In this document: positions 1 to 64,000 of the stretch, in pieces
Layout of the letters: every line of letters starts with the position of its first letter
Position numbering within the stretch: position 1 is the stretch's first letter
Assembly (NCBI GenBank): GCA_964057225.1
Contig: OZ059897.1
Span: 10,230,001 to 10,294,000 of the forward strand
Origin: Auanema rhodensis
Lineage: Eukaryota; Animalia; Nematoda
Direction of reading: 5' to 3'
DNA: 64,000 bases
Translations under genes and position numbers: made by a program
Notes under the pieces: model-generated
The model's input: the letters and a program-made list of their open reading frames with translations, nothing else
Databases searched by the model: none
What the model was told of the DNA's origin: nothing

Positions 1-137
1 CATTTTTGAAAACAATACTGTTAGTTGAACGTGATTAAATCGAAAATTGTTAGAACTTAAATAAGTATTTGAATTAAACAAATCTAACATGACAAGCAAG
101 CAATATGTTTATAGCATTTAAATTTCAGAACAAAAAA

Positions 138-209
138 TGCCCAAGACAGGAATCGAATCTGTGTCGCCACGGCCACAACGTGGAGTACTAACCACTATAT
201 TACTTGGGC
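138..209 (-). tRNA. tRNA-His(GUG), variant allele A10/A53 (possibly non-functional)
   Basis: Reverse complement GCCCAAG-TA-ATAT...CCACG-TTGTGGC-CGTGG...ACAGATTCGATTCCTGT-CTTGGGC-A; G10A and G53A relative to the canonical copies. Confidence 0.85.
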
Positions 210-469
210 CGATATTACAACAACTAAACAAAGTTATTGTGTTCATTGTTACTGAAAAGAACTAAGATTCTTCAATTTCTGTGTGACTACATGAAAATTC
301 TAATTCAATGACCAGAAATTGAAAGATGTCTTCATTTTTGAAAACAATACTGTTAGTTGAACGTGATTAAATCGAAAATTGTTAGAACTTAAATAAGTAT
401 TTGAATTAAACAAATCTAACATGACAAGCAAGCAATATGTTTATAGCATTTTAATTTCAAAACAAAAAA

Positions 470-541
470 TGCCCAAGACAGGAATCGAACCTATGTCGCC
501 ACGGCCACAACGTGGAGTACTAACCACGATACTTTATGTGC
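470..541 (-). pseudogene. tRNA-His pseudogene, acceptor stem 5' strand degenerate
   Basis: 5' end reads GCACATAAAGTATCGTGG instead of GCCCAAGTAGTATAGTGG. A similar degenerate copy is at 802-873. Confidence 0.8.
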
Positions 542-1681
542 CGGTATTACAACAACTAAACAAAGTTATTGTGTTCATTGTTACTGAATTGAACTAAGAT
601 TCTTCAATTTCTGTGTGACAACATGAAAATTCTAATTCAATGACCAGAAATTGAAAGATGTCTTCATTTTTGAAAACAATACTGTTAATTGAACGTGATT
701 AAATCGAAAATTGTTAGAACTTAAATAAGTATTTGAATTAAACAAATCTAACATGACAAGCAAGCAATATGTTTATAGCATTTTAATTTTAAAACAAAAA
801 ATGCCCAAGACAGGAATCGAACCTGTGTCGCCACGGCCACAACGTGGAGTACTAACCACGATACTTTATGGGCCGGTATTACAACAACTAAACAAAGTTA
901 TTGTGTTCATTGTTACTGAATTGAACTAAGATTCTTCAATTTCTGTGTGACAACATGAAAATTCTAATTCAATGACCAGAAATTGAAAGATGTCTTTATT
1001 TTTGAAAACAATACAGTTAATTGAACGTGATTTAATTGAAAATTGTTGGAACTTAAATAAGTATTTTAAGAAAACAAATCTAACATGACAAGCAAGCAAT
1101 GATTTCATAGCATTTAAATTTCAGAACAAAAAATGCCCAAGACAGGAATCGAATCTGTGTCGCCACGGCCACAACGTGGAGTACTAACCACTATATTACT
1201 TGGGCCGATATTACAACAACTTAACAAAGTTAGTGTGTTCAGTGTTACTGAATTGAACTAAGATTCTTCATTTCCTGTGTGACAACATGAAAATTCTAAT
1301 TCAAAGAACAGAAATTGAATTTTGTCTTTATTTTTGAAAACAATACGGTTGATTGAACGTGATTAAATTGAAAATTGTTAGAACTTGAATAAGTATTTGA
1401 ATTAAACAAATCTAACATGACAAGCAAGCAATATGTTTATAGCATTTTAATTTCAAAACAAAAAATGCCCAAGACAGGAATCGAACCTGTGTCGCCACGG
1501 CCACAACGTGGAGTACTAACCACTATATTACTTGGGCCGATATTACAACAACTTAACAAAGTTAGTGTGTTCATTGTTAATGAATTGAACTAAGATTCTT
1601 CAATTTCTGTGTGACAACATGAAAATTCTAATTCAATGACCAGAAATTGAATGATGTCTTTATTTTTGAATTTAATTTTAA

Positions 1682-4198
1682 TTATATTAATTTTTTTTCA
1701 ATATGAACAAACGGTAACATGTGTCCATTTTTCTTTGTTTTTGTGTGACATACAAAAGGTATGGCTAAAGGAATGTAAGTTATGATGGTGGGAAAATAGC
1801 TCCGCATCAATTCATCACTAACCGTTTCATGAATCTCATCTCCCTCAAGTGGTGGAGCTGTTGGGCTCAACATGATATGGTTTATTTTTAACATAGAAGT
1901 AGGGGAGAGATAACATTTTATAGTGAAATATAATGCTATCATTAGACATAATATCAGAGTTATACAACCGATGGTAATGAGTGTTCGTTCAATTGAACCT
2001 ATGCAAAAGTCAATGAACAGATCCCAATTGGAGAAAACAATTTTCCTGGCATCTCTTATAAGTTTACTTCCTTTGAAGATGAAAGAGGAAATTTGAGGCC
2101 AATCATGTGAACGAGAAATTACGCGGAGAAGATCATGGTGAGGGGAAGTAGATAAACTATAACCATAAGTTAATCCAATAGATAGGGCTAAGGATTTTTC
2201 AGTCGAATTTTCAAACAAATTCCGCCCTGTGAATCGAAGTTTACTCAATTCAGCATAATGATCATGTTTTTCTGAATGAATACTATCTACTTTATGTGTG
2301 TCACCTTTATAATCTCTCCATGTTCCATTTTCATACCAAATCTCTGTCTCTTTGTGTTCACAATTGATCTCATGTCCTTCAGTGCTCAAATCGTAGCTAT
2401 CGATAGGAGCAAAGAATAATTGTTTATCGTGTGTTAAAACAGGGGTCTCTGCATAACATTTATCATTGTAAGAATGATTACGATAAATGAAATGTGGTTC
2501 TATTTCCTGACAAGTTGTTATTTTTAAAACATTTCTTCCAACAAATCGGGCAACGATATCATCCCGCTGAAGCATAGCTCGTACTCCTATTGTAGGATGT
2601 ATACGTAATATAGCTTGCCAGCTTTTTACAGTTTCCATTTGAGATTTACAGATGGTATGAAACTGTTGATGAAATTCGTCAATTATGGAGAGACGCGCTT
2701 TCTCAAACCCATAATTCAACTTATTATCTATTATCGTTTTAGTTTTATGCTCTGATTTGTGGAGAACATTGTCATATACTTCTGCTACATACAACTCTCG
2801 ACCTCTCTCGTACGCATTAGGGGTAGGAGTTGTTAAACTACGAATTGTAGTTTTGGTGGAAGTTATTGGGGTTACAGTAGTATGCTGTACCATATTTTTA
2901 TCAGTTGTGATTTGAGTTTTAACCCAACTTATGAATTCTAAAACTTCTGTTTTATTGAATTTAGGATTTTCCTGTGGGTATTCGATGGACTGTGGAGGAA
3001 ATCCATAATATGCTGTACTATTCTTTGTATAAAGGTTGTGATAGTCAGGCAGCTTTGATATAATTGCTAAATCTTGCTCTTGGTTGTTTCTAACAGTAGC
3101 ATCAGCTTTTTGTTGTCGACTGACTTGCATGTCACGAGATATTTGTTCTTTTCCCGATTGTTGTTGGATCATGAATAACATGCCTTGAGCAGTTGCAATA
3201 ATTTCAGATGGATTCATATTTCCACTGCGTGGTAATATAGATGGATATAAGGTTCTTGCCAACTGTTCGATTGATGGAACTGTTTGTGTACCATCAAGAA
3301 TTGGGGCTTGATATACTACTGCGTGAGCCATTCCTCGAAAGAAATCTTCTATGGATGTTGTAGATTTCATCAAAGATCTTTTTAACCGAGAAACTTCTAT
3401 ACGACGAGCTACTTGAGTGATAAGATCATCCAATTTCATGCTATTAATCATCTGTCTAGTAGCCAGTTTAATTTCCTCTATACCCATACATTGTAAAATC
3501 AAAAGATTGGGATCTTTGAAATTATTAGACTTTGCCCAGTTAGTTATGTGATCTTTTGTCAATCCTAAACTAACAATTGTGTCAATGAACAGTGGATTAT
3601 CTATCGCGAATTGGAGCAAACTCTCATAAGATGATGTAGCTGCATATCTCATATATTTTGCGTAAAACTTAGTGATAGATGCAGATCCAAAAATGAAAGT
3701 AGGTCTTAGAAATGGAAACGCATATGGTTGGGATTTCGCATTAACAAAAAGATAATCATCACTGAAAGAGCGATGTTTTTGAGGTAATGCATTACGTTTA
3801 TTTCTGCGTCTATCAGCATTAAGCAAAGTATTGGAAAGATCAAGCAAATTATAAACACGGGGATATGCTGTGAATCGGATAATTGCCTCAGAGGATGATT
3901 CAAAAACAGCGAATTCGAAACAAGATTGAACGTGAGCGGATGTGGAATGATTTTGGAGAACAAAAGCGCTTTCAATAGAGTGAACTAGAAAAATATGATC
4001 ACCCAACATGGCGGAGAAGGGGCCAAGTTTTTGATAGTGACAGACAACTGATGGGATAGGTGGTTGCCAGATAACTGCACCTTCACCAGGTGCACAAAAC
4101 CCTTCATTTCCTTTACAATTATCAGTATTTATAAATAAGTCTGATACAATGTGATCTTCTTTCAATCTAGTTATTATCCCTCGCTTCAATACAAATTG
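1682..4198 (-). pseudogene. env: E1 polyprotein continuation: class III fusion glycoprotein ectodomain, TM, cytoplasmic linker, first residues of protease
   Basis: Same frame as the upstream ORF after one TAA (4199-4201). Furin site RRRNKR; gB-like WQAILRIHPTIGVRAMLQRDDIVARFVG...C...CYAETPV; TM LITIGCITLILCLMIALYF; PTAP motif. Confidence 0.8.
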
Positions 4199-5794
4199 TT
4201 AAATTTCTACACATTCTTCAGTGGACCAAGAGCGAGTTGGATTATGCTCGTTTAATGGTGTTTCAAAAACTGAATGCTGTTGGGCATTCATGATTTTATC
4301 ATTCCACATACGATTTCTATGTGCTCGAACACAATCTTTCTTATCTACTGTTTCAATATGAGAGAATGTGGTGTTACGATCTCTCAAAAACATGAAATCT
4401 CTCACACAGCTTTTATACTTTTTCACATAGCATTTCCATGCTTCCCATGACTCTATCTCAGCCTTTGGTAGATATATTTCTACCTCAACACTGTGAGCCT
4501 TCTCAATTTCTGCCTTATGGCAGCCTGTGACCACAGGAGGTGTTACTAATATATCTCCTTCAGATTGAGCGCAAATCTGATATTTTGCCGACCCAAAGGG
4601 AAGGCATGAGAGTGCCAATAAAGTCAGGCACAACGTGACCGGTGGCATGAATGGGGTCGCTACGCTGTATACCCTTGAGTTACCATTCCCATTGGCTGAT
4701 GGTCTTTGTCTTCTTGGGGAACTAGGCCTAGGGTTCCAAGACGAGCTATTGGCATTTCTGCCATTCGCAAATGGGCGGTTTCCCGGGTTAGGACGCCTAT
4801 TCATATTCCCGTTCTGCGAGTTATTATTATTATAACGTGCGGCAGAAGGTCGCTCTCTCTCTCGCTCATAATCATTAGAGCCATTATTGTGCTGAGTCCA
4901 GTTATTATTTTTTTTATAATTTTTATAATTTTTATAATTTTTATTATTATTATTATTCCTACTTCTTTCTCTTTCTTCACTAAAGCTTAATTTATGCTGT
5001 AGAGCATTTATGAGCTCCTTCAAGGTGCTAGTGTCTTCACTTCTTTTCATGAAGCTATTTCGAACGCCTTCTTCAAACCTAGCTAATTTCTTAGCTTGTT
5101 CATAAGTGGCGGGGTTTTTAGTTAAAACCGCAATACCCAGTTCCTCTTTTAAACCATTTAAAAATGCCGTTTTCAACATTGGTTCCCGCTCGGGATCCAT
5201 TGGTGACATTATGGTGCTTGCCATTCTCTCTAATTCCATACTAAAATCAAGAACAGATTTATCTCCTTGTTGTACTCGATGAATAAGCGCTATGGTGAAA
5301 TTTTTATCTGTTTTAGGCGCTAAAAGCTCAGTGAGCTGATCCATCAAAACAATCCATGGGCCATTAGTTCTTATGCCACTAGGAATACTATTATACAAGG
5401 AGAGAGCTGTTTCATTTGATTCCAAAAGAAGAGGCAAAATTAATAGTCTCTCAGGTAAGCTTAGATTCATAACATTAAAAAATCTATTTAAAGATTCAAC
5501 AAAAGAACGAAAGCTACGAGAGCCGTCATACCTGGGACAGAGATGGCAATTCAAAATAGTTGCCATATTTCTAGAGGGTGGAGCAACATTAGAATTAGGA
5601 GATGGAGAGGTAGGAGTCATTTTTCTCTCAAAAGCTTTAGTTATAGCAGCGGCCCACCGACTTGGTGATCTATTTCGTACTGTAGTAGGTGCCCGAGGTG
5701 TTTCCTCAGTGATGGCCTTTCTGCTTTTACTTCTCGTTCTAATTGTTAGAGAAGAAGAGTGAGAAGAAGAAGAGGAATCACCTTCTTCTCTCAA
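4199..5794 (-). CDS. gag: E1 polyprotein N-terminal part: Gag (capsid, Asn/Arg-rich NC region), internal signal peptide, start of glycoprotein; ends at premature in-frame TAA
   Basis: PRYDGSRSF...QQGDKSV...FLNGL retrotransposon-Gag motifs; hydrophobic VTLCLTLLALSCLPFGSA|KYQIC; WEAWKC. The true start codon is uncertain (track uses TTG). Confidence 0.85.
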   Translation of the reverse strand: MREEGDSSSSSHSSSLTIRTRSKSRKAITEETPRAPTTVRNRSPSRWAAAITKAFERKMTPTSPSPNSNVAPPSRNMATILNCHLCPRYDGSRSFRSFVESLNRFFNVMNLSLPERLLILPLLLESNETALSLYNSIPSGIRTNGPWIVLMDQLTELLAPKTDKNFTIALIHRVQQGDKSVLDFSMELERMASTIMSPMDPEREPMLKTAFLNGLKEELGIAVLTKNPATYEQAKKLARFEEGVRNSFMKRSEDTSTLKELINALQHKLSFSEERERSRNNNNNKNYKNYKNYKKNNNWTQHNNGSNDYERERERPSAARYNNNNSQNGNMNRRPNPGNRPFANGRNANSSSWNPRPSSPRRQRPSANGNGNSRVYSVATPFMPPVTLCLTLLALSCLPFGSAKYQICAQSEGDILVTPPVVTGCHKAEIEKAHSVEVEIYLPKAEIESWEAWKCYVKKYKSCVRDFMFLRDRNTTFSHIETVDKKDCVRAHRNRMWNDKIMNAQQHSVFETPLNEHNPTRSWSTEECVEI

Positions 5795-6933
5795 AAATTC
5801 AAAAGGAGAGAGGTAGGTGGATGGAGTATTTAAGTTTTTAGAATTAAATTCAAAAACTTGGCGTACCTCTGGTGATCCTTGTTCCTGATCTTTGTTTTCC
5901 TCGCTGATGTCCGAGTCCGACAGGGTGGCTGGTGAATACAGTTAGATGAATATAAGAGCGCGTACTGGAAGCAACTAGACTCCAGTAAAAACGTTTGTGA
6001 CAATGGCGTCTGATGAAGGAGGATCGTTGAAGCTTCAAGCTCCGCCTCCAGCCATGTGTCACGACACCAGATGTTAGCGCTTATGGTAAACAACCATTGA
6101 CCGTCTGTCGTGATATTTGAATATTATAATCACTTATGTCAGCTTAGAGACAAATAAGGAATCACAGATGGTGCCTTAAGCCTGTTTGAAAACTTTTGAA
6201 TTTTAACAGCTGTTATTGACTACACATATCGAACAGCTGGTACGCGTGGGCCAACTATTTGAATGTGAGTAAGCTTAAAGTAAACAAAAATGTCTCATCT
6301 CGTATATTAAGTTCAATTTTATAAAGTTTATTAAGATTTGTAGAAAGAATTTCAAAATAAATCTTAATTAAGATAATTTTTAATTTAATTTCAAAAGATT
6401 TAGAAGGTAATTTAAGATTGATATAGGAATTTAAATTCAGTAATCTGTCAATAATATAGGAAAAAGGAAACGTTGGCAGACGTAGAGTGGACTTGGGTGG
6501 GTAGGAATTTAAATATTCTTATTATCTCTGAACTAATAAGAAAAGAGTTAACAGGAGTAGAACCCTGATGAACCCTTGGATGTGAATCAAAATCAAAAAT
6601 CGTAAATAAAATTATCCCAACAGCCTCCAGCTTCCAAACAACTCAGCTAAAAAGTGAGCTCTGTTGCCACACTGGACATTCACATCATAAAGTAATGAAT
6701 CAAAATAGCACGCGCGTGCATAACAAAAAGGTAACGCTCGTCAAAACTATTGTCTGATAGTTTCCCCAAACGTCTCAGACACCTCCCAGTTTTCGTTGAG
6801 CGGAGGAGAAGTGGTAGCCAAAATAATTTTTGGGGAAATCATGGTGCACGGCTCGGTTACTCCTCACTGTTGGGTAATTAAGTCCAAAAGTCTCGTAAAC
6901 TTGCTGTCAATAAATTAACAGTAAAGTAAGCAA

Positions 6934-6946
6934 GGTGGAACCTCCA
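6934..6946 (-). promoter_or_regulatory. Primer-binding site of E1, complementary to tRNA-Gln 3' end
   Basis: TGGAGGTTCCACC directly after the LTR end ...ATGTAACG. Eukaryotic tRNA-Gln ends ...CTCGGTGGAACCTCCA. Confidence 0.85.
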
Positions 6947-7330
6947 CGTTACATATTGTTTCTTCCCGTCTTTTCATGGTCGGAAGATATATGTACTTCT
7001 ACCTTGTTCCTTAGGTAGGCAGACCCGAACGACCCGATTTCCTTATTAAGACAAATACTTAAAGCGAAAAGGATTCATTATCAGATAACAAGAAAATACA
7101 ATATAAGAATTACATTAAGAAAGAATATAAAGAGATATAATAAAGTATTAAATAGAGTATATATATAGATGATATAGAGATGAGACTCACATGGCTATAA
7201 GACAACCTATATGGGTTAGGCCAGAAGCAAGAGTGCCATGTGTGTCCCATGTTGTGGGCGGGGCTTGTTCAGGCTCCCGCTATTTGAATAGCGCGCACAT
7301 GTTTACCATATGCTTGCAGATGTGACAATG
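6947..7330 (-). repeat. E1 5' LTR (outer terminus apparently clipped)
   Basis: Abuts the PBS. Inner end is CGTTACATATTG on +; outer end GACAATGT resembles its inverted repeat but merges into array sequence ATGTTTATAGC. Confidence 0.65.
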
Positions 7331-7360
7331 TTTATAGCATTTTAATTTCAAAACAAAAAA

Positions 7361-7471
7361 TGCCCAAGACAGGAATCGAACCTGTGTCGCCACGGCCACA
7401 ACGTGGAGTACTAACCACTATACTGTCGCCACGGCCACAACGTGGAGTACTAACCACTATATTACTTGGGC
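7361..7471 (-). pseudogene. tRNA-His copy with internal 39-bp tandem duplication (D-loop to variable loop)
   Basis: TGTCGCC...CCACTATA occurs at 7385 and again at 7424. Confidence 0.9.
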
Positions 7472-10400
7472 CGATATTACAACAACTTAACAAAGTTAGT
7501 GTGTTCATTGTTACTGAAATGAACTAAGAGATTCCTGTCTTGGGCATTTTTTGTTTTGAAATTTAAATGCTATGAAATTATTGCTTGCTTGTCATGTTAG
7601 ATTTGTTTAATTTAAATACTTATTTAAGTTCTAACAATTTACGATTTAATCACGTTCAATCAACTGTATTGTTTTCAAAAATAAAGACATCTTTCAATTT
7701 CTCGTCATTGAATTAGAATTTTCATGTTGTCACACAGAAATTGAAGAATCTTAGTTCAATTCAGTAACACTGAACACACTAACTTTGTTAAGTTGTTGTA
7801 ATATCGGCCCAAGTAATATAGTGGTTAGTACTCCACGTTGTGGCCGTGGCGACACAGATTCGATTCCTGTCTTGGGCATTTTTTGTTTTGAAATTTAAAT
7901 GCTATAAAATTATTGCTTATTTGTCATGTTAGATTTCTTTAATTTGAATACTTATTCAAGTTCTAACAATTTTCGATTTAATCACGTTCAATCAACCGTA
8001 TTGTTTTCAAAAATAAAGACAAAATTCAATTTCTGTTCATTGAATTAGAATTTTCATGTTGTCACACAGGAAATGAAGAATCTTAGTTCAATTCAGTAAC
8101 ACTGAACACACTAACTTTGTTAAGTTGTTGTAATATCGGCCCAAGTAATATAGTGGTTAGTACTCCACGTTGTGGCCGTGGCGACACAGATTCGATTCCT
8201 GTCTTGGGCATTTTTTGTTTTGAAATTTAAATGCTATGAAATTATTGCTTGCTTGTCATGTTAGATTTGTTTAATTAAAATACTTATTTAAGTTCCAACA
8301 ATTTTCGATTAAATCACGTTCAATCAACCGTATTGTTTTTCAAAATAAAGACAAAATTCAATTTCTGTTCATTGAATTAGAATTTTCATGTTGTCACACA
8401 AAAATTGAAGAATCTTAGTTCATTTCAGTAACAATGAACACACTAACTTTGTTAAGTTGTTGTAATATCGGCCCAAGTAATATAGTGGTTAGTACTCCAC
8501 GTTGTGGCCGTGGCGACACAGGTTCGATTCCTGTCTTGGGCATTTTTTGTTTTGAAATTTAAATGCTATGAAATTATTGCTTGCTTGTCATGTTAGACTT
8601 GTTTAATTTAAATACTTTTTCAAGTTCCAACAATTTTCGATTAAATCACGTTTAATTAACCGTATTGTTTTCAAAAATAAAGACATCTTTCAATTTCTGG
8701 TCATTGAATTAGAATTTTCATGTTGTCACACAGAAATTGAAGAATCTTAGTTCATTTCAGTAACAATGAACACAATAACTTTGTTTAGTTGTTGTAATAT
8801 CGGCCCAAGTAGTATAGTGGTTAGTACTCCACGTTGTGGCCGTGGCGACACAGGTTCGATTCCTGTCTTGGGCATTTTTTGTTTTGAAATTAGAATGCTA
8901 TAAACATATTGCTTGCTTGTCATGTTAGATTTGTTTAATTTAAATACTTATTTAAGTTCCAACAATTTTCGATTTAATCACGTTCAATCAACTGTATTGT
9001 TTTCAAAAATAAAGACATCTTTCAATTTCTGGTCATTGAATTAGAATTTTCATGTTGTCACACAGAAATTGAAGAATCTTAGTTCATTTCAGTAACAATG
9101 AACACACTAACTTTGTTAAGTTGTTGTAATATCGGCCCAAGTAATATAGTGGTTAGTACTCCACGTTGTGGCCGTGGCGACACAGATTCGATTCCTGTCT
9201 TGGGCATTTTTTGTTCTGAAATTTAAATGCTATGAAATTATTGCTTGCTTGTCATGTTAGACTTGTTTAATTTAAATACTTTTTCAAGTTCCAACAATTT
9301 TCGATTAAATCACGTTTAATTACTGTATTGTTTTCAAAAATAAAGACAAAATTCAATTTCTGTTCATTGAATTAGAATTTTCATGTTGTCACACAGGAAA
9401 TGAAGAATCTTAGTTCATTTCAGTAACAATGAACACAATAACTTTGTTTAGTTGTTGTAATATCGGCCCAAGTAGTATAGTGGTTAGTACTCCACGTTGT
9501 GGCCGTGGCGACACAGGTTCGATTCCTGTCTTGGGCATTTTTTGTTTTGAAATTAGAATGCTATAAACATATTGCTTGCTTGTCATGTTAGATTTGTTTA
9601 ATTTAAATACTTATTTAAGTTCCAACAATTTTCGATTTAATCACGTTCAATCAACTGTATTGTTTTCAAAAATAAAGACATCTTTCAATTTCTCGTCATT
9701 GAATTAGAATTTTCATGTTGTCACACAGAAATTGAAGAATCTTAGTTCAATTCAGTAACACTGAACACACTAACTTTGTTAAGTTGTTGTAATATCGGGC
9801 CAAGTAATATAGTGGTTAGTACTCCACGTTGTGGCCGTGGCGACACAGATTCGATTCCTGTCTTGGGCATTTTTTGTTTTGAAATTAGAATGCTATAAAC
9901 ATATTGCTTATTTGTCATGTTAGATTTCTTTAATTTGAATACTTATTCAAGTTCTAACAATTTTCGATTTAATCACGTTCAATCAACCGTATTGTTTTCA
10001 AAAATAAAGACAAAATTCAATTTCTGTTCATTGAATTAGAATATTCATGTTGTCACACAGGAAATGAAGAATCTTAGTTCAATTCAGTAACACTGAACAC
10101 ACTAACTTTGTTAAGTTGTTGTAATATCGGCCCAAGTAATATAGTGGTTAGTACTCCACGTTGTGGCCGTGGCGACACAGGTTCGATTCCTGTCTTGGGC
10201 ATTTTTTGTTTTGAAATTTAAATGCTATGAAATTATTGCTTGCTTGTCATGTTAGATTTGTTTAATTAAAATACTTATTTAAGTTCCAACAGTTTTCGAT
10301 TAAATCACGTTCAATCAACCGTATTGTTTTTCAAAATAAAGACAAAATTCAATTTCTGTTCATTGAATTAGAATTTTCATGTTGTCACACCGGAAATGAA

Positions 10401-13400
10401 GAATCTTAGTTCATTTCAGTAACAATGAACACACTAACTTTGTTAAGTTGTTGTAATATCGGCCCAAGTAATATAGTGGTTAGTACTCCACGTTGTGGCC
10501 GTGGCGACACAGATTCGATTCCTGTCTTGGGCATTTTTTGTTTTGAAATTTAAATGCTATAAAATTATTGCTTATTTGTCATGTTAGATTTCTTTAATTT
10601 GAATACTTATTCAAGTTCTAACAATTTTCGATTTAATCACGTTCAATCAACCGTATTGTTTTTAAAAATAAAGACAAAATTCAATTTCTGTTCATTGAAT
10701 TAGAATTTTCATGTTGTCACACAGGAAATGAAGAATCTTAGTTCATTTCAGTAACAATGAACACACTAACTTTGTTAAGTTGTTGTAATATCGGCCCAAG
10801 TAATATAGTGGTTAGTACTCCACGTTGTGGCCGTGGCGACACAGATTCGATTCCTGTCTTGGGCATTTTTTGTTCTGAAATTTGAATGCTATGAAATTAT
10901 TGCTTGCTTGTCATGTTAGATTTGTTTAATTTAAATACTTATTTAAGTTCTAACAATTTACGATTTAATCACGTTCAATCAACTGTATTGTTTTCAAAAA
11001 TAAAGACATCTTTCAATTTCTCGTCATTGAATTAGAATTTTCATGTTGTCACACAGAAATTGAAGAATCTTAGTTCAATTCAGTAACACTGAACACACTA
11101 ACTTTGTTAAGTTGTTGTAATATCGGCCCAAGTAATATAGTGGTTAGTACTCCACGTTGTGGCCGTGGCGACACAGGTTCGATTCCTGTCTTGGGCATTT
11201 TTTGTTTTGAAATTTAAATGCTATGAAATTATTGCTTGCTTGTCATGTTAGACTTGTTTAATTTAAATACTTTTTCAAGTTCCAACAATTTTCGATTAAA
11301 TCACGTTTAATTAACCGTATTGTTTTCAAAAATAAAGACATCTTTCAATTTCTGGTCATTGAATTAGAATTTTCATGTTGTCACACAGAAATTGAAGAAT
11401 CTTAGTTCATTTCAGTAACAATGAACACACTAACTTTGTTAAGTTGTTGTAATATCGGCCCAAGTAATATAGTGGTTAGTACTCCACGTTGTGGCCGTGG
11501 CGACACAGATTCGATTCCTGTCTTGGGCATTTTTTGTTCTGAAATTTAAATGCTATGAAATTATTGCTTGCTTGTCATGTTAGACTTGTTTAATTTAAAT
11601 ACTTTTTCAAGTTCCAACCATTTTCGATTAAATCACGTTTAATTAACTGTATTGTTTTCAAAAATAAAGACAAAATTCAATTTCTGTTCATTGAATTAGA
11701 ATTTTCATGTTGTCACACAGGAAATGAAGAATCTTAGTTCATTTCAGTAACAATGAACACAATAACTTTGTTTAGTTGTTGTAATATCGGCCCAAGTAGT
11801 ATAGTGGTTAGTACTCCACGTTGTGGCCGTGGCGACACAGGTTCGATTCCTGTCTTGGGCATTTTTTGTTTTGAAATTAGAATGCTATAAACATATTGCT
11901 TGCTTGTCATGTTAGATTTGTTTAATTTAAATACTTATTTAAGTTCCAACAATTTTCGATTTAATCACGTTCAATCAACTGTATTGTTTTCAAAAATAAA
12001 GACATCTTTCAATTTCTGGTCATTGAATTAGAATTTTCATGTTGTCACACAGAAATTGAAGAATCTTAGTTCATTTCAGTAACAATGAACACACTAACTT
12101 TGTTAAGTTGTTGTAATATCGGCCCAAGTAATATAGTGGTTAGTACTCCACGTTGTGGCCGTGGCGACACAGATTCGATTCCTGTCTTGGGCATTTTTTG
12201 TTCTGAAATTTAAATGCTATGAAATTATTGCTTGCTTGTCATGTTAGATTTGTTTAATTTAAATACTTATTAAAGTTCTAACAATTTACGATTTAATCAC
12301 GTTCAATCAACTGTATTGTTTTCAAAAATAAAGACATCTTTCAATTTCTCGTCATTGAATTAGAATTTTCATGTTGTCACACAGAAATTGAAGAATCTTA
12401 GTTCAATTCAGTAACACTGAACACACTAACTTTGTTAAGTTGTTGTAATATCGGCCCAAGTAATATAGTGGTTAGTACTCCACGTTGTGGCCGTGGCGAC
12501 ACAGATTCGATTCCTGTCTTGGGCATTTTTTGTTTTGAAATTTAAATGCTATAAAATTATTGCTTATTTGTCATGTTAGATTTCTTTAATTTGAATACTT
12601 ATTCAAGTTCTAACAATTTTCGATTTAATCACGTTCAATCAACCGTATTGTTTTCAAAAATAAAGACATCTTTCAATTTCTCGTCATTGAATTAGAATTT
12701 TCATGTTGTCACACAGAAATTGAAGAATCTTAGTTCAATTCAGTAACACTGAACACACTAACTTTGTTAAGTTGTTGTAATATCGGGCCAAGTAATATAG
12801 TGGTTAGTACTCCACGTTGTGGCCGTGGCGACACAGATTCGATTCCTGTCTTGGGCATTTTTTGTTTTGAAATTAGAATGCTATAAACATATTGCTTATT
12901 TGTCATGTTAGATTTCTTTAATTTGAATACTTATTCAAGTTCTAACAATTTTCGATTTAATCACGTTCAATCAACCGTATTGTTTTCAAAAATAAAGACA
13001 AAATTCAATTTCTGTTCATTGAATTAGAATATTCATGTTGTCACACAGGAAATGAAGAATCTTAGTTCAATTCAGTAACACTGAACACACTAACTTTGTT
13101 AAGTTGTTGTAATATCGGCCCAAGTAATATAGTGGTTAGTACTCCACGTTGTGGCCGTGGCGACACAGGTTCGATTCCTGTCTTGGGCATTTTTTGTTTT
13201 GAAATTTAAATGCTATGAAATTATTGCTTGCTTGTCATGTTAGATTTGTTTAATTAAAATACTTATTTAAATTCCAACAGTTTTCGATTAAATCACGTTC
13301 AATCAACCGTATTGTTTTTCAAAATAAAGACAAAATTCAATTTCTGTTCATTGAATTAGAATTTTCATGTTGTCACACCGGAAATGAAGAATCTTAGTTC

Positions 13401-16400
13401 ATTTCAGTAACAATGAACACACTAACTTTGTTAAGTTGTTGTAATATCGGCCCAAGTAATATAGTGGTTAGTACTCCACGTTGTGGCCGTGGCGACACAG
13501 ATTCGATTCCTGTCTTGGGCATTTTTTGTTTTGAAATTTAAATGCTATAAAATTATTGCTTATTTGTCATGTTAGATTTCTTTAATTTGAATACTTATTC
13601 AAGTTCTAACAATTTTCGATTTAATCACGTTCAATCAACCGTATTGTTTTTAAAAATAAAGACAAAATTCAATTTCTGTTCATTGAATTAGAATTTTCAT
13701 GTTGTCACACAGGAAATGAAGAATCTTAGTTCATTTCAGTAACAATGAACACACTAACTTTGTTAAGTTGTTGTAATATCGGCCCAAGTAATATAGTGGT
13801 TAGTACTCCACGTTGTGGCCGTGGCGACACAGATTCGATTCCTGTCTTGGGCATTTTTTGTTCTGAAATTTGAATGCTATGAAATTATTGCTTGCTTGTC
13901 ATGTTAGATTTGTTTAATTTAAATACTTATTTAAGTTCTAACAATTTACGATTTAATCACGTTCAATCAACTGTATTGTTTTCAAAAATAAAGACATCTT
14001 TCAATTTCTCGTCATTGAATTAGAATTTTCATGTTGTCACACAGAAATTGAAGAATCTTAGTTCAATTCAGTAACACTGAACACACTAACTTTGTTAAGT
14101 TGTTGTAATATCGGCCCAAGTAATATAGTGGTTAGTACTCCACGTTGTGGCCGTGGCGACACAGGTTCGATTCCTGTCTTGGGCATTTTTTGTTTTGAAA
14201 TTTAAATGCTATGAAATTATTGCTTGTTTGTCATGTTAGACTTGTTTAATTTAAATACTTTTTCAAGTTCCAACAATTTTCGATTAAATCACGTTTAATT
14301 AACCGTATTGTTTTCAAAAATAAAGACATCTTTCAATTTCTGGTCATTGAATTAGAATTTTCATGTTGTCACACAGAAATTGAAGAATCTTAGTTCATTT
14401 CAGTAACAATGAACACACTAACTTTGTTAAGTTGTTGTAATATCGGCCCAAGTAATATAGTGGTTAGTACTCCACGTTGTGGCCGTGGCGACACAGATTC
14501 GATTCCTGTCTTGGGCATTTTTTGTTCTGAAATTTAAATGCTATGAAATTATTGCTTGCTTGTCATGTTAGACTTGTTTAATTTAAATACTTTTTCAAGT
14601 TCCAACCATTTTCGATTAAATCACGTTTAATTAACTGTATTGTTTTCAAAAATAAAGACAAAATTCAATTTCTGTTCATTGAATTAGAATTTTCATGTTG
14701 TCACACAGGAAATGAAGAATCTTAGTTCATTTCAGTAACAATGAACACAATAACTTTGTTTAGTTGTTGTAATATCGGCCCAAGTAGTATAGTGGTTAGT
14801 ACTCCACGTTGTGGCCGTGGCGACACAGGTTCGATTCCTGTCTTGGGCATTTTTTGTTTTGAAATTAGAATGCTATAAACATATTGCTTGCTTGTCATGT
14901 TAGATTTGTTTAATTCAAATACTTATTTAAGTTCCAACAATTTTCGATTTAATCACGTTCAATCAACTGTATTGTTTTCAAAAATAAAGACATCTTTCAA
15001 TTTCTGGTCATTGAATTAGAATTTTCATGTTGTCACACAGAAATTGAAGAATCTTAGTTCATTTCAGTAACAATGAACACACTAACTTTGTTAAGTTGTT
15101 GTAATATCGGCCCAAGTAATATAGTGGTTAGTACTCCACGTTGTGGCCGTGGCGACACAGATTCGATTCCTGTCTTGGGCATTTTTTGTTCTGAAATTTA
15201 AATGCTATGAAATTATTGCTTGCTTGTCATGTTAGATTTGTTTAATTTAAATACTTATTAAAGTTCTAACAATTTACGATTTAATCACGTTCAATCAACT
15301 GTATTGTTTTCAAAAATGAAGACATCTTTCAATTTCTCGTCATTGAATTAGAATTTTCATGTTGTCACACAGAAATTGAAGAATCTTAGTTCAATTCAGT
15401 AACACTGAACACACTAACTTTGTTAAGTTGTTGTAATATCGGCCCAAGTAATATAGTGGTTAGTACTCCACGTTGTGGCCGTGGCGACACAGATTCGATT
15501 CCTGTCTTGGGCATTTTTTGTTTTGAAATTTAAATGCTATAAAATTATTGCTTATTTGTCATGTTAGATTTCTTTAATTTGAATACTTATTCAAGTTCTA
15601 ACAATTTTCGATTTAATCACGTTCAATCAACCGTATTGTTTTCAAAAATAAAGACAAAATTCAATTTCTGTTCATTGAATTAGAATTTTCATGTTGTCAC
15701 ACAGGAAATGAAGAATCTTAGTTCAATTCAGTAACACTGAACACACTAACTTTGTTAAGTTGTTGTAATATCGGCCCAAGTAATATAGTGGTTAGTACTC
15801 CACGTTGTGGCCGTGGCGACACAGATTCGATTCCTGTCTTGGGCATTTTTTGTTTTGAAATTTAAATGCTATGAAATTATTGCTTGCTTGTCATGTTAGA
15901 TTTGTTTAATTAAAATACTTATTTAAGTTCCAACAATTTTCGATTAAATCACGTTCAATCAACCGTATTGTTTTTCAAAATAAAGACAAAATTCAATTTC
16001 TGTTCATTGAATTAGAATTTTCATGTTGTCACACCGGAAATGAAGAATCTTAGTTCATTTCAGTAACAATGAACACACTAACTTTGTTAAGTTGTTGTAA
16101 TATCGGCCCAAGTAATATAGTGGTTAGTACTCCACGTTGTGGCCGTGGCGACACAGATTCGATTCCTGTCTTGGGCATTTTTTGTTTTGAAATTTAAATG
16201 CTATAAAATTATTGCTTATTTGTCATGTTAGATTTCTTTAATTTGAATACTTATTCAAGTTCTAACAATTTTCGATTTAATCACGTTCAATCAACCGTAT
16301 TGTTTTTAAAAATAAAGACAAAATTCAATTTCTGTTCATTGAATTAGAATTTTCATGTTGTCACACAGGAAATGAAGAATCTTAGTTCATTTCAGTAACA

Positions 16401-19400
16401 ATGAACACACTAACTTTGTTAAGTTGTTGTAATATCGGCCCAAGTAATATAGTGGTTAGTACTCCACGTTGTGGCCGTGGCGACACAGATTCGATTCCTG
16501 TCTTGGGCATTTTTTGTTCTGAAATTTGAATGCTATGAAATTATTGCTTGCTTGTCATGTTAGATTTGTTTAATTTAAATACTTATTTAAGTTCTAACAA
16601 TTTACGATTTAATCACGTTCAATCAACTGTATTGTTTTCAAAAATAAAGACATCTTTCAATTTCTCGTCATTGAATTAGAATTTTCATGTTGTCACACAG
16701 AAATTGAAGAATCTTAGTTCAATTCAGTAACACTGAACACACTAACTTTGTTAAGTTGTTGTAATATCGGCCCAAGTAATATAGTGGTTAGTACTCCACG
16801 TTGTGGCCGTGGCGACACAGATTCGATTCCTGTCTTGGGCATTTTTTGTTTTGAAATTTAAATACTATAAAATTATTGCTTATTTGTCATGTTAGATTTC
16901 TTTAATCTGAATACTTATTCAAGTTCTAACAATTTTCGATTTAATCACGTTCAATCAACCGTATTGTTTTTAAAAATAAAGACAAAATTCAATTTCTGTT
17001 CATTGAATTAGAATTTTCATGTTGTCACACAGGAAATGAAGAATCTTAGTTCATTTCAGTAACAATGAACACACTAACTTTGTTAAGTTGTTGTAATATC
17101 GGCCCAAGTAATATAGTGGTTAGTACTCCACGTTGTGGCCGTGGCGACACAGATTCGATTCCTGTCTTGGGCATTTTTTGTTTTGAAATTTAAATACTAT
17201 AAAATTATTGCTTATTTGTCATGTTAGATTTCTTTAATTTGAATACTTATTCAAGTTCTAACAATTTTCGTATTAATCACGTTCAATCAACCGTATTGTT
17301 TTTAAAAATAAAGACAAAATTCAATTTCTGTTCATTGAATTAGAATTTTCATGTTGTCACACAGGAAATGAAGAATCTTAGTTCATTTCAGTAACAATGA
17401 ACACACTAACTTTGTTAAGTTGTTGTAATATCGGCCCAAGTAATATAGTGGTTAGTACTCCACGTTGTGGCCGTGGCGACACAGATTCGATTCCTGTCTT
17501 GGGCATTTTTTGTTTTGAAATTTAAATGCTATGAAATTATTGCTTGCTTGTCATGTTAGATTTGTTTAATTAAAATACTTATTTAAGTTCCAACAATTTT
17601 CGATTAAATCACGTTCAATCAACCGTATTGTTTTTCAAAATAAAGACAAAATTCAATTTCTGTTCATTGAATTAGAATTTTCATGTTGTCACACCGGAAA
17701 TGAAGAATCTTAGTTCATTTCAGTAACAATGAACACACTAACTTTGTTAAGTTGTTGTAATATCGGCCCAAGTAATATAGTGGTTAGTACTCCACGTTGT
17801 GGCCGTGGCGACACAGATTCGATTCCTGTCTTGGGCATTTTTTGTTTTGAAATTTAAATACTATAAAATTATTGCTTATTTGTCATGTTAGATTTCTTTA
17901 ATTTGAATACTTATTCAAGTTCTAACAATTTTCGATTTAATCACGTTCAATCAACCGTATTGTTTTTAAAAATAAAGACAAAATTCAATTTCTGTTCATT
18001 GAATTAGAATTTTCATGTTGTCACACAGGAAATGAAGAATCTTAGTTCATTTCAGTAACAATGAACACACTAACTTTGTTAAGTTGTTGTAATATCGGCC
18101 CAAGTAATATAGTGGTTAGTACTCCACGTTGTGGCCGTGGCGACACAGATTCGATTCCTGTCTTGGGCATTTTTTGTTTTGAAATTTAAATACTATAAAA
18201 TTATTGCTTATTTGTCATGTTAGATTTCTTTAATTTGAATACTTATTCAAGTTCTAACAATTTTCGATTTAATCACGTTCAATCAACCGTATTGTTTTTA
18301 AAAATAAAGACAAAATTCAATTTCTGTTCATTGAATTAGAATTTTCATGTTGTCACACAGGAAATGAAGAATCTTAGTTCATTTCAGTAACAATGAACAC
18401 ACTAACTTTGTTAAGTTGTTGTAATATCGGCCCAAGTAATATAGTGGTTAGTACTCCACGTTGTGGCCGTGGCGACACAGATTCGATTCCTGTCTTGGAC
18501 ATTTTTTGTTCTGAAATTTAAATGCTATGAAATTATTGCTTGCTTGTCATGTTAGATTTGTTTAATTTAAATACTTATTTAAGTTCTAACAATTTACGAT
18601 TTAATCACGTTCAATCAACTGTATTGTTTTCAAAAATAAAGACATCTTTCAATTTCTCGTCATTGAATTAGAATTTTCATGTTGTCACACAGAAATTGAA
18701 GAATCTTAGTTCAATTCAGTAACACTGAACACACTAACTTTGTTAAGTTGTTGTAATATCGGCCCAAGTAATATAGTGGTTAGTACTCCACGTTGTGGCC
18801 GTGGCGACACAGATTCGATTCCTGTCTTGGGCATTTTTTGTTTTGAAATTTAAATGCTATAAAATTATTGCTTATTTGTCATGTTAGATTTCTTTAATTT
18901 GAATACTTATTCAAGTTCTAACAATTTTCGATTTAATCACGTTCAATCAACCGTATTGTTTTCAAAAATAAAGACAAAATTCAATTTCTGTTCATTGAAT
19001 TAGAATTTTCATGTTGTCACACAGGAAATGAAGAATCTTAGTTCAATTCAGTAACACTGAACACACTAACTTTGTTAAGTTGTTGTAATATCGGCCCAAG
19101 TAATATAGTGGTTAGTACTCCACGTTGTGGCCGTGGCGACACAGATTCGATTCCTGTCTTGGGCATTTTTTGTTTTGAAATTTAAATGCTATAAAATTAT
19201 TGCTTATTTGTCATGTTAGATTTCTTTAATTTGAATACTTATTCAAGTTCTAACAATTTTCGATTTAATCACGTTCAATCAACCGTATTGTTTTCAAAAA
19301 TAAAGACAAAATTCAATTTCTGTTCATTGAATTAGAATTTTCATGTTGTCACACAGGAAATGAAGAATCTTAGTTCAATTCAGTAACACTGAACACACTA

Positions 19401-22400
19401 ACTTTGTTAAGTTGTTGTAATATCGGCCCAAGTAATATAGTGGTTAGTACTCCACGTTGTGGCCGTGGCGACACAGATTCGATTCCTGTCTTGGGCATTT
19501 TTTGTTTTGAAATTTAAATGCTATGAAATTATTGCTTTTCTTGTCATGTTAGATTTGTTTAATTAAAATACTTATTTAAGTTCCAACAATTTTCGATTAA
19601 ATCACGTTCAATCAACCGTATTGTTTTTCAAAATAAAGACAAAATTCAATTTCTGTTCATTGAATTAGAATTTTCATGTTGTCACACCGGAAATGAAGAA
19701 TCTTAGTTCATTTCAGTAACAATGAACACACTAACTTTGTTAAGTTGTTGTAATATCGGCCCAAGTAATATAGTGGTTAGTACTCCACGTTGTGGCCGTG
19801 GCGACACAGATTCGATTCCTGTCTTGGGCATTTTTTGTTTTGAAATTTAAATACTATAAAATTATTGCTTATTTGTCATGTTAGATTTCTTTAATTTGAA
19901 TACTTATTCAAGTTCTAACAATTTTCGATTTAATCACGTTCAATCAACCGTATTGTTTTTAAAAATAAAGACAAAATTCAATTTCTGTTCATTGAATTAG
20001 AATTTTCATGTTGTCACACAGGAAATGAAGAATCTTAGTTCATTTCAGTAACAATGAACACACTAACTTTGTTAAGTTGTTGTAATATCGGCCCAAGTAA
20101 TATAGTGGTTAGTACTCCACGTTGTGGCCGTGGCGACACAGATTCGATTCCTGTCTTGGGCATTTTTTGTTTTGAAATTTAAATACTATAAAATTATTGC
20201 TTATTTGTCATGTTAGATTTCTTTAATTTGAATACTTATTCAAGTTCTAACAATTTTCGATTTAATCACGTTCAATCAACCGTATTGTTTTTAAAAATAA
20301 AGACAAAATTCAATTTCTGTTCATTGAATTAGAATTTTCATGTTGTCACACAGGAAATGAAGAATCTTAGTTCATTTCAGTAACAATGAACACACTAACT
20401 TTGTTAAGTTGTTGTAATATCGGCCCAAGTAATATAGTGGTTAGTACTCCACGTTGTGGCCGTGGCGACACAGATTCGATTCCTGTCTTGGACATTTTTT
20501 GTTCTGAAATTTAAATGCTATGAAATTATTGCTTGCTTGTCATGTTAGATTTGTTTAATTTAAATACTTATTTAAGTTCTAACAATTTACGATTTAATCA
20601 CGTTCAATCAACTGTATTGTTTTCAAAAATAAAGACATCTTTCAATTTCTCGTCATTGAATTAGAATTTTCATGTTGTCACACAGAAATTGAAGAATCTT
20701 AGTTCAATTCAGTAACACTGAACACACTAACTTTGTTAAGTTGTTGTAATATCGGCCCAAGTAATATAGTGGTTAGTACTCCACGTTGTGGCCGTGGCGA
20801 CACAGATTCGATTCCTGTCTTGGGCATTTTTTGTTTTGAAATTTAAATGCTATAAAATTATTGCTTATTTGTCATGTTAGATTTCTTTAATTTGAATACT
20901 TATTCAAGTTCTAACAATTTTCGATTTAATCACGTTCAATCAACCGTATTGTTTTCAAAAATAAAGACAAAATTCAATTTCTGTTCATTGAATTAGAATT
21001 TTCATGTTGTCACACAGGAAATGAAGAATCTTAGTTCAATTCAGTAACACTGAACACACTAACTTTGTTAAGTTGTTGTAATATCGGCCCAAGTAATATA
21101 GTGGTTAGTACTCCACGTTGTGGCCGTGGCGACACAGATTCGATTCCTGTCTTGGGCATTTTTTGTTTTGAAATTTAAATGCTATAAAATTATTGCTTAT
21201 TTGTCATGTTAGATTTCTTTAATTTGAATACTTATTCAAGTTCTAACAATTTTCGATTTAATCACGTTCAATCAACCGTATTGTTTTTAAAAATAAAGAC
21301 AAAATTCAATTTCTGTTCATTGAATTAGAATTTTCATGTTGTCACACAGGAAATGAAGAATCTTAGTTCATTTCAGTAACAATGAACACACTAACTTTGT
21401 TAAGTTGTTGTAATATCGGCCCAAGTAATATAGTGGTTAGTACTCCACGTTGTGGCCGTGGCGACACAGATTCGATTCCTGTCTTGGGCATTTTTTGTTC
21501 TGAAATTTGAATGCTATGAAATTATTGCTTGCTTGTCATGTTAGATTTGTTTAATTTAAATACTTATTTAAGTTCTAACAATTTACGATTTAATCACGTT
21601 CAATCAACTGTATTGTTTTCAAAAATAAAGACATCTTTCAATTTCTCGTCATTGAATTAGAATTTTCATGTTGTCACACAGAAATTGAAGAATCTTAGTT
21701 CAATTCAGTAACACTGAACACACTAACTTTGTTAAGTTGTTGTAATATCGGCCCAAGTAATATAGTGGTTAGTACTCCACGTTGTGGCCGTGGCGACACA
21801 GATTCGATTCCTGTCTTGGGCATTTTTTGTTTTGAAATTTAAATGCTATGAAATTATTGCTTGCTTGTCATGTTAGATTTGTTTAATTAAAATACTTATT
21901 TAAGTTCCAACAATTTTCGATTAAATCACGTTCAATCAACCGTATTGTTTTTCAAAATAAAGACAAAATTCAATTTCTGTTCATTGAATTAGAATTTTCA
22001 TGTTGTCACACCGGAAATGAAGAATCTTAGTTCATTTCAGTAACAATGAACACACTAACTTTGTTAAGTTGTTGTAATATCGGCCCAAGTAATATAGTGG
22101 TTAGTACTCCACGTTGTGGCCGTGGCGACACAGATTCGATTCCTGTCTTGGGCATTTTTTGTTTTGAAATTTAAATACTATAAAATTATTGCTTATTTGT
22201 CATGTTAGATTTCTTTAATTTGAATACTTATTCAAGTTCTAACAATTTTCGATTTAATCACGTTCAATCAACCGTATTGTTTTTAAAAATAAAGACAAAA
22301 TTCAATTTCTGTTCATTGAATTAGAATTTTCATGTTGTCACACAGGAAATGAAGAATCTTAGTTCATTTCAGTAACAATGAACACACTAACTTTGTTAAG

Positions 22401-25400
22401 TTGTTGTAATATCGGCCCAAGTAATATAGTGGTTAGTACTCCACGTTGTGGCCGTGGCGACACAGATTCGATTCCTGTCTTGGGCATTTTTTGTTTTGAA
22501 ATTTAAATACTATAAAATTATTGCTTATTTGTCATGTTAGATTTCTTTAATTTGAATACTTATTCAAGTTCTAACAATTTTCGATTTAATCACGTTCAAT
22601 CAACCGTATTGTTTTTAAAAATAAAGACAAAATTCAATTTCTGTTCATTGAATTAGAATTTTCATGTTGTCACACAGGAAATGAAGAATCTTAGTTCATT
22701 TCAGTAACAATGAACACACTAACTTTGTTAAGTTGTTGTAATATCGGCCCAAGTAATATAGTGGTTAGTACTCCACGTTGTGGCCGTGGCGACACAGATT
22801 CGATTCCTGTCTTGGACATTTTTTGTTCTGAAATTTAAATGCTATGAAATTATTGCTTGCTTGTCATGTTAGATTTGTTTAATTTAAATACTTATTTAAG
22901 TTCTAACAATTTACGATTTAATCACGTTCAATCAACTGTATTGTTTTCAAAAATAAAGACATCTTTCAATTTCTCGTCATTGAATTAGAATTTTCATGTT
23001 GTCACACAGAAATTGAAGAATCTTAGTTCAATTCAGTAACACTGAACACACTAACTTTGTTAAGTTGTTGTAATATCGGCCCAAGTAATATAGTGGTTAG
23101 TACTCCACGTTGTGGCCGTGGCGACACAGATTCGATTCCTGTCTTGGGCATTTTTTGTTTTGAAATTTAAATGCTATAAAATTATTGCTTATTTGTCATG
23201 TTAGATTTCTTTAATTTGAATACTTATTCAAGTTCTAACAATTTTCGATTTAATCACGTTCAATCAACCGTATTGTTTTCAAAAATAAAGACAAAATTCA
23301 ATTTCTGTTCATTGAATTAGAATTTTCATGTTGTCACACAGGAAATGAAGAATCTTAGTTCAATTCAGTAACACTGAACACACTAACTTTGTTAAGTTGT
23401 TGTAATATCGGCCCAAGTAATATAGTGGTTAGTACTCCACGTTGTGGCCGTGGCGACACAGATTCGATTCCTGTCTTGGGCATTTTTTGTTTTGAAATTT
23501 AAATGCTATGAAATTATTGCTTGCTTGTCATGTTAGATTTGTTTAATTAAAATACTTATTTAAGTTCCAACAATTTTCGATTAAATCACGTTCAATCAAC
23601 CGTATTGTTTTTCAAAATAAAGACAAAATTCAATTTCTGTTCATTGAATTAGAATTTTCATGTTGTCACACCGGAAATGAAGAATCTTAGTTCATTTCAG
23701 TAACAATGAACACACTAACTTTGTTAAGTTGTTGTAATATCGGCCCAAGTAATATAGTGGTTAGTACTCCACGTTGTGGCCGTGGCGACACAGATTCGAT
23801 TCCTGTCTTGGGCATTTTTTGTTTTGAAATTTAAATGCTATAAAATTATTGCTTATTTGTCATGTTAGATTTCTTTAATTTGAATACTTATTCAAGTTCT
23901 AACAATTTTCGATTTAATCACGTTCAATCAACCGTATTGTTTTTAAAAATAAAGACAAAATTCAATTTCTGTTCATTGAATTAGAATTTTCATGTTGTCA
24001 CACAGGAAATGAAGAATCTTAGTTCATTTCAGTAACAATGAACACACTAACTTTGTTAAGTTGTTGTAATATCGGCCCAAGTAATATAGTGGTTAGTACT
24101 CCACGTTGTGGCCGTGGCGACACAGATTCGATTCCTGTCTTGGGCATTTTTTGTTCTGAAATTTGAATGCTATGAAATTATTGCCTGCTTGTCATGTTAG
24201 ATTTGTTTAATTTAAATACTTATTTAAGTTCTAACAATTTACGATTTAATCACGTTCAATCAACTGTATTGTTTTCAAAAATAAAGACATCTTTCAATTT
24301 CTCGTCATTGAATTAGAATTTTCATGTTGTCACACAGAAATTGAAGAATCTTAGTTCAATTCAGTAACACTGAACACACTAACTTTGTTAAGTTGTTGTA
24401 ATATCGGCCCAAGTAATATAGTGGTTAGTACTCCACGTTGTGGCCGTGGCGACACAGATTCGATTCCTGTCTTGGGCATTTTTTGTTTTGAAATTTAAAT
24501 ACTATAAAATTATTGCTTATTTGTCATGTTAGATTTCTTTAATTTGAATACTTATTCAAGTTCTAACAATTTTCGATTTAATCACGTTCAATCAACCGTA
24601 TTGTTTTTAAAAATAAAGACAAAATTCAATTTCTGTTCATTGAATTAGAATTTTCATGTTGTCACACAGGAAATGAAGAATCTTAGTTCATTTCAGTAAC
24701 AATGAACACACTAACTTTGTTAAGTTGTTGTAATATCGGCCCAAGTAATATAGTGGTTAGTACTCCACGTTGTGGCCGTGGCGACACAGATTCGATTCCT
24801 GTCTTGGGCATTTTTTGTTTTGAAATTTAAATACTATAAAATTATTGCTTATTTGTCATGTTAGATTTCTTTAATTTGAATACTTATTCAAGTTCTAACA
24901 ATTTTCGATTTAATCACGTTCAATCAACCGTATTGTTTTTAAAAATAAAGACAAAATTCAATTTCTGTTCATTGAATTAGAATTTTCATGTTGTCACACA
25001 GGAAATGAAGAATCTTAGTTCATTTCAGTAACAATGAACACACTAACTTTGTTAAGTTGTTGTAATATCGGCCCAAGTAATATAGTGGTTAGTACTCCAC
25101 ATTGTGGCCGTGGCGACACAGATTCGATTCCTGTCTTGGACATTTTTTGTTCTGAAATTTAAATGCTATGAAATTATTGCTTGCTTGTCATGTTAGATTT
25201 GTTTAATTTAAATACTTATTTAAGTTCTAACAATTTACGATTTAATCACGTTCAATCAACTGTATTGTTTTCAAAAATAAAGACATCTTTCAATTTCTCG
25301 TCATTGAATTAGAATTTTCATGTTGTCACACAGAAATTGAAGAATCTTAGTTCAATTCAGTAACACTGAACACACTAACTTTGTTAAGTTGTTGTAATAT

Positions 25401-28386
25401 CGGCCCAAGTAATATAGTGGTTAGTACTCCACGTTGTGGCCGTGGCGACACAGATTCGATTCCTGTCTTGGGCATTTTTTGTTCTGAAATTTAAATGCTA
25501 TGAAATTATTGCTTGCTTGTCATGTTAGATTTGTTTAATTTAAATACTTATTTAAGTTCTAACAATTTACGATTTAATCACGTTCAATCAACTGTATTGT
25601 TTTCAAAAATAAAGACATCTTTCAATTTCTCGTCATTGAATTAGAATTTTCATGTTGTCACACAGAAATTGAAGAATCTTAGTTCAATTCAGTAACACTG
25701 AACACACTAACTTTGTTAAGTTGTTGTAATATCGGCCCAAGTAATATAGTGGTTAGTACTCCACGTTGTGGCCGTGGCGACACAGATTCGATTCCTGTCT
25801 TGGGCATTTTTTGTTTTGAAATTTAAATGCTATAAAATTATTGCTTATTTGTCATGTTAGATTTCTTTAATTTGAATACTTATTCAAGTTCTAACAATTT
25901 TCGATTTAATCACGTTCAATCAACCGTATTGTTTTCAAAAATAAAGACAAAATTCAATTTCTGTTCATTGAATTAGAATTTTCATGTTGTCACACAGGAA
26001 ATGAAGAATCTTAGTTCAATTCAGTAACACTGAACACACTAACTTTGTTAAGTTGTTGTAATATCGGCCCAAGTAATATAGTGGTTAGTACTCCACGTTG
26101 TGGCCGTGGCGACACAGATTCGATTCCTGTCTTGGGCATTTTTTGTTTTGAAATTTAAATGCTATGAAATTATTGCTTGCTTGTCATGTTAGATTTGTTT
26201 AATTAAAATACTTATTTAAGTTCCAACAATTTTCGATTAAATCACGTTCAATCAACCGTATTGTTTTTCAAAATAGAGACAAAATTCAATTTCTGTTCAT
26301 TGAATTAGAATTTTCATGTTGTCACACCGGAAATGAAGAATCTTAGTTCATTTCAGTAACAATGAACACACTAACTTTGTTAAGTTGTTGTAATATCGGC
26401 CCAAGTAATATAGTGGTTAGTACTCCACGTTGTGGCCGTGGCGACACAGATTCGATTCCTGTCTTGGGCATTTTTTGTTTTGAAATTTAAATGCTATAAA
26501 ATTATTGCTTATTTGTCATGTTAGATTTGTTTAATTTAAATACTTATTTAAGTTCTAACAATTTTTGATTTAATCACGTTCAATCAACTGTATTGTTTTC
26601 AAAAATAAAGACATCTTTCAATTTCTGGTCATTGAATTAGAATTTTCATGTTGTCACACAGGAAATGAAGAATCTTAGTTCATTTCAGTAACAATGAACA
26701 CAATAATTTGGTTTAGTTTGTAATACCGGCCCAAGTAGTATAGTGGTTAGTACTCCACGTTGTGGCCGTGGCAACACAGGTTCGATTCCTGTCTTGGGCA
26801 TTTTTTGTTTTGAAATTAAAATGCTATAAACATATTGCTTGCTTGTCATGTTAGATTTGTTTAATTTAAATACTTATTTAAGTTCTAACAATTTTTGATT
26901 TAATCACGTTCAATTAACTGTATTGTTTTCAAAAATAAAGACATCTTTCAATTTCTGGTCATTGAATTAGAATTTTCATGTTGTCACACAGGAAATGAAG
27001 AATCTCAGTTCATTTCAGTAACAATGAACACACTAACTTTGTTAAGTTGTTGTAATATCGGCCCAAGTAATATAGTGGTTAGTACTCCACGTTGTGGCCG
27101 TGGCGACACAGGTTCGATTCCTGTCTTGGGCATTTTTTGTTTTGAAATTTAAATGCTATAAAATTATTGCTTGCTTGTCATGTTAGATTTGTTTAATTCA
27201 AATACTTATTTAAGTTCTAACAATTTTTGATTTAATCACGTTCAATTAACTGTATTGTTTTCAAAAATAAAGACATTTTTCAATTTCTGGTCATTGAATT
27301 AGAATTTTCATGTTGTCACACAGGAAATGAAGAATCTTAGTTCATTTCAGTAACAATGAACACACTAACTTTGTTAAGTTGTTGTAATATCGGCCCAAGT
27401 AGTATAGTGGTTAGTACTCCACGTTGTGGCCGTGGCGACACAGGTTCGATTCTTGTCTTGGGCATTTTTTGTTTTGAAATTAAAATGCTATAAACATATT
27501 GCTTGCTTGTCATGTTAGATTTGTTCAATTTAAATACTTATTTAAGTTCTAACAATTTTTGATTTAATCACGTTCAATTAACTGTATTGTTTTCAAAAAT
27601 AAAGACATCTTTCAATTTCTGGTCATTGATTTAGAATTTTCATGTTGTCACACAGGAAATGAAGAATCTTAGTTCATTTCAGTAACAATGAACACAATAA
27701 TTTTGTTTAGTTTGTAATACCGGCCCAAGTAGTATAGTGGTTAGTACTCCACGTTGTGGCCGTGGCGACACAGGTTCGATTCCTGTCTTGGGCATTTTTT
27801 GTTTTGAAATTTAAATGCTATAAAATTATTGCTTGCTTGTCATGTTAGATTTGTTTAATTTAAATACTTATTTAAGTTCCAACAATTTTCGATTAAATCA
27901 CATTCAATTAACTGTATTGTTTTCAAAAATAAAGACAAAATTCAACTTCTGTTCATTGAATTAGAATTTTCATGTTGTCACACAGAAATTGAAGAATCTT
28001 AGTTCATTTCAGTAACAATGAACACACTAACTTTGTTAAGTTGTTGTAATATCGGCCCAAGTAGTATAGTGGTTAGTACTCCACGTTGTGGCCGTGGCGA
28101 CACAGGTTCGATTCCTGTCTTGGGCATTTTTTGTTTTGAAATTAAAATGCTATAAAATTATTGCTTGCTTGTCATGTTAGATTTGTTTAATTTAAATACT
28201 CATTTAAGTTCCAACAATTTTCGATTTAATCACGTTCAATTAACTGTATTGTTTTCAAAAATAAAGACATCTTTCAATTTCTGGTCATTGAATTAGAATT
28301 TTCATGTTGTCACACAGGAAATGAAGAATCTTAGTTCATTTCAGTAACAATGAACACACTAACTTTGTTAAGTTGTTGTAATATCG

Positions 28387-28458
28387 GCCCAAGTAGTATA
28401 GTGGTTAGTACTCCACGTTGTGGCCGTGGCGACACAGGTTCGATTCCTGTCTTGGGCA
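28387..28458 (+). tRNA. tRNA-His(GUG), canonical allele (representative)
   Basis: Acceptor GCCCAAG/CTTGGGC, D-stem GTAT/GTAC, anticodon stem CCACG/CGTGG with loop TTGTGGC, T-arm ACAGG-TTCGATT-CCTGT, discriminator A; intact A- and B-boxes. Confidence 0.95.
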
Positions 28459-28464
28459 TTTTTT
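28459..28464 (+). terminator. Pol III oligo-T terminator (representative; present after nearly every copy)
   Basis: TTTTTT immediately after the discriminator base. Confidence 0.85.
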
Positions 28465-28632
28465 GTTTTGAAATTTAAATGCTATGAAATTATTGCTTGC
28501 TTGTCATGTTAGATTTGTCTAATTTAAATACTTATTTAAGTTCTAACAATTTCTGATCACGTTCAATTAACTGTATTGTTTTCAAAAATAAAGACATCTT
28601 TCAATTTCTGGTCATTGAATTAGAATTTTCAT

Positions 28633-28990
28633 CGTTCCGTTATGCTCCCGCGTCGATCTTACAGACCAATGGAGTCTACAAGATGAGCGTGGTAGTATTC
28701 CAGATGTAGCGGTTAAACATGGAGCATAAGGATAAACATAAGACTCGAGAAAGATTGGTTTATTATATCTACGTGATTACAATAAGATACATATAACTAA
28801 GTAAAGGTTAAACTAATAGAGAACAGAGAGAGAACGACCAACCATCCATGATCGTCCCTGAGGAAAAGCTGAAGTGTTGTAATATGGAAAAGGGCGGGTC
28901 GTCTTCTCTCAGTCTCGCATTCTCTGACTCTAACCCACCTGCTACAGCTTCGTCATATGAATGTAATGCATTGATCATTCGAATGGAACG
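28633..28990 (-). repeat. E2 3' LTR
   Basis: Direct repeat of 34813-35170; termini CGTTCC...GGAACG. Confidence 0.97.
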
Positions 28991-29286
28991 TGCCCTTTTT
29001 CGAGTTTATGTCGCGTCCTCGCGACAATCAAAAGTTTTGACTTGATTAACTGTAGCAGAAGGGTTAATGTGTGTATTAAAGTACATGTTACAATACAATA
29101 TTTTACGTAAAATTCTTATAATATGAACATAATACAATATAAAACATCAGTATCTGAAAAGAATTAAAAAAATTTTTAACCAAATTATGAAAGTTTTAAC
29201 CCTCTTTAACGAATACTAGACTATGTTTTACTAGTATTACTTTAAAGAAAGTTATTACAAAACAACTTACAATAAAATCTCATGAG

Positions 29287-32200
29287 TTAATGGTTTTTTC
29301 TTGATGGTAGCCAATTTGTATCCGAAAGGTCTTCTGGTTCGTCATAAGAGTCTTCATCGTTGTTGTTTCCGTTGATAACCTCTATGATTTCGATATCGCT
29401 GTCATCGTCTGAGCTGTCTGTACGTGTACTGGGCTTATGTGCGATTCCGTCATCTGTTTCTCGATTAAATAATTTGAGATTGTCCTTGTGAACGTCTTGG
29501 ATCTTTCCGAAAAGGTTTTTGATTTGAACCATGTTTCCCTTCACATTAATAACTTCAAATGGTCCATCATAAGCTTTCCGAAGCTTTTGTCCTGGCTTGT
29601 GCATTTTCACAGCTAACATAACGCAGTCTCCTTCTTGTATATCTCTTTCGTGAGTGCGTAATCGAGCATCATGTTTCTTTTTTGCTAATTCTTGATGCTT
29701 TTCCAAATTTTCTTGAATGATTGTTTTCTGTTTGCTTCGGATTTTCTCAATATTTTCAATCTCCTTTGAAATTTCCTTTGGTTCAGTTGTTTCGGGGTAT
29801 AAATCTTTATCCAATCTCAAACGGCTTTCTTTCCCGAATAGTACAACGTATGGTGATATTCCTGTGGTTGCATGCGTTGTGGTGTTCAATGCAAAGGTAA
29901 TTTTTGGCAAAAACATGTCCCAATCAGTGACATCTTCGTTGAGATAATGTGTGAGTCCTTCTTCTAACGTTCTATGAAGTCTTTCTACTTGTCCATTGGA
30001 ATTCTTCTGATGTGGGAGTGTTGATTCATGTTTGATACCGAGTTTTTCGCACATGTCTTCAAATTTCCTTGATAGGAAGTTGGAACCGCGGTCTGTTATT
30101 AAGCGATTCGGTGGTCCATAGACATATACAAAGTTTCTGAGGAATCTATCAATGACAACTTCACTAACAGATGTTGGTATGGCGATAGTTGTAGCCCATT
30201 TGGAGAAAGAGTCTTGTATTGTGAGGACATAGCTGTTGTTCCTTTTTGATGTTGGGAATGGTCTCATGATATCCATATGTATTCTCTCAAATGGTTTTGA
30301 TGGTGTGTTAAATTGACCCATCGGTTGTACGGTCATAGCATGAGGATCTTTCTTTTGTTGTGCACATTTGATGCACTGTTTTACGTATTTTGCTATGTCG
30401 TTCTGCATGTTAGTCCAGGAAAATCTTCGTAATATGGCTTCTTTTGTTTTGTTGATTCCTTGATGCGCCCCGATTGTTGGGTCTTCATGAAATTCTTCAA
30501 TGATTTTGTTAATTATATCACTATCCGATGGCAATATTAACGCTGGATGAGGTCTTTTGACGCTTGGTTTTGTGTAGAGTAAGTTGTTTATAACACAATA
30601 ACGATCATTTTGAATCATATTTTTCTTCGTTCTGTATTCAATCTCAGCTATTGTTCTCTTGATCCAAGGAGTATTTTGTTGGATTGAGCTGAATTCTGGT
30701 AACTTCACAACATTTACTTGTTGTGTCTCAATTTTCTCTTTCGAATTCGTCTTTTGTTTCTTGTTCGACGTCTTTGGATCGTTAGCTTCATCTCCAATGT
30801 ATCTAGAAAGTGCGTCACAGACTTTGTTTAATCTGCCTTCTCGATATTTGATCTCAATATCGTTTTCCTGTATGACCAATTGGAACTTTGCTAGTCTTCC
30901 AAATAGGTCTCTTCTAGTTAGTAAGCTTGTCAATGGGCGATGTGTACTAGGGATTAAAATAGTATCTTGACTAATGATAGCGTCATATGTATGCATATCG
31001 ATGTAATTACAACGTGAAGCAGTGGTTTGTGGGTCCCATATTATTATTGATGTACTTGATTCACAATTACCATGATGTGCATTGCATCCTTCCGTGTTTA
31101 ATATTAAGTTTGACAATATTGTATCGTCAGGCATACGGGTCATGACTCCGCGCTCTAATATTAGACGTGACCGCTCCTCGCACGCGTCGCGGTTGAACGC
31201 GCGCGCTGGGTCATAGGAGGGCTCCGGAGTTGCTTGGGTGATACTATCAATGCGTTGCAGTTCCATGTTATTCCACTTGCGATCGCGGATCGCCTGTCTG
31301 CATTCGCGCTCTCCTATAGGCTGTATTCTATTTATTGTTCTGTTCGTATCGCGGAGGAATAGCAGGTCTCGTACGCATAACTTGTGTACTTCCTCTGAAC
31401 AACGCCACGCATCCCATTCGTGTGCTGTGTGATTTCTTGTGTACAGATGAACTTCTGTACGTAGCACATGGTTTTTCTCTGTTAATCTGCATTTTCTGAT
31501 TGTTGGTGGCATAAGTAATGCGCCTCCTGTTGCTCTTGTACAGATTTGATATGTAGATGCACAGGGCAAGAATATTGCTGCTGTTATTGCCATGATAACT
31601 GTGAGCGTCAAAGGCGAAAGGGTGACAGAGTTTATTCTTGTTGAGCTTCTATCTCTTCCTCTTGAGTTGTCTCTTGGATTTTTGAATTGAACTCTTCTTT
31701 GTCCGTTGTTGTTATTGAATCTACCTCGTTGGTTGTTATGACGAAAATTATAATTTCTTTGATGCCAATCAGAACTCGATTGCCTATTATCTTGTTCGTT
31801 ATAATTTGTACGGCGATTATTATTAGCGAAAGAACCGTAACGGTTTCGATTATTATTGAAATTAGAAAAGTTTTTATTTTTTTGATAATTTTGATAATTT
31901 TGATAATTTTGATAATTTTGATTATTTCTTATCATTTGGTTATCGCGTTGATAATTGCGATTAAATGTTTGGCTATCTCGTCTCTCATCATTACGCGCAA
32001 AGGGTGCTAGTGCTTTGTTCACAGCGTTGACCAACATCGATTGCGTGTCTGTTGTTTGGTTCACTATCGATTCCTCCCAGCGAGCTGCTTCAATCGCTTC
32101 TGTGAAGGATTTTGGCTTTGCTCGGATCACAGCTGGTTTTAGAGAATTTTTAAGTCCTCTGAGGAATGTTGATCTCAGTATTTGATCTTTATGTGGGTCA

Positions 32201-33303
32201 TCAGATGCAAATGCACTCAATGCCATTGTTCTTAATGCTTGGGCGTATGCATCAATTGTCAATTCCCCTTGCGTGGTGTTTTGAAGGTTAATAAGTGCAG
32301 GGTCTTGGTTATATTCAGGGCAGAGCTTCGATGTTAGTGCTCTAATCAGATCATTCCACGAACCAGTTGTTTTAAGTTGTTCAGGAACTTGTCTGTAAGC
32401 TTCTTCTGCTGCTTCATTTTTGAGAAGCAAAGGAAGAAGTGCTAACCTTTCAGGGATAACAAGGCCAATGGCATTAGCAAACAAGTTGAATTTACCCGTA
32501 AAATCACGGAAGTTACGACTGCCGTCGTAAGTTGGACAGTAAGGCGAAAGTAAGGCTTGCGCGATTGTTGTTTTCCCTGCCCCAGGTAGTGAGGAAACAG
32601 CTTCCGTCATGATGTTATTCGTACGGGTAGATGGTATTTTGATCGTTCTACCTGTTATTGGTGGGGTCTCCAAAATAGGGGTTGTTTGCGTGGATGGAAT
32701 AGGTCTATTGGGTGCCTTAGGAAGTGAGTCTGTTGTTGTTAAGATGGGAGTAGAAGTTTGATGAATACTGGTATTTGGTGCAGGTGGTTGAATTGGTGAG
32801 ATATTAATGTTAGGGACTGATGAATATCTGCTTTTGCGCTTGGTGTTGAAAGTTTTATCTTTAGGCGAAAGGTTAAAAAGATCAGTAACAATGTTTCTAA
32901 GAGAACTAAGCCCACCCGCGCTAGAAGTTTTTGAAAGTAATGGGGAATCGGTTGGTTCGGTTAGTGAGAGAGAGAGAGAAGCGTCGCTGATGTTTTGATT
33001 TTTCTTATTTTTATTAGAATTAGAGGAGCGTACCTTTTTAGGAGTGATCGGTGTTTGTTCCTCCACAATGATTGATAGTTCTTCTTCTATAGTAGGTACG
33101 TAGTCCGGGTCGCCTAGTTGTTCAGTAGGTGAGACAGAATCAGTAGTAGGAATAAGGAAATTATCCGGCTTCTTGTCGACTTTCTGCTCCTCTTCTAATA
33201 TAGCGACGTCTTGAGCTCGAGCTCGACTTCTGGTAAAGGGAGCTGAGTCTTGGGAATCGAAATGCGTACTTATAGGTACGGCTGAATGGAATCTCTTAGC
33301 CAC
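29287..33303 (-). CDS. E2 deleted polyprotein: Gag, signal peptide, glycoprotein N-terminus fused in-frame to RNase H C-terminus and integrase
   Basis: CPTYDGSRNF Gag; LTLTVIMAITAAIFLPCAS|TYQIC; junction TILIPST|HRPLTSLL at ~30943. Integrase HHCC (H..H..CIKC), D-D-E (HMD, ITDRG, VER) and GPF motif. No PR or RT motifs. Start codon uncertain. Confidence 0.9.
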   Translation of the reverse strand: MAKRFHSAVPISTHFDSQDSAPFTRSRARAQDVAILEEEQKVDKKPDNFLIPTTDSVSPTEQLGDPDYVPTIEEELSIIVEEQTPITPKKVRSSNSNKNKKNQNISDASLSLSLTEPTDSPLLSKTSSAGGLSSLRNIVTDLFNLSPKDKTFNTKRKSRYSSVPNINISPIQPPAPNTSIHQTSTPILTTTDSLPKAPNRPIPSTQTTPILETPPITGRTIKIPSTRTNNIMTEAVSSLPGAGKTTIAQALLSPYCPTYDGSRNFRDFTGKFNLFANAIGLVIPERLALLPLLLKNEAAEEAYRQVPEQLKTTGSWNDLIRALTSKLCPEYNQDPALINLQNTTQGELTIDAYAQALRTMALSAFASDDPHKDQILRSTFLRGLKNSLKPAVIRAKPKSFTEAIEAARWEESIVNQTTDTQSMLVNAVNKALAPFARNDERRDSQTFNRNYQRDNQMIRNNQNYQNYQNYQNYQKNKNFSNFNNNRNRYGSFANNNRRTNYNEQDNRQSSSDWHQRNYNFRHNNQRGRFNNNNGQRRVQFKNPRDNSRGRDRSSTRINSVTLSPLTLTVIMAITAAIFLPCASTYQICTRATGGALLMPPTIRKCRLTEKNHVLRTEVHLYTRNHTAHEWDAWRCSEEVHKLCVRDLLFLRDTNRTINRIQPIGERECRQAIRDRKWNNMELQRIDSITQATPEPSYDPARAFNRDACEERSRLILERGVMTRMPDDTILSNLILNTEGCNAHHGNCESSTSIIIWDPQTTASRCNYIDMHTYDAIISQDTILIPSTHRPLTSLLTRRDLFGRLAKFQLVIQENDIEIKYREGRLNKVCDALSRYIGDEANDPKTSNKKQKTNSKEKIETQQVNVVKLPEFSSIQQNTPWIKRTIAEIEYRTKKNMIQNDRYCVINNLLYTKPSVKRPHPALILPSDSDIINKIIEEFHEDPTIGAHQGINKTKEAILRRFSWTNMQNDIAKYVKQCIKCAQQKKDPHAMTVQPMGQFNTPSKPFERIHMDIMRPFPTSKRNNSYVLTIQDSFSKWATTIAIPTSVSEVVIDRFLRNFVYVYGPPNRLITDRGSNFLSRKFEDMCEKLGIKHESTLPHQKNSNGQVERLHRTLEEGLTHYLNEDVTDWDMFLPKITFALNTTTHATTGISPYVVLFGKESRLRLDKDLYPETTEPKEISKEIENIEKIRSKQKTIIQENLEKHQELAKKKHDARLRTHERDIQEGDCVMLAVKMHKPGQKLRKAYDGPFEVINVKGNMVQIKNLFGKIQDVHKDNLKLFNRETDDGIAHKPSTRTDSSDDDSDIEIIEVINGNNNDEDSYDEPEDLSDTNWLPSRKNH

Positions 33304-34799
33304 CTTGCTAGAACTCTTGGTTTGAAAAAACCTTGAGTGCTTGGTAACGTGTGGGATGTTGAGACGTTAAAGAATGCGGTGAATAAGGATGAGGATGTAG
33401 GCAAAATGAGAAAGGCTTTGGAGAGCGACCGGTGTCGTATCGACAACTTGTGAGAATGAGGTCGATGCCTTGGCCAATGGCGATGGATCCGCCTTCTACT
33501 GTGTGATATCGGGACTCTGGTGCTCTCCGTATTTTCTCTGTAGTTGAAAATCTGATTCACAAAACATCTGGGGTGACCAAGCTCTTATTTTACAAAACGT
33601 TTAGTGTAATTCGTAATATTCGTTCAATTACAGCACATTTTACTGATTTGTATGCAACCATTTTCCTCATGCTGACTAAACTTATGTTTTGTTACACTAG
33701 TTTCTCGACCATGTGGTGTGTCATCTTGCAACAAAACTTATGGTGTAATTCGTAACATGCTTTTGATAAAAGAGCAGTTTAACAATAAATGTGCACCAAT
33801 TTCTCTTTTGTGACCAAAAATAATTTTTGTTTCTTTACAATCTGGTTTTCAAATACATTTGGTGTAGCTCACATGTTTTGTTGTAACAAAAGTCATGGGA
33901 TTCGTAATATTAGTTTTACAAAAGAGCGTTTCGCAATGATGAATGTAGGTATTTCGTGATCAGAAATCGAATTTTGAAAAAAAAGCAGAGTTAAATGGCT
34001 AAATATTACAAGAACTAGTATTAAAGTTGGAATAAGGTTCAATGCGTGAGTCTTATGCTTCTGAACAACAATAACGGTATGAGGAAGGTGACATTCAGTA
34101 AGGGGAGAAAATCCAAACCGATATGCTTTAGCCAACACGACCTGTGTTAATCATGATTCAAATTCGAGATAACATTTTTCAACAGGATTTTTCGGACTAT
34201 AGCGATCTATAAATTAACAATCCTCCCTTTTTGGTGAGGTTTCCCGTGTAATTTTTTTCATGCGTACTGATTATAAATTTAGGATGTTAGAAGCAAAATT
34301 TGTCTGAACGAAATCGTAACGCAAAATAAAATAGTCCTGATCGCAAAACAAACTTCATCCACGAAATATAAAGATATAACCGAAGTTATTCTTTCCTTGA
34401 AGCCAAAATTAATTCTTAAAAGGAGAAGGCGTGGGAAATACAAACTAACAATTACTTTAGGTGAATTTGTTCACTAATTCAGCCTAAAGCCCTCATCAAG
34501 CTTCAAGGTTGGGTAACAGAGCATTTCAGATGTTATAAGCAAGGATACGAAATTTAAAGGTTCAGACGAAAGAATTTTTGTGAACAAACGGGAAAATAAT
34601 AATCTCGAAACGTATAATCCTTCTTTAAAAAAAAAGGATTCCTTGCCTCTGTTCCCATTTAACGTTGTTGGCCCCTCCGTATTGTGTTGAGACATAGAGT
34701 AGATGGTATGAGAAAAAGAGAGATGAAAGAGATTTGAAAATAAATTAACAACACAAACATTAGAGAGAAGGAAGAAAAAAAAATTTGTGATAAGTTCGA

Positions 34800-34812
34800 G
34801 GTGGAACCTCCA
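34800..34812 (-). promoter_or_regulatory. Primer-binding site of E2 (tRNA-Gln)
   Basis: TGGAGGTTCCACC directly following the LTR end GGAACG. Confidence 0.9.
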
Positions 34813-35170
34813 CGTTCCGTTATGCTCCCGCGTCGATCTTACAGACCAATGGAGTCTACAAGATGAGCGTGGTAGTATTCCAGATGTAGCGGTTAAACAT
34901 GGAGCATAAGGATAAACATAAGACTCGAGAAAGATTGGTTTATTATATCTACGTGATTACAATAAGATACATATAACTAAGTAAAGGTTAAACTAATAGA
35001 GAACAAAGAGAGAACGACCAACCATCCATGATCGTCCCTGAGGCAAAGCTGAAGTGTTGTAATATGGAAAAGGGCGGGTCGTCTTCTCTCAGTCTCGCAT
35101 TCTCTGACTCTAACCCACCTGCTACAGCTTCGTCATATGAATGTAATGCATTGATCATTCGAATGGAACG
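34813..35170 (-). repeat. E2 5' LTR
   Basis: Direct repeat of 28633-28990; abuts the PBS. Confidence 0.97.
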
Positions 35171-38100
35171 TCATGTTGTCACACAGGAAATGAAGAATCT
35201 TAGTTCATTTCAGTAACAATGAACACAATAATTTGGTTTAGTTTGTAATACCGGCCCAAGTAGTATAGTGGTTAGTACTCCACGTTGTGGCCATGGCGAC
35301 ACAGGTTCGATTCCTGTCTTGGGCATTTTTTGTTTTGAAATTTGAATGCTATAAAATTATTGCTTGCTTGTCATGTTAGATTTGTTTAATTTAAATACTT
35401 ATTTAAGTTCCAACAATTTTCGATTAAATCACGTTCTTTAAACTGTATTGTTTTCAAAAATAAAGACATCTTTCAATTTCTGGTCATTGAATTAGAATTT
35501 TCATGTTGTCACACAGAAATTGAAGAATCTTAGTTCATTTCAGTAACAATGAACACACTAACTTTGTTAAGTTGTTGTAATATCGGCCCAAGTAGTATAG
35601 TGGTTAGTACTCCACGTTGTGGCCGTGGCGACACAGGTTCGATTCCTGTCTTGGGCATTTTTTGTTTTGAAATTTAAATGCTATAAAATTATTGCTTGCT
35701 TGTCATGTTAGATTTGTTTAATTTAAATACTTATTTAAGTTCCAACAATTTTCGATTAAATCACGTTCATTAAACTGTATTGTTTTCAAAAATAAAGACA
35801 TCTTTCAATTTCTGGTCATTGAATTAGAATTTTCATGTTGTCACACAGAAATTGAAGAATCTTAGTTCATTTCAGTAACAATGAACACACTAACTTTGTT
35901 AAGTTGTTGTAATATCGGCCCAAGTAGTATAGTGGTTAGTACTCCACGTTGTGGCCGTGGCGACACAGGTTCGATTCCTGTCTTGGGCATTTTTTGTTTT
36001 GAAATTAAAATGCTATAAAATTATTGCTTGCTTGTCATGTTAGATTTGTTTAATTCAAATACTTATTTAAGTTCTAACAATTTTTGATTAAATCACGTTC
36101 ATTAAACTGTATTGTTTTCAAAAATAAAGACATCTTTCAATTTCTGGTCATTGAATTAGAATTTTCATGTTGTCACACAGAAATTGAAGAATCTTAGTTC
36201 ATTTCAGTAACAATGAACACACTAACTTTGTTAAGTTGTTGTAATATCGGCCCAAGTAGTATAGTGGTTAGTACTCCACGTTGTGGCCGTGGCGACACAG
36301 GTTCGATTCCTGTCTTGGGCATTTTTTGTTTTGAAATTTAAATGCTATAAAATTATTGCTTGCTTGTCATGTTAGATTTGTTTAATTTAAATACTTATTT
36401 AAGTTCCAACAATTTTCGATTAAATCACGTTCATTAAACTGTATTGTTTTCAAAAATAAAGACATCTTTCAATTTCTGGTCATTGAATTAGAATTTTCAT
36501 GTTGTCACACAGGAAATGAAGAATCTTAGTTCATTTCAGTAACAATGAACACAATAATTTTGTTTAGTTTGTAATACCGGCCCAAGTAGTATAGTGGTTA
36601 GTACTCCACGTTGTGGCCGTGGCGACACAGGTTCGATTCCTGTCTTGGGCATTTTTTGTTTTGAAATTTAAATGCTATAAAATTATTGCTTGCTTGTCAT
36701 GTTAGATTTGTTTAATTTAAATACTTATTTAAGTTCCAACAATTTTCGATTAAATCACATTCAATTAACTGTATTGTTTTCAAAAATAAAGACATCTTTC
36801 AATTTCTGGTCATTGAATTAGAATTTTCATGTTGTCACACAGAAATTGAAGAATCTTAGTTCATTTCAGTAACAATGAACACACTAACTTTGTTAAGTTG
36901 TTGTAATATCGGCCCAAGTAGTATAGTGGTTAGTACTCCACGTTGTGGCCGTGGCGACACAGGTTCGATTCCTGTCTTGGGCATTTTTTGTTTTGAAATT
37001 AAAATGCTATAAAATTATTGCTTGCTTGTCATGTTAGATTTGTTTAATTCAAATACTTATTTAAGTTCTAACAATTTTTGATTAAATCACGTTCATTAAA
37101 CTGTATTGTTTTCAAAAATAAAGACATCTTTCAAATTCTGGTCATTGAATTAGAATTTTCATGTTGTCACACAGAAATTGAAGAATCTTAGTTCATTTCA
37201 GTAACAATGAACACACTAACTTTGTTAAGTTGTTGTAATATCGGCCCAAGTAGTATAGTGGTTAGTACTCCACGTTGTGGCCGTGGCGACACAGGTTCGA
37301 TTCCTGTCTTGGGCATTTTTTGTTTTGAAATTAAAATGCTATAAAATTATTGCTTGCTTGTCATGTTAGATTTGTTTAATTCAAATACTTATTTAAGTTC
37401 TAACAATTTTTGATTAAATCACGTTCATTAAACTGTATTGTTTTCAAAAATAAAGACATTTTTCAATTTCTGGTCATTGAATTAGAATTTTCATGTTGTC
37501 ACACAGAAATTGAAGAATCTTAGTTCATTTCAGTAACAATGAACACACTAACTTTGTTAAGTTGTTGTAATATCGGCCCAAGTAGTATAGTGGTTAGTAC
37601 TCCACGTTGTGGCCGTGGCGACACAGGTTCGATTCTTGTCTTGGGCATTTTTTGTTTTGAAATTAAAATGCTATAAACATATTGCTTGCTTGTCATGTTA
37701 GATTTGTTTAATTCAAATACTTATTTAAGTTCTAACAATTTTTGATTAAATCACGTTCATTAAACTGTATTGTTTTCAAAAATAAAGACATCTTTCAAAT
37801 TCTGGTCATTGAATTAGAATTTTCATGTTGTCACACAGAAATTGAAGAATCTTAGTTCATTTCAGTAACAATGAACACACTAACTTTGTTAAGTTGTTGT
37901 AATATCGGCCCAAGTAGTATAGTGGTTAGTACTCCACGTTGTGGCCGTGGCGACACAGGTTCGATTCCTGTCTTGGGCATTTTTTGTTTTGAAATTAAAA
38001 TGCTATAAAATTATTGCTTGCTTGTCATGTTAGATTTGTTTAATTCAAATACTTATTCAAGTTCTAACAATTTTTGATTAAATCACGTTCATTAAACTGT

Positions 38101-41100
38101 ATTGTTTTCAAAAATAAAGACATCTTTCAAATTCTGGTCATTGAATTAGAATTTTCATGTTGTCACACAGAAATTGAAGAATCTTAGTTCATTTCAGTAA
38201 CAATGAACACACTAACTTTGTTAAGTTGTTGTAATATCGGCCCAAGTAGTATAGTGGTTAGTACTCCACGTTGTGGCCGTGGCGACACAGGTTCGATTCC
38301 TGTCTTGGGCATTTTTTGTTTTGAAATTAAAATGCTATAAACATATTGCTTGCTTGTCATGTTAGATTTGTTTAATTTAAATACTTATTTAAGTTCCAAC
38401 AATTTTCGATTAAATCACGTTCTTTAAACTGTATTGTTTTCAAAAATAAAGACATCTTTCAATTTCTGGTCATTGAATTAGAATTTTCATGTTGTCACAC
38501 AGAAATTGAAGAATCTTAGTTCATTTCAGTAACAATGAACACACTAACTTTGTTAAGTTGTTGTAATATCGGCCCAAGTAGTATAGTGGTTAGTACTCCA
38601 CGTTGTGGCCGTGGCGACACAGGTTCGATTCCTGTCTTGGGCATTTTTTGTTTTGAAATTAAAATGCTATAAAATTATTGCTTGCTTGTCATGTTAGATT
38701 TGTTTAATTCAAATACTTATTTAAGTTCTAACAATTTTTGATTAAATCACGTTCATTAAACTGTATTGTTTTCAAAAATAAAGACATCTTTCAATTTCTG
38801 GTCATTGAATTAGAATTTTCATGTTGTCACACAGAAATTGAAGAATCTTAGTTCATTTCAGTAACAATGAACACACTAACTTTGTTAAGTTGTTGTAATA
38901 TCGGCCCAAGTAGTATAGTGGTTAGTACTCCACGTTGTGGCCGTGGCGACACAGGTTCGATTCTTGTCTTGGGCATTTTTTGTTTTGAAATTAAAATGCT
39001 ATAAACATATTGCTTGCTTGTCATGTTAGATTTGTTTAATTTAAATACTTATTTAAGTTCTAACAATTTTTGATTTAATCACGTTCAATTAACTGTATTG
39101 TTTTCAAAAATAAAGACATCTTTCAATTTCTGGTCATTGAATTAGAATTTTCATGTTGTCACACAGGAAATGAAGAATCTTAGTTCATTTCAGTAACAAT
39201 GAACACAATAATTTTGTTTAGTTTGTAATACCGGCCCAAGTAGTATAGTGGTTAGTACTCCACGTTGTGGCCGTGGCGACACAGGTTCGATTCCTGTCTT
39301 GGGCATTTTTTGTTTTGAAATTTAAATGCTATAAAATTATTGCTTGCTTGTCATGTTAGATTTGTTTAATTTAAATACTTATTTAAGTTCCAACAATTTT
39401 CGATTAAATCACATTCAATTAACTGTATTGTTTTCAAAAATAAAGACATCTTTCAATTTCTGGTCATTGAATTAGAATTTTCATGTTGTCACACAGGAAA
39501 TGAAGAATCTTAGTTCATTTCAGTAACAATGAACACAATAATTTGGTTTAGTTTGTAATACCGGCCCAAGTAGTATAGTGGTTAGTACTCCACGTTGTGG
39601 CCGTGGCGACACAGGTTCGATTCCTGTCTTGGGCATTTTTTGTTTTGAAATTAAAATGCTATAAAATTATTGCCTGCTTGTCATGTTAGATTTGTTTAAT
39701 TCAAATACTTATTTAAGTTCTAACAATTTTTGATTAAATCACGTTCATTAAACTGTATTGTTTTCAAAAATAAAGACATCTTTCAATTTCTGGTCATTGA
39801 ATTAGAATTTTCATGTTGTCACACAGAAATTGAAGAATCTTAGTTCATTTCAGTAACAATGAACACACTAACTTTGTTAAGTTGTTGTAATATCGGCCCA
39901 AGTAGTATAGTGGTTAGTACTCCACGTTGTGGCCGTGGCGACACAGGTTCGATTCTTGTCTTGGGCATTTTTTGTTTTGAAATTAAAATGCTATAAACAT
40001 ATTGCTTGCTTGTCATGTTAGATTTGTTTAATTTAAATACTTATTTAAGTTCTAACAATTTTTGATTTAATCACGTTCAATTAACTGTATTGTTTTCAAA
40101 AATAAAGACATCTTTCAATTTCTGGTCATTGAATTAGAATTTTCATGTTGTCACACAGGAAATGAAGAATCTTAGTTCATTTCAGTAACAATGAACACAC
40201 TAACTTTGTTAAGTTGTTGTAATATCGGCCCAAGTAGTATAGTGGTTAGTACTCCACGTTGTGGCCGTGGCGACACAGGTTCGATTCTTGTCTTGGGCAT
40301 TTTTTGTTTTGAAATTAAAATGCTATAAACATATTGCTTGCTTGTCATGTTAGATTTGTTTAATTTAAATACTTATTTAAGTTCTAACAATTTTGATTTA
40401 ATCACGTTCAATTAACTGTATTGTTTTCAAAAATAAAGACATCTTTCAATTTCTGGTCATTGAATTAGAATTTTCATGTTGTCACACAGGAAATGAAGAA
40501 TCTTAGTTCATTTCAGTAACAATGAACACACTAACTTTGTTAAGTTGTTGTAATATCGGCCCAAGTAGTACAGTGGTTAGTACTCCACGTTGTGGCCGTG
40601 GCGACACAGGTTCGATTCTTGTCTTGGGCATATTCTGTTTTGAAATTAAAATGCTATAAACATATTGCTTGCTTGTCATGTTAGATTTGTTTAATTTAAA
40701 TACTTATTTAAGTTCTAACAATTTTTGATTTAATCACGTTCAATTAACTGTATTGTTTTCAAAAATAAAGACATCTTTCAATTTCTGGTCATTGAATTAG
40801 AATTTTCATGTTGTCACACAGGAAATGAAGAATCTTAGTTCATTTCAGTAACAATGAACACAATAATTTTGTTTAGTTTGTAATACCGGCCCAAGTAGTA
40901 TAGTGGTTAGTACTCCACGTTGTGGCCGTGGCGACACAGGTTCGATTCCTGTCTTGGGCATTTTTTGTTTTGAAATTTAAATGCTATAAAATTATTGCTT
41001 GCTTGTCATGTTAGATTTGTTTAATTTAAATACTTATTTAAGTTCCAACAATTTTCGATTAAATCACATTCAATTAACTGTATTGTTTTCAAAAATAAAG

Positions 41101-44100
41101 ACATCTTTCAATTTCTGGTCATTGAATTAGAATTTTCATGTTGTCACACAGGAAATGAAGAATCTTAGTTCATTTCAGTAACAATGAACACAATAATTTG
41201 GTTTAGTTTGTAATACCGGCCCAAGTAGTATAGTGGTTAGTACTCCACGTTGTGGCCGTGGCGACACAGGTTCGATTCCTGTCTTGGGCATTTTTTGTTT
41301 TGAAATTAAAATGCTATAAAATTATTGCTTGCTTGTCATGTTAGATTTGTTTAATTCAAATACTTATTTAAGTTCTAACAATTTTTGATTAAATCACGTT
41401 CATTAAACTGTATTGTTTTCAAAAATAAAGACATCTTTCAATTTCTGGTCATTGAATTAGAATTTTCATGTTGTCACACAGAAATTGAAGAATCTTAGTT
41501 CATTTCAGTAACAATGAACACACTAACTTTGTTAAGTTGTTGTAATATCGGCCCAAGTAGTATAGTGGTTAGTACTCCACGTTGTGGCCGTGGCGACACA
41601 GGTTCGATTCTTGTCTTGGGCATTTTTTGTTTTGAAATTAAAATGCTATAAACATATTGCTTGCTTGTCATGTTAGATTTGTTTAATTTAAATACTTATT
41701 TAAGTTCTAACAATTTTTGATTTAATCACGTTCAATTAACTGTATTGTTTTCAAAAATAAAGACATCTTTCAATTTCTGGTCATTGAATTAGAATTTTCA
41801 TGTTGTCACACAGAAATTGAAGAATCTTAGTTCATTTCAGTAACAATGAACACACTAACTTTGTTAAGTTGTTGTAATATCGGCCCAAGTAGTATAGTGG
41901 TTAGTACTCCACGTTGTGGCCGTGGCGACACAGGTTCGATTCCTGTCTTGGGCATTTTTTGTTTTGAAATTAAAATGCTATAAAATTATTGCTTGCTTGT
42001 CATGTTAGATTTGTTTAATTCAAATACTTATTTAAGTTCTAACAATTTTTGATTAAATCACGTTCATTAAACTGTATTGTTTTCAAAAATAAAGACATCT
42101 TTCAAATTCTGGTCATTGAATTAGAATTTTCATGTTGTCACACAGAAATTGAAGAATCTTAGTTCATTTCAGTAACAATGAACACACTAACTTTGTTAAG
42201 TTGTTGTAATATCGGCCCAAGTAGTATAGTGGTTAGTACTCCACGTTGTGGCCGTGGCGACACAGGTTCGATTCCTGTCTTGGGCATTTTTTGTTTTGAA
42301 ATTAAAATGCTATAAACATATTGCTTGCTTGTCATGTTAGATTTGTTTAATTTAAATACTTATTTAAGTTCCAACAATTTTCGATTAAATCACGTTCTTT
42401 AAACTGTATTGTTTTCAAAAATAAAGACATCTTTCAATTTCTGGTCATTGAATTAGAATTTTCATGTTGTCACACAGAAATTGAAGAATCTTAGTTCATT
42501 TCAGTAACAATGAACACACTAACTTTGTTAAGTTGTTGTAATATCGGCCCAAGTAGTATAGTGGTTAGTACTCCACGTTGTGGCCGTGGCGACACAGGTT
42601 CGATTCCTGTCTTGGGCATTTTTTGTTTTGAAATTAAAATGCTATAAACATATTGCTTGCTTGTCATGTTAGATTTGTTTAATTTAAATACTTATTTAAG
42701 TTCCAACAATTTTCGATTAAATCACGTTCTTTAAACTGTATTGTTTTCAAAAATAAAGACATCTTTCAATTTCTGGTCATTGAATTAGAATTTTCATGTT
42801 GTCACACAGAAATTGAAGAATCTTAGTTCATTTCAGTAACAATGAACACACTAACTTTGTTAAGTTGTTGTAATATCGGCCCAAGTAGTATAGTGGTTAG
42901 TACTCCACGTTGTGGCCGTGGCGACACAGGTTCGATTCCTGTCTTGGGCATTTTTTGTTTTGAAATTAAAATGCTATAAAATTATTGCTTGCTTGTCATG
43001 TTAGATTTGTTTAATTCAAATACTTATTTAAGTTCTAACAATTTTTGATTAAATCACGTTCATTAAACTGTATTGTTTTCAAAAATAAAGACATCTTTCA
43101 ATTTCTGGTCATTGAATTAGAATTTTCATGTTGTCACACAGAAATTGAAGAATCTTAGTTCATTTCAGTAACAATGAACACACTAACTTTGTTAAGTTGT
43201 TGTAATATCGGCCCAAGTAGTATAGTGGTTAGTACTCCACGTTGTGGCCGTGGCGACACAGGTTCGATTCTTGTCTTGGGCATTTTTTGTTTTGAAATTA
43301 AAATGCTATAAACATATTGCTTGCTTGTCATGTTAGATTTGTTTAATTTAAATACTTATTTAAGTTCTAACAATTTTTGATTTAATCACGTTCAATTAAC
43401 TGTATTGTTTTCAAAAATAAAGACATCTTTCAATTTCTGGTCATTGAATTAGAATTTTCATGTTGTCACACAGGAAATGAAGAATCTTAGTTCATTTCAG
43501 TAACAATGAACACAATAATTTTGTTTAGTTTGTAATACCGGCCCAAGTAGTATAGTGGTTAGTACTCCACGTTGTGGCCGTGGCGACACAGGTTCGATTC
43601 CTGTCTTGGGCATTTTTTGTTTTGAAATTTAAATGCTATAAAATTATTGCTTGCTTGTCATGTTAGATTTGTTTAATTTAAATACTTATTTAAGTTCCAA
43701 CAATTTTCGATTAAATCACATTCAATTAACTGTATTGTTTTCAAAAATAAAGACATCTTTCAATTTCTGGTCATTGAATTAGAATTTTCATGTTGTCACA
43801 CAGGAAATGAAGAATCTTAGTTCATTTCAGTAACAATGAACACAATAATTTGGTTTAGTTTGTAATACCGGCCCAAGTAGTATAGTGGTTAGTACTCCAC
43901 GTTGTGGCCGTGGCGACACAGGTTCGATTCCTGTCTTGGGCATTTTTTGTTTTGAAATTAAAATGCTATAAAATTATTGCCTGCTTGTCATGTTAGATTT
44001 GTTTAATTCAAATACTTATTTAAGTTCTAACAATTTTTGATTAAATCACGTTCATTAAACTGTATTGTTTTCAAAAATAAAGACATCTTTCAATTTCTGG

Positions 44101-47100
44101 TCATTGAATTAGAATTTTCATGTTGTCACACAGGAAATGAAGAATCTTAGTTCATTTCAGTAACAATGAACACACTAACTTTGTTAAGTTGTTGTAATAT
44201 CGGCCCAAGTAGTATAGTGGTTAGTACTCCACGTTGTGGCCGTGGCGACACAGGTTCGATTCTTATCTTGGGCATTTTTTGTTTTGAAATTTAAATGCTA
44301 TAAAATTATTGCTTGCTTGTCATGTTAGATTTGTTTAATTTAAATACTTATTTAAGTTCCAACAATTTTCGATTAAATCACATTCAATTAACTGTATTGT
44401 TTTCAAAAATAAAGACATCTTTCAATTTCTGGTCATTGAATTAGAATTTTCATGTTGTCACACAGGAAATGAAGAATCTTAGTTCATTTCAGTAACAATG
44501 AACACAATAATTTGGTTTAGTTTGTAATACCGGCCCAAGTAGTATAGTGGTTAGTACTCCACGTTGTGGCCGTGGCGACACAGGTTCGATTCCTGTCTTG
44601 GGCATTTTTTGTTTTGAAATTAAAATGCTATAAAATTATTGCTTGCTTGTCATGTTAGATTTGTTTAATTCAAATACTTATTTAAGTTCTAACAATTTTT
44701 GATTAAATCACGTTCATTAAACTGTATTGTTTTCAAAAATAAAGACATCTTTCAATTTCTGGTCATTGAATTAGAATTTTCATGTTGTCACACAGAAATT
44801 GAAGAATCTTAGTTCATTTCAGTAACAATGAACACACTAACTTTGTTAAGTTGTTGTAATATCGGCCCAAGTAGTATAGTGGTTAGTACTCCACGTTGTG
44901 GCCGTGGCGACACAGGTTCGATTCTTGTCTTGGGCATTTTTTGTTTTGAAATTAAAATGCTATAAACATATTGCTTGCTTGTCATGTTAGATTTGTTTAA
45001 TTTAAATACTTATTTAAGTTCTAACAATTTTTGATTTAATCACGTTCAATTAACTGTATTGTTTTCAAAAATAAAGACATCTTTCAATTTCTGGTCATTG
45101 AATTAGAATTTTCATGTTGTCACACAGGAAATGAAGAATCTTAGTTCATTTCAGTAACAATGAACACACTAACTTTGTTAAGTTGTTGTAATATCGGCCC
45201 AAGTAGTATAGTGGTTAGTACTCCACGTTGTGGCCGTGGCGACACAGGTTCGATTCTTGTCTTGGGCATTTTTTGTTTTGAAATTAAAATGCTATAAACA
45301 TATTGCTTGCTTGTCATGTTAGATTTGTTTAATTTAAATACTTATTTAAGTTCTAACAATTTTGATTTAATCACGTTCAATTAACTGTATTGTTTTCAAA
45401 AATAAAGACATCTTTCAATTTCTGGTCATTGAATTAGAATTTTCATGTTGTCACACAGGAAATGAAGAATCTTAGTTCATTTCAGTAACAATGAACACAC
45501 TAACTTTGTTAAGTTGTTGTATTATCGGCCCAAGTAGTATAGTGGTTAGTACTCCACGTTGTGGCCGTGGCGACACAGGTTCGATTCTTGTCTTGGGCAT
45601 ATTCTGTTTTGAAATTAAAATGCTATAAACATATTGCTTGCTTGTCATGTTAGATTTGTTTAATTTAAATACTTATTTAAGTTCTAACAATTTTTGATTT
45701 AATCACGTTCAATTAACTGTATTGTTTTCAAAAATAAAGACATCTTTCAATTTCTGGTCATTGAATTAGAATTTTCATGTTGTCACACAGGAAATGAAGA
45801 ATCTTAGTTCATTTCAGTAACAATGAACACAATAATTTTGTTTAGTTTGTAATACCGGCCCAAGTAGTATAGTGGTTAGTACTCCACGTTGTGGCCGTGG
45901 CGACACAGGTTCGATTCCTGTCTTGGGCATTTTTTGTTTTGAAATTTAAATGCTATAAAATTATTGCTTGCTTGTCATGTTAGATTTGTTTAATTTAAAT
46001 ACTTATTTAAGTTCCAACAATTTTCGATTAAATCACATTCAATTAACTGTATTGTTTTCAAAAATAAAGACATCTTTCAATTTCTGGTCATTGAATTAGA
46101 ATTTTCATGTTGTCACACAGGAAATGAAGAATCTTAGTTCATTTCAGTAACAATGAACACAATAATTTGGTTTAGTTTGTAATACCGGCCCAAGTAGTAT
46201 AGTGGTTAGTACTCCACGTTGTGGCCGTGGCGACACAGGTTCGATTCCTGTCTTGGGCATTTTTTGTTTTGAAATTAAAATGCTATAAAATTATTGCTTG
46301 CTTGTCATGTTAGATTTGTTTAATTCAAATACTTATTTAAGTTCTAACAATTTTTGATTAAATCACGTTCATTAAACTGTATTGTTTTCAAAAATAAAGA
46401 CATCTTTCAATTTCTGGTCATTGAATTAGAATTTTCATGTTGTCACACAGAAATTGAAGAATCTTAGTTCATTTCAGTAACAATGAACACACTAACTTTG
46501 TTAAGTTGTTGTAATATCGGCCCAAGTAGTATAGTGGTTAGTACTCCACGTTGTGGCCGTGGCGACACAGGTTCGATTCTTGTCTTGGGCATTTTTTGTT
46601 TTGAAATTAAAATGCTATAAACATATTGCTTGCTTGTCATGTTAGATTTGTTTAATTTAAATACTTATTTAAGTTCTAACAATTTTTGATTTAATCACGT
46701 TCAATTAACTGTATTGTTTTCAAAAATAAAGACATCTTTCAATTTCTGGTCATTGAATTAGAATTTTCATGTTGTCACACAGAAATTGAAGAATCTTAGT
46801 TCATTTCAGTAACAATGAACACACTAACTTTGTTAAGTTGTTGTAATATCGGCCCAAGTAGTATAGTGGTTAGTACTCCACGTTGTGGCCGTGGCGACAC
46901 AGGTTCGATTCCTGTCTTGGGCATTTTTTGTTTTGAAATTAAAATGCTATAAAATTATTGCTTGCTTGTCATGTTAGATTTGTTTAATTCAAATACTTAT
47001 TTAAGTTCTAACAATTTTTGATTAAATCACGTTCATTAAACTGTATTGTTTTCAAAAATAAAGACATCTTTCAAATTCTGGTCATTGAATTAGAATTTTC

Positions 47101-48104
47101 ATGTTGTCACACAGAAATTGAAGAATCTTAGTTCATTTCAGTAACAATGAACACACTAACTTTGTTAAGTTGTTGTAATATCGGCCCAAGTAGTATAGTG
47201 GTTAGTACTCCACGTTGTGGCCGTGGCGACACAGGTTCGATTCCTGTCTTGGGCATTTTTTGTTTTGAAATTAAAATGCTATAAACATATTGCTTGCTTG
47301 TCATGTTAGATTTGTTTAATTTAAATACTTATTTAAGTTCCAACAATTTTCGATTAAATCACGTTCTTTAAACTGTATTGTTTTCAAAAATAAAGACATC
47401 TTTCAATTTCTGGTCATTGAATTAGAATTTTCATGTTGTCACACAGGAAATGAAGAATCTTAGTTCATTTCAGTAACAATGAACACACTAACTTTGTTAA
47501 GTTGTTGTAATATCGGCCCAAGTAGTATATTGGTTAGTACTCCACGTTGTGGCCGTGGCGACACAGGTTCGATTCTTGTCTTGGGCATTTTTTGTTTTGA
47601 AATTAAAATGCTATAAACATATTGCTTGCTTGTCATGTTAGATTTGTTTAATTTAAATACTTATTTAAGTTCTAACAATTTTTGATTTAATCACGTTCAA
47701 TTAACTGTATTGTTTTCAAAAATAAAGACATCTTTCAATTTCTGGTCATTGAATTAGAATTTTCATGTTGTCACACAGGAAATGAAGAATCTTAGTTCAT
47801 TTCAGTAACAATGAACACAATAATTTTGTTTAGTTTGTAATACCGGCCCAAGTAGTATAGTGGTTAGTACTCCACGTTGTGGCCGTGGCGACACAGGTTC
47901 GATTCCTGTCTTGGGCATTTTTTGTTTTGAAATTTAAATGCTATAAAATTATTGCTTGCTTGTCATGTTAGATTTGTTTAATTTAAATACTTATTTAAGT
48001 TCCAACAATTTTCGATTAAATCACATTCAATTAACTGTATTGTTTTCAAAAATAAAGACATCTTTCAATTTCTGGTCATTGAATTAGAATTTTCATGTTG
48101 TCAC
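35171..48104 (+). repeat. Tandem tRNA-His(GUG) array, right block, ~39 copies, 330-332-bp unit, mostly canonical alleles
   Basis: tRNA starts 35254 ... 47846, with G10 and G53 retained. A common minor variant has C62T (TTCGATTCTTGT). Confidence 0.97.
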
Positions 48105-48441
48105 CGTTCCGTTATGCTCTCACGTCGATCCTATAGACCAATAAAGCCTACAAGATGAGTGTGATAGTATTCCAGATGTAGCGGTAGATAAAGAGCATAA
48201 TGGATAAACATAAGACTCGAGAAAGAAAGGTTTATTATGTCTACATGATTACAATAAGTTATATAAGTCTACATAAAGATATAAAGTGAAAGAGAGCTAA
48301 GAAAGGAAGACCAACCATCCATAGTCATTCCATAAGGCAAAGCTGAAGTCTGTGTTCCATATGAAGGGCGTGTCGTCCTCTCTCAGCCTCATGTCGTCTG
48401 ATTCTAACCCGCCTGCTACGTATTGATTTCCGAATGGAACG
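48105..48441 (-). repeat. E3 3' LTR (337 bp)
   Basis: CGTTCCGTTATGCTC...GAATGGAACG, alignable with the E2 LTR; adjacent purine tract AAAAAATGGCA on the minus strand. Confidence 0.93.
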
Positions 48442-49137
48442 TGCCATTTTTTCGAGTTTATGTCGCGTCCTCGCGAATAGCAAAATATGTGGCTTGTTCC
48501 AATCGTAGCAGAAGGTTTAGTTTTAAAAAATAAAAATTACAATGTTAACATAAAAATAGTAAAGATAAATTACAATATAATGTTAAACAATATTATCTGA
48601 AAAGAATTTAATAAAAATTATTTGAAAATACATGAATATTAAGGAATAAAACAATCTTTTAGAATACCAGGGCTATATTTTGTCAGCGAAAGTGCGCAAA
48701 ATAGCTTTTTAGGCACGACGCTGCATGTCTAACTTCTTTGAGTATAGAGAAACGAGAGTCATGCTATATTATCGATGGAGCTAGCATGTTTCCTCAGCGT
48801 ATTCAAAGCGAATTGTAATAATAAAAAAAATTAAACTAAATCCCATATAATTTCCGGAATTGAATCATTAACTACTTGATAAGGACTGTTGCTCAGATGA
48901 ATATGCAATATAATGTCTCTTATCTTTCATTTCTTCTTTATTTACGGGAAATTATTTGAAATTGATGAAGTTTTATAATCATATATGCTTTGAAACTGAA
49001 ATGCTTTTTGATTATTAGCTTACATCTCGTCTTACTCAAGTTTTTCAATGATATAATAATATGAATAGCTCTGGTTTTTCAAAAGAGAGTTGATACAAGG
49101 TTTTACAATAATTTTATCAATCTCGAAGTTATTTCTT

Positions 49138-52100
49138 TCATCGTCTTCTTCTTGGTGGTAGCCAATTTTGGTCCGATGGGTCTTCTAGTTCTGTTTCTTC
49201 AGTAGAGTCATAGTTATCGTTACCATTTATGACTTTTATGATCTCAATATCGCTGTCGTCGTCCGTGTCATAAATCGTTGTATTTGATCGCGTGTTTTGA
49301 GCGATTGTATGGTCCATTTTGCGTTCAAAAAGTTTGAGATTGTCTTTGTGTACGTCTTGAATTTTTCCAAATGGATTCTTGAGTTGTACCATGTTTCCTT
49401 GAACGTTGATGACTTCAAATGGTCCATCATATGATTTGCGAAGCTTTTGACCTGGTTTATGCGCTTTAATTGCTAACATAACTTGGTCTCCTTTTCGGAT
49501 ATCTCTTTCTTCTATTCGTTGTCGTCCATCATGTTTTCTCTTCGCGGTTTCTTGATGTTTTGCAAGATTTTCTTGAATGATGGTTCTTCTTTCTCCTCTG
49601 ATATATTCGGTATTCTCAATTTCTTCCAAGATCTCTGGTTGTAATGTCTCGGGGAATAATTCTTTGTCTAATCTCATACGACTTTCTTTTCCGAATAATG
49701 CTATGTATGGAGAGATTCCTGTGGTTGCGTGTGTTATTGTATTTAACGCAAAAGTAATTTTTGGTAAATACATGTCCCAATCAGTTACGTCTTCGTTGAG
49801 ATAGTGTGTTAATCCTTCTTCTAGCGTTCTGTGTAGTCTTTCGACTTGTCCATTAGAGTTTTTCTGATGAGGGAGTGTTGGCTCGTGTTTAATGCCAAGT
49901 TTTTCACACATTTCTTCAAATTTCTTTGATACAAAATTAGATCCACGATCGGTTATTAAACGATTTGGTGGTCCAAAAATATATACGAAATTCCTGAGGA
50001 ATCTATCAATGATGACATCGGTGACAATTGTTGGTATAGCGATGGTTGTCGCCCATTTGGAGAATGAATCTTGTATTGTTAGGACATAATTGTTGTTTCT
50101 TTTTGAAGTAGGGAATGGTCCCATAATATCCATATGTATTCTCTCAAATGGTTTTGATGGTATTTCAAATTGACCCATAGGCTGAACGGTCATAGCGTGA
50201 GGATCTTTCTTCCTTTGTGCGCATTTAACGCATTGTTTTACAAAAATTGCTATGTCCGTTTGCATATTTGTCCAGCAAAATCTTCGTAGTATGGCTTCTT
50301 TAGTTTTGTTAATTCCTTGATGTGCTCCAATTGCTGGGTCTTCGTGAAATTCTTCGATAACCTTGTTGATAAGTTCGCTTTCCCTTGGTAAAATCAAAGC
50401 TGGGTGTGGTCGTTTTCTGCTTGGTTTTGTGTATAACATGTTGTCAATAACACAATAACGATCATTAGAAAGCATGTTCTTTTTCGCTCTGTATTCTATT
50501 TCGGCGATAGTTCTCTTTATCCAAGGTGTATCCTCTTGAATTGCTCTAATGTCAGGTACATTAACGAAATTAATTTGAGCTTTCGGAATTTCTTTTGTTT
50601 TCTTTTTCTTTTCCGGTTTAGGATCGTTTGCTTCATTTCCAATGTATCGTGAGAGAGCATCACAGACTTTGTTTAGTCTGCCTTCTCGGTATCTTATCTC
50701 GATATCGTATTCCTGTATGACTAATTGAAATTTTGCTAGTCTTCCAAAAAGGTCTCTACGAGTCAATAAGCTTGTTAATGGTCGATGGTCTGTGATACAG
50801 ATTGTATGTGATCCAAGTATATATGTTCGAAACTGAGCTAAAGCGTATACGAGTCCTAACGCTTCTATTTCAATAGGAGCATAGTTACGTTCTGCTTTTA
50901 CAAGTTTACGGCTCGCAAATGCAATTGGATGTAAGTTTTTGAGTGGTTCATTGGGATCTTCAGGTTGTAATAACACTGCTCCCACTGCGATATTACTACC
51001 GTCACTTTCTATAATGAACATACGGTCTGATCTTGGTGGTTTTAAGACCGGTGCTTGGATCAATTTTCTTTTTAGTGTATCAACAGCTTGTTGACTTCTG
51101 TCATTCCATTGAAATTCCACATCAAGTTTTGTAAGGTCGTATAAAGGGCTTGCGATGTGTGCAAAATCCTTAATAAATTTCCGAAAGAATCCTACCATTC
51201 CCAAAAATGCTCTTACTCCTGTAGGTGACTTTGGAGCAGGATAGTCTTGAATGGCGGATACTTTCTGTGGATCTGGTTTGACCCCATCTCTTCCGACAAT
51301 TAAACCAAGAAATTTTACTTCAGGTCTTGCAAAAGCGCATTTCTTGAGTTTTATTTTCATGCCTAATTTCTTTACTTCTCTGAGAATCTCAGCTATATCG
51401 TCAAGATGTTGTTCTGCAGTATCTGATATAACGAGTAAATCATCCAAATAAACAAAGAGTCGGCATTTACATCTGCTTTGAAGGTATCGTACTGCTGTTT
51501 GAAAGGTATGTGGCGCTCCACATAACCCCATAGGCATCCTTCTATATTGATAAGTACCGGTGTTTGTTGTAAATGCTGTTAATGGTCGATCTGATTTCTT
51601 TAATGCTATTTGGAAGAATCCGGATACTAAATCAAAGTTAGAAAAATATTGTGATCCGGCTGCCATATCGACAATGTCAGAGATGTTAGGTATGATGTAC
51701 GTTTGCTTGCGAGTGACGTTATTTAGAGCACGGAAATCGGTTACGAAACGGAATGTTTCATCTTTCTTTTTGACTAAAACTACAGGACTATTGAAAAGAG
51801 ATGTGGATGGTTCAATTATATTTTGCTTCAGCATCTCCTGTACCTGTCTTTCGACTTCTTCTTGTTTGCCTATAGGGATACGCGTTATACGCGGTCTAGG
51901 CATGTCCATATCTGTTCTTAGAGGTATTGAATGCTCTACAGGTCCTTTAAATAGTCCTATTTGTTTATCCTCATTTAAAAATGCATCTCTATTACGGAGA
52001 ATACAAAGCTGAAGAAGATCTTTTTGTTCTTTAGTTAGGTCGGCGTCTTTTAAATCAAGATCGTTCATAAAGTCCTGAGGGAAATGAGGTAATTTATTTT

Positions 52101-54396
52101 CCCAATCCGCTTCAGGTGGTATATAGTCTGGATTGTGTTCGGTCGTAAAGATCTCGTATTGTGGCAGTACGCCTATTTTTGCTTTGTCAATAATGTTTCC
52201 GGGTGATAGATCTATAGGATGATCAGTGTTGTTTTTGAATGTCATGGTAATTGAATTGACGTCTCGAAATGCTGTTTCGTAGGTGGTAGATATCGTCTTT
52301 TCTTCATCGGGTTGTAGCACGGCGACTTCGTTGTGTGATATGGGTTCAGCTAACCTTACTGGTATTCTACAGGTCTGATGAGGAAAGATACATTGTGGAT
52401 TTAAATTTATCAAATTAATGACAAATGATGTTTTTCTGATATTCCCGTTATTTCCATTGGCTAACGGTACTACGCGGTTTCCGATTTCTAACGTTTGTTT
52501 GAATGGTCGAAGTTTCATACCGATATTTTGACGATCGAGTGTTTTCATAAAATCTAATCCAATTAATGCTGGTGATGGACAGTCTTCATCTCTTGATATG
52601 AAGAACGTATGATCTATTTCATATCCAGCGATTTCTACGGTTAAATCAATTGTTCCAAGAAATCGAAATGCTGATCCGTTTGCTGTCGTTGCAACTGATT
52701 TATCCTTTTTTACAAAATCATTCAAAGTTAAGTAATGTAATGTCGAGAGTCTGATATAACTAATTGATGATCCTGAATCCCAAAGAGTTAGGATTAGTCT
52801 ATCGTTAACAGTCATCAATAGCAGTGGTAGAGATTGGTCTTTGCGATTGGAAACTGAACAAACTATGAGCATAGCTAGTGGAACTAGAGTGAGAAACGAT
52901 GGATAGTACTGTTTCATTATGTTCCTTGGTATTGGCTGATCAGGTTGACTTACTAGCTCTAATGTTTCTTCATATGTGGGAAGATCGTTGGTTTGATCTC
53001 GGAGTTCGATATGCATGACTTGCATGCCTATTGGTTTGAAGAAATATATTTTCGCAACAAAGGCTAGTACGATCAGTATAACTACAATAATTGTAATTGC
53101 TCCGATAGTGATGAGTGTTCGTTCAATCGTTCCTGCTATTGTATCGACAAATGAATTCCATGTACTTTTGGTGAATTCATTGGCTTTGGAGATGTAATCA
53201 CTACTTTTCTTCAATATGCTGAATGCTGATGATATTTTTGGATCATGATGAATTGTGTGAAGCACGTGATTTTGACGAATCGATGCTAAACTAGCACCAT
53301 AAGCAATGGCTGTTGTCATTGAGTACACTCGAGATGATAAGTTGGTGTATAAGTGTGCTCCGGTGAATTTTAATGGCGTGATCTTTTCATGATGAAGTCC
53401 GTCCCACATGGATATAAGACTGACGTCTACAGTACCATTAATTCCTTTCCATTCACCGTCTGTTGACCATACGTCTGTTGGTACGTGATCACAGTTAATT
53501 TCTTTACCATGAGGTAATAGGTCTTTCGATCCTGGTGCGGCAAACAGTAATTGTCCTTCTTGTGTTAATACTGGGGTTTCGAGATAACATGTGCCATTCA
53601 CAGTGTGATTGTGATATATAGTCTTTTGTAATACTACCGGGCAAACATGTATATGTAATATCTCGCTGCCTACAAATCTTGCGGCTATATCTTCTCTTCC
53701 CAGTATTGTACGCATAGCTATTGTTGGTTCAATTTGTAAAATTGATCTCCATAATTCAAGATACCTATTTTGGATCTCACATATTGATTCGTATGACTCT
53801 TTAAAATGTTTCTGCAGTTCTTCTTGAATCATAGTTGTAGCATATTGCAAATGATCTTGTGCAATTCTGCTTGTTATGTTTTGGCGAAACTGTTGTTCAG
53901 AGTCAACTTTTGTGGCAATGTATTGAGCATTAGCCTGTACAGACTCTATATCGGTGGCTGTAGGCGTTGATGATGCTCTATGTTTACGAATCAAAGATAT
54001 TGGTGTATATGTAGTTTCTTCCATTATTGGAATTTGTTGATCTTGATGAACAGCGTAGAGAATAGTAGTTGGCGGCGCGCGGGTCGATATTGTTGCGCGC
54101 GCGGTTGTCGTTGCGGTTGTATGGCGCGCCGTTGTTTCGGGCTGGGCCATCGATGAAGGCGCGCGCGCGGTAGTTGCTGCGGCTGCCCGAGGGCTTGTAG
54201 ATGTTTGCGGCAGTATTGCGGGATCTGTTGTGATCAGCGCCTCACGATCGATTATAGGGAGGGCTGCCATCTCGGCCGCGCCGCCTGCCGCGTTGCTTGG
54301 CGCACGCGTCGTGGTTTGCAACGATTTAAGTTGGATTTTCTCTGTCATTAATCTTTTTAACTGTTCTGATGATATTCTACTAGATGTATTAGGCAA
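49138..54396 (-). CDS. pol: E3 polyprotein C-terminal part: mucin-like region, gB-like glycoprotein, TM, protease, RT, RNase H, integrase
   Basis: LWRSILQIEPT...AARFVG...C...CYLETPV; TM ITIGAITIIVVILIVLAFV; LWDSGS (52771-52779); YLDD (51439-51450); IESDGS...TDHRPL; HHCC/DDE/GPF integrase. PR-RT-RH-IN order is Ty3/Gypsy. Confidence 0.93.
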   Translation of the reverse strand: MPNTSSRISSEQLKRLMTEKIQLKSLQTTTRAPSNAAGGAAEMAALPIIDREALITTDPAILPQTSTSPRAAAATTARAPSSMAQPETTARHTTATTTARATISTRAPPTTILYAVHQDQQIPIMEETTYTPISLIRKHRASSTPTATDIESVQANAQYIATKVDSEQQFRQNITSRIAQDHLQYATTMIQEELQKHFKESYESICEIQNRYLELWRSILQIEPTIAMRTILGREDIAARFVGSEILHIHVCPVVLQKTIYHNHTVNGTCYLETPVLTQEGQLLFAAPGSKDLLPHGKEINCDHVPTDVWSTDGEWKGINGTVDVSLISMWDGLHHEKITPLKFTGAHLYTNLSSRVYSMTTAIAYGASLASIRQNHVLHTIHHDPKISSAFSILKKSSDYISKANEFTKSTWNSFVDTIAGTIERTLITIGAITIIVVILIVLAFVAKIYFFKPIGMQVMHIELRDQTNDLPTYEETLELVSQPDQPIPRNIMKQYYPSFLTLVPLAMLIVCSVSNRKDQSLPLLLMTVNDRLILTLWDSGSSISYIRLSTLHYLTLNDFVKKDKSVATTANGSAFRFLGTIDLTVEIAGYEIDHTFFISRDEDCPSPALIGLDFMKTLDRQNIGMKLRPFKQTLEIGNRVVPLANGNNGNIRKTSFVINLINLNPQCIFPHQTCRIPVRLAEPISHNEVAVLQPDEEKTISTTYETAFRDVNSITMTFKNNTDHPIDLSPGNIIDKAKIGVLPQYEIFTTEHNPDYIPPEADWENKLPHFPQDFMNDLDLKDADLTKEQKDLLQLCILRNRDAFLNEDKQIGLFKGPVEHSIPLRTDMDMPRPRITRIPIGKQEEVERQVQEMLKQNIIEPSTSLFNSPVVLVKKKDETFRFVTDFRALNNVTRKQTYIIPNISDIVDMAAGSQYFSNFDLVSGFFQIALKKSDRPLTAFTTNTGTYQYRRMPMGLCGAPHTFQTAVRYLQSRCKCRLFVYLDDLLVISDTAEQHLDDIAEILREVKKLGMKIKLKKCAFARPEVKFLGLIVGRDGVKPDPQKVSAIQDYPAPKSPTGVRAFLGMVGFFRKFIKDFAHIASPLYDLTKLDVEFQWNDRSQQAVDTLKRKLIQAPVLKPPRSDRMFIIESDGSNIAVGAVLLQPEDPNEPLKNLHPIAFASRKLVKAERNYAPIEIEALGLVYALAQFRTYILGSHTICITDHRPLTSLLTRRDLFGRLAKFQLVIQEYDIEIRYREGRLNKVCDALSRYIGNEANDPKPEKKKKTKEIPKAQINFVNVPDIRAIQEDTPWIKRTIAEIEYRAKKNMLSNDRYCVIDNMLYTKPSRKRPHPALILPRESELINKVIEEFHEDPAIGAHQGINKTKEAILRRFCWTNMQTDIAIFVKQCVKCAQRKKDPHAMTVQPMGQFEIPSKPFERIHMDIMGPFPTSKRNNNYVLTIQDSFSKWATTIAIPTIVTDVIIDRFLRNFVYIFGPPNRLITDRGSNFVSKKFEEMCEKLGIKHEPTLPHQKNSNGQVERLHRTLEEGLTHYLNEDVTDWDMYLPKITFALNTITHATTGISPYIALFGKESRMRLDKELFPETLQPEILEEIENTEYIRGERRTIIQENLAKHQETAKRKHDGRQRIEERDIRKGDQVMLAIKAHKPGQKLRKSYDGPFEVINVQGNMVQLKNPFGKIQDVHKDNLKLFERKMDHTIAQNTRSNTTIYDTDDDSDIEIIKVINGNDNYDSTEETELEDPSDQNWLPPRRRR

Positions 54397-55410
54397 ATAT
54401 TATCGTTTAGTAGTGGTAAAAATATTTCCAATAATAAGTCCTTAGAGATGTTGTTGGGCTCTATGAGCTTGGGATGTGGTCCAATTGGTATTCCAAAATT
54501 ATTCTTGATGTCATAGAACAATTTATCAGTATCAAGTACAAACATTCGTGAAGATGGAAGGTTTATAAATTTTATGTCATCAATATCAGCTGCTGTTTTA
54601 TTTCTTCTAAGCGTAACGAGAGTTTTTAGCTCATGTACAAGGTCAATTGTATCTTTTATAAATTTACTGTTTCTTTCTTCTTGATCAGTTAATAATTGTT
54701 TCCTTATTGGTGGCATTTTTACGAATGCTTTTAATATTTCTTGTCTTGATGGAACTGTTAATTTGTCTTCAATTATAACTGGTGTATTGGCTAAATCAAG
54801 AGCAATAGTTTCAGCACGCTCTCGATAAGTGCCTTCTTTTGTACGAATTAACCGATCAAATTCAATAACGGTCAAACGATCTGATATTTGTTGAAGAAGT
54901 TGCCTGGATGTTAAATAAGATATTCCAGCTTTAGTAGCTAAAGCTAATTCTCTTTGAGCAACGTATTGTAAAATGGCTTCGTCTTTATCACGGAAATCAT
55001 ATTGCTTGAGGAAATGTCTTAAAGATTTCTCATAAATTTGAATTTTAAAGAAAAATTCAAAATTTTCACGATGGGCTATTATCCATTCTTTCAAGGAATA
55101 TGTAGGGTCTACCATACGTCTTCCTTTAATTAGAGGAATAATTTGTGTAATTCCTGGATTACTCATAAGTGGTCTTAAAAATGGATATGGGCAAATTCGA
55201 AGCGTGTACGTTTCAAAATCTTCAACTTCATTTATTCTATCCTGATCGAATGGGAATGAGCATTTTGTAGAAGTTGCGCGTTTAGGTCTTTTGAACGGCA
55301 ATTTCTTAAATTCTCGTTCAATTAGGAGTGTGATATTGTTATCATTAGGATATTTGGGGAATGTTATATAATTTCCTGCTGTTGTGTGGAATGCTGGTTG
55401 TCTAAAGCAG
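54397..55410 (-). pseudogene. env: E3 glycoprotein middle segment, frameshifted relative to the downstream ORF
   Basis: CFRQPAF...KRPKR|A...AILQYVAQRELALATK aligns with E1 and E4. One extra T in ATTTG (~54394-54398) would fuse it to the 1752-aa ORF. Confidence 0.8.
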
Positions 55411-55749
55411 TGTTCCATACGTGTCTTATAAAGAAGGCGGTTGACAACGTCAACCGACTTTTGGTTAATAGAATTCAATAAGAAACTAGACCTGAACTAC
55501 TTTTTGTATAAATTCAATTATATTTGTAATTAATATTTTGCTATATAAACCCCTGAGAAAGCAACTAGGTTGGCTTTCTCATAACATGTAGTTTCATTTA
55601 TTTGATTATTGTATTTTTGCTTTTATAATAGTATTTCCATATTCTGAATAAACTTCTTTTTCTCTACTCTCTGTTATTTTACAATGGCATTCACACTATT
55701 AAAGTCCATATGGTTACCTAGCCGGAACCCTAGGAACCAATATGGAACG
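55411..55749 (+). repeat. E4 5' LTR (339 bp; second LTR outside window)
   Basis: Terminal inverted repeat GTTCCATA/TATGGAAC; length similar to E2/E3 LTRs; TATATAAA ~55542, AATAAA ~55647; the start coincides with loss of E3 env homology. Confidence 0.75.
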
Positions 55750-55770
55750 TGGAGGTTCCACCGAGATTCG
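55750..55770 (+). promoter_or_regulatory. Primer-binding site of E4 (tRNA-Gln)
   Basis: TGGAGGTTCCACCGAGATTCG, complementary to ...CGAATCTCGGTGGAACCTCCA. Confidence 0.92.
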
Positions 55771-56874
55771 TCTATAAGGGACGAATCTCTATGGACCATT
55801 GCCGCTACTTTTCTCACCTTTAAATTACTTTCTCTTTCTTTGAAATCTATTTCTACTCTAAAAATTTATCTTGATTTCATATCCAAAATTCTAATTTAAT
55901 TTTATATTTCAAACTTTCAAGTCAATTTTGTATCTAAACAAAAACTTCAATTTAATCTAGTAATTCGAATTTATCTCTAAATATCATTCTTCTAACATCA
56001 TTTCTGATATATCTATTTGAAAAAAATATCTTATACATATTATCTATTACAATCTATATTCCTACTTTATTCCTCTACTCTCCTGTATGTTAAAAGCATA
56101 TAATGCATAAAAACTCTTTTTGGAACAAGCATATCAAAATATTTAACCACGAATAATATTAAAAACTATCAATTCATGAAATATCTTAAAGACATTTATT
56201 CATATTGCAACACTTACCCATAAGTCATCTTGAAAACTTCTTATCACAAGCTAATTTTGAAAATCTATTCATAAATCATTCTGAAAACATTGATTCATAA
56301 ACAAAACCACTATTCTTGATATCTAACGCATTTTTATGAGAAAGCCCCGTAAGAAACAATACCAGACATTCTCGGGACATCGCGCGGAGGCGTACACTTT
56401 TTGATATAAGACGCGCAATCATTTGAAATTAACCCTTTTTGGTCCCATATGAGAATTAAAGAATATTTTGAAGTTGAGTGGTCCCACCTAGCAAGACCCA
56501 GGGGAACAGAAGTAACGTTAAAAGGGAACGTCTTTTGGGGGTTTGCTTAGGTAAGAGAAATCTGGAAAAGTGAGTATGAGAAGCCTGTGTACCTGATCTT
56601 GTCCATGACTGAAAAGGAGCAATACACAGACCACTGTCTCATATCTCATGCCTCTTCGAGAGATAAGAACTTGGTCCTTTGCTAAAGGTCACACGTAGTT
56701 GCGGACTCGTGTATGAACCTGACCAGGCTATTCTCCGACTAGAGACCCGCTGCAGGCTGGCCCCCTGACAGGAACAGGAGTCGCGCATACCAACCCCATA
56801 TTGTCTCTTACGTTTTGTATAAAATAAGCTCAGTCTTAGTTGGTTAATAATTTCCTTCCAGGAAACCAACAAAG

Positions 56875-59800
56875 ATGGCTGACGCAGCGAATCAAAACCC
56901 TCCGCCGGGAAATATTGCCCAAAATGCTACGAATAGCGCAGAGAAAACTCAGACAGTGGAAGCAGCACTGCATAGAAACCAAAGAAAAAGAGGACCACCG
57001 GATGCATTCCGACCAGATGCGAAATATCCGAAAACGAACGCGAAATCAAAGAAATTACCCCCTATTCCGGGTACACCGCTAACTGCTAAGAAACTTTATA
57101 CTACTGCTATTAAAACTACTAGGCATGCAATTAGCTTGAATAAGAATAAAGCATCATCCAGTAAATCCACGCCCAAACGCTCTTCTCACTCTCCAAAAAC
57201 AGTTGTTAATACCGGCACTAACACTTGTCCTCCAAATCACACTTCTCCTCAACGCCTTGTTCAAACCGCAAATGCGGAAATCCTCACCTCTCCTATTCCT
57301 AGAAACTCTCCCTCTTCCACTGATCAATCTTTGCACGGGCACTCTCTGTCTCCTGTCTCTTCTTCGTCAGACAATAACGTAAATTTGACTTCGAATGTTA
57401 CAGAGCAGAGAAGTCGCCCTCAAATGGCAGAGCAGATGGAGCAAGACAACTCTCCTATTGCAAGAGCCCACAACGTTTCTATTCGCCATCACAAACCTAC
57501 GCTTTATGATGGATCGGTTCCATTCAACCTCTACATGCAAAGACTAGAAGGATATTTCGATGCCCTTCAAGTCCCTATTGCCGAGAGACTTTCCCATCTC
57601 TATCTACTTCTCGGAACGGATAGAGCCGCTGAAGCTCTTCGAACTATACCAGCAGAAGACTTACGCCAGGGATGGAACCACGTCAAACGCATACTATCGG
57701 AGAAATTACAACCTCCAGAAAAGAGAGATGCAGCATTCACAAAACTCACTCATTTGAAACAAGGAGAGCACGAAACGGTACAAAATTTCGCTCAACGCTG
57801 CAGAAACCTTGCCTACGAATCATGCAACATGGACTCGACAGCCGATGAAAGAATACTACGAGTTTCATTCTTAGGAGGACTACGAAAGACTTTAAGAACA
57901 CATGTCAATAACCGCAGCCCTATCACCTTTGATGCAGCCGTGACTATTGCCGAAACTGTGGAAGCTGACGAGGATCCTTCGCTCTTGGTCAACAACTTGA
58001 TTAAAGACGTGGAACAACTAGAGATTAATAATGGTCTCATAAACCACATGAGAGCATCACAACAGGAGAAAATCTATGACGGATCACAAACACACCAATC
58101 AAGAACATTCTATGGAAATCAATCAAGACCACAACACCCACAAGAGCAATGGAATCAAAGAAGAGGAGGATACCGCTCACCAAGATACCAAGAGGATCGA
58201 CAAAATAACCGTCACAACTTCAGACAGGATAACAGAAACAATGGATATCAACGAGGATACAACAATTATCGTAGCCCCCAACGGTACGATAGATACAATG
58301 ATCGATACAACAGCAGAGGAAACGATCGATATGATAGCAGAAGGAATGATCGACAGGAGCACAGAGGAAACGACCGATACAACCGCGGAAACTGTCCTGA
58401 TCGCGGATTTCAACAACGAAATCGCAGCACTTCATATGGACCACATAACAGGCACAGAGATCGCACAAGAAGCCCCAGCGTCCGTTTTCACGTTAACAAA
58501 GTAGAAAAGGAAACAATCAAAACAAAGAAGACACTTCCGTTCATACCGCTATTCTTATCCGTCATCGCCCTATCTATGATACCTTGCCAGGCAGATAATA
58601 CCTATCAACTCTGCATTGGCAAACGAGGAGGCATTTTCCTCGAACCACCTCGCCCAACCACCTGCTCAGACTATGCACACAAGGACGGAGTCGAGATAAT
58701 AACAGTGGAACTATTCGCAGAAAATATGAATTACAAGGAATGGGAAGCATGGAAATGCGCCAAGGAAATCTATAAAACGTGCGCCCACGACTTATTCTTC
58801 GTCAGGGAAAATAACGTTACATTACTCCGAATAGAACCAGCCACTCCACAAGAATGCCAAACAGCCATTCAAGAAAGACGACACATGGATAACGACCTCA
58901 ATCGCGAAGCACCAGGACTATTCAAAGCCCCTATGCCATCTAGTACACAATCAAAATCGTTTTGGGCATCCTCTTGCACAACCAAGTCAAGATTCACCTT
59001 AGAAAGAGGAATGATGACTAGCCTACACGATGACACTATAATCTCCGACTTATTCATCAACACTGAAGGATGCACTAAGCAACAAGGAGTATGCAACACC
59101 ACCAACGCAGTTATCACATGGATCCCACCCAATGATCATCGAAATTGCGACTACACGACATTAGGGAAATTCGAAGCACTAATCAACAATGATACTGTAT
59201 TAATCTCGGAAATACAAGGAGCATTCATTCTCAAAAACAACACGCCAGACCCTATAGCTACAAGATGTATGAATACAAGCATCTACTCAACTGATAGTGG
59301 TACGTACATTTCCATCAAGGACTTAAAAACACACCGACGTCAAAAGAGGATGGCACCCCAAGAATACCCTACGAGATTCTTCAATATCACTATCTACAAA
59401 TCACTTCGCCTCACAGACAGTTCTACAGGTATACTACCTATGTACCAGACATATCGAAATAGGAAAAGACTGGACAACGCTTATAACCTTATGGAATATC
59501 TCAAGACATCTAGCGTACACATAGGTTTCATCAAATTCCTACAACTAGATTCATCAAAACTGAAGAACCGACTCTTATGGCACAACTACACTGACATCAA
59601 CATGGTTATCCTGCACACACTTGCAGAAGCTGAGATTCGACTTTCTACGAAAATTGCCATCGAACACCTACTGCCATCAGAGATCACGGCAAAACTCAGC
59701 AAGCAAATCACTATCAGCGACTTTGCCACACGTCTACTCAACTACGAAGGCGATTATCTCGACCGAGCAAGACAAATAGCAATTGAAATAGCTCACACAC

Positions 59801-62800
59801 CTACCACTCTGGCAACAGGAGAGACTATTCCATCAATGGAGGACTATCTGTACCAACTGTACCCACCCAGGATGACAAAACTGCCTAGATCACGCACTGA
59901 CACACAGTTCTACACCCAGATGGATCAAATACAGGAGTTTCTTGATTATCTAGAGCAAAACAATCGTCTAACTCGGATATCAAAAGAACAAAGAGAGACA
60001 GAAAATAAGAAATGGGCAGATCTCACAAAACAGGCAAATTCGTCAGCAATCGTCTTTCCCAACTATACCCTCATCTTCAACGGACACGCACAAAATTATG
60101 GGTTGCCCAAAAATCAACCTACAATCAGACCTATCACGGATGAAGACAGCAAATTATTTCAACAAGCATATCTTCAGCTCATTGAGTCACCTGGTGCTAG
60201 CCCCACAACCACCACTACTACAACCACCACAACCACTACATCGACTACCACAACAACTGCCCCGACAACTACTACTCATCGGACGTCTCCACCTCAACCT
60301 ACAACTACACCAAGGAGATATTATTATTACCAGAGTACAACAACTCCAGTAACTCCACCACCACGTCCTCTCACCACCACATCCCGCAGGGAATCTACTA
60401 GGACACTTCCAACAACTCGGACTACTACAAAGCGAGCAACAACGACCCAACCGATTGAGGAAATCAAATCTCACACTGGATCACAAGCACACCTCAATTT
60501 CCTACGAACACGAGCAGATATCATTCAAAAATACGACGATCAACTACGCCAACAAGATACAAGGTCCCACCTCCAATACTCTACGTCAAAACTAGAGGAG
60601 GAAATCTTACAATCTTTCCAAATAACAAAGAAAAACGTATGCAGAATGCAAAATAAGCAGCTACTTACCTGGTGGGCAATCCTGCAGATTAATCCGACTA
60701 TAGGAATTCGCACTATGCTTCGTCGACAGGATATTTCAGCAAAGTTTGTTGGAGAACATCTTATTTACGTCATGCCATGCACCCCTGTACAAGTAACACG
60801 TGTATACTCGGATCACAAACGAGACGATAAATGTTACCTGGAGACACCGGTAGACACGGAACATCACGGAAAACTCTTCATCACACCAGGATCAAGAGAT
60901 TTAACACCATATGCCCACATCATAGCATGCGATATGGCTACATCAGATCCCTACAGAGAAAACAATCAATGGATGAAAGATAATTCAACATTGAATGTGA
61001 CTAACTTCTCATTTTCGGATGAACTCACATCTGTAAAAATTGACCACATTAAGTTTAACAATTCCAACATATTTTCAAACCTCACGGAGTCAACATTTCC
61101 AATGGCACTGGCTATTTCCTACGGCTCTAGCCTAGCATCTTTACAAGCAACTATGCCAGGAAAATTGAAACCAGTCTTCAAACATTCTGGACTATCCAAT
61201 CTGAATCCAATAGGAATTATAGGAGGAACAGTTGGAACGACATTAATGATAGCAGATAACATATCAAACAACGCGGAGAAACAAATCACAAATTTCTTTG
61301 GATACATAGGAGAATCAATTACAGCATGGATACTAAGGACACTAGCTATTATTGGAGCAATCATCGTCACAATAGGACTCATAACTGTTACCATTTGGGC
61401 ATTAAAAATATATGCATGTACCACAAGGATACCAATCAATCAAATCACATTCAACGAACAAGACGACGAACGAAGAGGAGAGGACAAACAATTCGAATTA
61501 AAACCACTAATCACTTCTCAGCAAGAGAAATTATATACAAGAACCTCTCGATATGATCCTGACGCCCCACTATCAGATAAGGACTTTTTCGCCTATCTAC
61601 CACGGTACGCTATGAAAGAATCAAGGATTAACTACATCGGAGGATCACGACTACCTTTCGTTCCTCTCTCCATTCACAATCAGATCTTTACTGCTTTATG
61701 GGACACAGGAGCTTCTATATCATACATGAAGGAAAGTACATTTCAACAACTACCGGCAGCAACAATGGTTATGGAAAAGACAACAGCCATTGTAGCAAAC
61801 AAATCACGATTTTCTTTCCTGGGCTACACAAGAATCCCAATTATTATCGGGAAGACAGAAATCGAGCACAAAGTACTGATTTCTGCCAACAACCACTGCC
61901 CAGCACCAATATTATTAGGAATAGACTTCATAGAAGCTCTCAACAAAATAGGAATAAATACATCTTTACGACCACTACAAAATTCACTACTAATTGGAGA
62001 CACAATAGTACCTTTAGCACAAGACTACGCGCCATGGACTGAGAACCACACGATAGCACACGTCGTAAGCCTGGAAACTAAACAGTTCTACCCAGGAGAA
62101 ACCAGATCGCTTACATTGGAAGTAGACGATCCCGCCTCTTACGAACAAGCTTTCATTAGAAGCTCACAGCGGACAGGAAAAATGAGTTTCGCCCCTACTA
62201 CTTTCACCCCAACGGGATATGGAGTTCAGATATTTGCTACAAATATCTCTCCAGACACAATTGTAGTACAGACAAATCAAGGCATTGGAACAGCTTACGC
62301 TATCCCGAAAAACACGGAGGAGCAAAAAGGACAATATGTGCCACCAGAAGCAAGATGGGAAGATCAACTACCATACTTCCCAGAGGACTTTATAAAAGAC
62401 CTCGATGTAACAAACACCATCTTTACTCAGCTAGAGAGACAACAGTTAAAGAAAATAGTGCTCAGAAACAAGGAAGCTTTCTTAAACGAGGATCGCAATA
62501 TTGGACTTTTCAAAGGACCAGTGGAACATAGCATCCCGATCATCGAAGGAAAAGTTCCATCTTTCAAGATCACGTACAGAATACCTCTATCACAACAAGA
62601 AGAAGTAGAAAAACAAGTGGAGGAAATGTTAGAACAAGGAATAATTGAGCCATCTTTTTCTATGACTACCAGTCCCGTAATATTGGTCAAGAAAAAGGAT
62701 AAAACGTACAGATTTGTGACTGATTTTCGAGCACTCAACGCAATAACGCAAAAACAAATCTACGTTATATCTAACATTCAAGACATCTTGGACCTAGCAG

Positions 62801-64000
62801 CCGGAGCGCGTATCTTCAGTAACTTTGATCTAGTATCTGGATTCTTTCAAATCCCTCTTAGATCAGAAGATAGACACCTCACCGCATTCACTACTACGAG
62901 CGGAACTTATCAATACTGCAGAATGCCGATGGGACTCTGCGGAGCTCCACACACATTCCAAAATGCTGTACGATATTTACAACAACACGTACGATGCAAG
63001 CTCTTCGTCTATCTCGACGATCTACTTCTCATATCGGAATCAACGACGAAACATTTACAAGATATCGACGAAGTACTGAACGCATCAGCAGAGCTAGGAT
63101 TAAAAATCAAGCTTAAGAAATGTACCTTCGGACAACAAGAAGTCAAATTCCTAGGATTCATTGTTGGACACGAAGGAATAAAACCAGACCCTCAGAAAGT
63201 AAAAGCAATCCAAGATTATCCAAGACCGAAATCAATAACAGGAGTTCGAGCATTTATGGGAGTTGTGAACTACTTTCGCAGATTTATTAGAAATGCCGCA
63301 GGCATTGCGTCACCACTTTATGAGCTCACGAAAAAGGATACAGCTTTCAAATGGGGAGATGCAGAAGAACAAGCATTTCAACAACTTAAACAGATACTCT
63401 GTCAAGCTCCTGTACTACAAGCACCTATAGCAAAACGACCTTACGTCATTGAAAGCGATGGAAGTATAATTGCAGTTGGCGCAGTACTATTACAGGCTAA
63501 AGACGACAAGGAACCACTTCACCCAATTGCATTTGCCAGCCGAAAACTGAACAAAGCCGAACGGAATTACCCGCCAATTGAAATCGAAGCCCTAGCACTC
63601 ACTTTCGCAGTACATCAATTTCGGACTTACATACTAGGCACACCAATAAGAATCATTACCGATCACAGGCCTCTTACTAGCCTCATGACAAGAAAAGATC
63701 TTATTGGCAGGCTAGCAAAATTTCAAATCGTATTACAAGAATACGACATCGAGATAGTGTATCGCCCAGGACGTCTTAACGGCGTCTGTGATGCACTTTC
63801 ACGATATTTTGAAGACGAAGTCAACGAAGCCAAGGAAAGAAAGAAGAAACCAAAAGAAACTCCTACACACAAAATCTCGACTATTTCAACTATTACGGAC
63901 CTTCGGACCATTCAAGGCAATACAGAATGGATCATGGAAACAAAAGAAAAGATTCGGAACAAAACAGCAGGAAGGCAACTAATGGATCGATATATCGTTG
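56875..64000 (+). CDS. E4 single polyprotein Gag-Env-PR-RT-RNaseH-(IN), >2370 aa, open to window end (absent from ORF track)
   Basis: ATG at 56875 after in-frame TAATAA. Segments translated by hand in this frame: PTLYDGS (57496), signal peptide ~58534-58593, WEAWKC (58741), HRRQKR (59332-59349), WWAILQINPT (60670), TM ~61339-61410, DTG (61702), YLDD (63010), TDHRPL (63658). The ORF track lists no stop-terminated ORF in this frame. Confidence 0.93.
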   Translation, partial: MADAANQNPPPGNIAQNATNSAEKTQTVEAALHRNQRKRGPPDAFRPDAKYPKTNAKSKKLPPIPGTPLTAKKLYTTAIKTTRHAISLNKNKASSSKSTPKRSSHSPKTVVNTGTNTCPPNHTSPQRLVQTANAEILTSPIPRNSPSSTDQSLHGHSLSPVSSSSDNNVNLTSNVTEQRSRPQMAEQMEQDNSPIARAHNVSIRHHKPTLYDGSVPFNLYMQRLEGYFDALQVPIAERLSHLYLLLGTDRAAEALRTIPAEDLRQGWNHVKRILSEKLQPPEKRDAAFTKLTHLKQGEHETVQNFAQRCRNLAYESCNMDSTADERILRVSFLGGLRKTLRTHVNNRSPITFDAAVTIAETVEADEDPSLLVNNLIKDVEQLEINNGLINHMRASQQEKIYDGSQTHQSRTFYGNQSRPQHPQEQWNQRRGGYRSPRYQEDRQNNRHNFRQDNRNNGYQRGYNNYRSPQRYDRYNDRYNSRGNDRYDSRRNDRQEHRGNDRYNRGNCPDRGFQQRNRSTSYGPHNRHRDRTRSPSVRFHVNKVEKETIKTKKTLPFIPLFLSVIALSMIPCQADNTYQLCIGKRGGIFLEPPRPTTCSDYAHKDGVEIITVELFAENMNYKEWEAWKCAKEIYKTCAHDLFFVRENNVTLLRIEPATPQECQTAIQERRHMDNDLNREAPGLFKAPMPSSTQSKSFWASSCTTKSRFTLERGMMTSLHDDTIISDLFINTEGCTKQQGVCNTTNAVITWIPPNDHRNCDYTTLGKFEALINNDTVLISEIQGAFILKNNTPDPIATRCMNTSIYSTDSGTYISIKDLKTHRRQKRMAPQEYPTRFFNITIYKSLRLTDSSTGILPMYQTYRNRKRLDNAYNLMEYLKTSSVHIGFIKFLQLDSSKLKNRLLWHNYTDINMVILHTLAEAEIRLSTKIAIEHLLPSEITAKLSKQITISDFATRLLNYEGDYLDRARQIAIEIAHTPTTLATGETIPSMEDYLYQLYPPRMTKLPRSRTDTQFYTQMDQIQEFLDYLEQNNRLTRISKEQRETENKKWADLTKQANSSAIVFPNYTLIFNGHAQNYGLPKNQPTIRPITDEDSKLFQQAYLQLIESPGASPTTTTTTTTTTTTSTTTTTAPTTTTHRTSPPQPTTTPRRYYYYQSTTTPVTPPPRPLTTTSRRESTRTLPTTRTTTKRATTTQPIEEIKSHTGSQAHLNFLRTRADIIQKYDDQLRQQDTRSHLQYSTSKLEEEILQSFQITKKNVCRMQNKQLLTWWAILQINPTIGIRTMLRRQDISAKFVGEHLIYVMPCTPVQVTRVYSDHKRDDKCYLETPVDTEHHGKLFITPGSRDLTPYAHIIACDMATSDPYRENNQWMKDNSTLNVTNFSFSDELTSVKIDHIKFNNSNIFSNLTESTFPMALAISYGSSLASLQATMPGKLKPVFKHSGLSNLNPIGIIGGTVGTTLMIADNISNNAEKQITNFFGYIGESITAWILRTLAIIGAIIVTIGLITVTIWALKIYACTTRIPINQITFNEQDDERRGEDKQFELKPLITSQQEKLYTRTSRYDPDAPLSDKDFFAYLPRYAMKESRINYIGGSRLPFVPLSIHNQIFTALWDTGASISYMKESTFQQLPAATMVMEKTTAIVANKSRFSFLGYTRIPIIIGKTEIEHKVLISANNHCPAPILLGIDFIEALNKIGINTSLRPLQNSLLIGDTIVPLAQDYAPWTENHTIAHVVSLETKQFYPGETRSLTLEVDDPASYEQAFIRSSQRTGKMSFAPTTFTPTGYGVQIFATNISPDTIVVQTNQGIGTAYAIPKNTEEQKGQYVPPEARWEDQLPYFPEDFIKDLDVTNTIFTQLERQQLKKIVLRNKEAFLNEDRNIGLFKGPVEHSIPIIEGKVPSFKITYRIPLSQQEEVEKQVEEMLEQGIIEPSFSMTTSPVILVKKKDKTYRFVTDFRALNAITQKQIYVISNIQDILDLAAGARIFSNFDLVSGFFQIPLRSEDRHLTAFTTTSGTYQYCRMPMGLCGAPHTFQNAVRYLQQHVRCKLFVYLDDLLLISESTTKHLQDIDEVLNASAELGLKIKLKKCTFGQQEVKFLGFIVGHEGIKPDPQKVKAIQDYPRPKSITGVRAFMGVVNYFRRFIRNAAGIASPLYELTKKDTAFKWGDAEEQAFQQLKQILCQAPVLQAPIAKRPYVIESDGSIIAVGAVLLQAKDDKEPLHPIAFASRKLNKAERNYPPIEIEALALTFAVHQFRTYILGTPIRIITDHRPLTSLMTRKDLIGRLAKFQIVLQEYDIEIVYRPGRLNGVCDALSRYFEDEVNEAKERKKKPKETPTHKISTISTITDLRTIQGNTEWIMETKEKIRNKTAGRQLMDRYIV

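Follow-up and report, generated by a model that had tools for sequence, protein, structure and literature searches.

E4, an element at the 3' end of a 64,000-nucleotide stretch of Auanema rhodensis DNA (the window), carries gag, env and pol in one uninterrupted reading frame, with env embedded between gag and pol, and it belongs to a family of retrotransposons that is already published. Every defining feature of this family that we tested was found in E4 except the usual letters at the LTR ends. We consider it probable that E4 represents a young insertion of the GAG-ENV-POL type of Ty3/gypsy LTR retrotransposon already described, and that it would produce one membrane-threaded polyprotein. In this chain the predicted gB-like Env would be lumenal, and the element's own protease (PR) likely releases Gag and Pol from the cytosolic side of the membrane. 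Our additions to the published texts are modest: a map of protease sites around env, LTRs ending in CG, and an insert within env. Comparisons with published elements refer to partial texts of the papers cited.

The E4 frame (56851-63999, + strand) is free of stops over 2383 codons and exits the window at its 3' side, while the two remaining + frames of the region contain 115 and 103 stops. Given the base composition, an open run of this length has a chance expectation of about 1e-59. The preliminary description had set the element at 56875, which is indeed the first ATG of the frame (56875..64000), but the element itself begins at 55411 with its 5' LTR. Pfam ordered the protein as Retrotrans_gag (aa ~248-337 counted from the ATG, above cut-off), Monjiviricetes_fusion (E 2e-17) together with Glycoprotein_B (E 1.6e-6, under its own cut-off), aspartyl protease, RVT_1 (E 5e-34) and RNase H (RH), with no cargo domains. 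A hydropathy scan detected exactly two hydrophobic segments, aa 552-574 and 1480-1516, on either side of a cysteine-rich glycoprotein of 937 aa (aa 574-1510), in good agreement with the ~940 aa estimated at first. The stop-free frame, the Pfam order and the two segments bear out the arrangement described earlier, gag, signal peptide (SP), env, transmembrane (TM) helix, PR, reverse transcriptase (RT) and RH.

On the Gag side, a capsid-like domain corresponding to Retrotrans_gag (aa 206-370; 57490..57984, +) precedes a low-complexity tail rich in R, N, Q and Y (57985..58491, +). Inspection of the sequence found no CCHC knuckle in E4 Gag, and this tail is likely the RNA-binding part in place of a zinc knuckle. 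On the Pol side, Pfam and motif searches placed the aspartyl protease, with its catalytic DTG and a predicted protease site at its start, at 61627..62049 (+), followed by RT (YLDD) and RH at 62560..63768 (+). The best solved relative of the RT by sequence is Ty3 RT (E 6e-81; next family 9e-45), which supports the Ty3/gypsy identity proposed at the outset. The integrase (IN) and 3' LTR of this copy fall outside the window; IN follows RH in the neighbouring element E3 and in relatives.

We compared the frame with contigs of DNA runs X1, X2 and X3, from three studies. They covered 30 of the 30 bins of 54000-64000, with no single contig across the whole stretch, and one of the runs may be the window's own source. 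None of the indels fell in the E4 frame among 12 of the 13 indel entries, and the 40 substitutions listed included 21 in the frame (10 silent, 11 missense and no stops). At 85% likeness, one run gave lower-depth diverged contigs whose indels in the E4 frame sum to whole codons (12 of 20 entries). Stops or frameshifts separating the domains, which had been named as the point to check in reads, were thus absent from the entries listed for the three studies. The sequence observation on the E4 layout is confirmed. An assembly artefact was considered as the source of the layout and rejected in view of the DNA-run contigs and the frame statistics.

The 5' LTR of E4 (55411..55749, +) is 339 bp long, has TG...CG ends and carries a short terminal inverted repeat. 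It is bounded by loose contig ends before 55411 and behind 55749, its depth is about doubled in X1 and X2, and a second LTR context of E4 is seen as loose ends in the DNA runs. A primer binding site (PBS) of tRNA-Gln type, complementary to a 12-mer of tRNA-Gln, abuts the LTR (55750..55761, +). All 12 letters are as in the rows Clat_4 and Ctro_1, two Caenorhabditis elements, of supplementary file 1 of PMC13524379, and the same 12-mer stands directly after the 5' LTRs of two further elements of the window, E1 and E2. A leader of 1.1 kb without a long ORF in the ORF list (55762..56874, +) separates the PBS from the ATG.

The three neighbouring elements, all on the - strand, belong to divergent families, with 26-31% identity to E4 over gag and the start of env. 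E1 (1682..7327; Pfam, LTR and reads) has a 5' LTR at 6947-7327, a Gln-type PBS and gag-env-TM up to the start of PR; a stop lies within its env and it ends at the first PR strand, with the 3' part gone. E2 (28633..35170; Pfam and LTR comparison) has a Gln-type PBS, a single frame at 29287-33366 and, as structural features of Ty3/gypsy elements of which E4 itself displays the 5' LTR and PBS, a full pair of LTRs (99.4% identical) and a 4-bp target duplication. Through an internal deletion, its gag and the first ~200 aa of env now run in one frame into the last part of RNase H and then integrase. E3 (48105..55410; Pfam and reads) has a 3' LTR at 48105-48441, a frame at 49138-54399 encoding part of env, TM, PR, RT, RH and IN, and an upstream piece of env; a frameshift lies in env and the element is split by E4 at 55410. 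It is 44% identical to E4 over the end of env and pol. The order reported earlier for E1, E2 and E3 is therefore present, but every one of these copies is broken.

Relatives were collected with HMMER, as a word-seeded env search returned 1 protein among 7979 candidates and a profile search was required. The env profile matched 254 proteins at E<=0.001, and 11 of the best 150 of these 254 carry gag-env-(PR)-RT-RH-IN in one chain. An RT search added 9 among 65 further proteins, which makes 20 of the 215 retrieved. These relatives are predicted database proteins and may include spliced gene models. Those with a named source belong to Caenorhabditis (brenneri, japonica, remanei, nigoni and auriculariae), Auanema, Acrobeloides, Diploscapter, Oesophagostomum, Panagrolaimus and Meloidogyne, in line with a likely rhabditid host for E4. 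The E4 RT is 76% identical to that of an Auanema protein and 54-66% identical to those of Heterorhabditis, Caenorhabditis and Diploscapter proteins. In a FastTree phylogeny of 84 RT domains, rooted at the midpoint and built without the sequences catalogued in PMC13524379, E4 is sister to the Auanema protein (support 0.998) and falls inside a group of 37 members (support 0.87); env precedes RT in 33 of them, including proteins of Caenorhabditis, Meloidogyne and Panagrolaimus. The claim that gag-env-pol order is a family trait is borne out by these counts. Seven further env-before-RT proteins fall outside the group, in agreement with the statement in PMC13524379 that the order is not monophyletic. 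The same env family also occurs at the C-terminal end of 8 proteins, five of them BEL/Pao by Pfam. A metagenome scan gave 80 loci of generic gypsy type, 31-42% identical in their best segment, and env matched none of them by profile or by tblastn.

Env is preceded by a predicted internal signal peptide (aa 552-573; 58528..58593), assigned by hydropathy and by comparison with relatives. Domains I-II (58594..59337), beta-rich and cysteine-rich, form a predicted class III fusion module according to the predicted model and its fold matches. They are followed by a furin-type site, RQKR, found by motif scan (aa 822; 59338..59349) and present in only 42 of 93 relatives, by a helical insert of ~230 aa seen in the alignment and the model (59353..60054), and by a Thr-rich, mucin-like linker predicted to be disordered (60205..60459; sequence and model). 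Pfam, sequence and fold matches place domains III-V, comprising a long central helix, a beta crown and a stem, at 60487..61314, before the TM helix predicted by hydropathy at 61330..61404; all these features are on the + strand. An AlphaFold model of the ectodomain, built from 48 sequences, reached a mean pLDDT of 71 and a pTM of 0.39, with the fold confident in domains I-IV. All PDB structures listed as matching it are herpesvirus gB, the best at E 3.7e-10, with TM-scores of 0.2-0.34 relative to the query. Its best predicted viral fold matches are rhabdo-like, orino-, nyami-, chu- and xinmoviral glycoproteins together with gB. By sequence, one gB chain matched the Env central helix (E 1.7e-4). 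Because of these gB and viral-glycoprotein matches in fold and sequence, E4 Env is predicted to be a gB-like class III fusogen.

E4 shares the helical insert with E1, E3 and the database proteins P0003, P0004 and P0153. Modelled alone, it gave a helical domain (pLDDT 75, pTM 0.73) with no usable Atlas hit and no viral fold match at E<=0.001. Against 48,161 chains the best Z was 5.1 (rmsd 4.5, 56 aligned), which is no clear match and does not by itself establish a new fold. In a by-eye comparison, the order of cysteines in domains I-II of E4 resembles that of Clat_errantivirus_4 (Nematoda_C1 row of PMC13524379). We note that Clat_errantivirus_4 is like E4 in its PBS as well as in this cysteine order judged by eye.

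One could regard env as a decaying passenger or a chance recombinant, kept in frame for the reading of Pol and no longer encoding a working fusogen. E2 fits this idea, having lost most of its env, with PR and RT, in frame while its LTRs remained near-identical, and so does the far lower conservation of env than of RT between E3 and E4 (24-27% versus 44% identity). Against it, the cysteines, the signal segment and the TM helix are retained in relatives at about 25% env identity, domains I-IV are predicted confidently, and the order is kept in 20 of the 215 proteins from several nematode genera. We consider a passenger env very improbable.

We assessed the membrane topology from two features, hydropathy and the bias in charge. 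Gag and env are separated by a signal-like segment in 46 of 47 proteins, of which the window encodes three, and in 8 of 9 held-out proteins. The database gene model P0015 is without the segment, and in two proteins the segment lies 180-190 aa from env. A TM helix separates env from PR or RT in all 42 proteins and in 19 of 19 held-out ones. Lys and Arg are enriched on the Gag (N) side of the signal in 32 of 46 proteins, with the reverse in 3, and on the Pol (C) side of the TM helix in 27 of 42, with the reverse in 4. N-glycosylation sequons show a mild excess in the lumenal part (151 versus 118 expected); the cytosolic parts have 254 versus 230. The two-pass topology suggested earlier holds up in these proteins, which fit a cytosolic Gag, a lumenal Env and a cytosolic Pol.

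A short motif, [VI]N-x-[VI], recurs at the borders of the Pol domains and around env. It was present at the PR N-terminus in 11 of 31 proteins (shuffle mean 1.3) and at the RH/IN junction in 15 of 38 (2.7). Around env, 21 of 46 proteins have it in the 45 aa that precede the signal (1.2) and 19 of 42 in the 50 aa that follow the TM helix (1.7). Lumenal controls gave 4 of 46 and 3 of 42 (shuffle means 2.5 and 3.1) and the capsid core 0 of 46. The motif had been picked after viewing this first set, and the count was therefore repeated on proteins fetched later, some of which are close kin of the first set: it preceded the signal in 6 of 8 and followed the TM helix in 15 of 19 (shuffle means 0.3 and 0.7). 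One of the lumenal controls also exceeded its shuffle mean (5 of 19 versus 1.3; 10 of 2000 shuffles). In E4, three of the four occurrences fall at the three boundaries, aa 540, 1521 and 1585. The first is a predicted cytosolic site 12 aa before the signal peptide (58492..58503, +), the second lies ~10 aa into the cytoplasmic tail of Env (61435..61446, +) and the third opens the PR segment. Since the motif marks the borders of PR and IN, we infer that it is a protease site. Ty3 protease sites have hydrophobic residues at P2 and P2'. For the Ty1 protease, the residues at P1 and P1' are reported to be hydrophilic and the S2 pocket to be hydrophobic (PMC6952103).

Because the PR-border motif recurs cytosolically outside both membrane segments, the element's own PR likely frees Gag and Pol on the two sides of env. 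The alternative is strict anchoring, in which the signal stub is never cut and goes on holding Gag, Pol remains attached to the Env tail, and any release is the work of host proteases. The two hydrophobic segments have the charge bias that such anchoring needs, and a long linker of 53-106 aa joins the tail to PR in most relatives. The motif, by contrast, lies outside both membrane segments in about half of the first set and in most held-out proteins, whereas before the signal it is present in 0 of the 8 proteins with the same env at their C-terminal end. We judge strict anchoring to be quite improbable. The preliminary description had Gag anchored by the signal peptide and Pol on the Env tail; its topology is supported, but lasting anchorage is improbable given the conserved protease-type sites that flank env on the cytosolic side, and release by the element's PR is the reading we retain.

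Regulated messages could also separate the products. Here a spliced, env-less message for Gag alone or for Gag-Pol would supply most Gag (and Pol), and the full polyprotein would give mainly Env. Capsids usually require an excess of Gag, which speaks for such messages, as does P0015, the gene model without a signal segment. The + strand of 55411-64000, however, has a single strong worm-type acceptor (TTTCAG/TTTTAG), located within env. Neither the gag/env nor the env/pol border has a useful in-frame slippery site: of three in-phase heptamers of slippery type, with -1 frames that run for 7, 19 and 86 codons before closing, none lies at a domain border where a shift would yield a useful product. 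The only long joint (1497 bp) is in DNA runs and has 30 letters on its short side. If splicing removed env, the element would have no need of protease-type sites flanking it. Taken together, we find this explanation unlikely and prefer translation of the whole frame followed by proteolysis. Among the runs taken as RNA, X13 contained one 163-bp piece, X12 two short pieces and X14 nothing, which bears neither way on expression or splicing.

In the mechanism that we propose, the single frame gag-SP-env-TM-PR-RT-RH would be translated with Gag emerging in the cytosol. The internal signal peptide is predicted to thread Env into the ER lumen, where signal peptidase would cut, and the TM helix to halt transfer, so that Pol would be made on the cytosolic face, joined to the Env tail. 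Equal synthesis of Gag, Env and Pol would follow only without a spliced or shorter message. Env trimers may then cluster the tethered Pol and Gag at one membrane patch, and budding would package all three. As the conserved motifs suggest, PR would cut at three places: ahead of the signal stub, ~10 aa past the TM helix and at the PR N-terminus. Gag and Pol would thereby be released and Env would keep a short tail. Cleavage of Env behind domain II may fall to host furin. Finally, tRNA-Gln would prime reverse transcription at the PBS, and integration would produce a 4-bp duplication such as that of E2, with LTR ends reading CG.

A broader reading, which we offer tentatively and hold to be somewhat less probable than its contrary, is that packaging takes place without a Gag-Pol fusion. 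A class III fusogen would carry Pol into the particle on its tail. Cytosolic cuts by one PR at both anchors would free Gag and Pol, and the trimming of the Env tail would act as a maturation switch like that of an R-peptide. In this sub-lineage, CG-3' rather than CA-3' DNA ends would be joined, and the helical insert of unrecognised fold may pick the target cell. The R-peptide of murine leukaemia virus (MuLV), a part of the Env tail whose cleavage at maturation is required for fusion (PMC3917443), offers the analogy for tail trimming in E4. However, MuLV Env is a class I fusogen made from a separate spliced message, whereas the E4 Env tail is the link to Pol, and an effect of tail trimming on fusion in E4 is conjecture. 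If the protease-site map holds, it would show a means of packaging RT via the envelope protein and of timing a class III fusogen with a retroviral protease.

The possibility raised earlier that the architecture had gone undescribed did not survive the literature search, since it is in print in PMC13524379 and PMC6431247. Chary and Hayashi (eLife 2026; PMC13524379) describe elements of Nematoda, Bryozoa and Platyhelminthes with only gB-type ENV and GAG-ENV-POL order, list 36 nematode entries, 8 of 36 rows with a Gln PBS, and credit Sacco et al. 2022 (J Gen Virol 103:1739; 'NERV') with nematode metavirus-type ERVs in which env and pol are flipped and an RNA-virus glycoprotein was captured. E4 is like their GAG-ENV-POL elements in its Ty3/gypsy POL, its gB-type env between signal peptide and TM helix, and its tRNA-Gln PBS right after the LTR, and it has relatives in species that they also catalogued (C. 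brenneri, remanei and nigoni, Meloidogyne enterolobii and Panagrolaimus davidi). Unlike those elements, it represents a new host genome and family, the host genus being absent from the 36 nematode rows. Their main text contains neither 'in-frame' nor 'frameshift' nor 'splic', uses 'protease' once and does not treat polyprotein processing, and we did not find the CG LTR ends or the helical env insert of E4 in the part of it consulted. Elsewhere in the literature searched we likewise found no map of protease sites around env, no CG ends and no such insert; Sacco et al. 2022 or the figures of PMC13524379 may cover some of them. The map, with three predicted sites for PR and one each for signal peptidase and furin, rests on an intact copy with close Caenorhabditis relatives and could serve these published but mechanistically unstudied enveloped retrotransposons.

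NERV members reportedly have a continuous gag-env-pro-pol ORF and an env like that of Nyamiviridae, and some are said to carry extra ORFs, in contrast to E4, in whose leader none was seen. The likeness to Nyamiviridae agrees with the viral fold matches of E4 Env. In the planarian Burro (GYPSM1), too, env lies in frame with gag before it and pol after it (Arkhipova and Yushenova 2019, PMC6431247). Burro, however, has a giant ORF of 4,873 aa with CCHC knuckles and many cargo domains, whereas E4 is compact, has no knuckle and groups with nematode relatives. The nematode BEL/Pao element Atlas encodes a single Gag-Pol-Env polyprotein without stops (PMC9094657), and one-to-one synthesis is therefore not unique to gag-env-pol elements. 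Its Env is class II, while Tas, also a nematode BEL/Pao element, has a gB-like env. BEL/Pao elements with env (Tas, Cer7/13, Atlas) differ from E4 in their RT and protease and in having env last, and Pol therefore never follows a TM helix in them. In E4, Pfam found no match to the BEL/Pao Pol domains Peptidase_A17 and DUF1759, and env precedes PR.

The LTR ends read TG...CG in E1 and E4 and CG...CG in E2 and E3, so that TG...CA, which is typical of Ty3/gypsy LTRs but not strictly defining, was found in none of the four. Among the papers listed in our literature search, none was on CG-type LTR ends or on insertion into nematode tRNA arrays. The CG ends would offer a natural test of the CA requirement of LTR integrases. 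A tRNA-His array of 332 bp has E1, E2 and E3 inside or adjoining it and E4 beside it. E4 sits within the env of E3, and the DNA runs also show E3-type sequence continuing unbroken at that point.

The related, broken elements E1, E2 and E3 lie within or beside a tandem array of tRNA-His(GTG) genes, which is built of 332-bp units with one tRNA gene per unit. The array forms two blocks (1-1670, minus strand, and 7530-48104, plus strand), so that the blocks on either side of E1 are in opposite orientation; across both, 107 tRNA-His(GTG) genes were called in the window. A 39-bp tandem duplication (7385-7461) was also observed within the tRNA-His copy adjoining the E1 LTR.

All five LTR copies in the window carry CG at their primer-side terminus, and the primer binding site abuts the LTR without a spacer. 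These copies are the LTR of E1 (6947-7327, minus strand), the pair of E2 (28633-28990 and 34813-35170, minus), the LTR of E3 (48105-48441, minus) and that of E4, the element under study (55411-55749, plus). Both ends of E2 are unambiguous because they are fixed by a 4-bp target duplication. Within the tRNA repeat unit, E2 (bounded by 28633 and 35170) and E3 (boundary at 48105) have their 3' termini at one site, 8 bp from each other, and each element is antisense to the tRNA-His gene. This shared placement and orientation hint at targeted insertion close to Pol III genes, with only two events observed.

In E2, a single in-frame deletion took out most of env, PR and RT, leaving the joined frame at 29287-33366 (minus strand). 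Despite this internal loss, the LTR pair is 99.4% identical. E2 may have been mobilised as a non-autonomous copy, or else the deletion may be later than the insertion.

Among database relatives, the gB-like env family was also found at the C-terminal end of five Tas-like BEL/Pao polyproteins (P0048, P0062, P0067, P0087 and P0113); this glycoprotein is therefore common to two retroelement superfamilies. The spacing between env domains II and III (E4 aa 815-1226) ranges from 23 to 528 aa across relatives, and in 19 of 105 this part is S/T-rich and mucin-like. In two relatives, P0010 and P0030, the protease is matched repeatedly in the stretch that separates the TM helix from RT; these repeats may be true duplications or gene-model artefacts.

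In DNA run X1, summed contig depth, a rough measure, is about twice as high over the E4 leader and gag (55748-58346) as over env and pol. Additional gag-only copies possibly account for this excess. The X1 contigs also have loose ends close to where gag of E4 ends.
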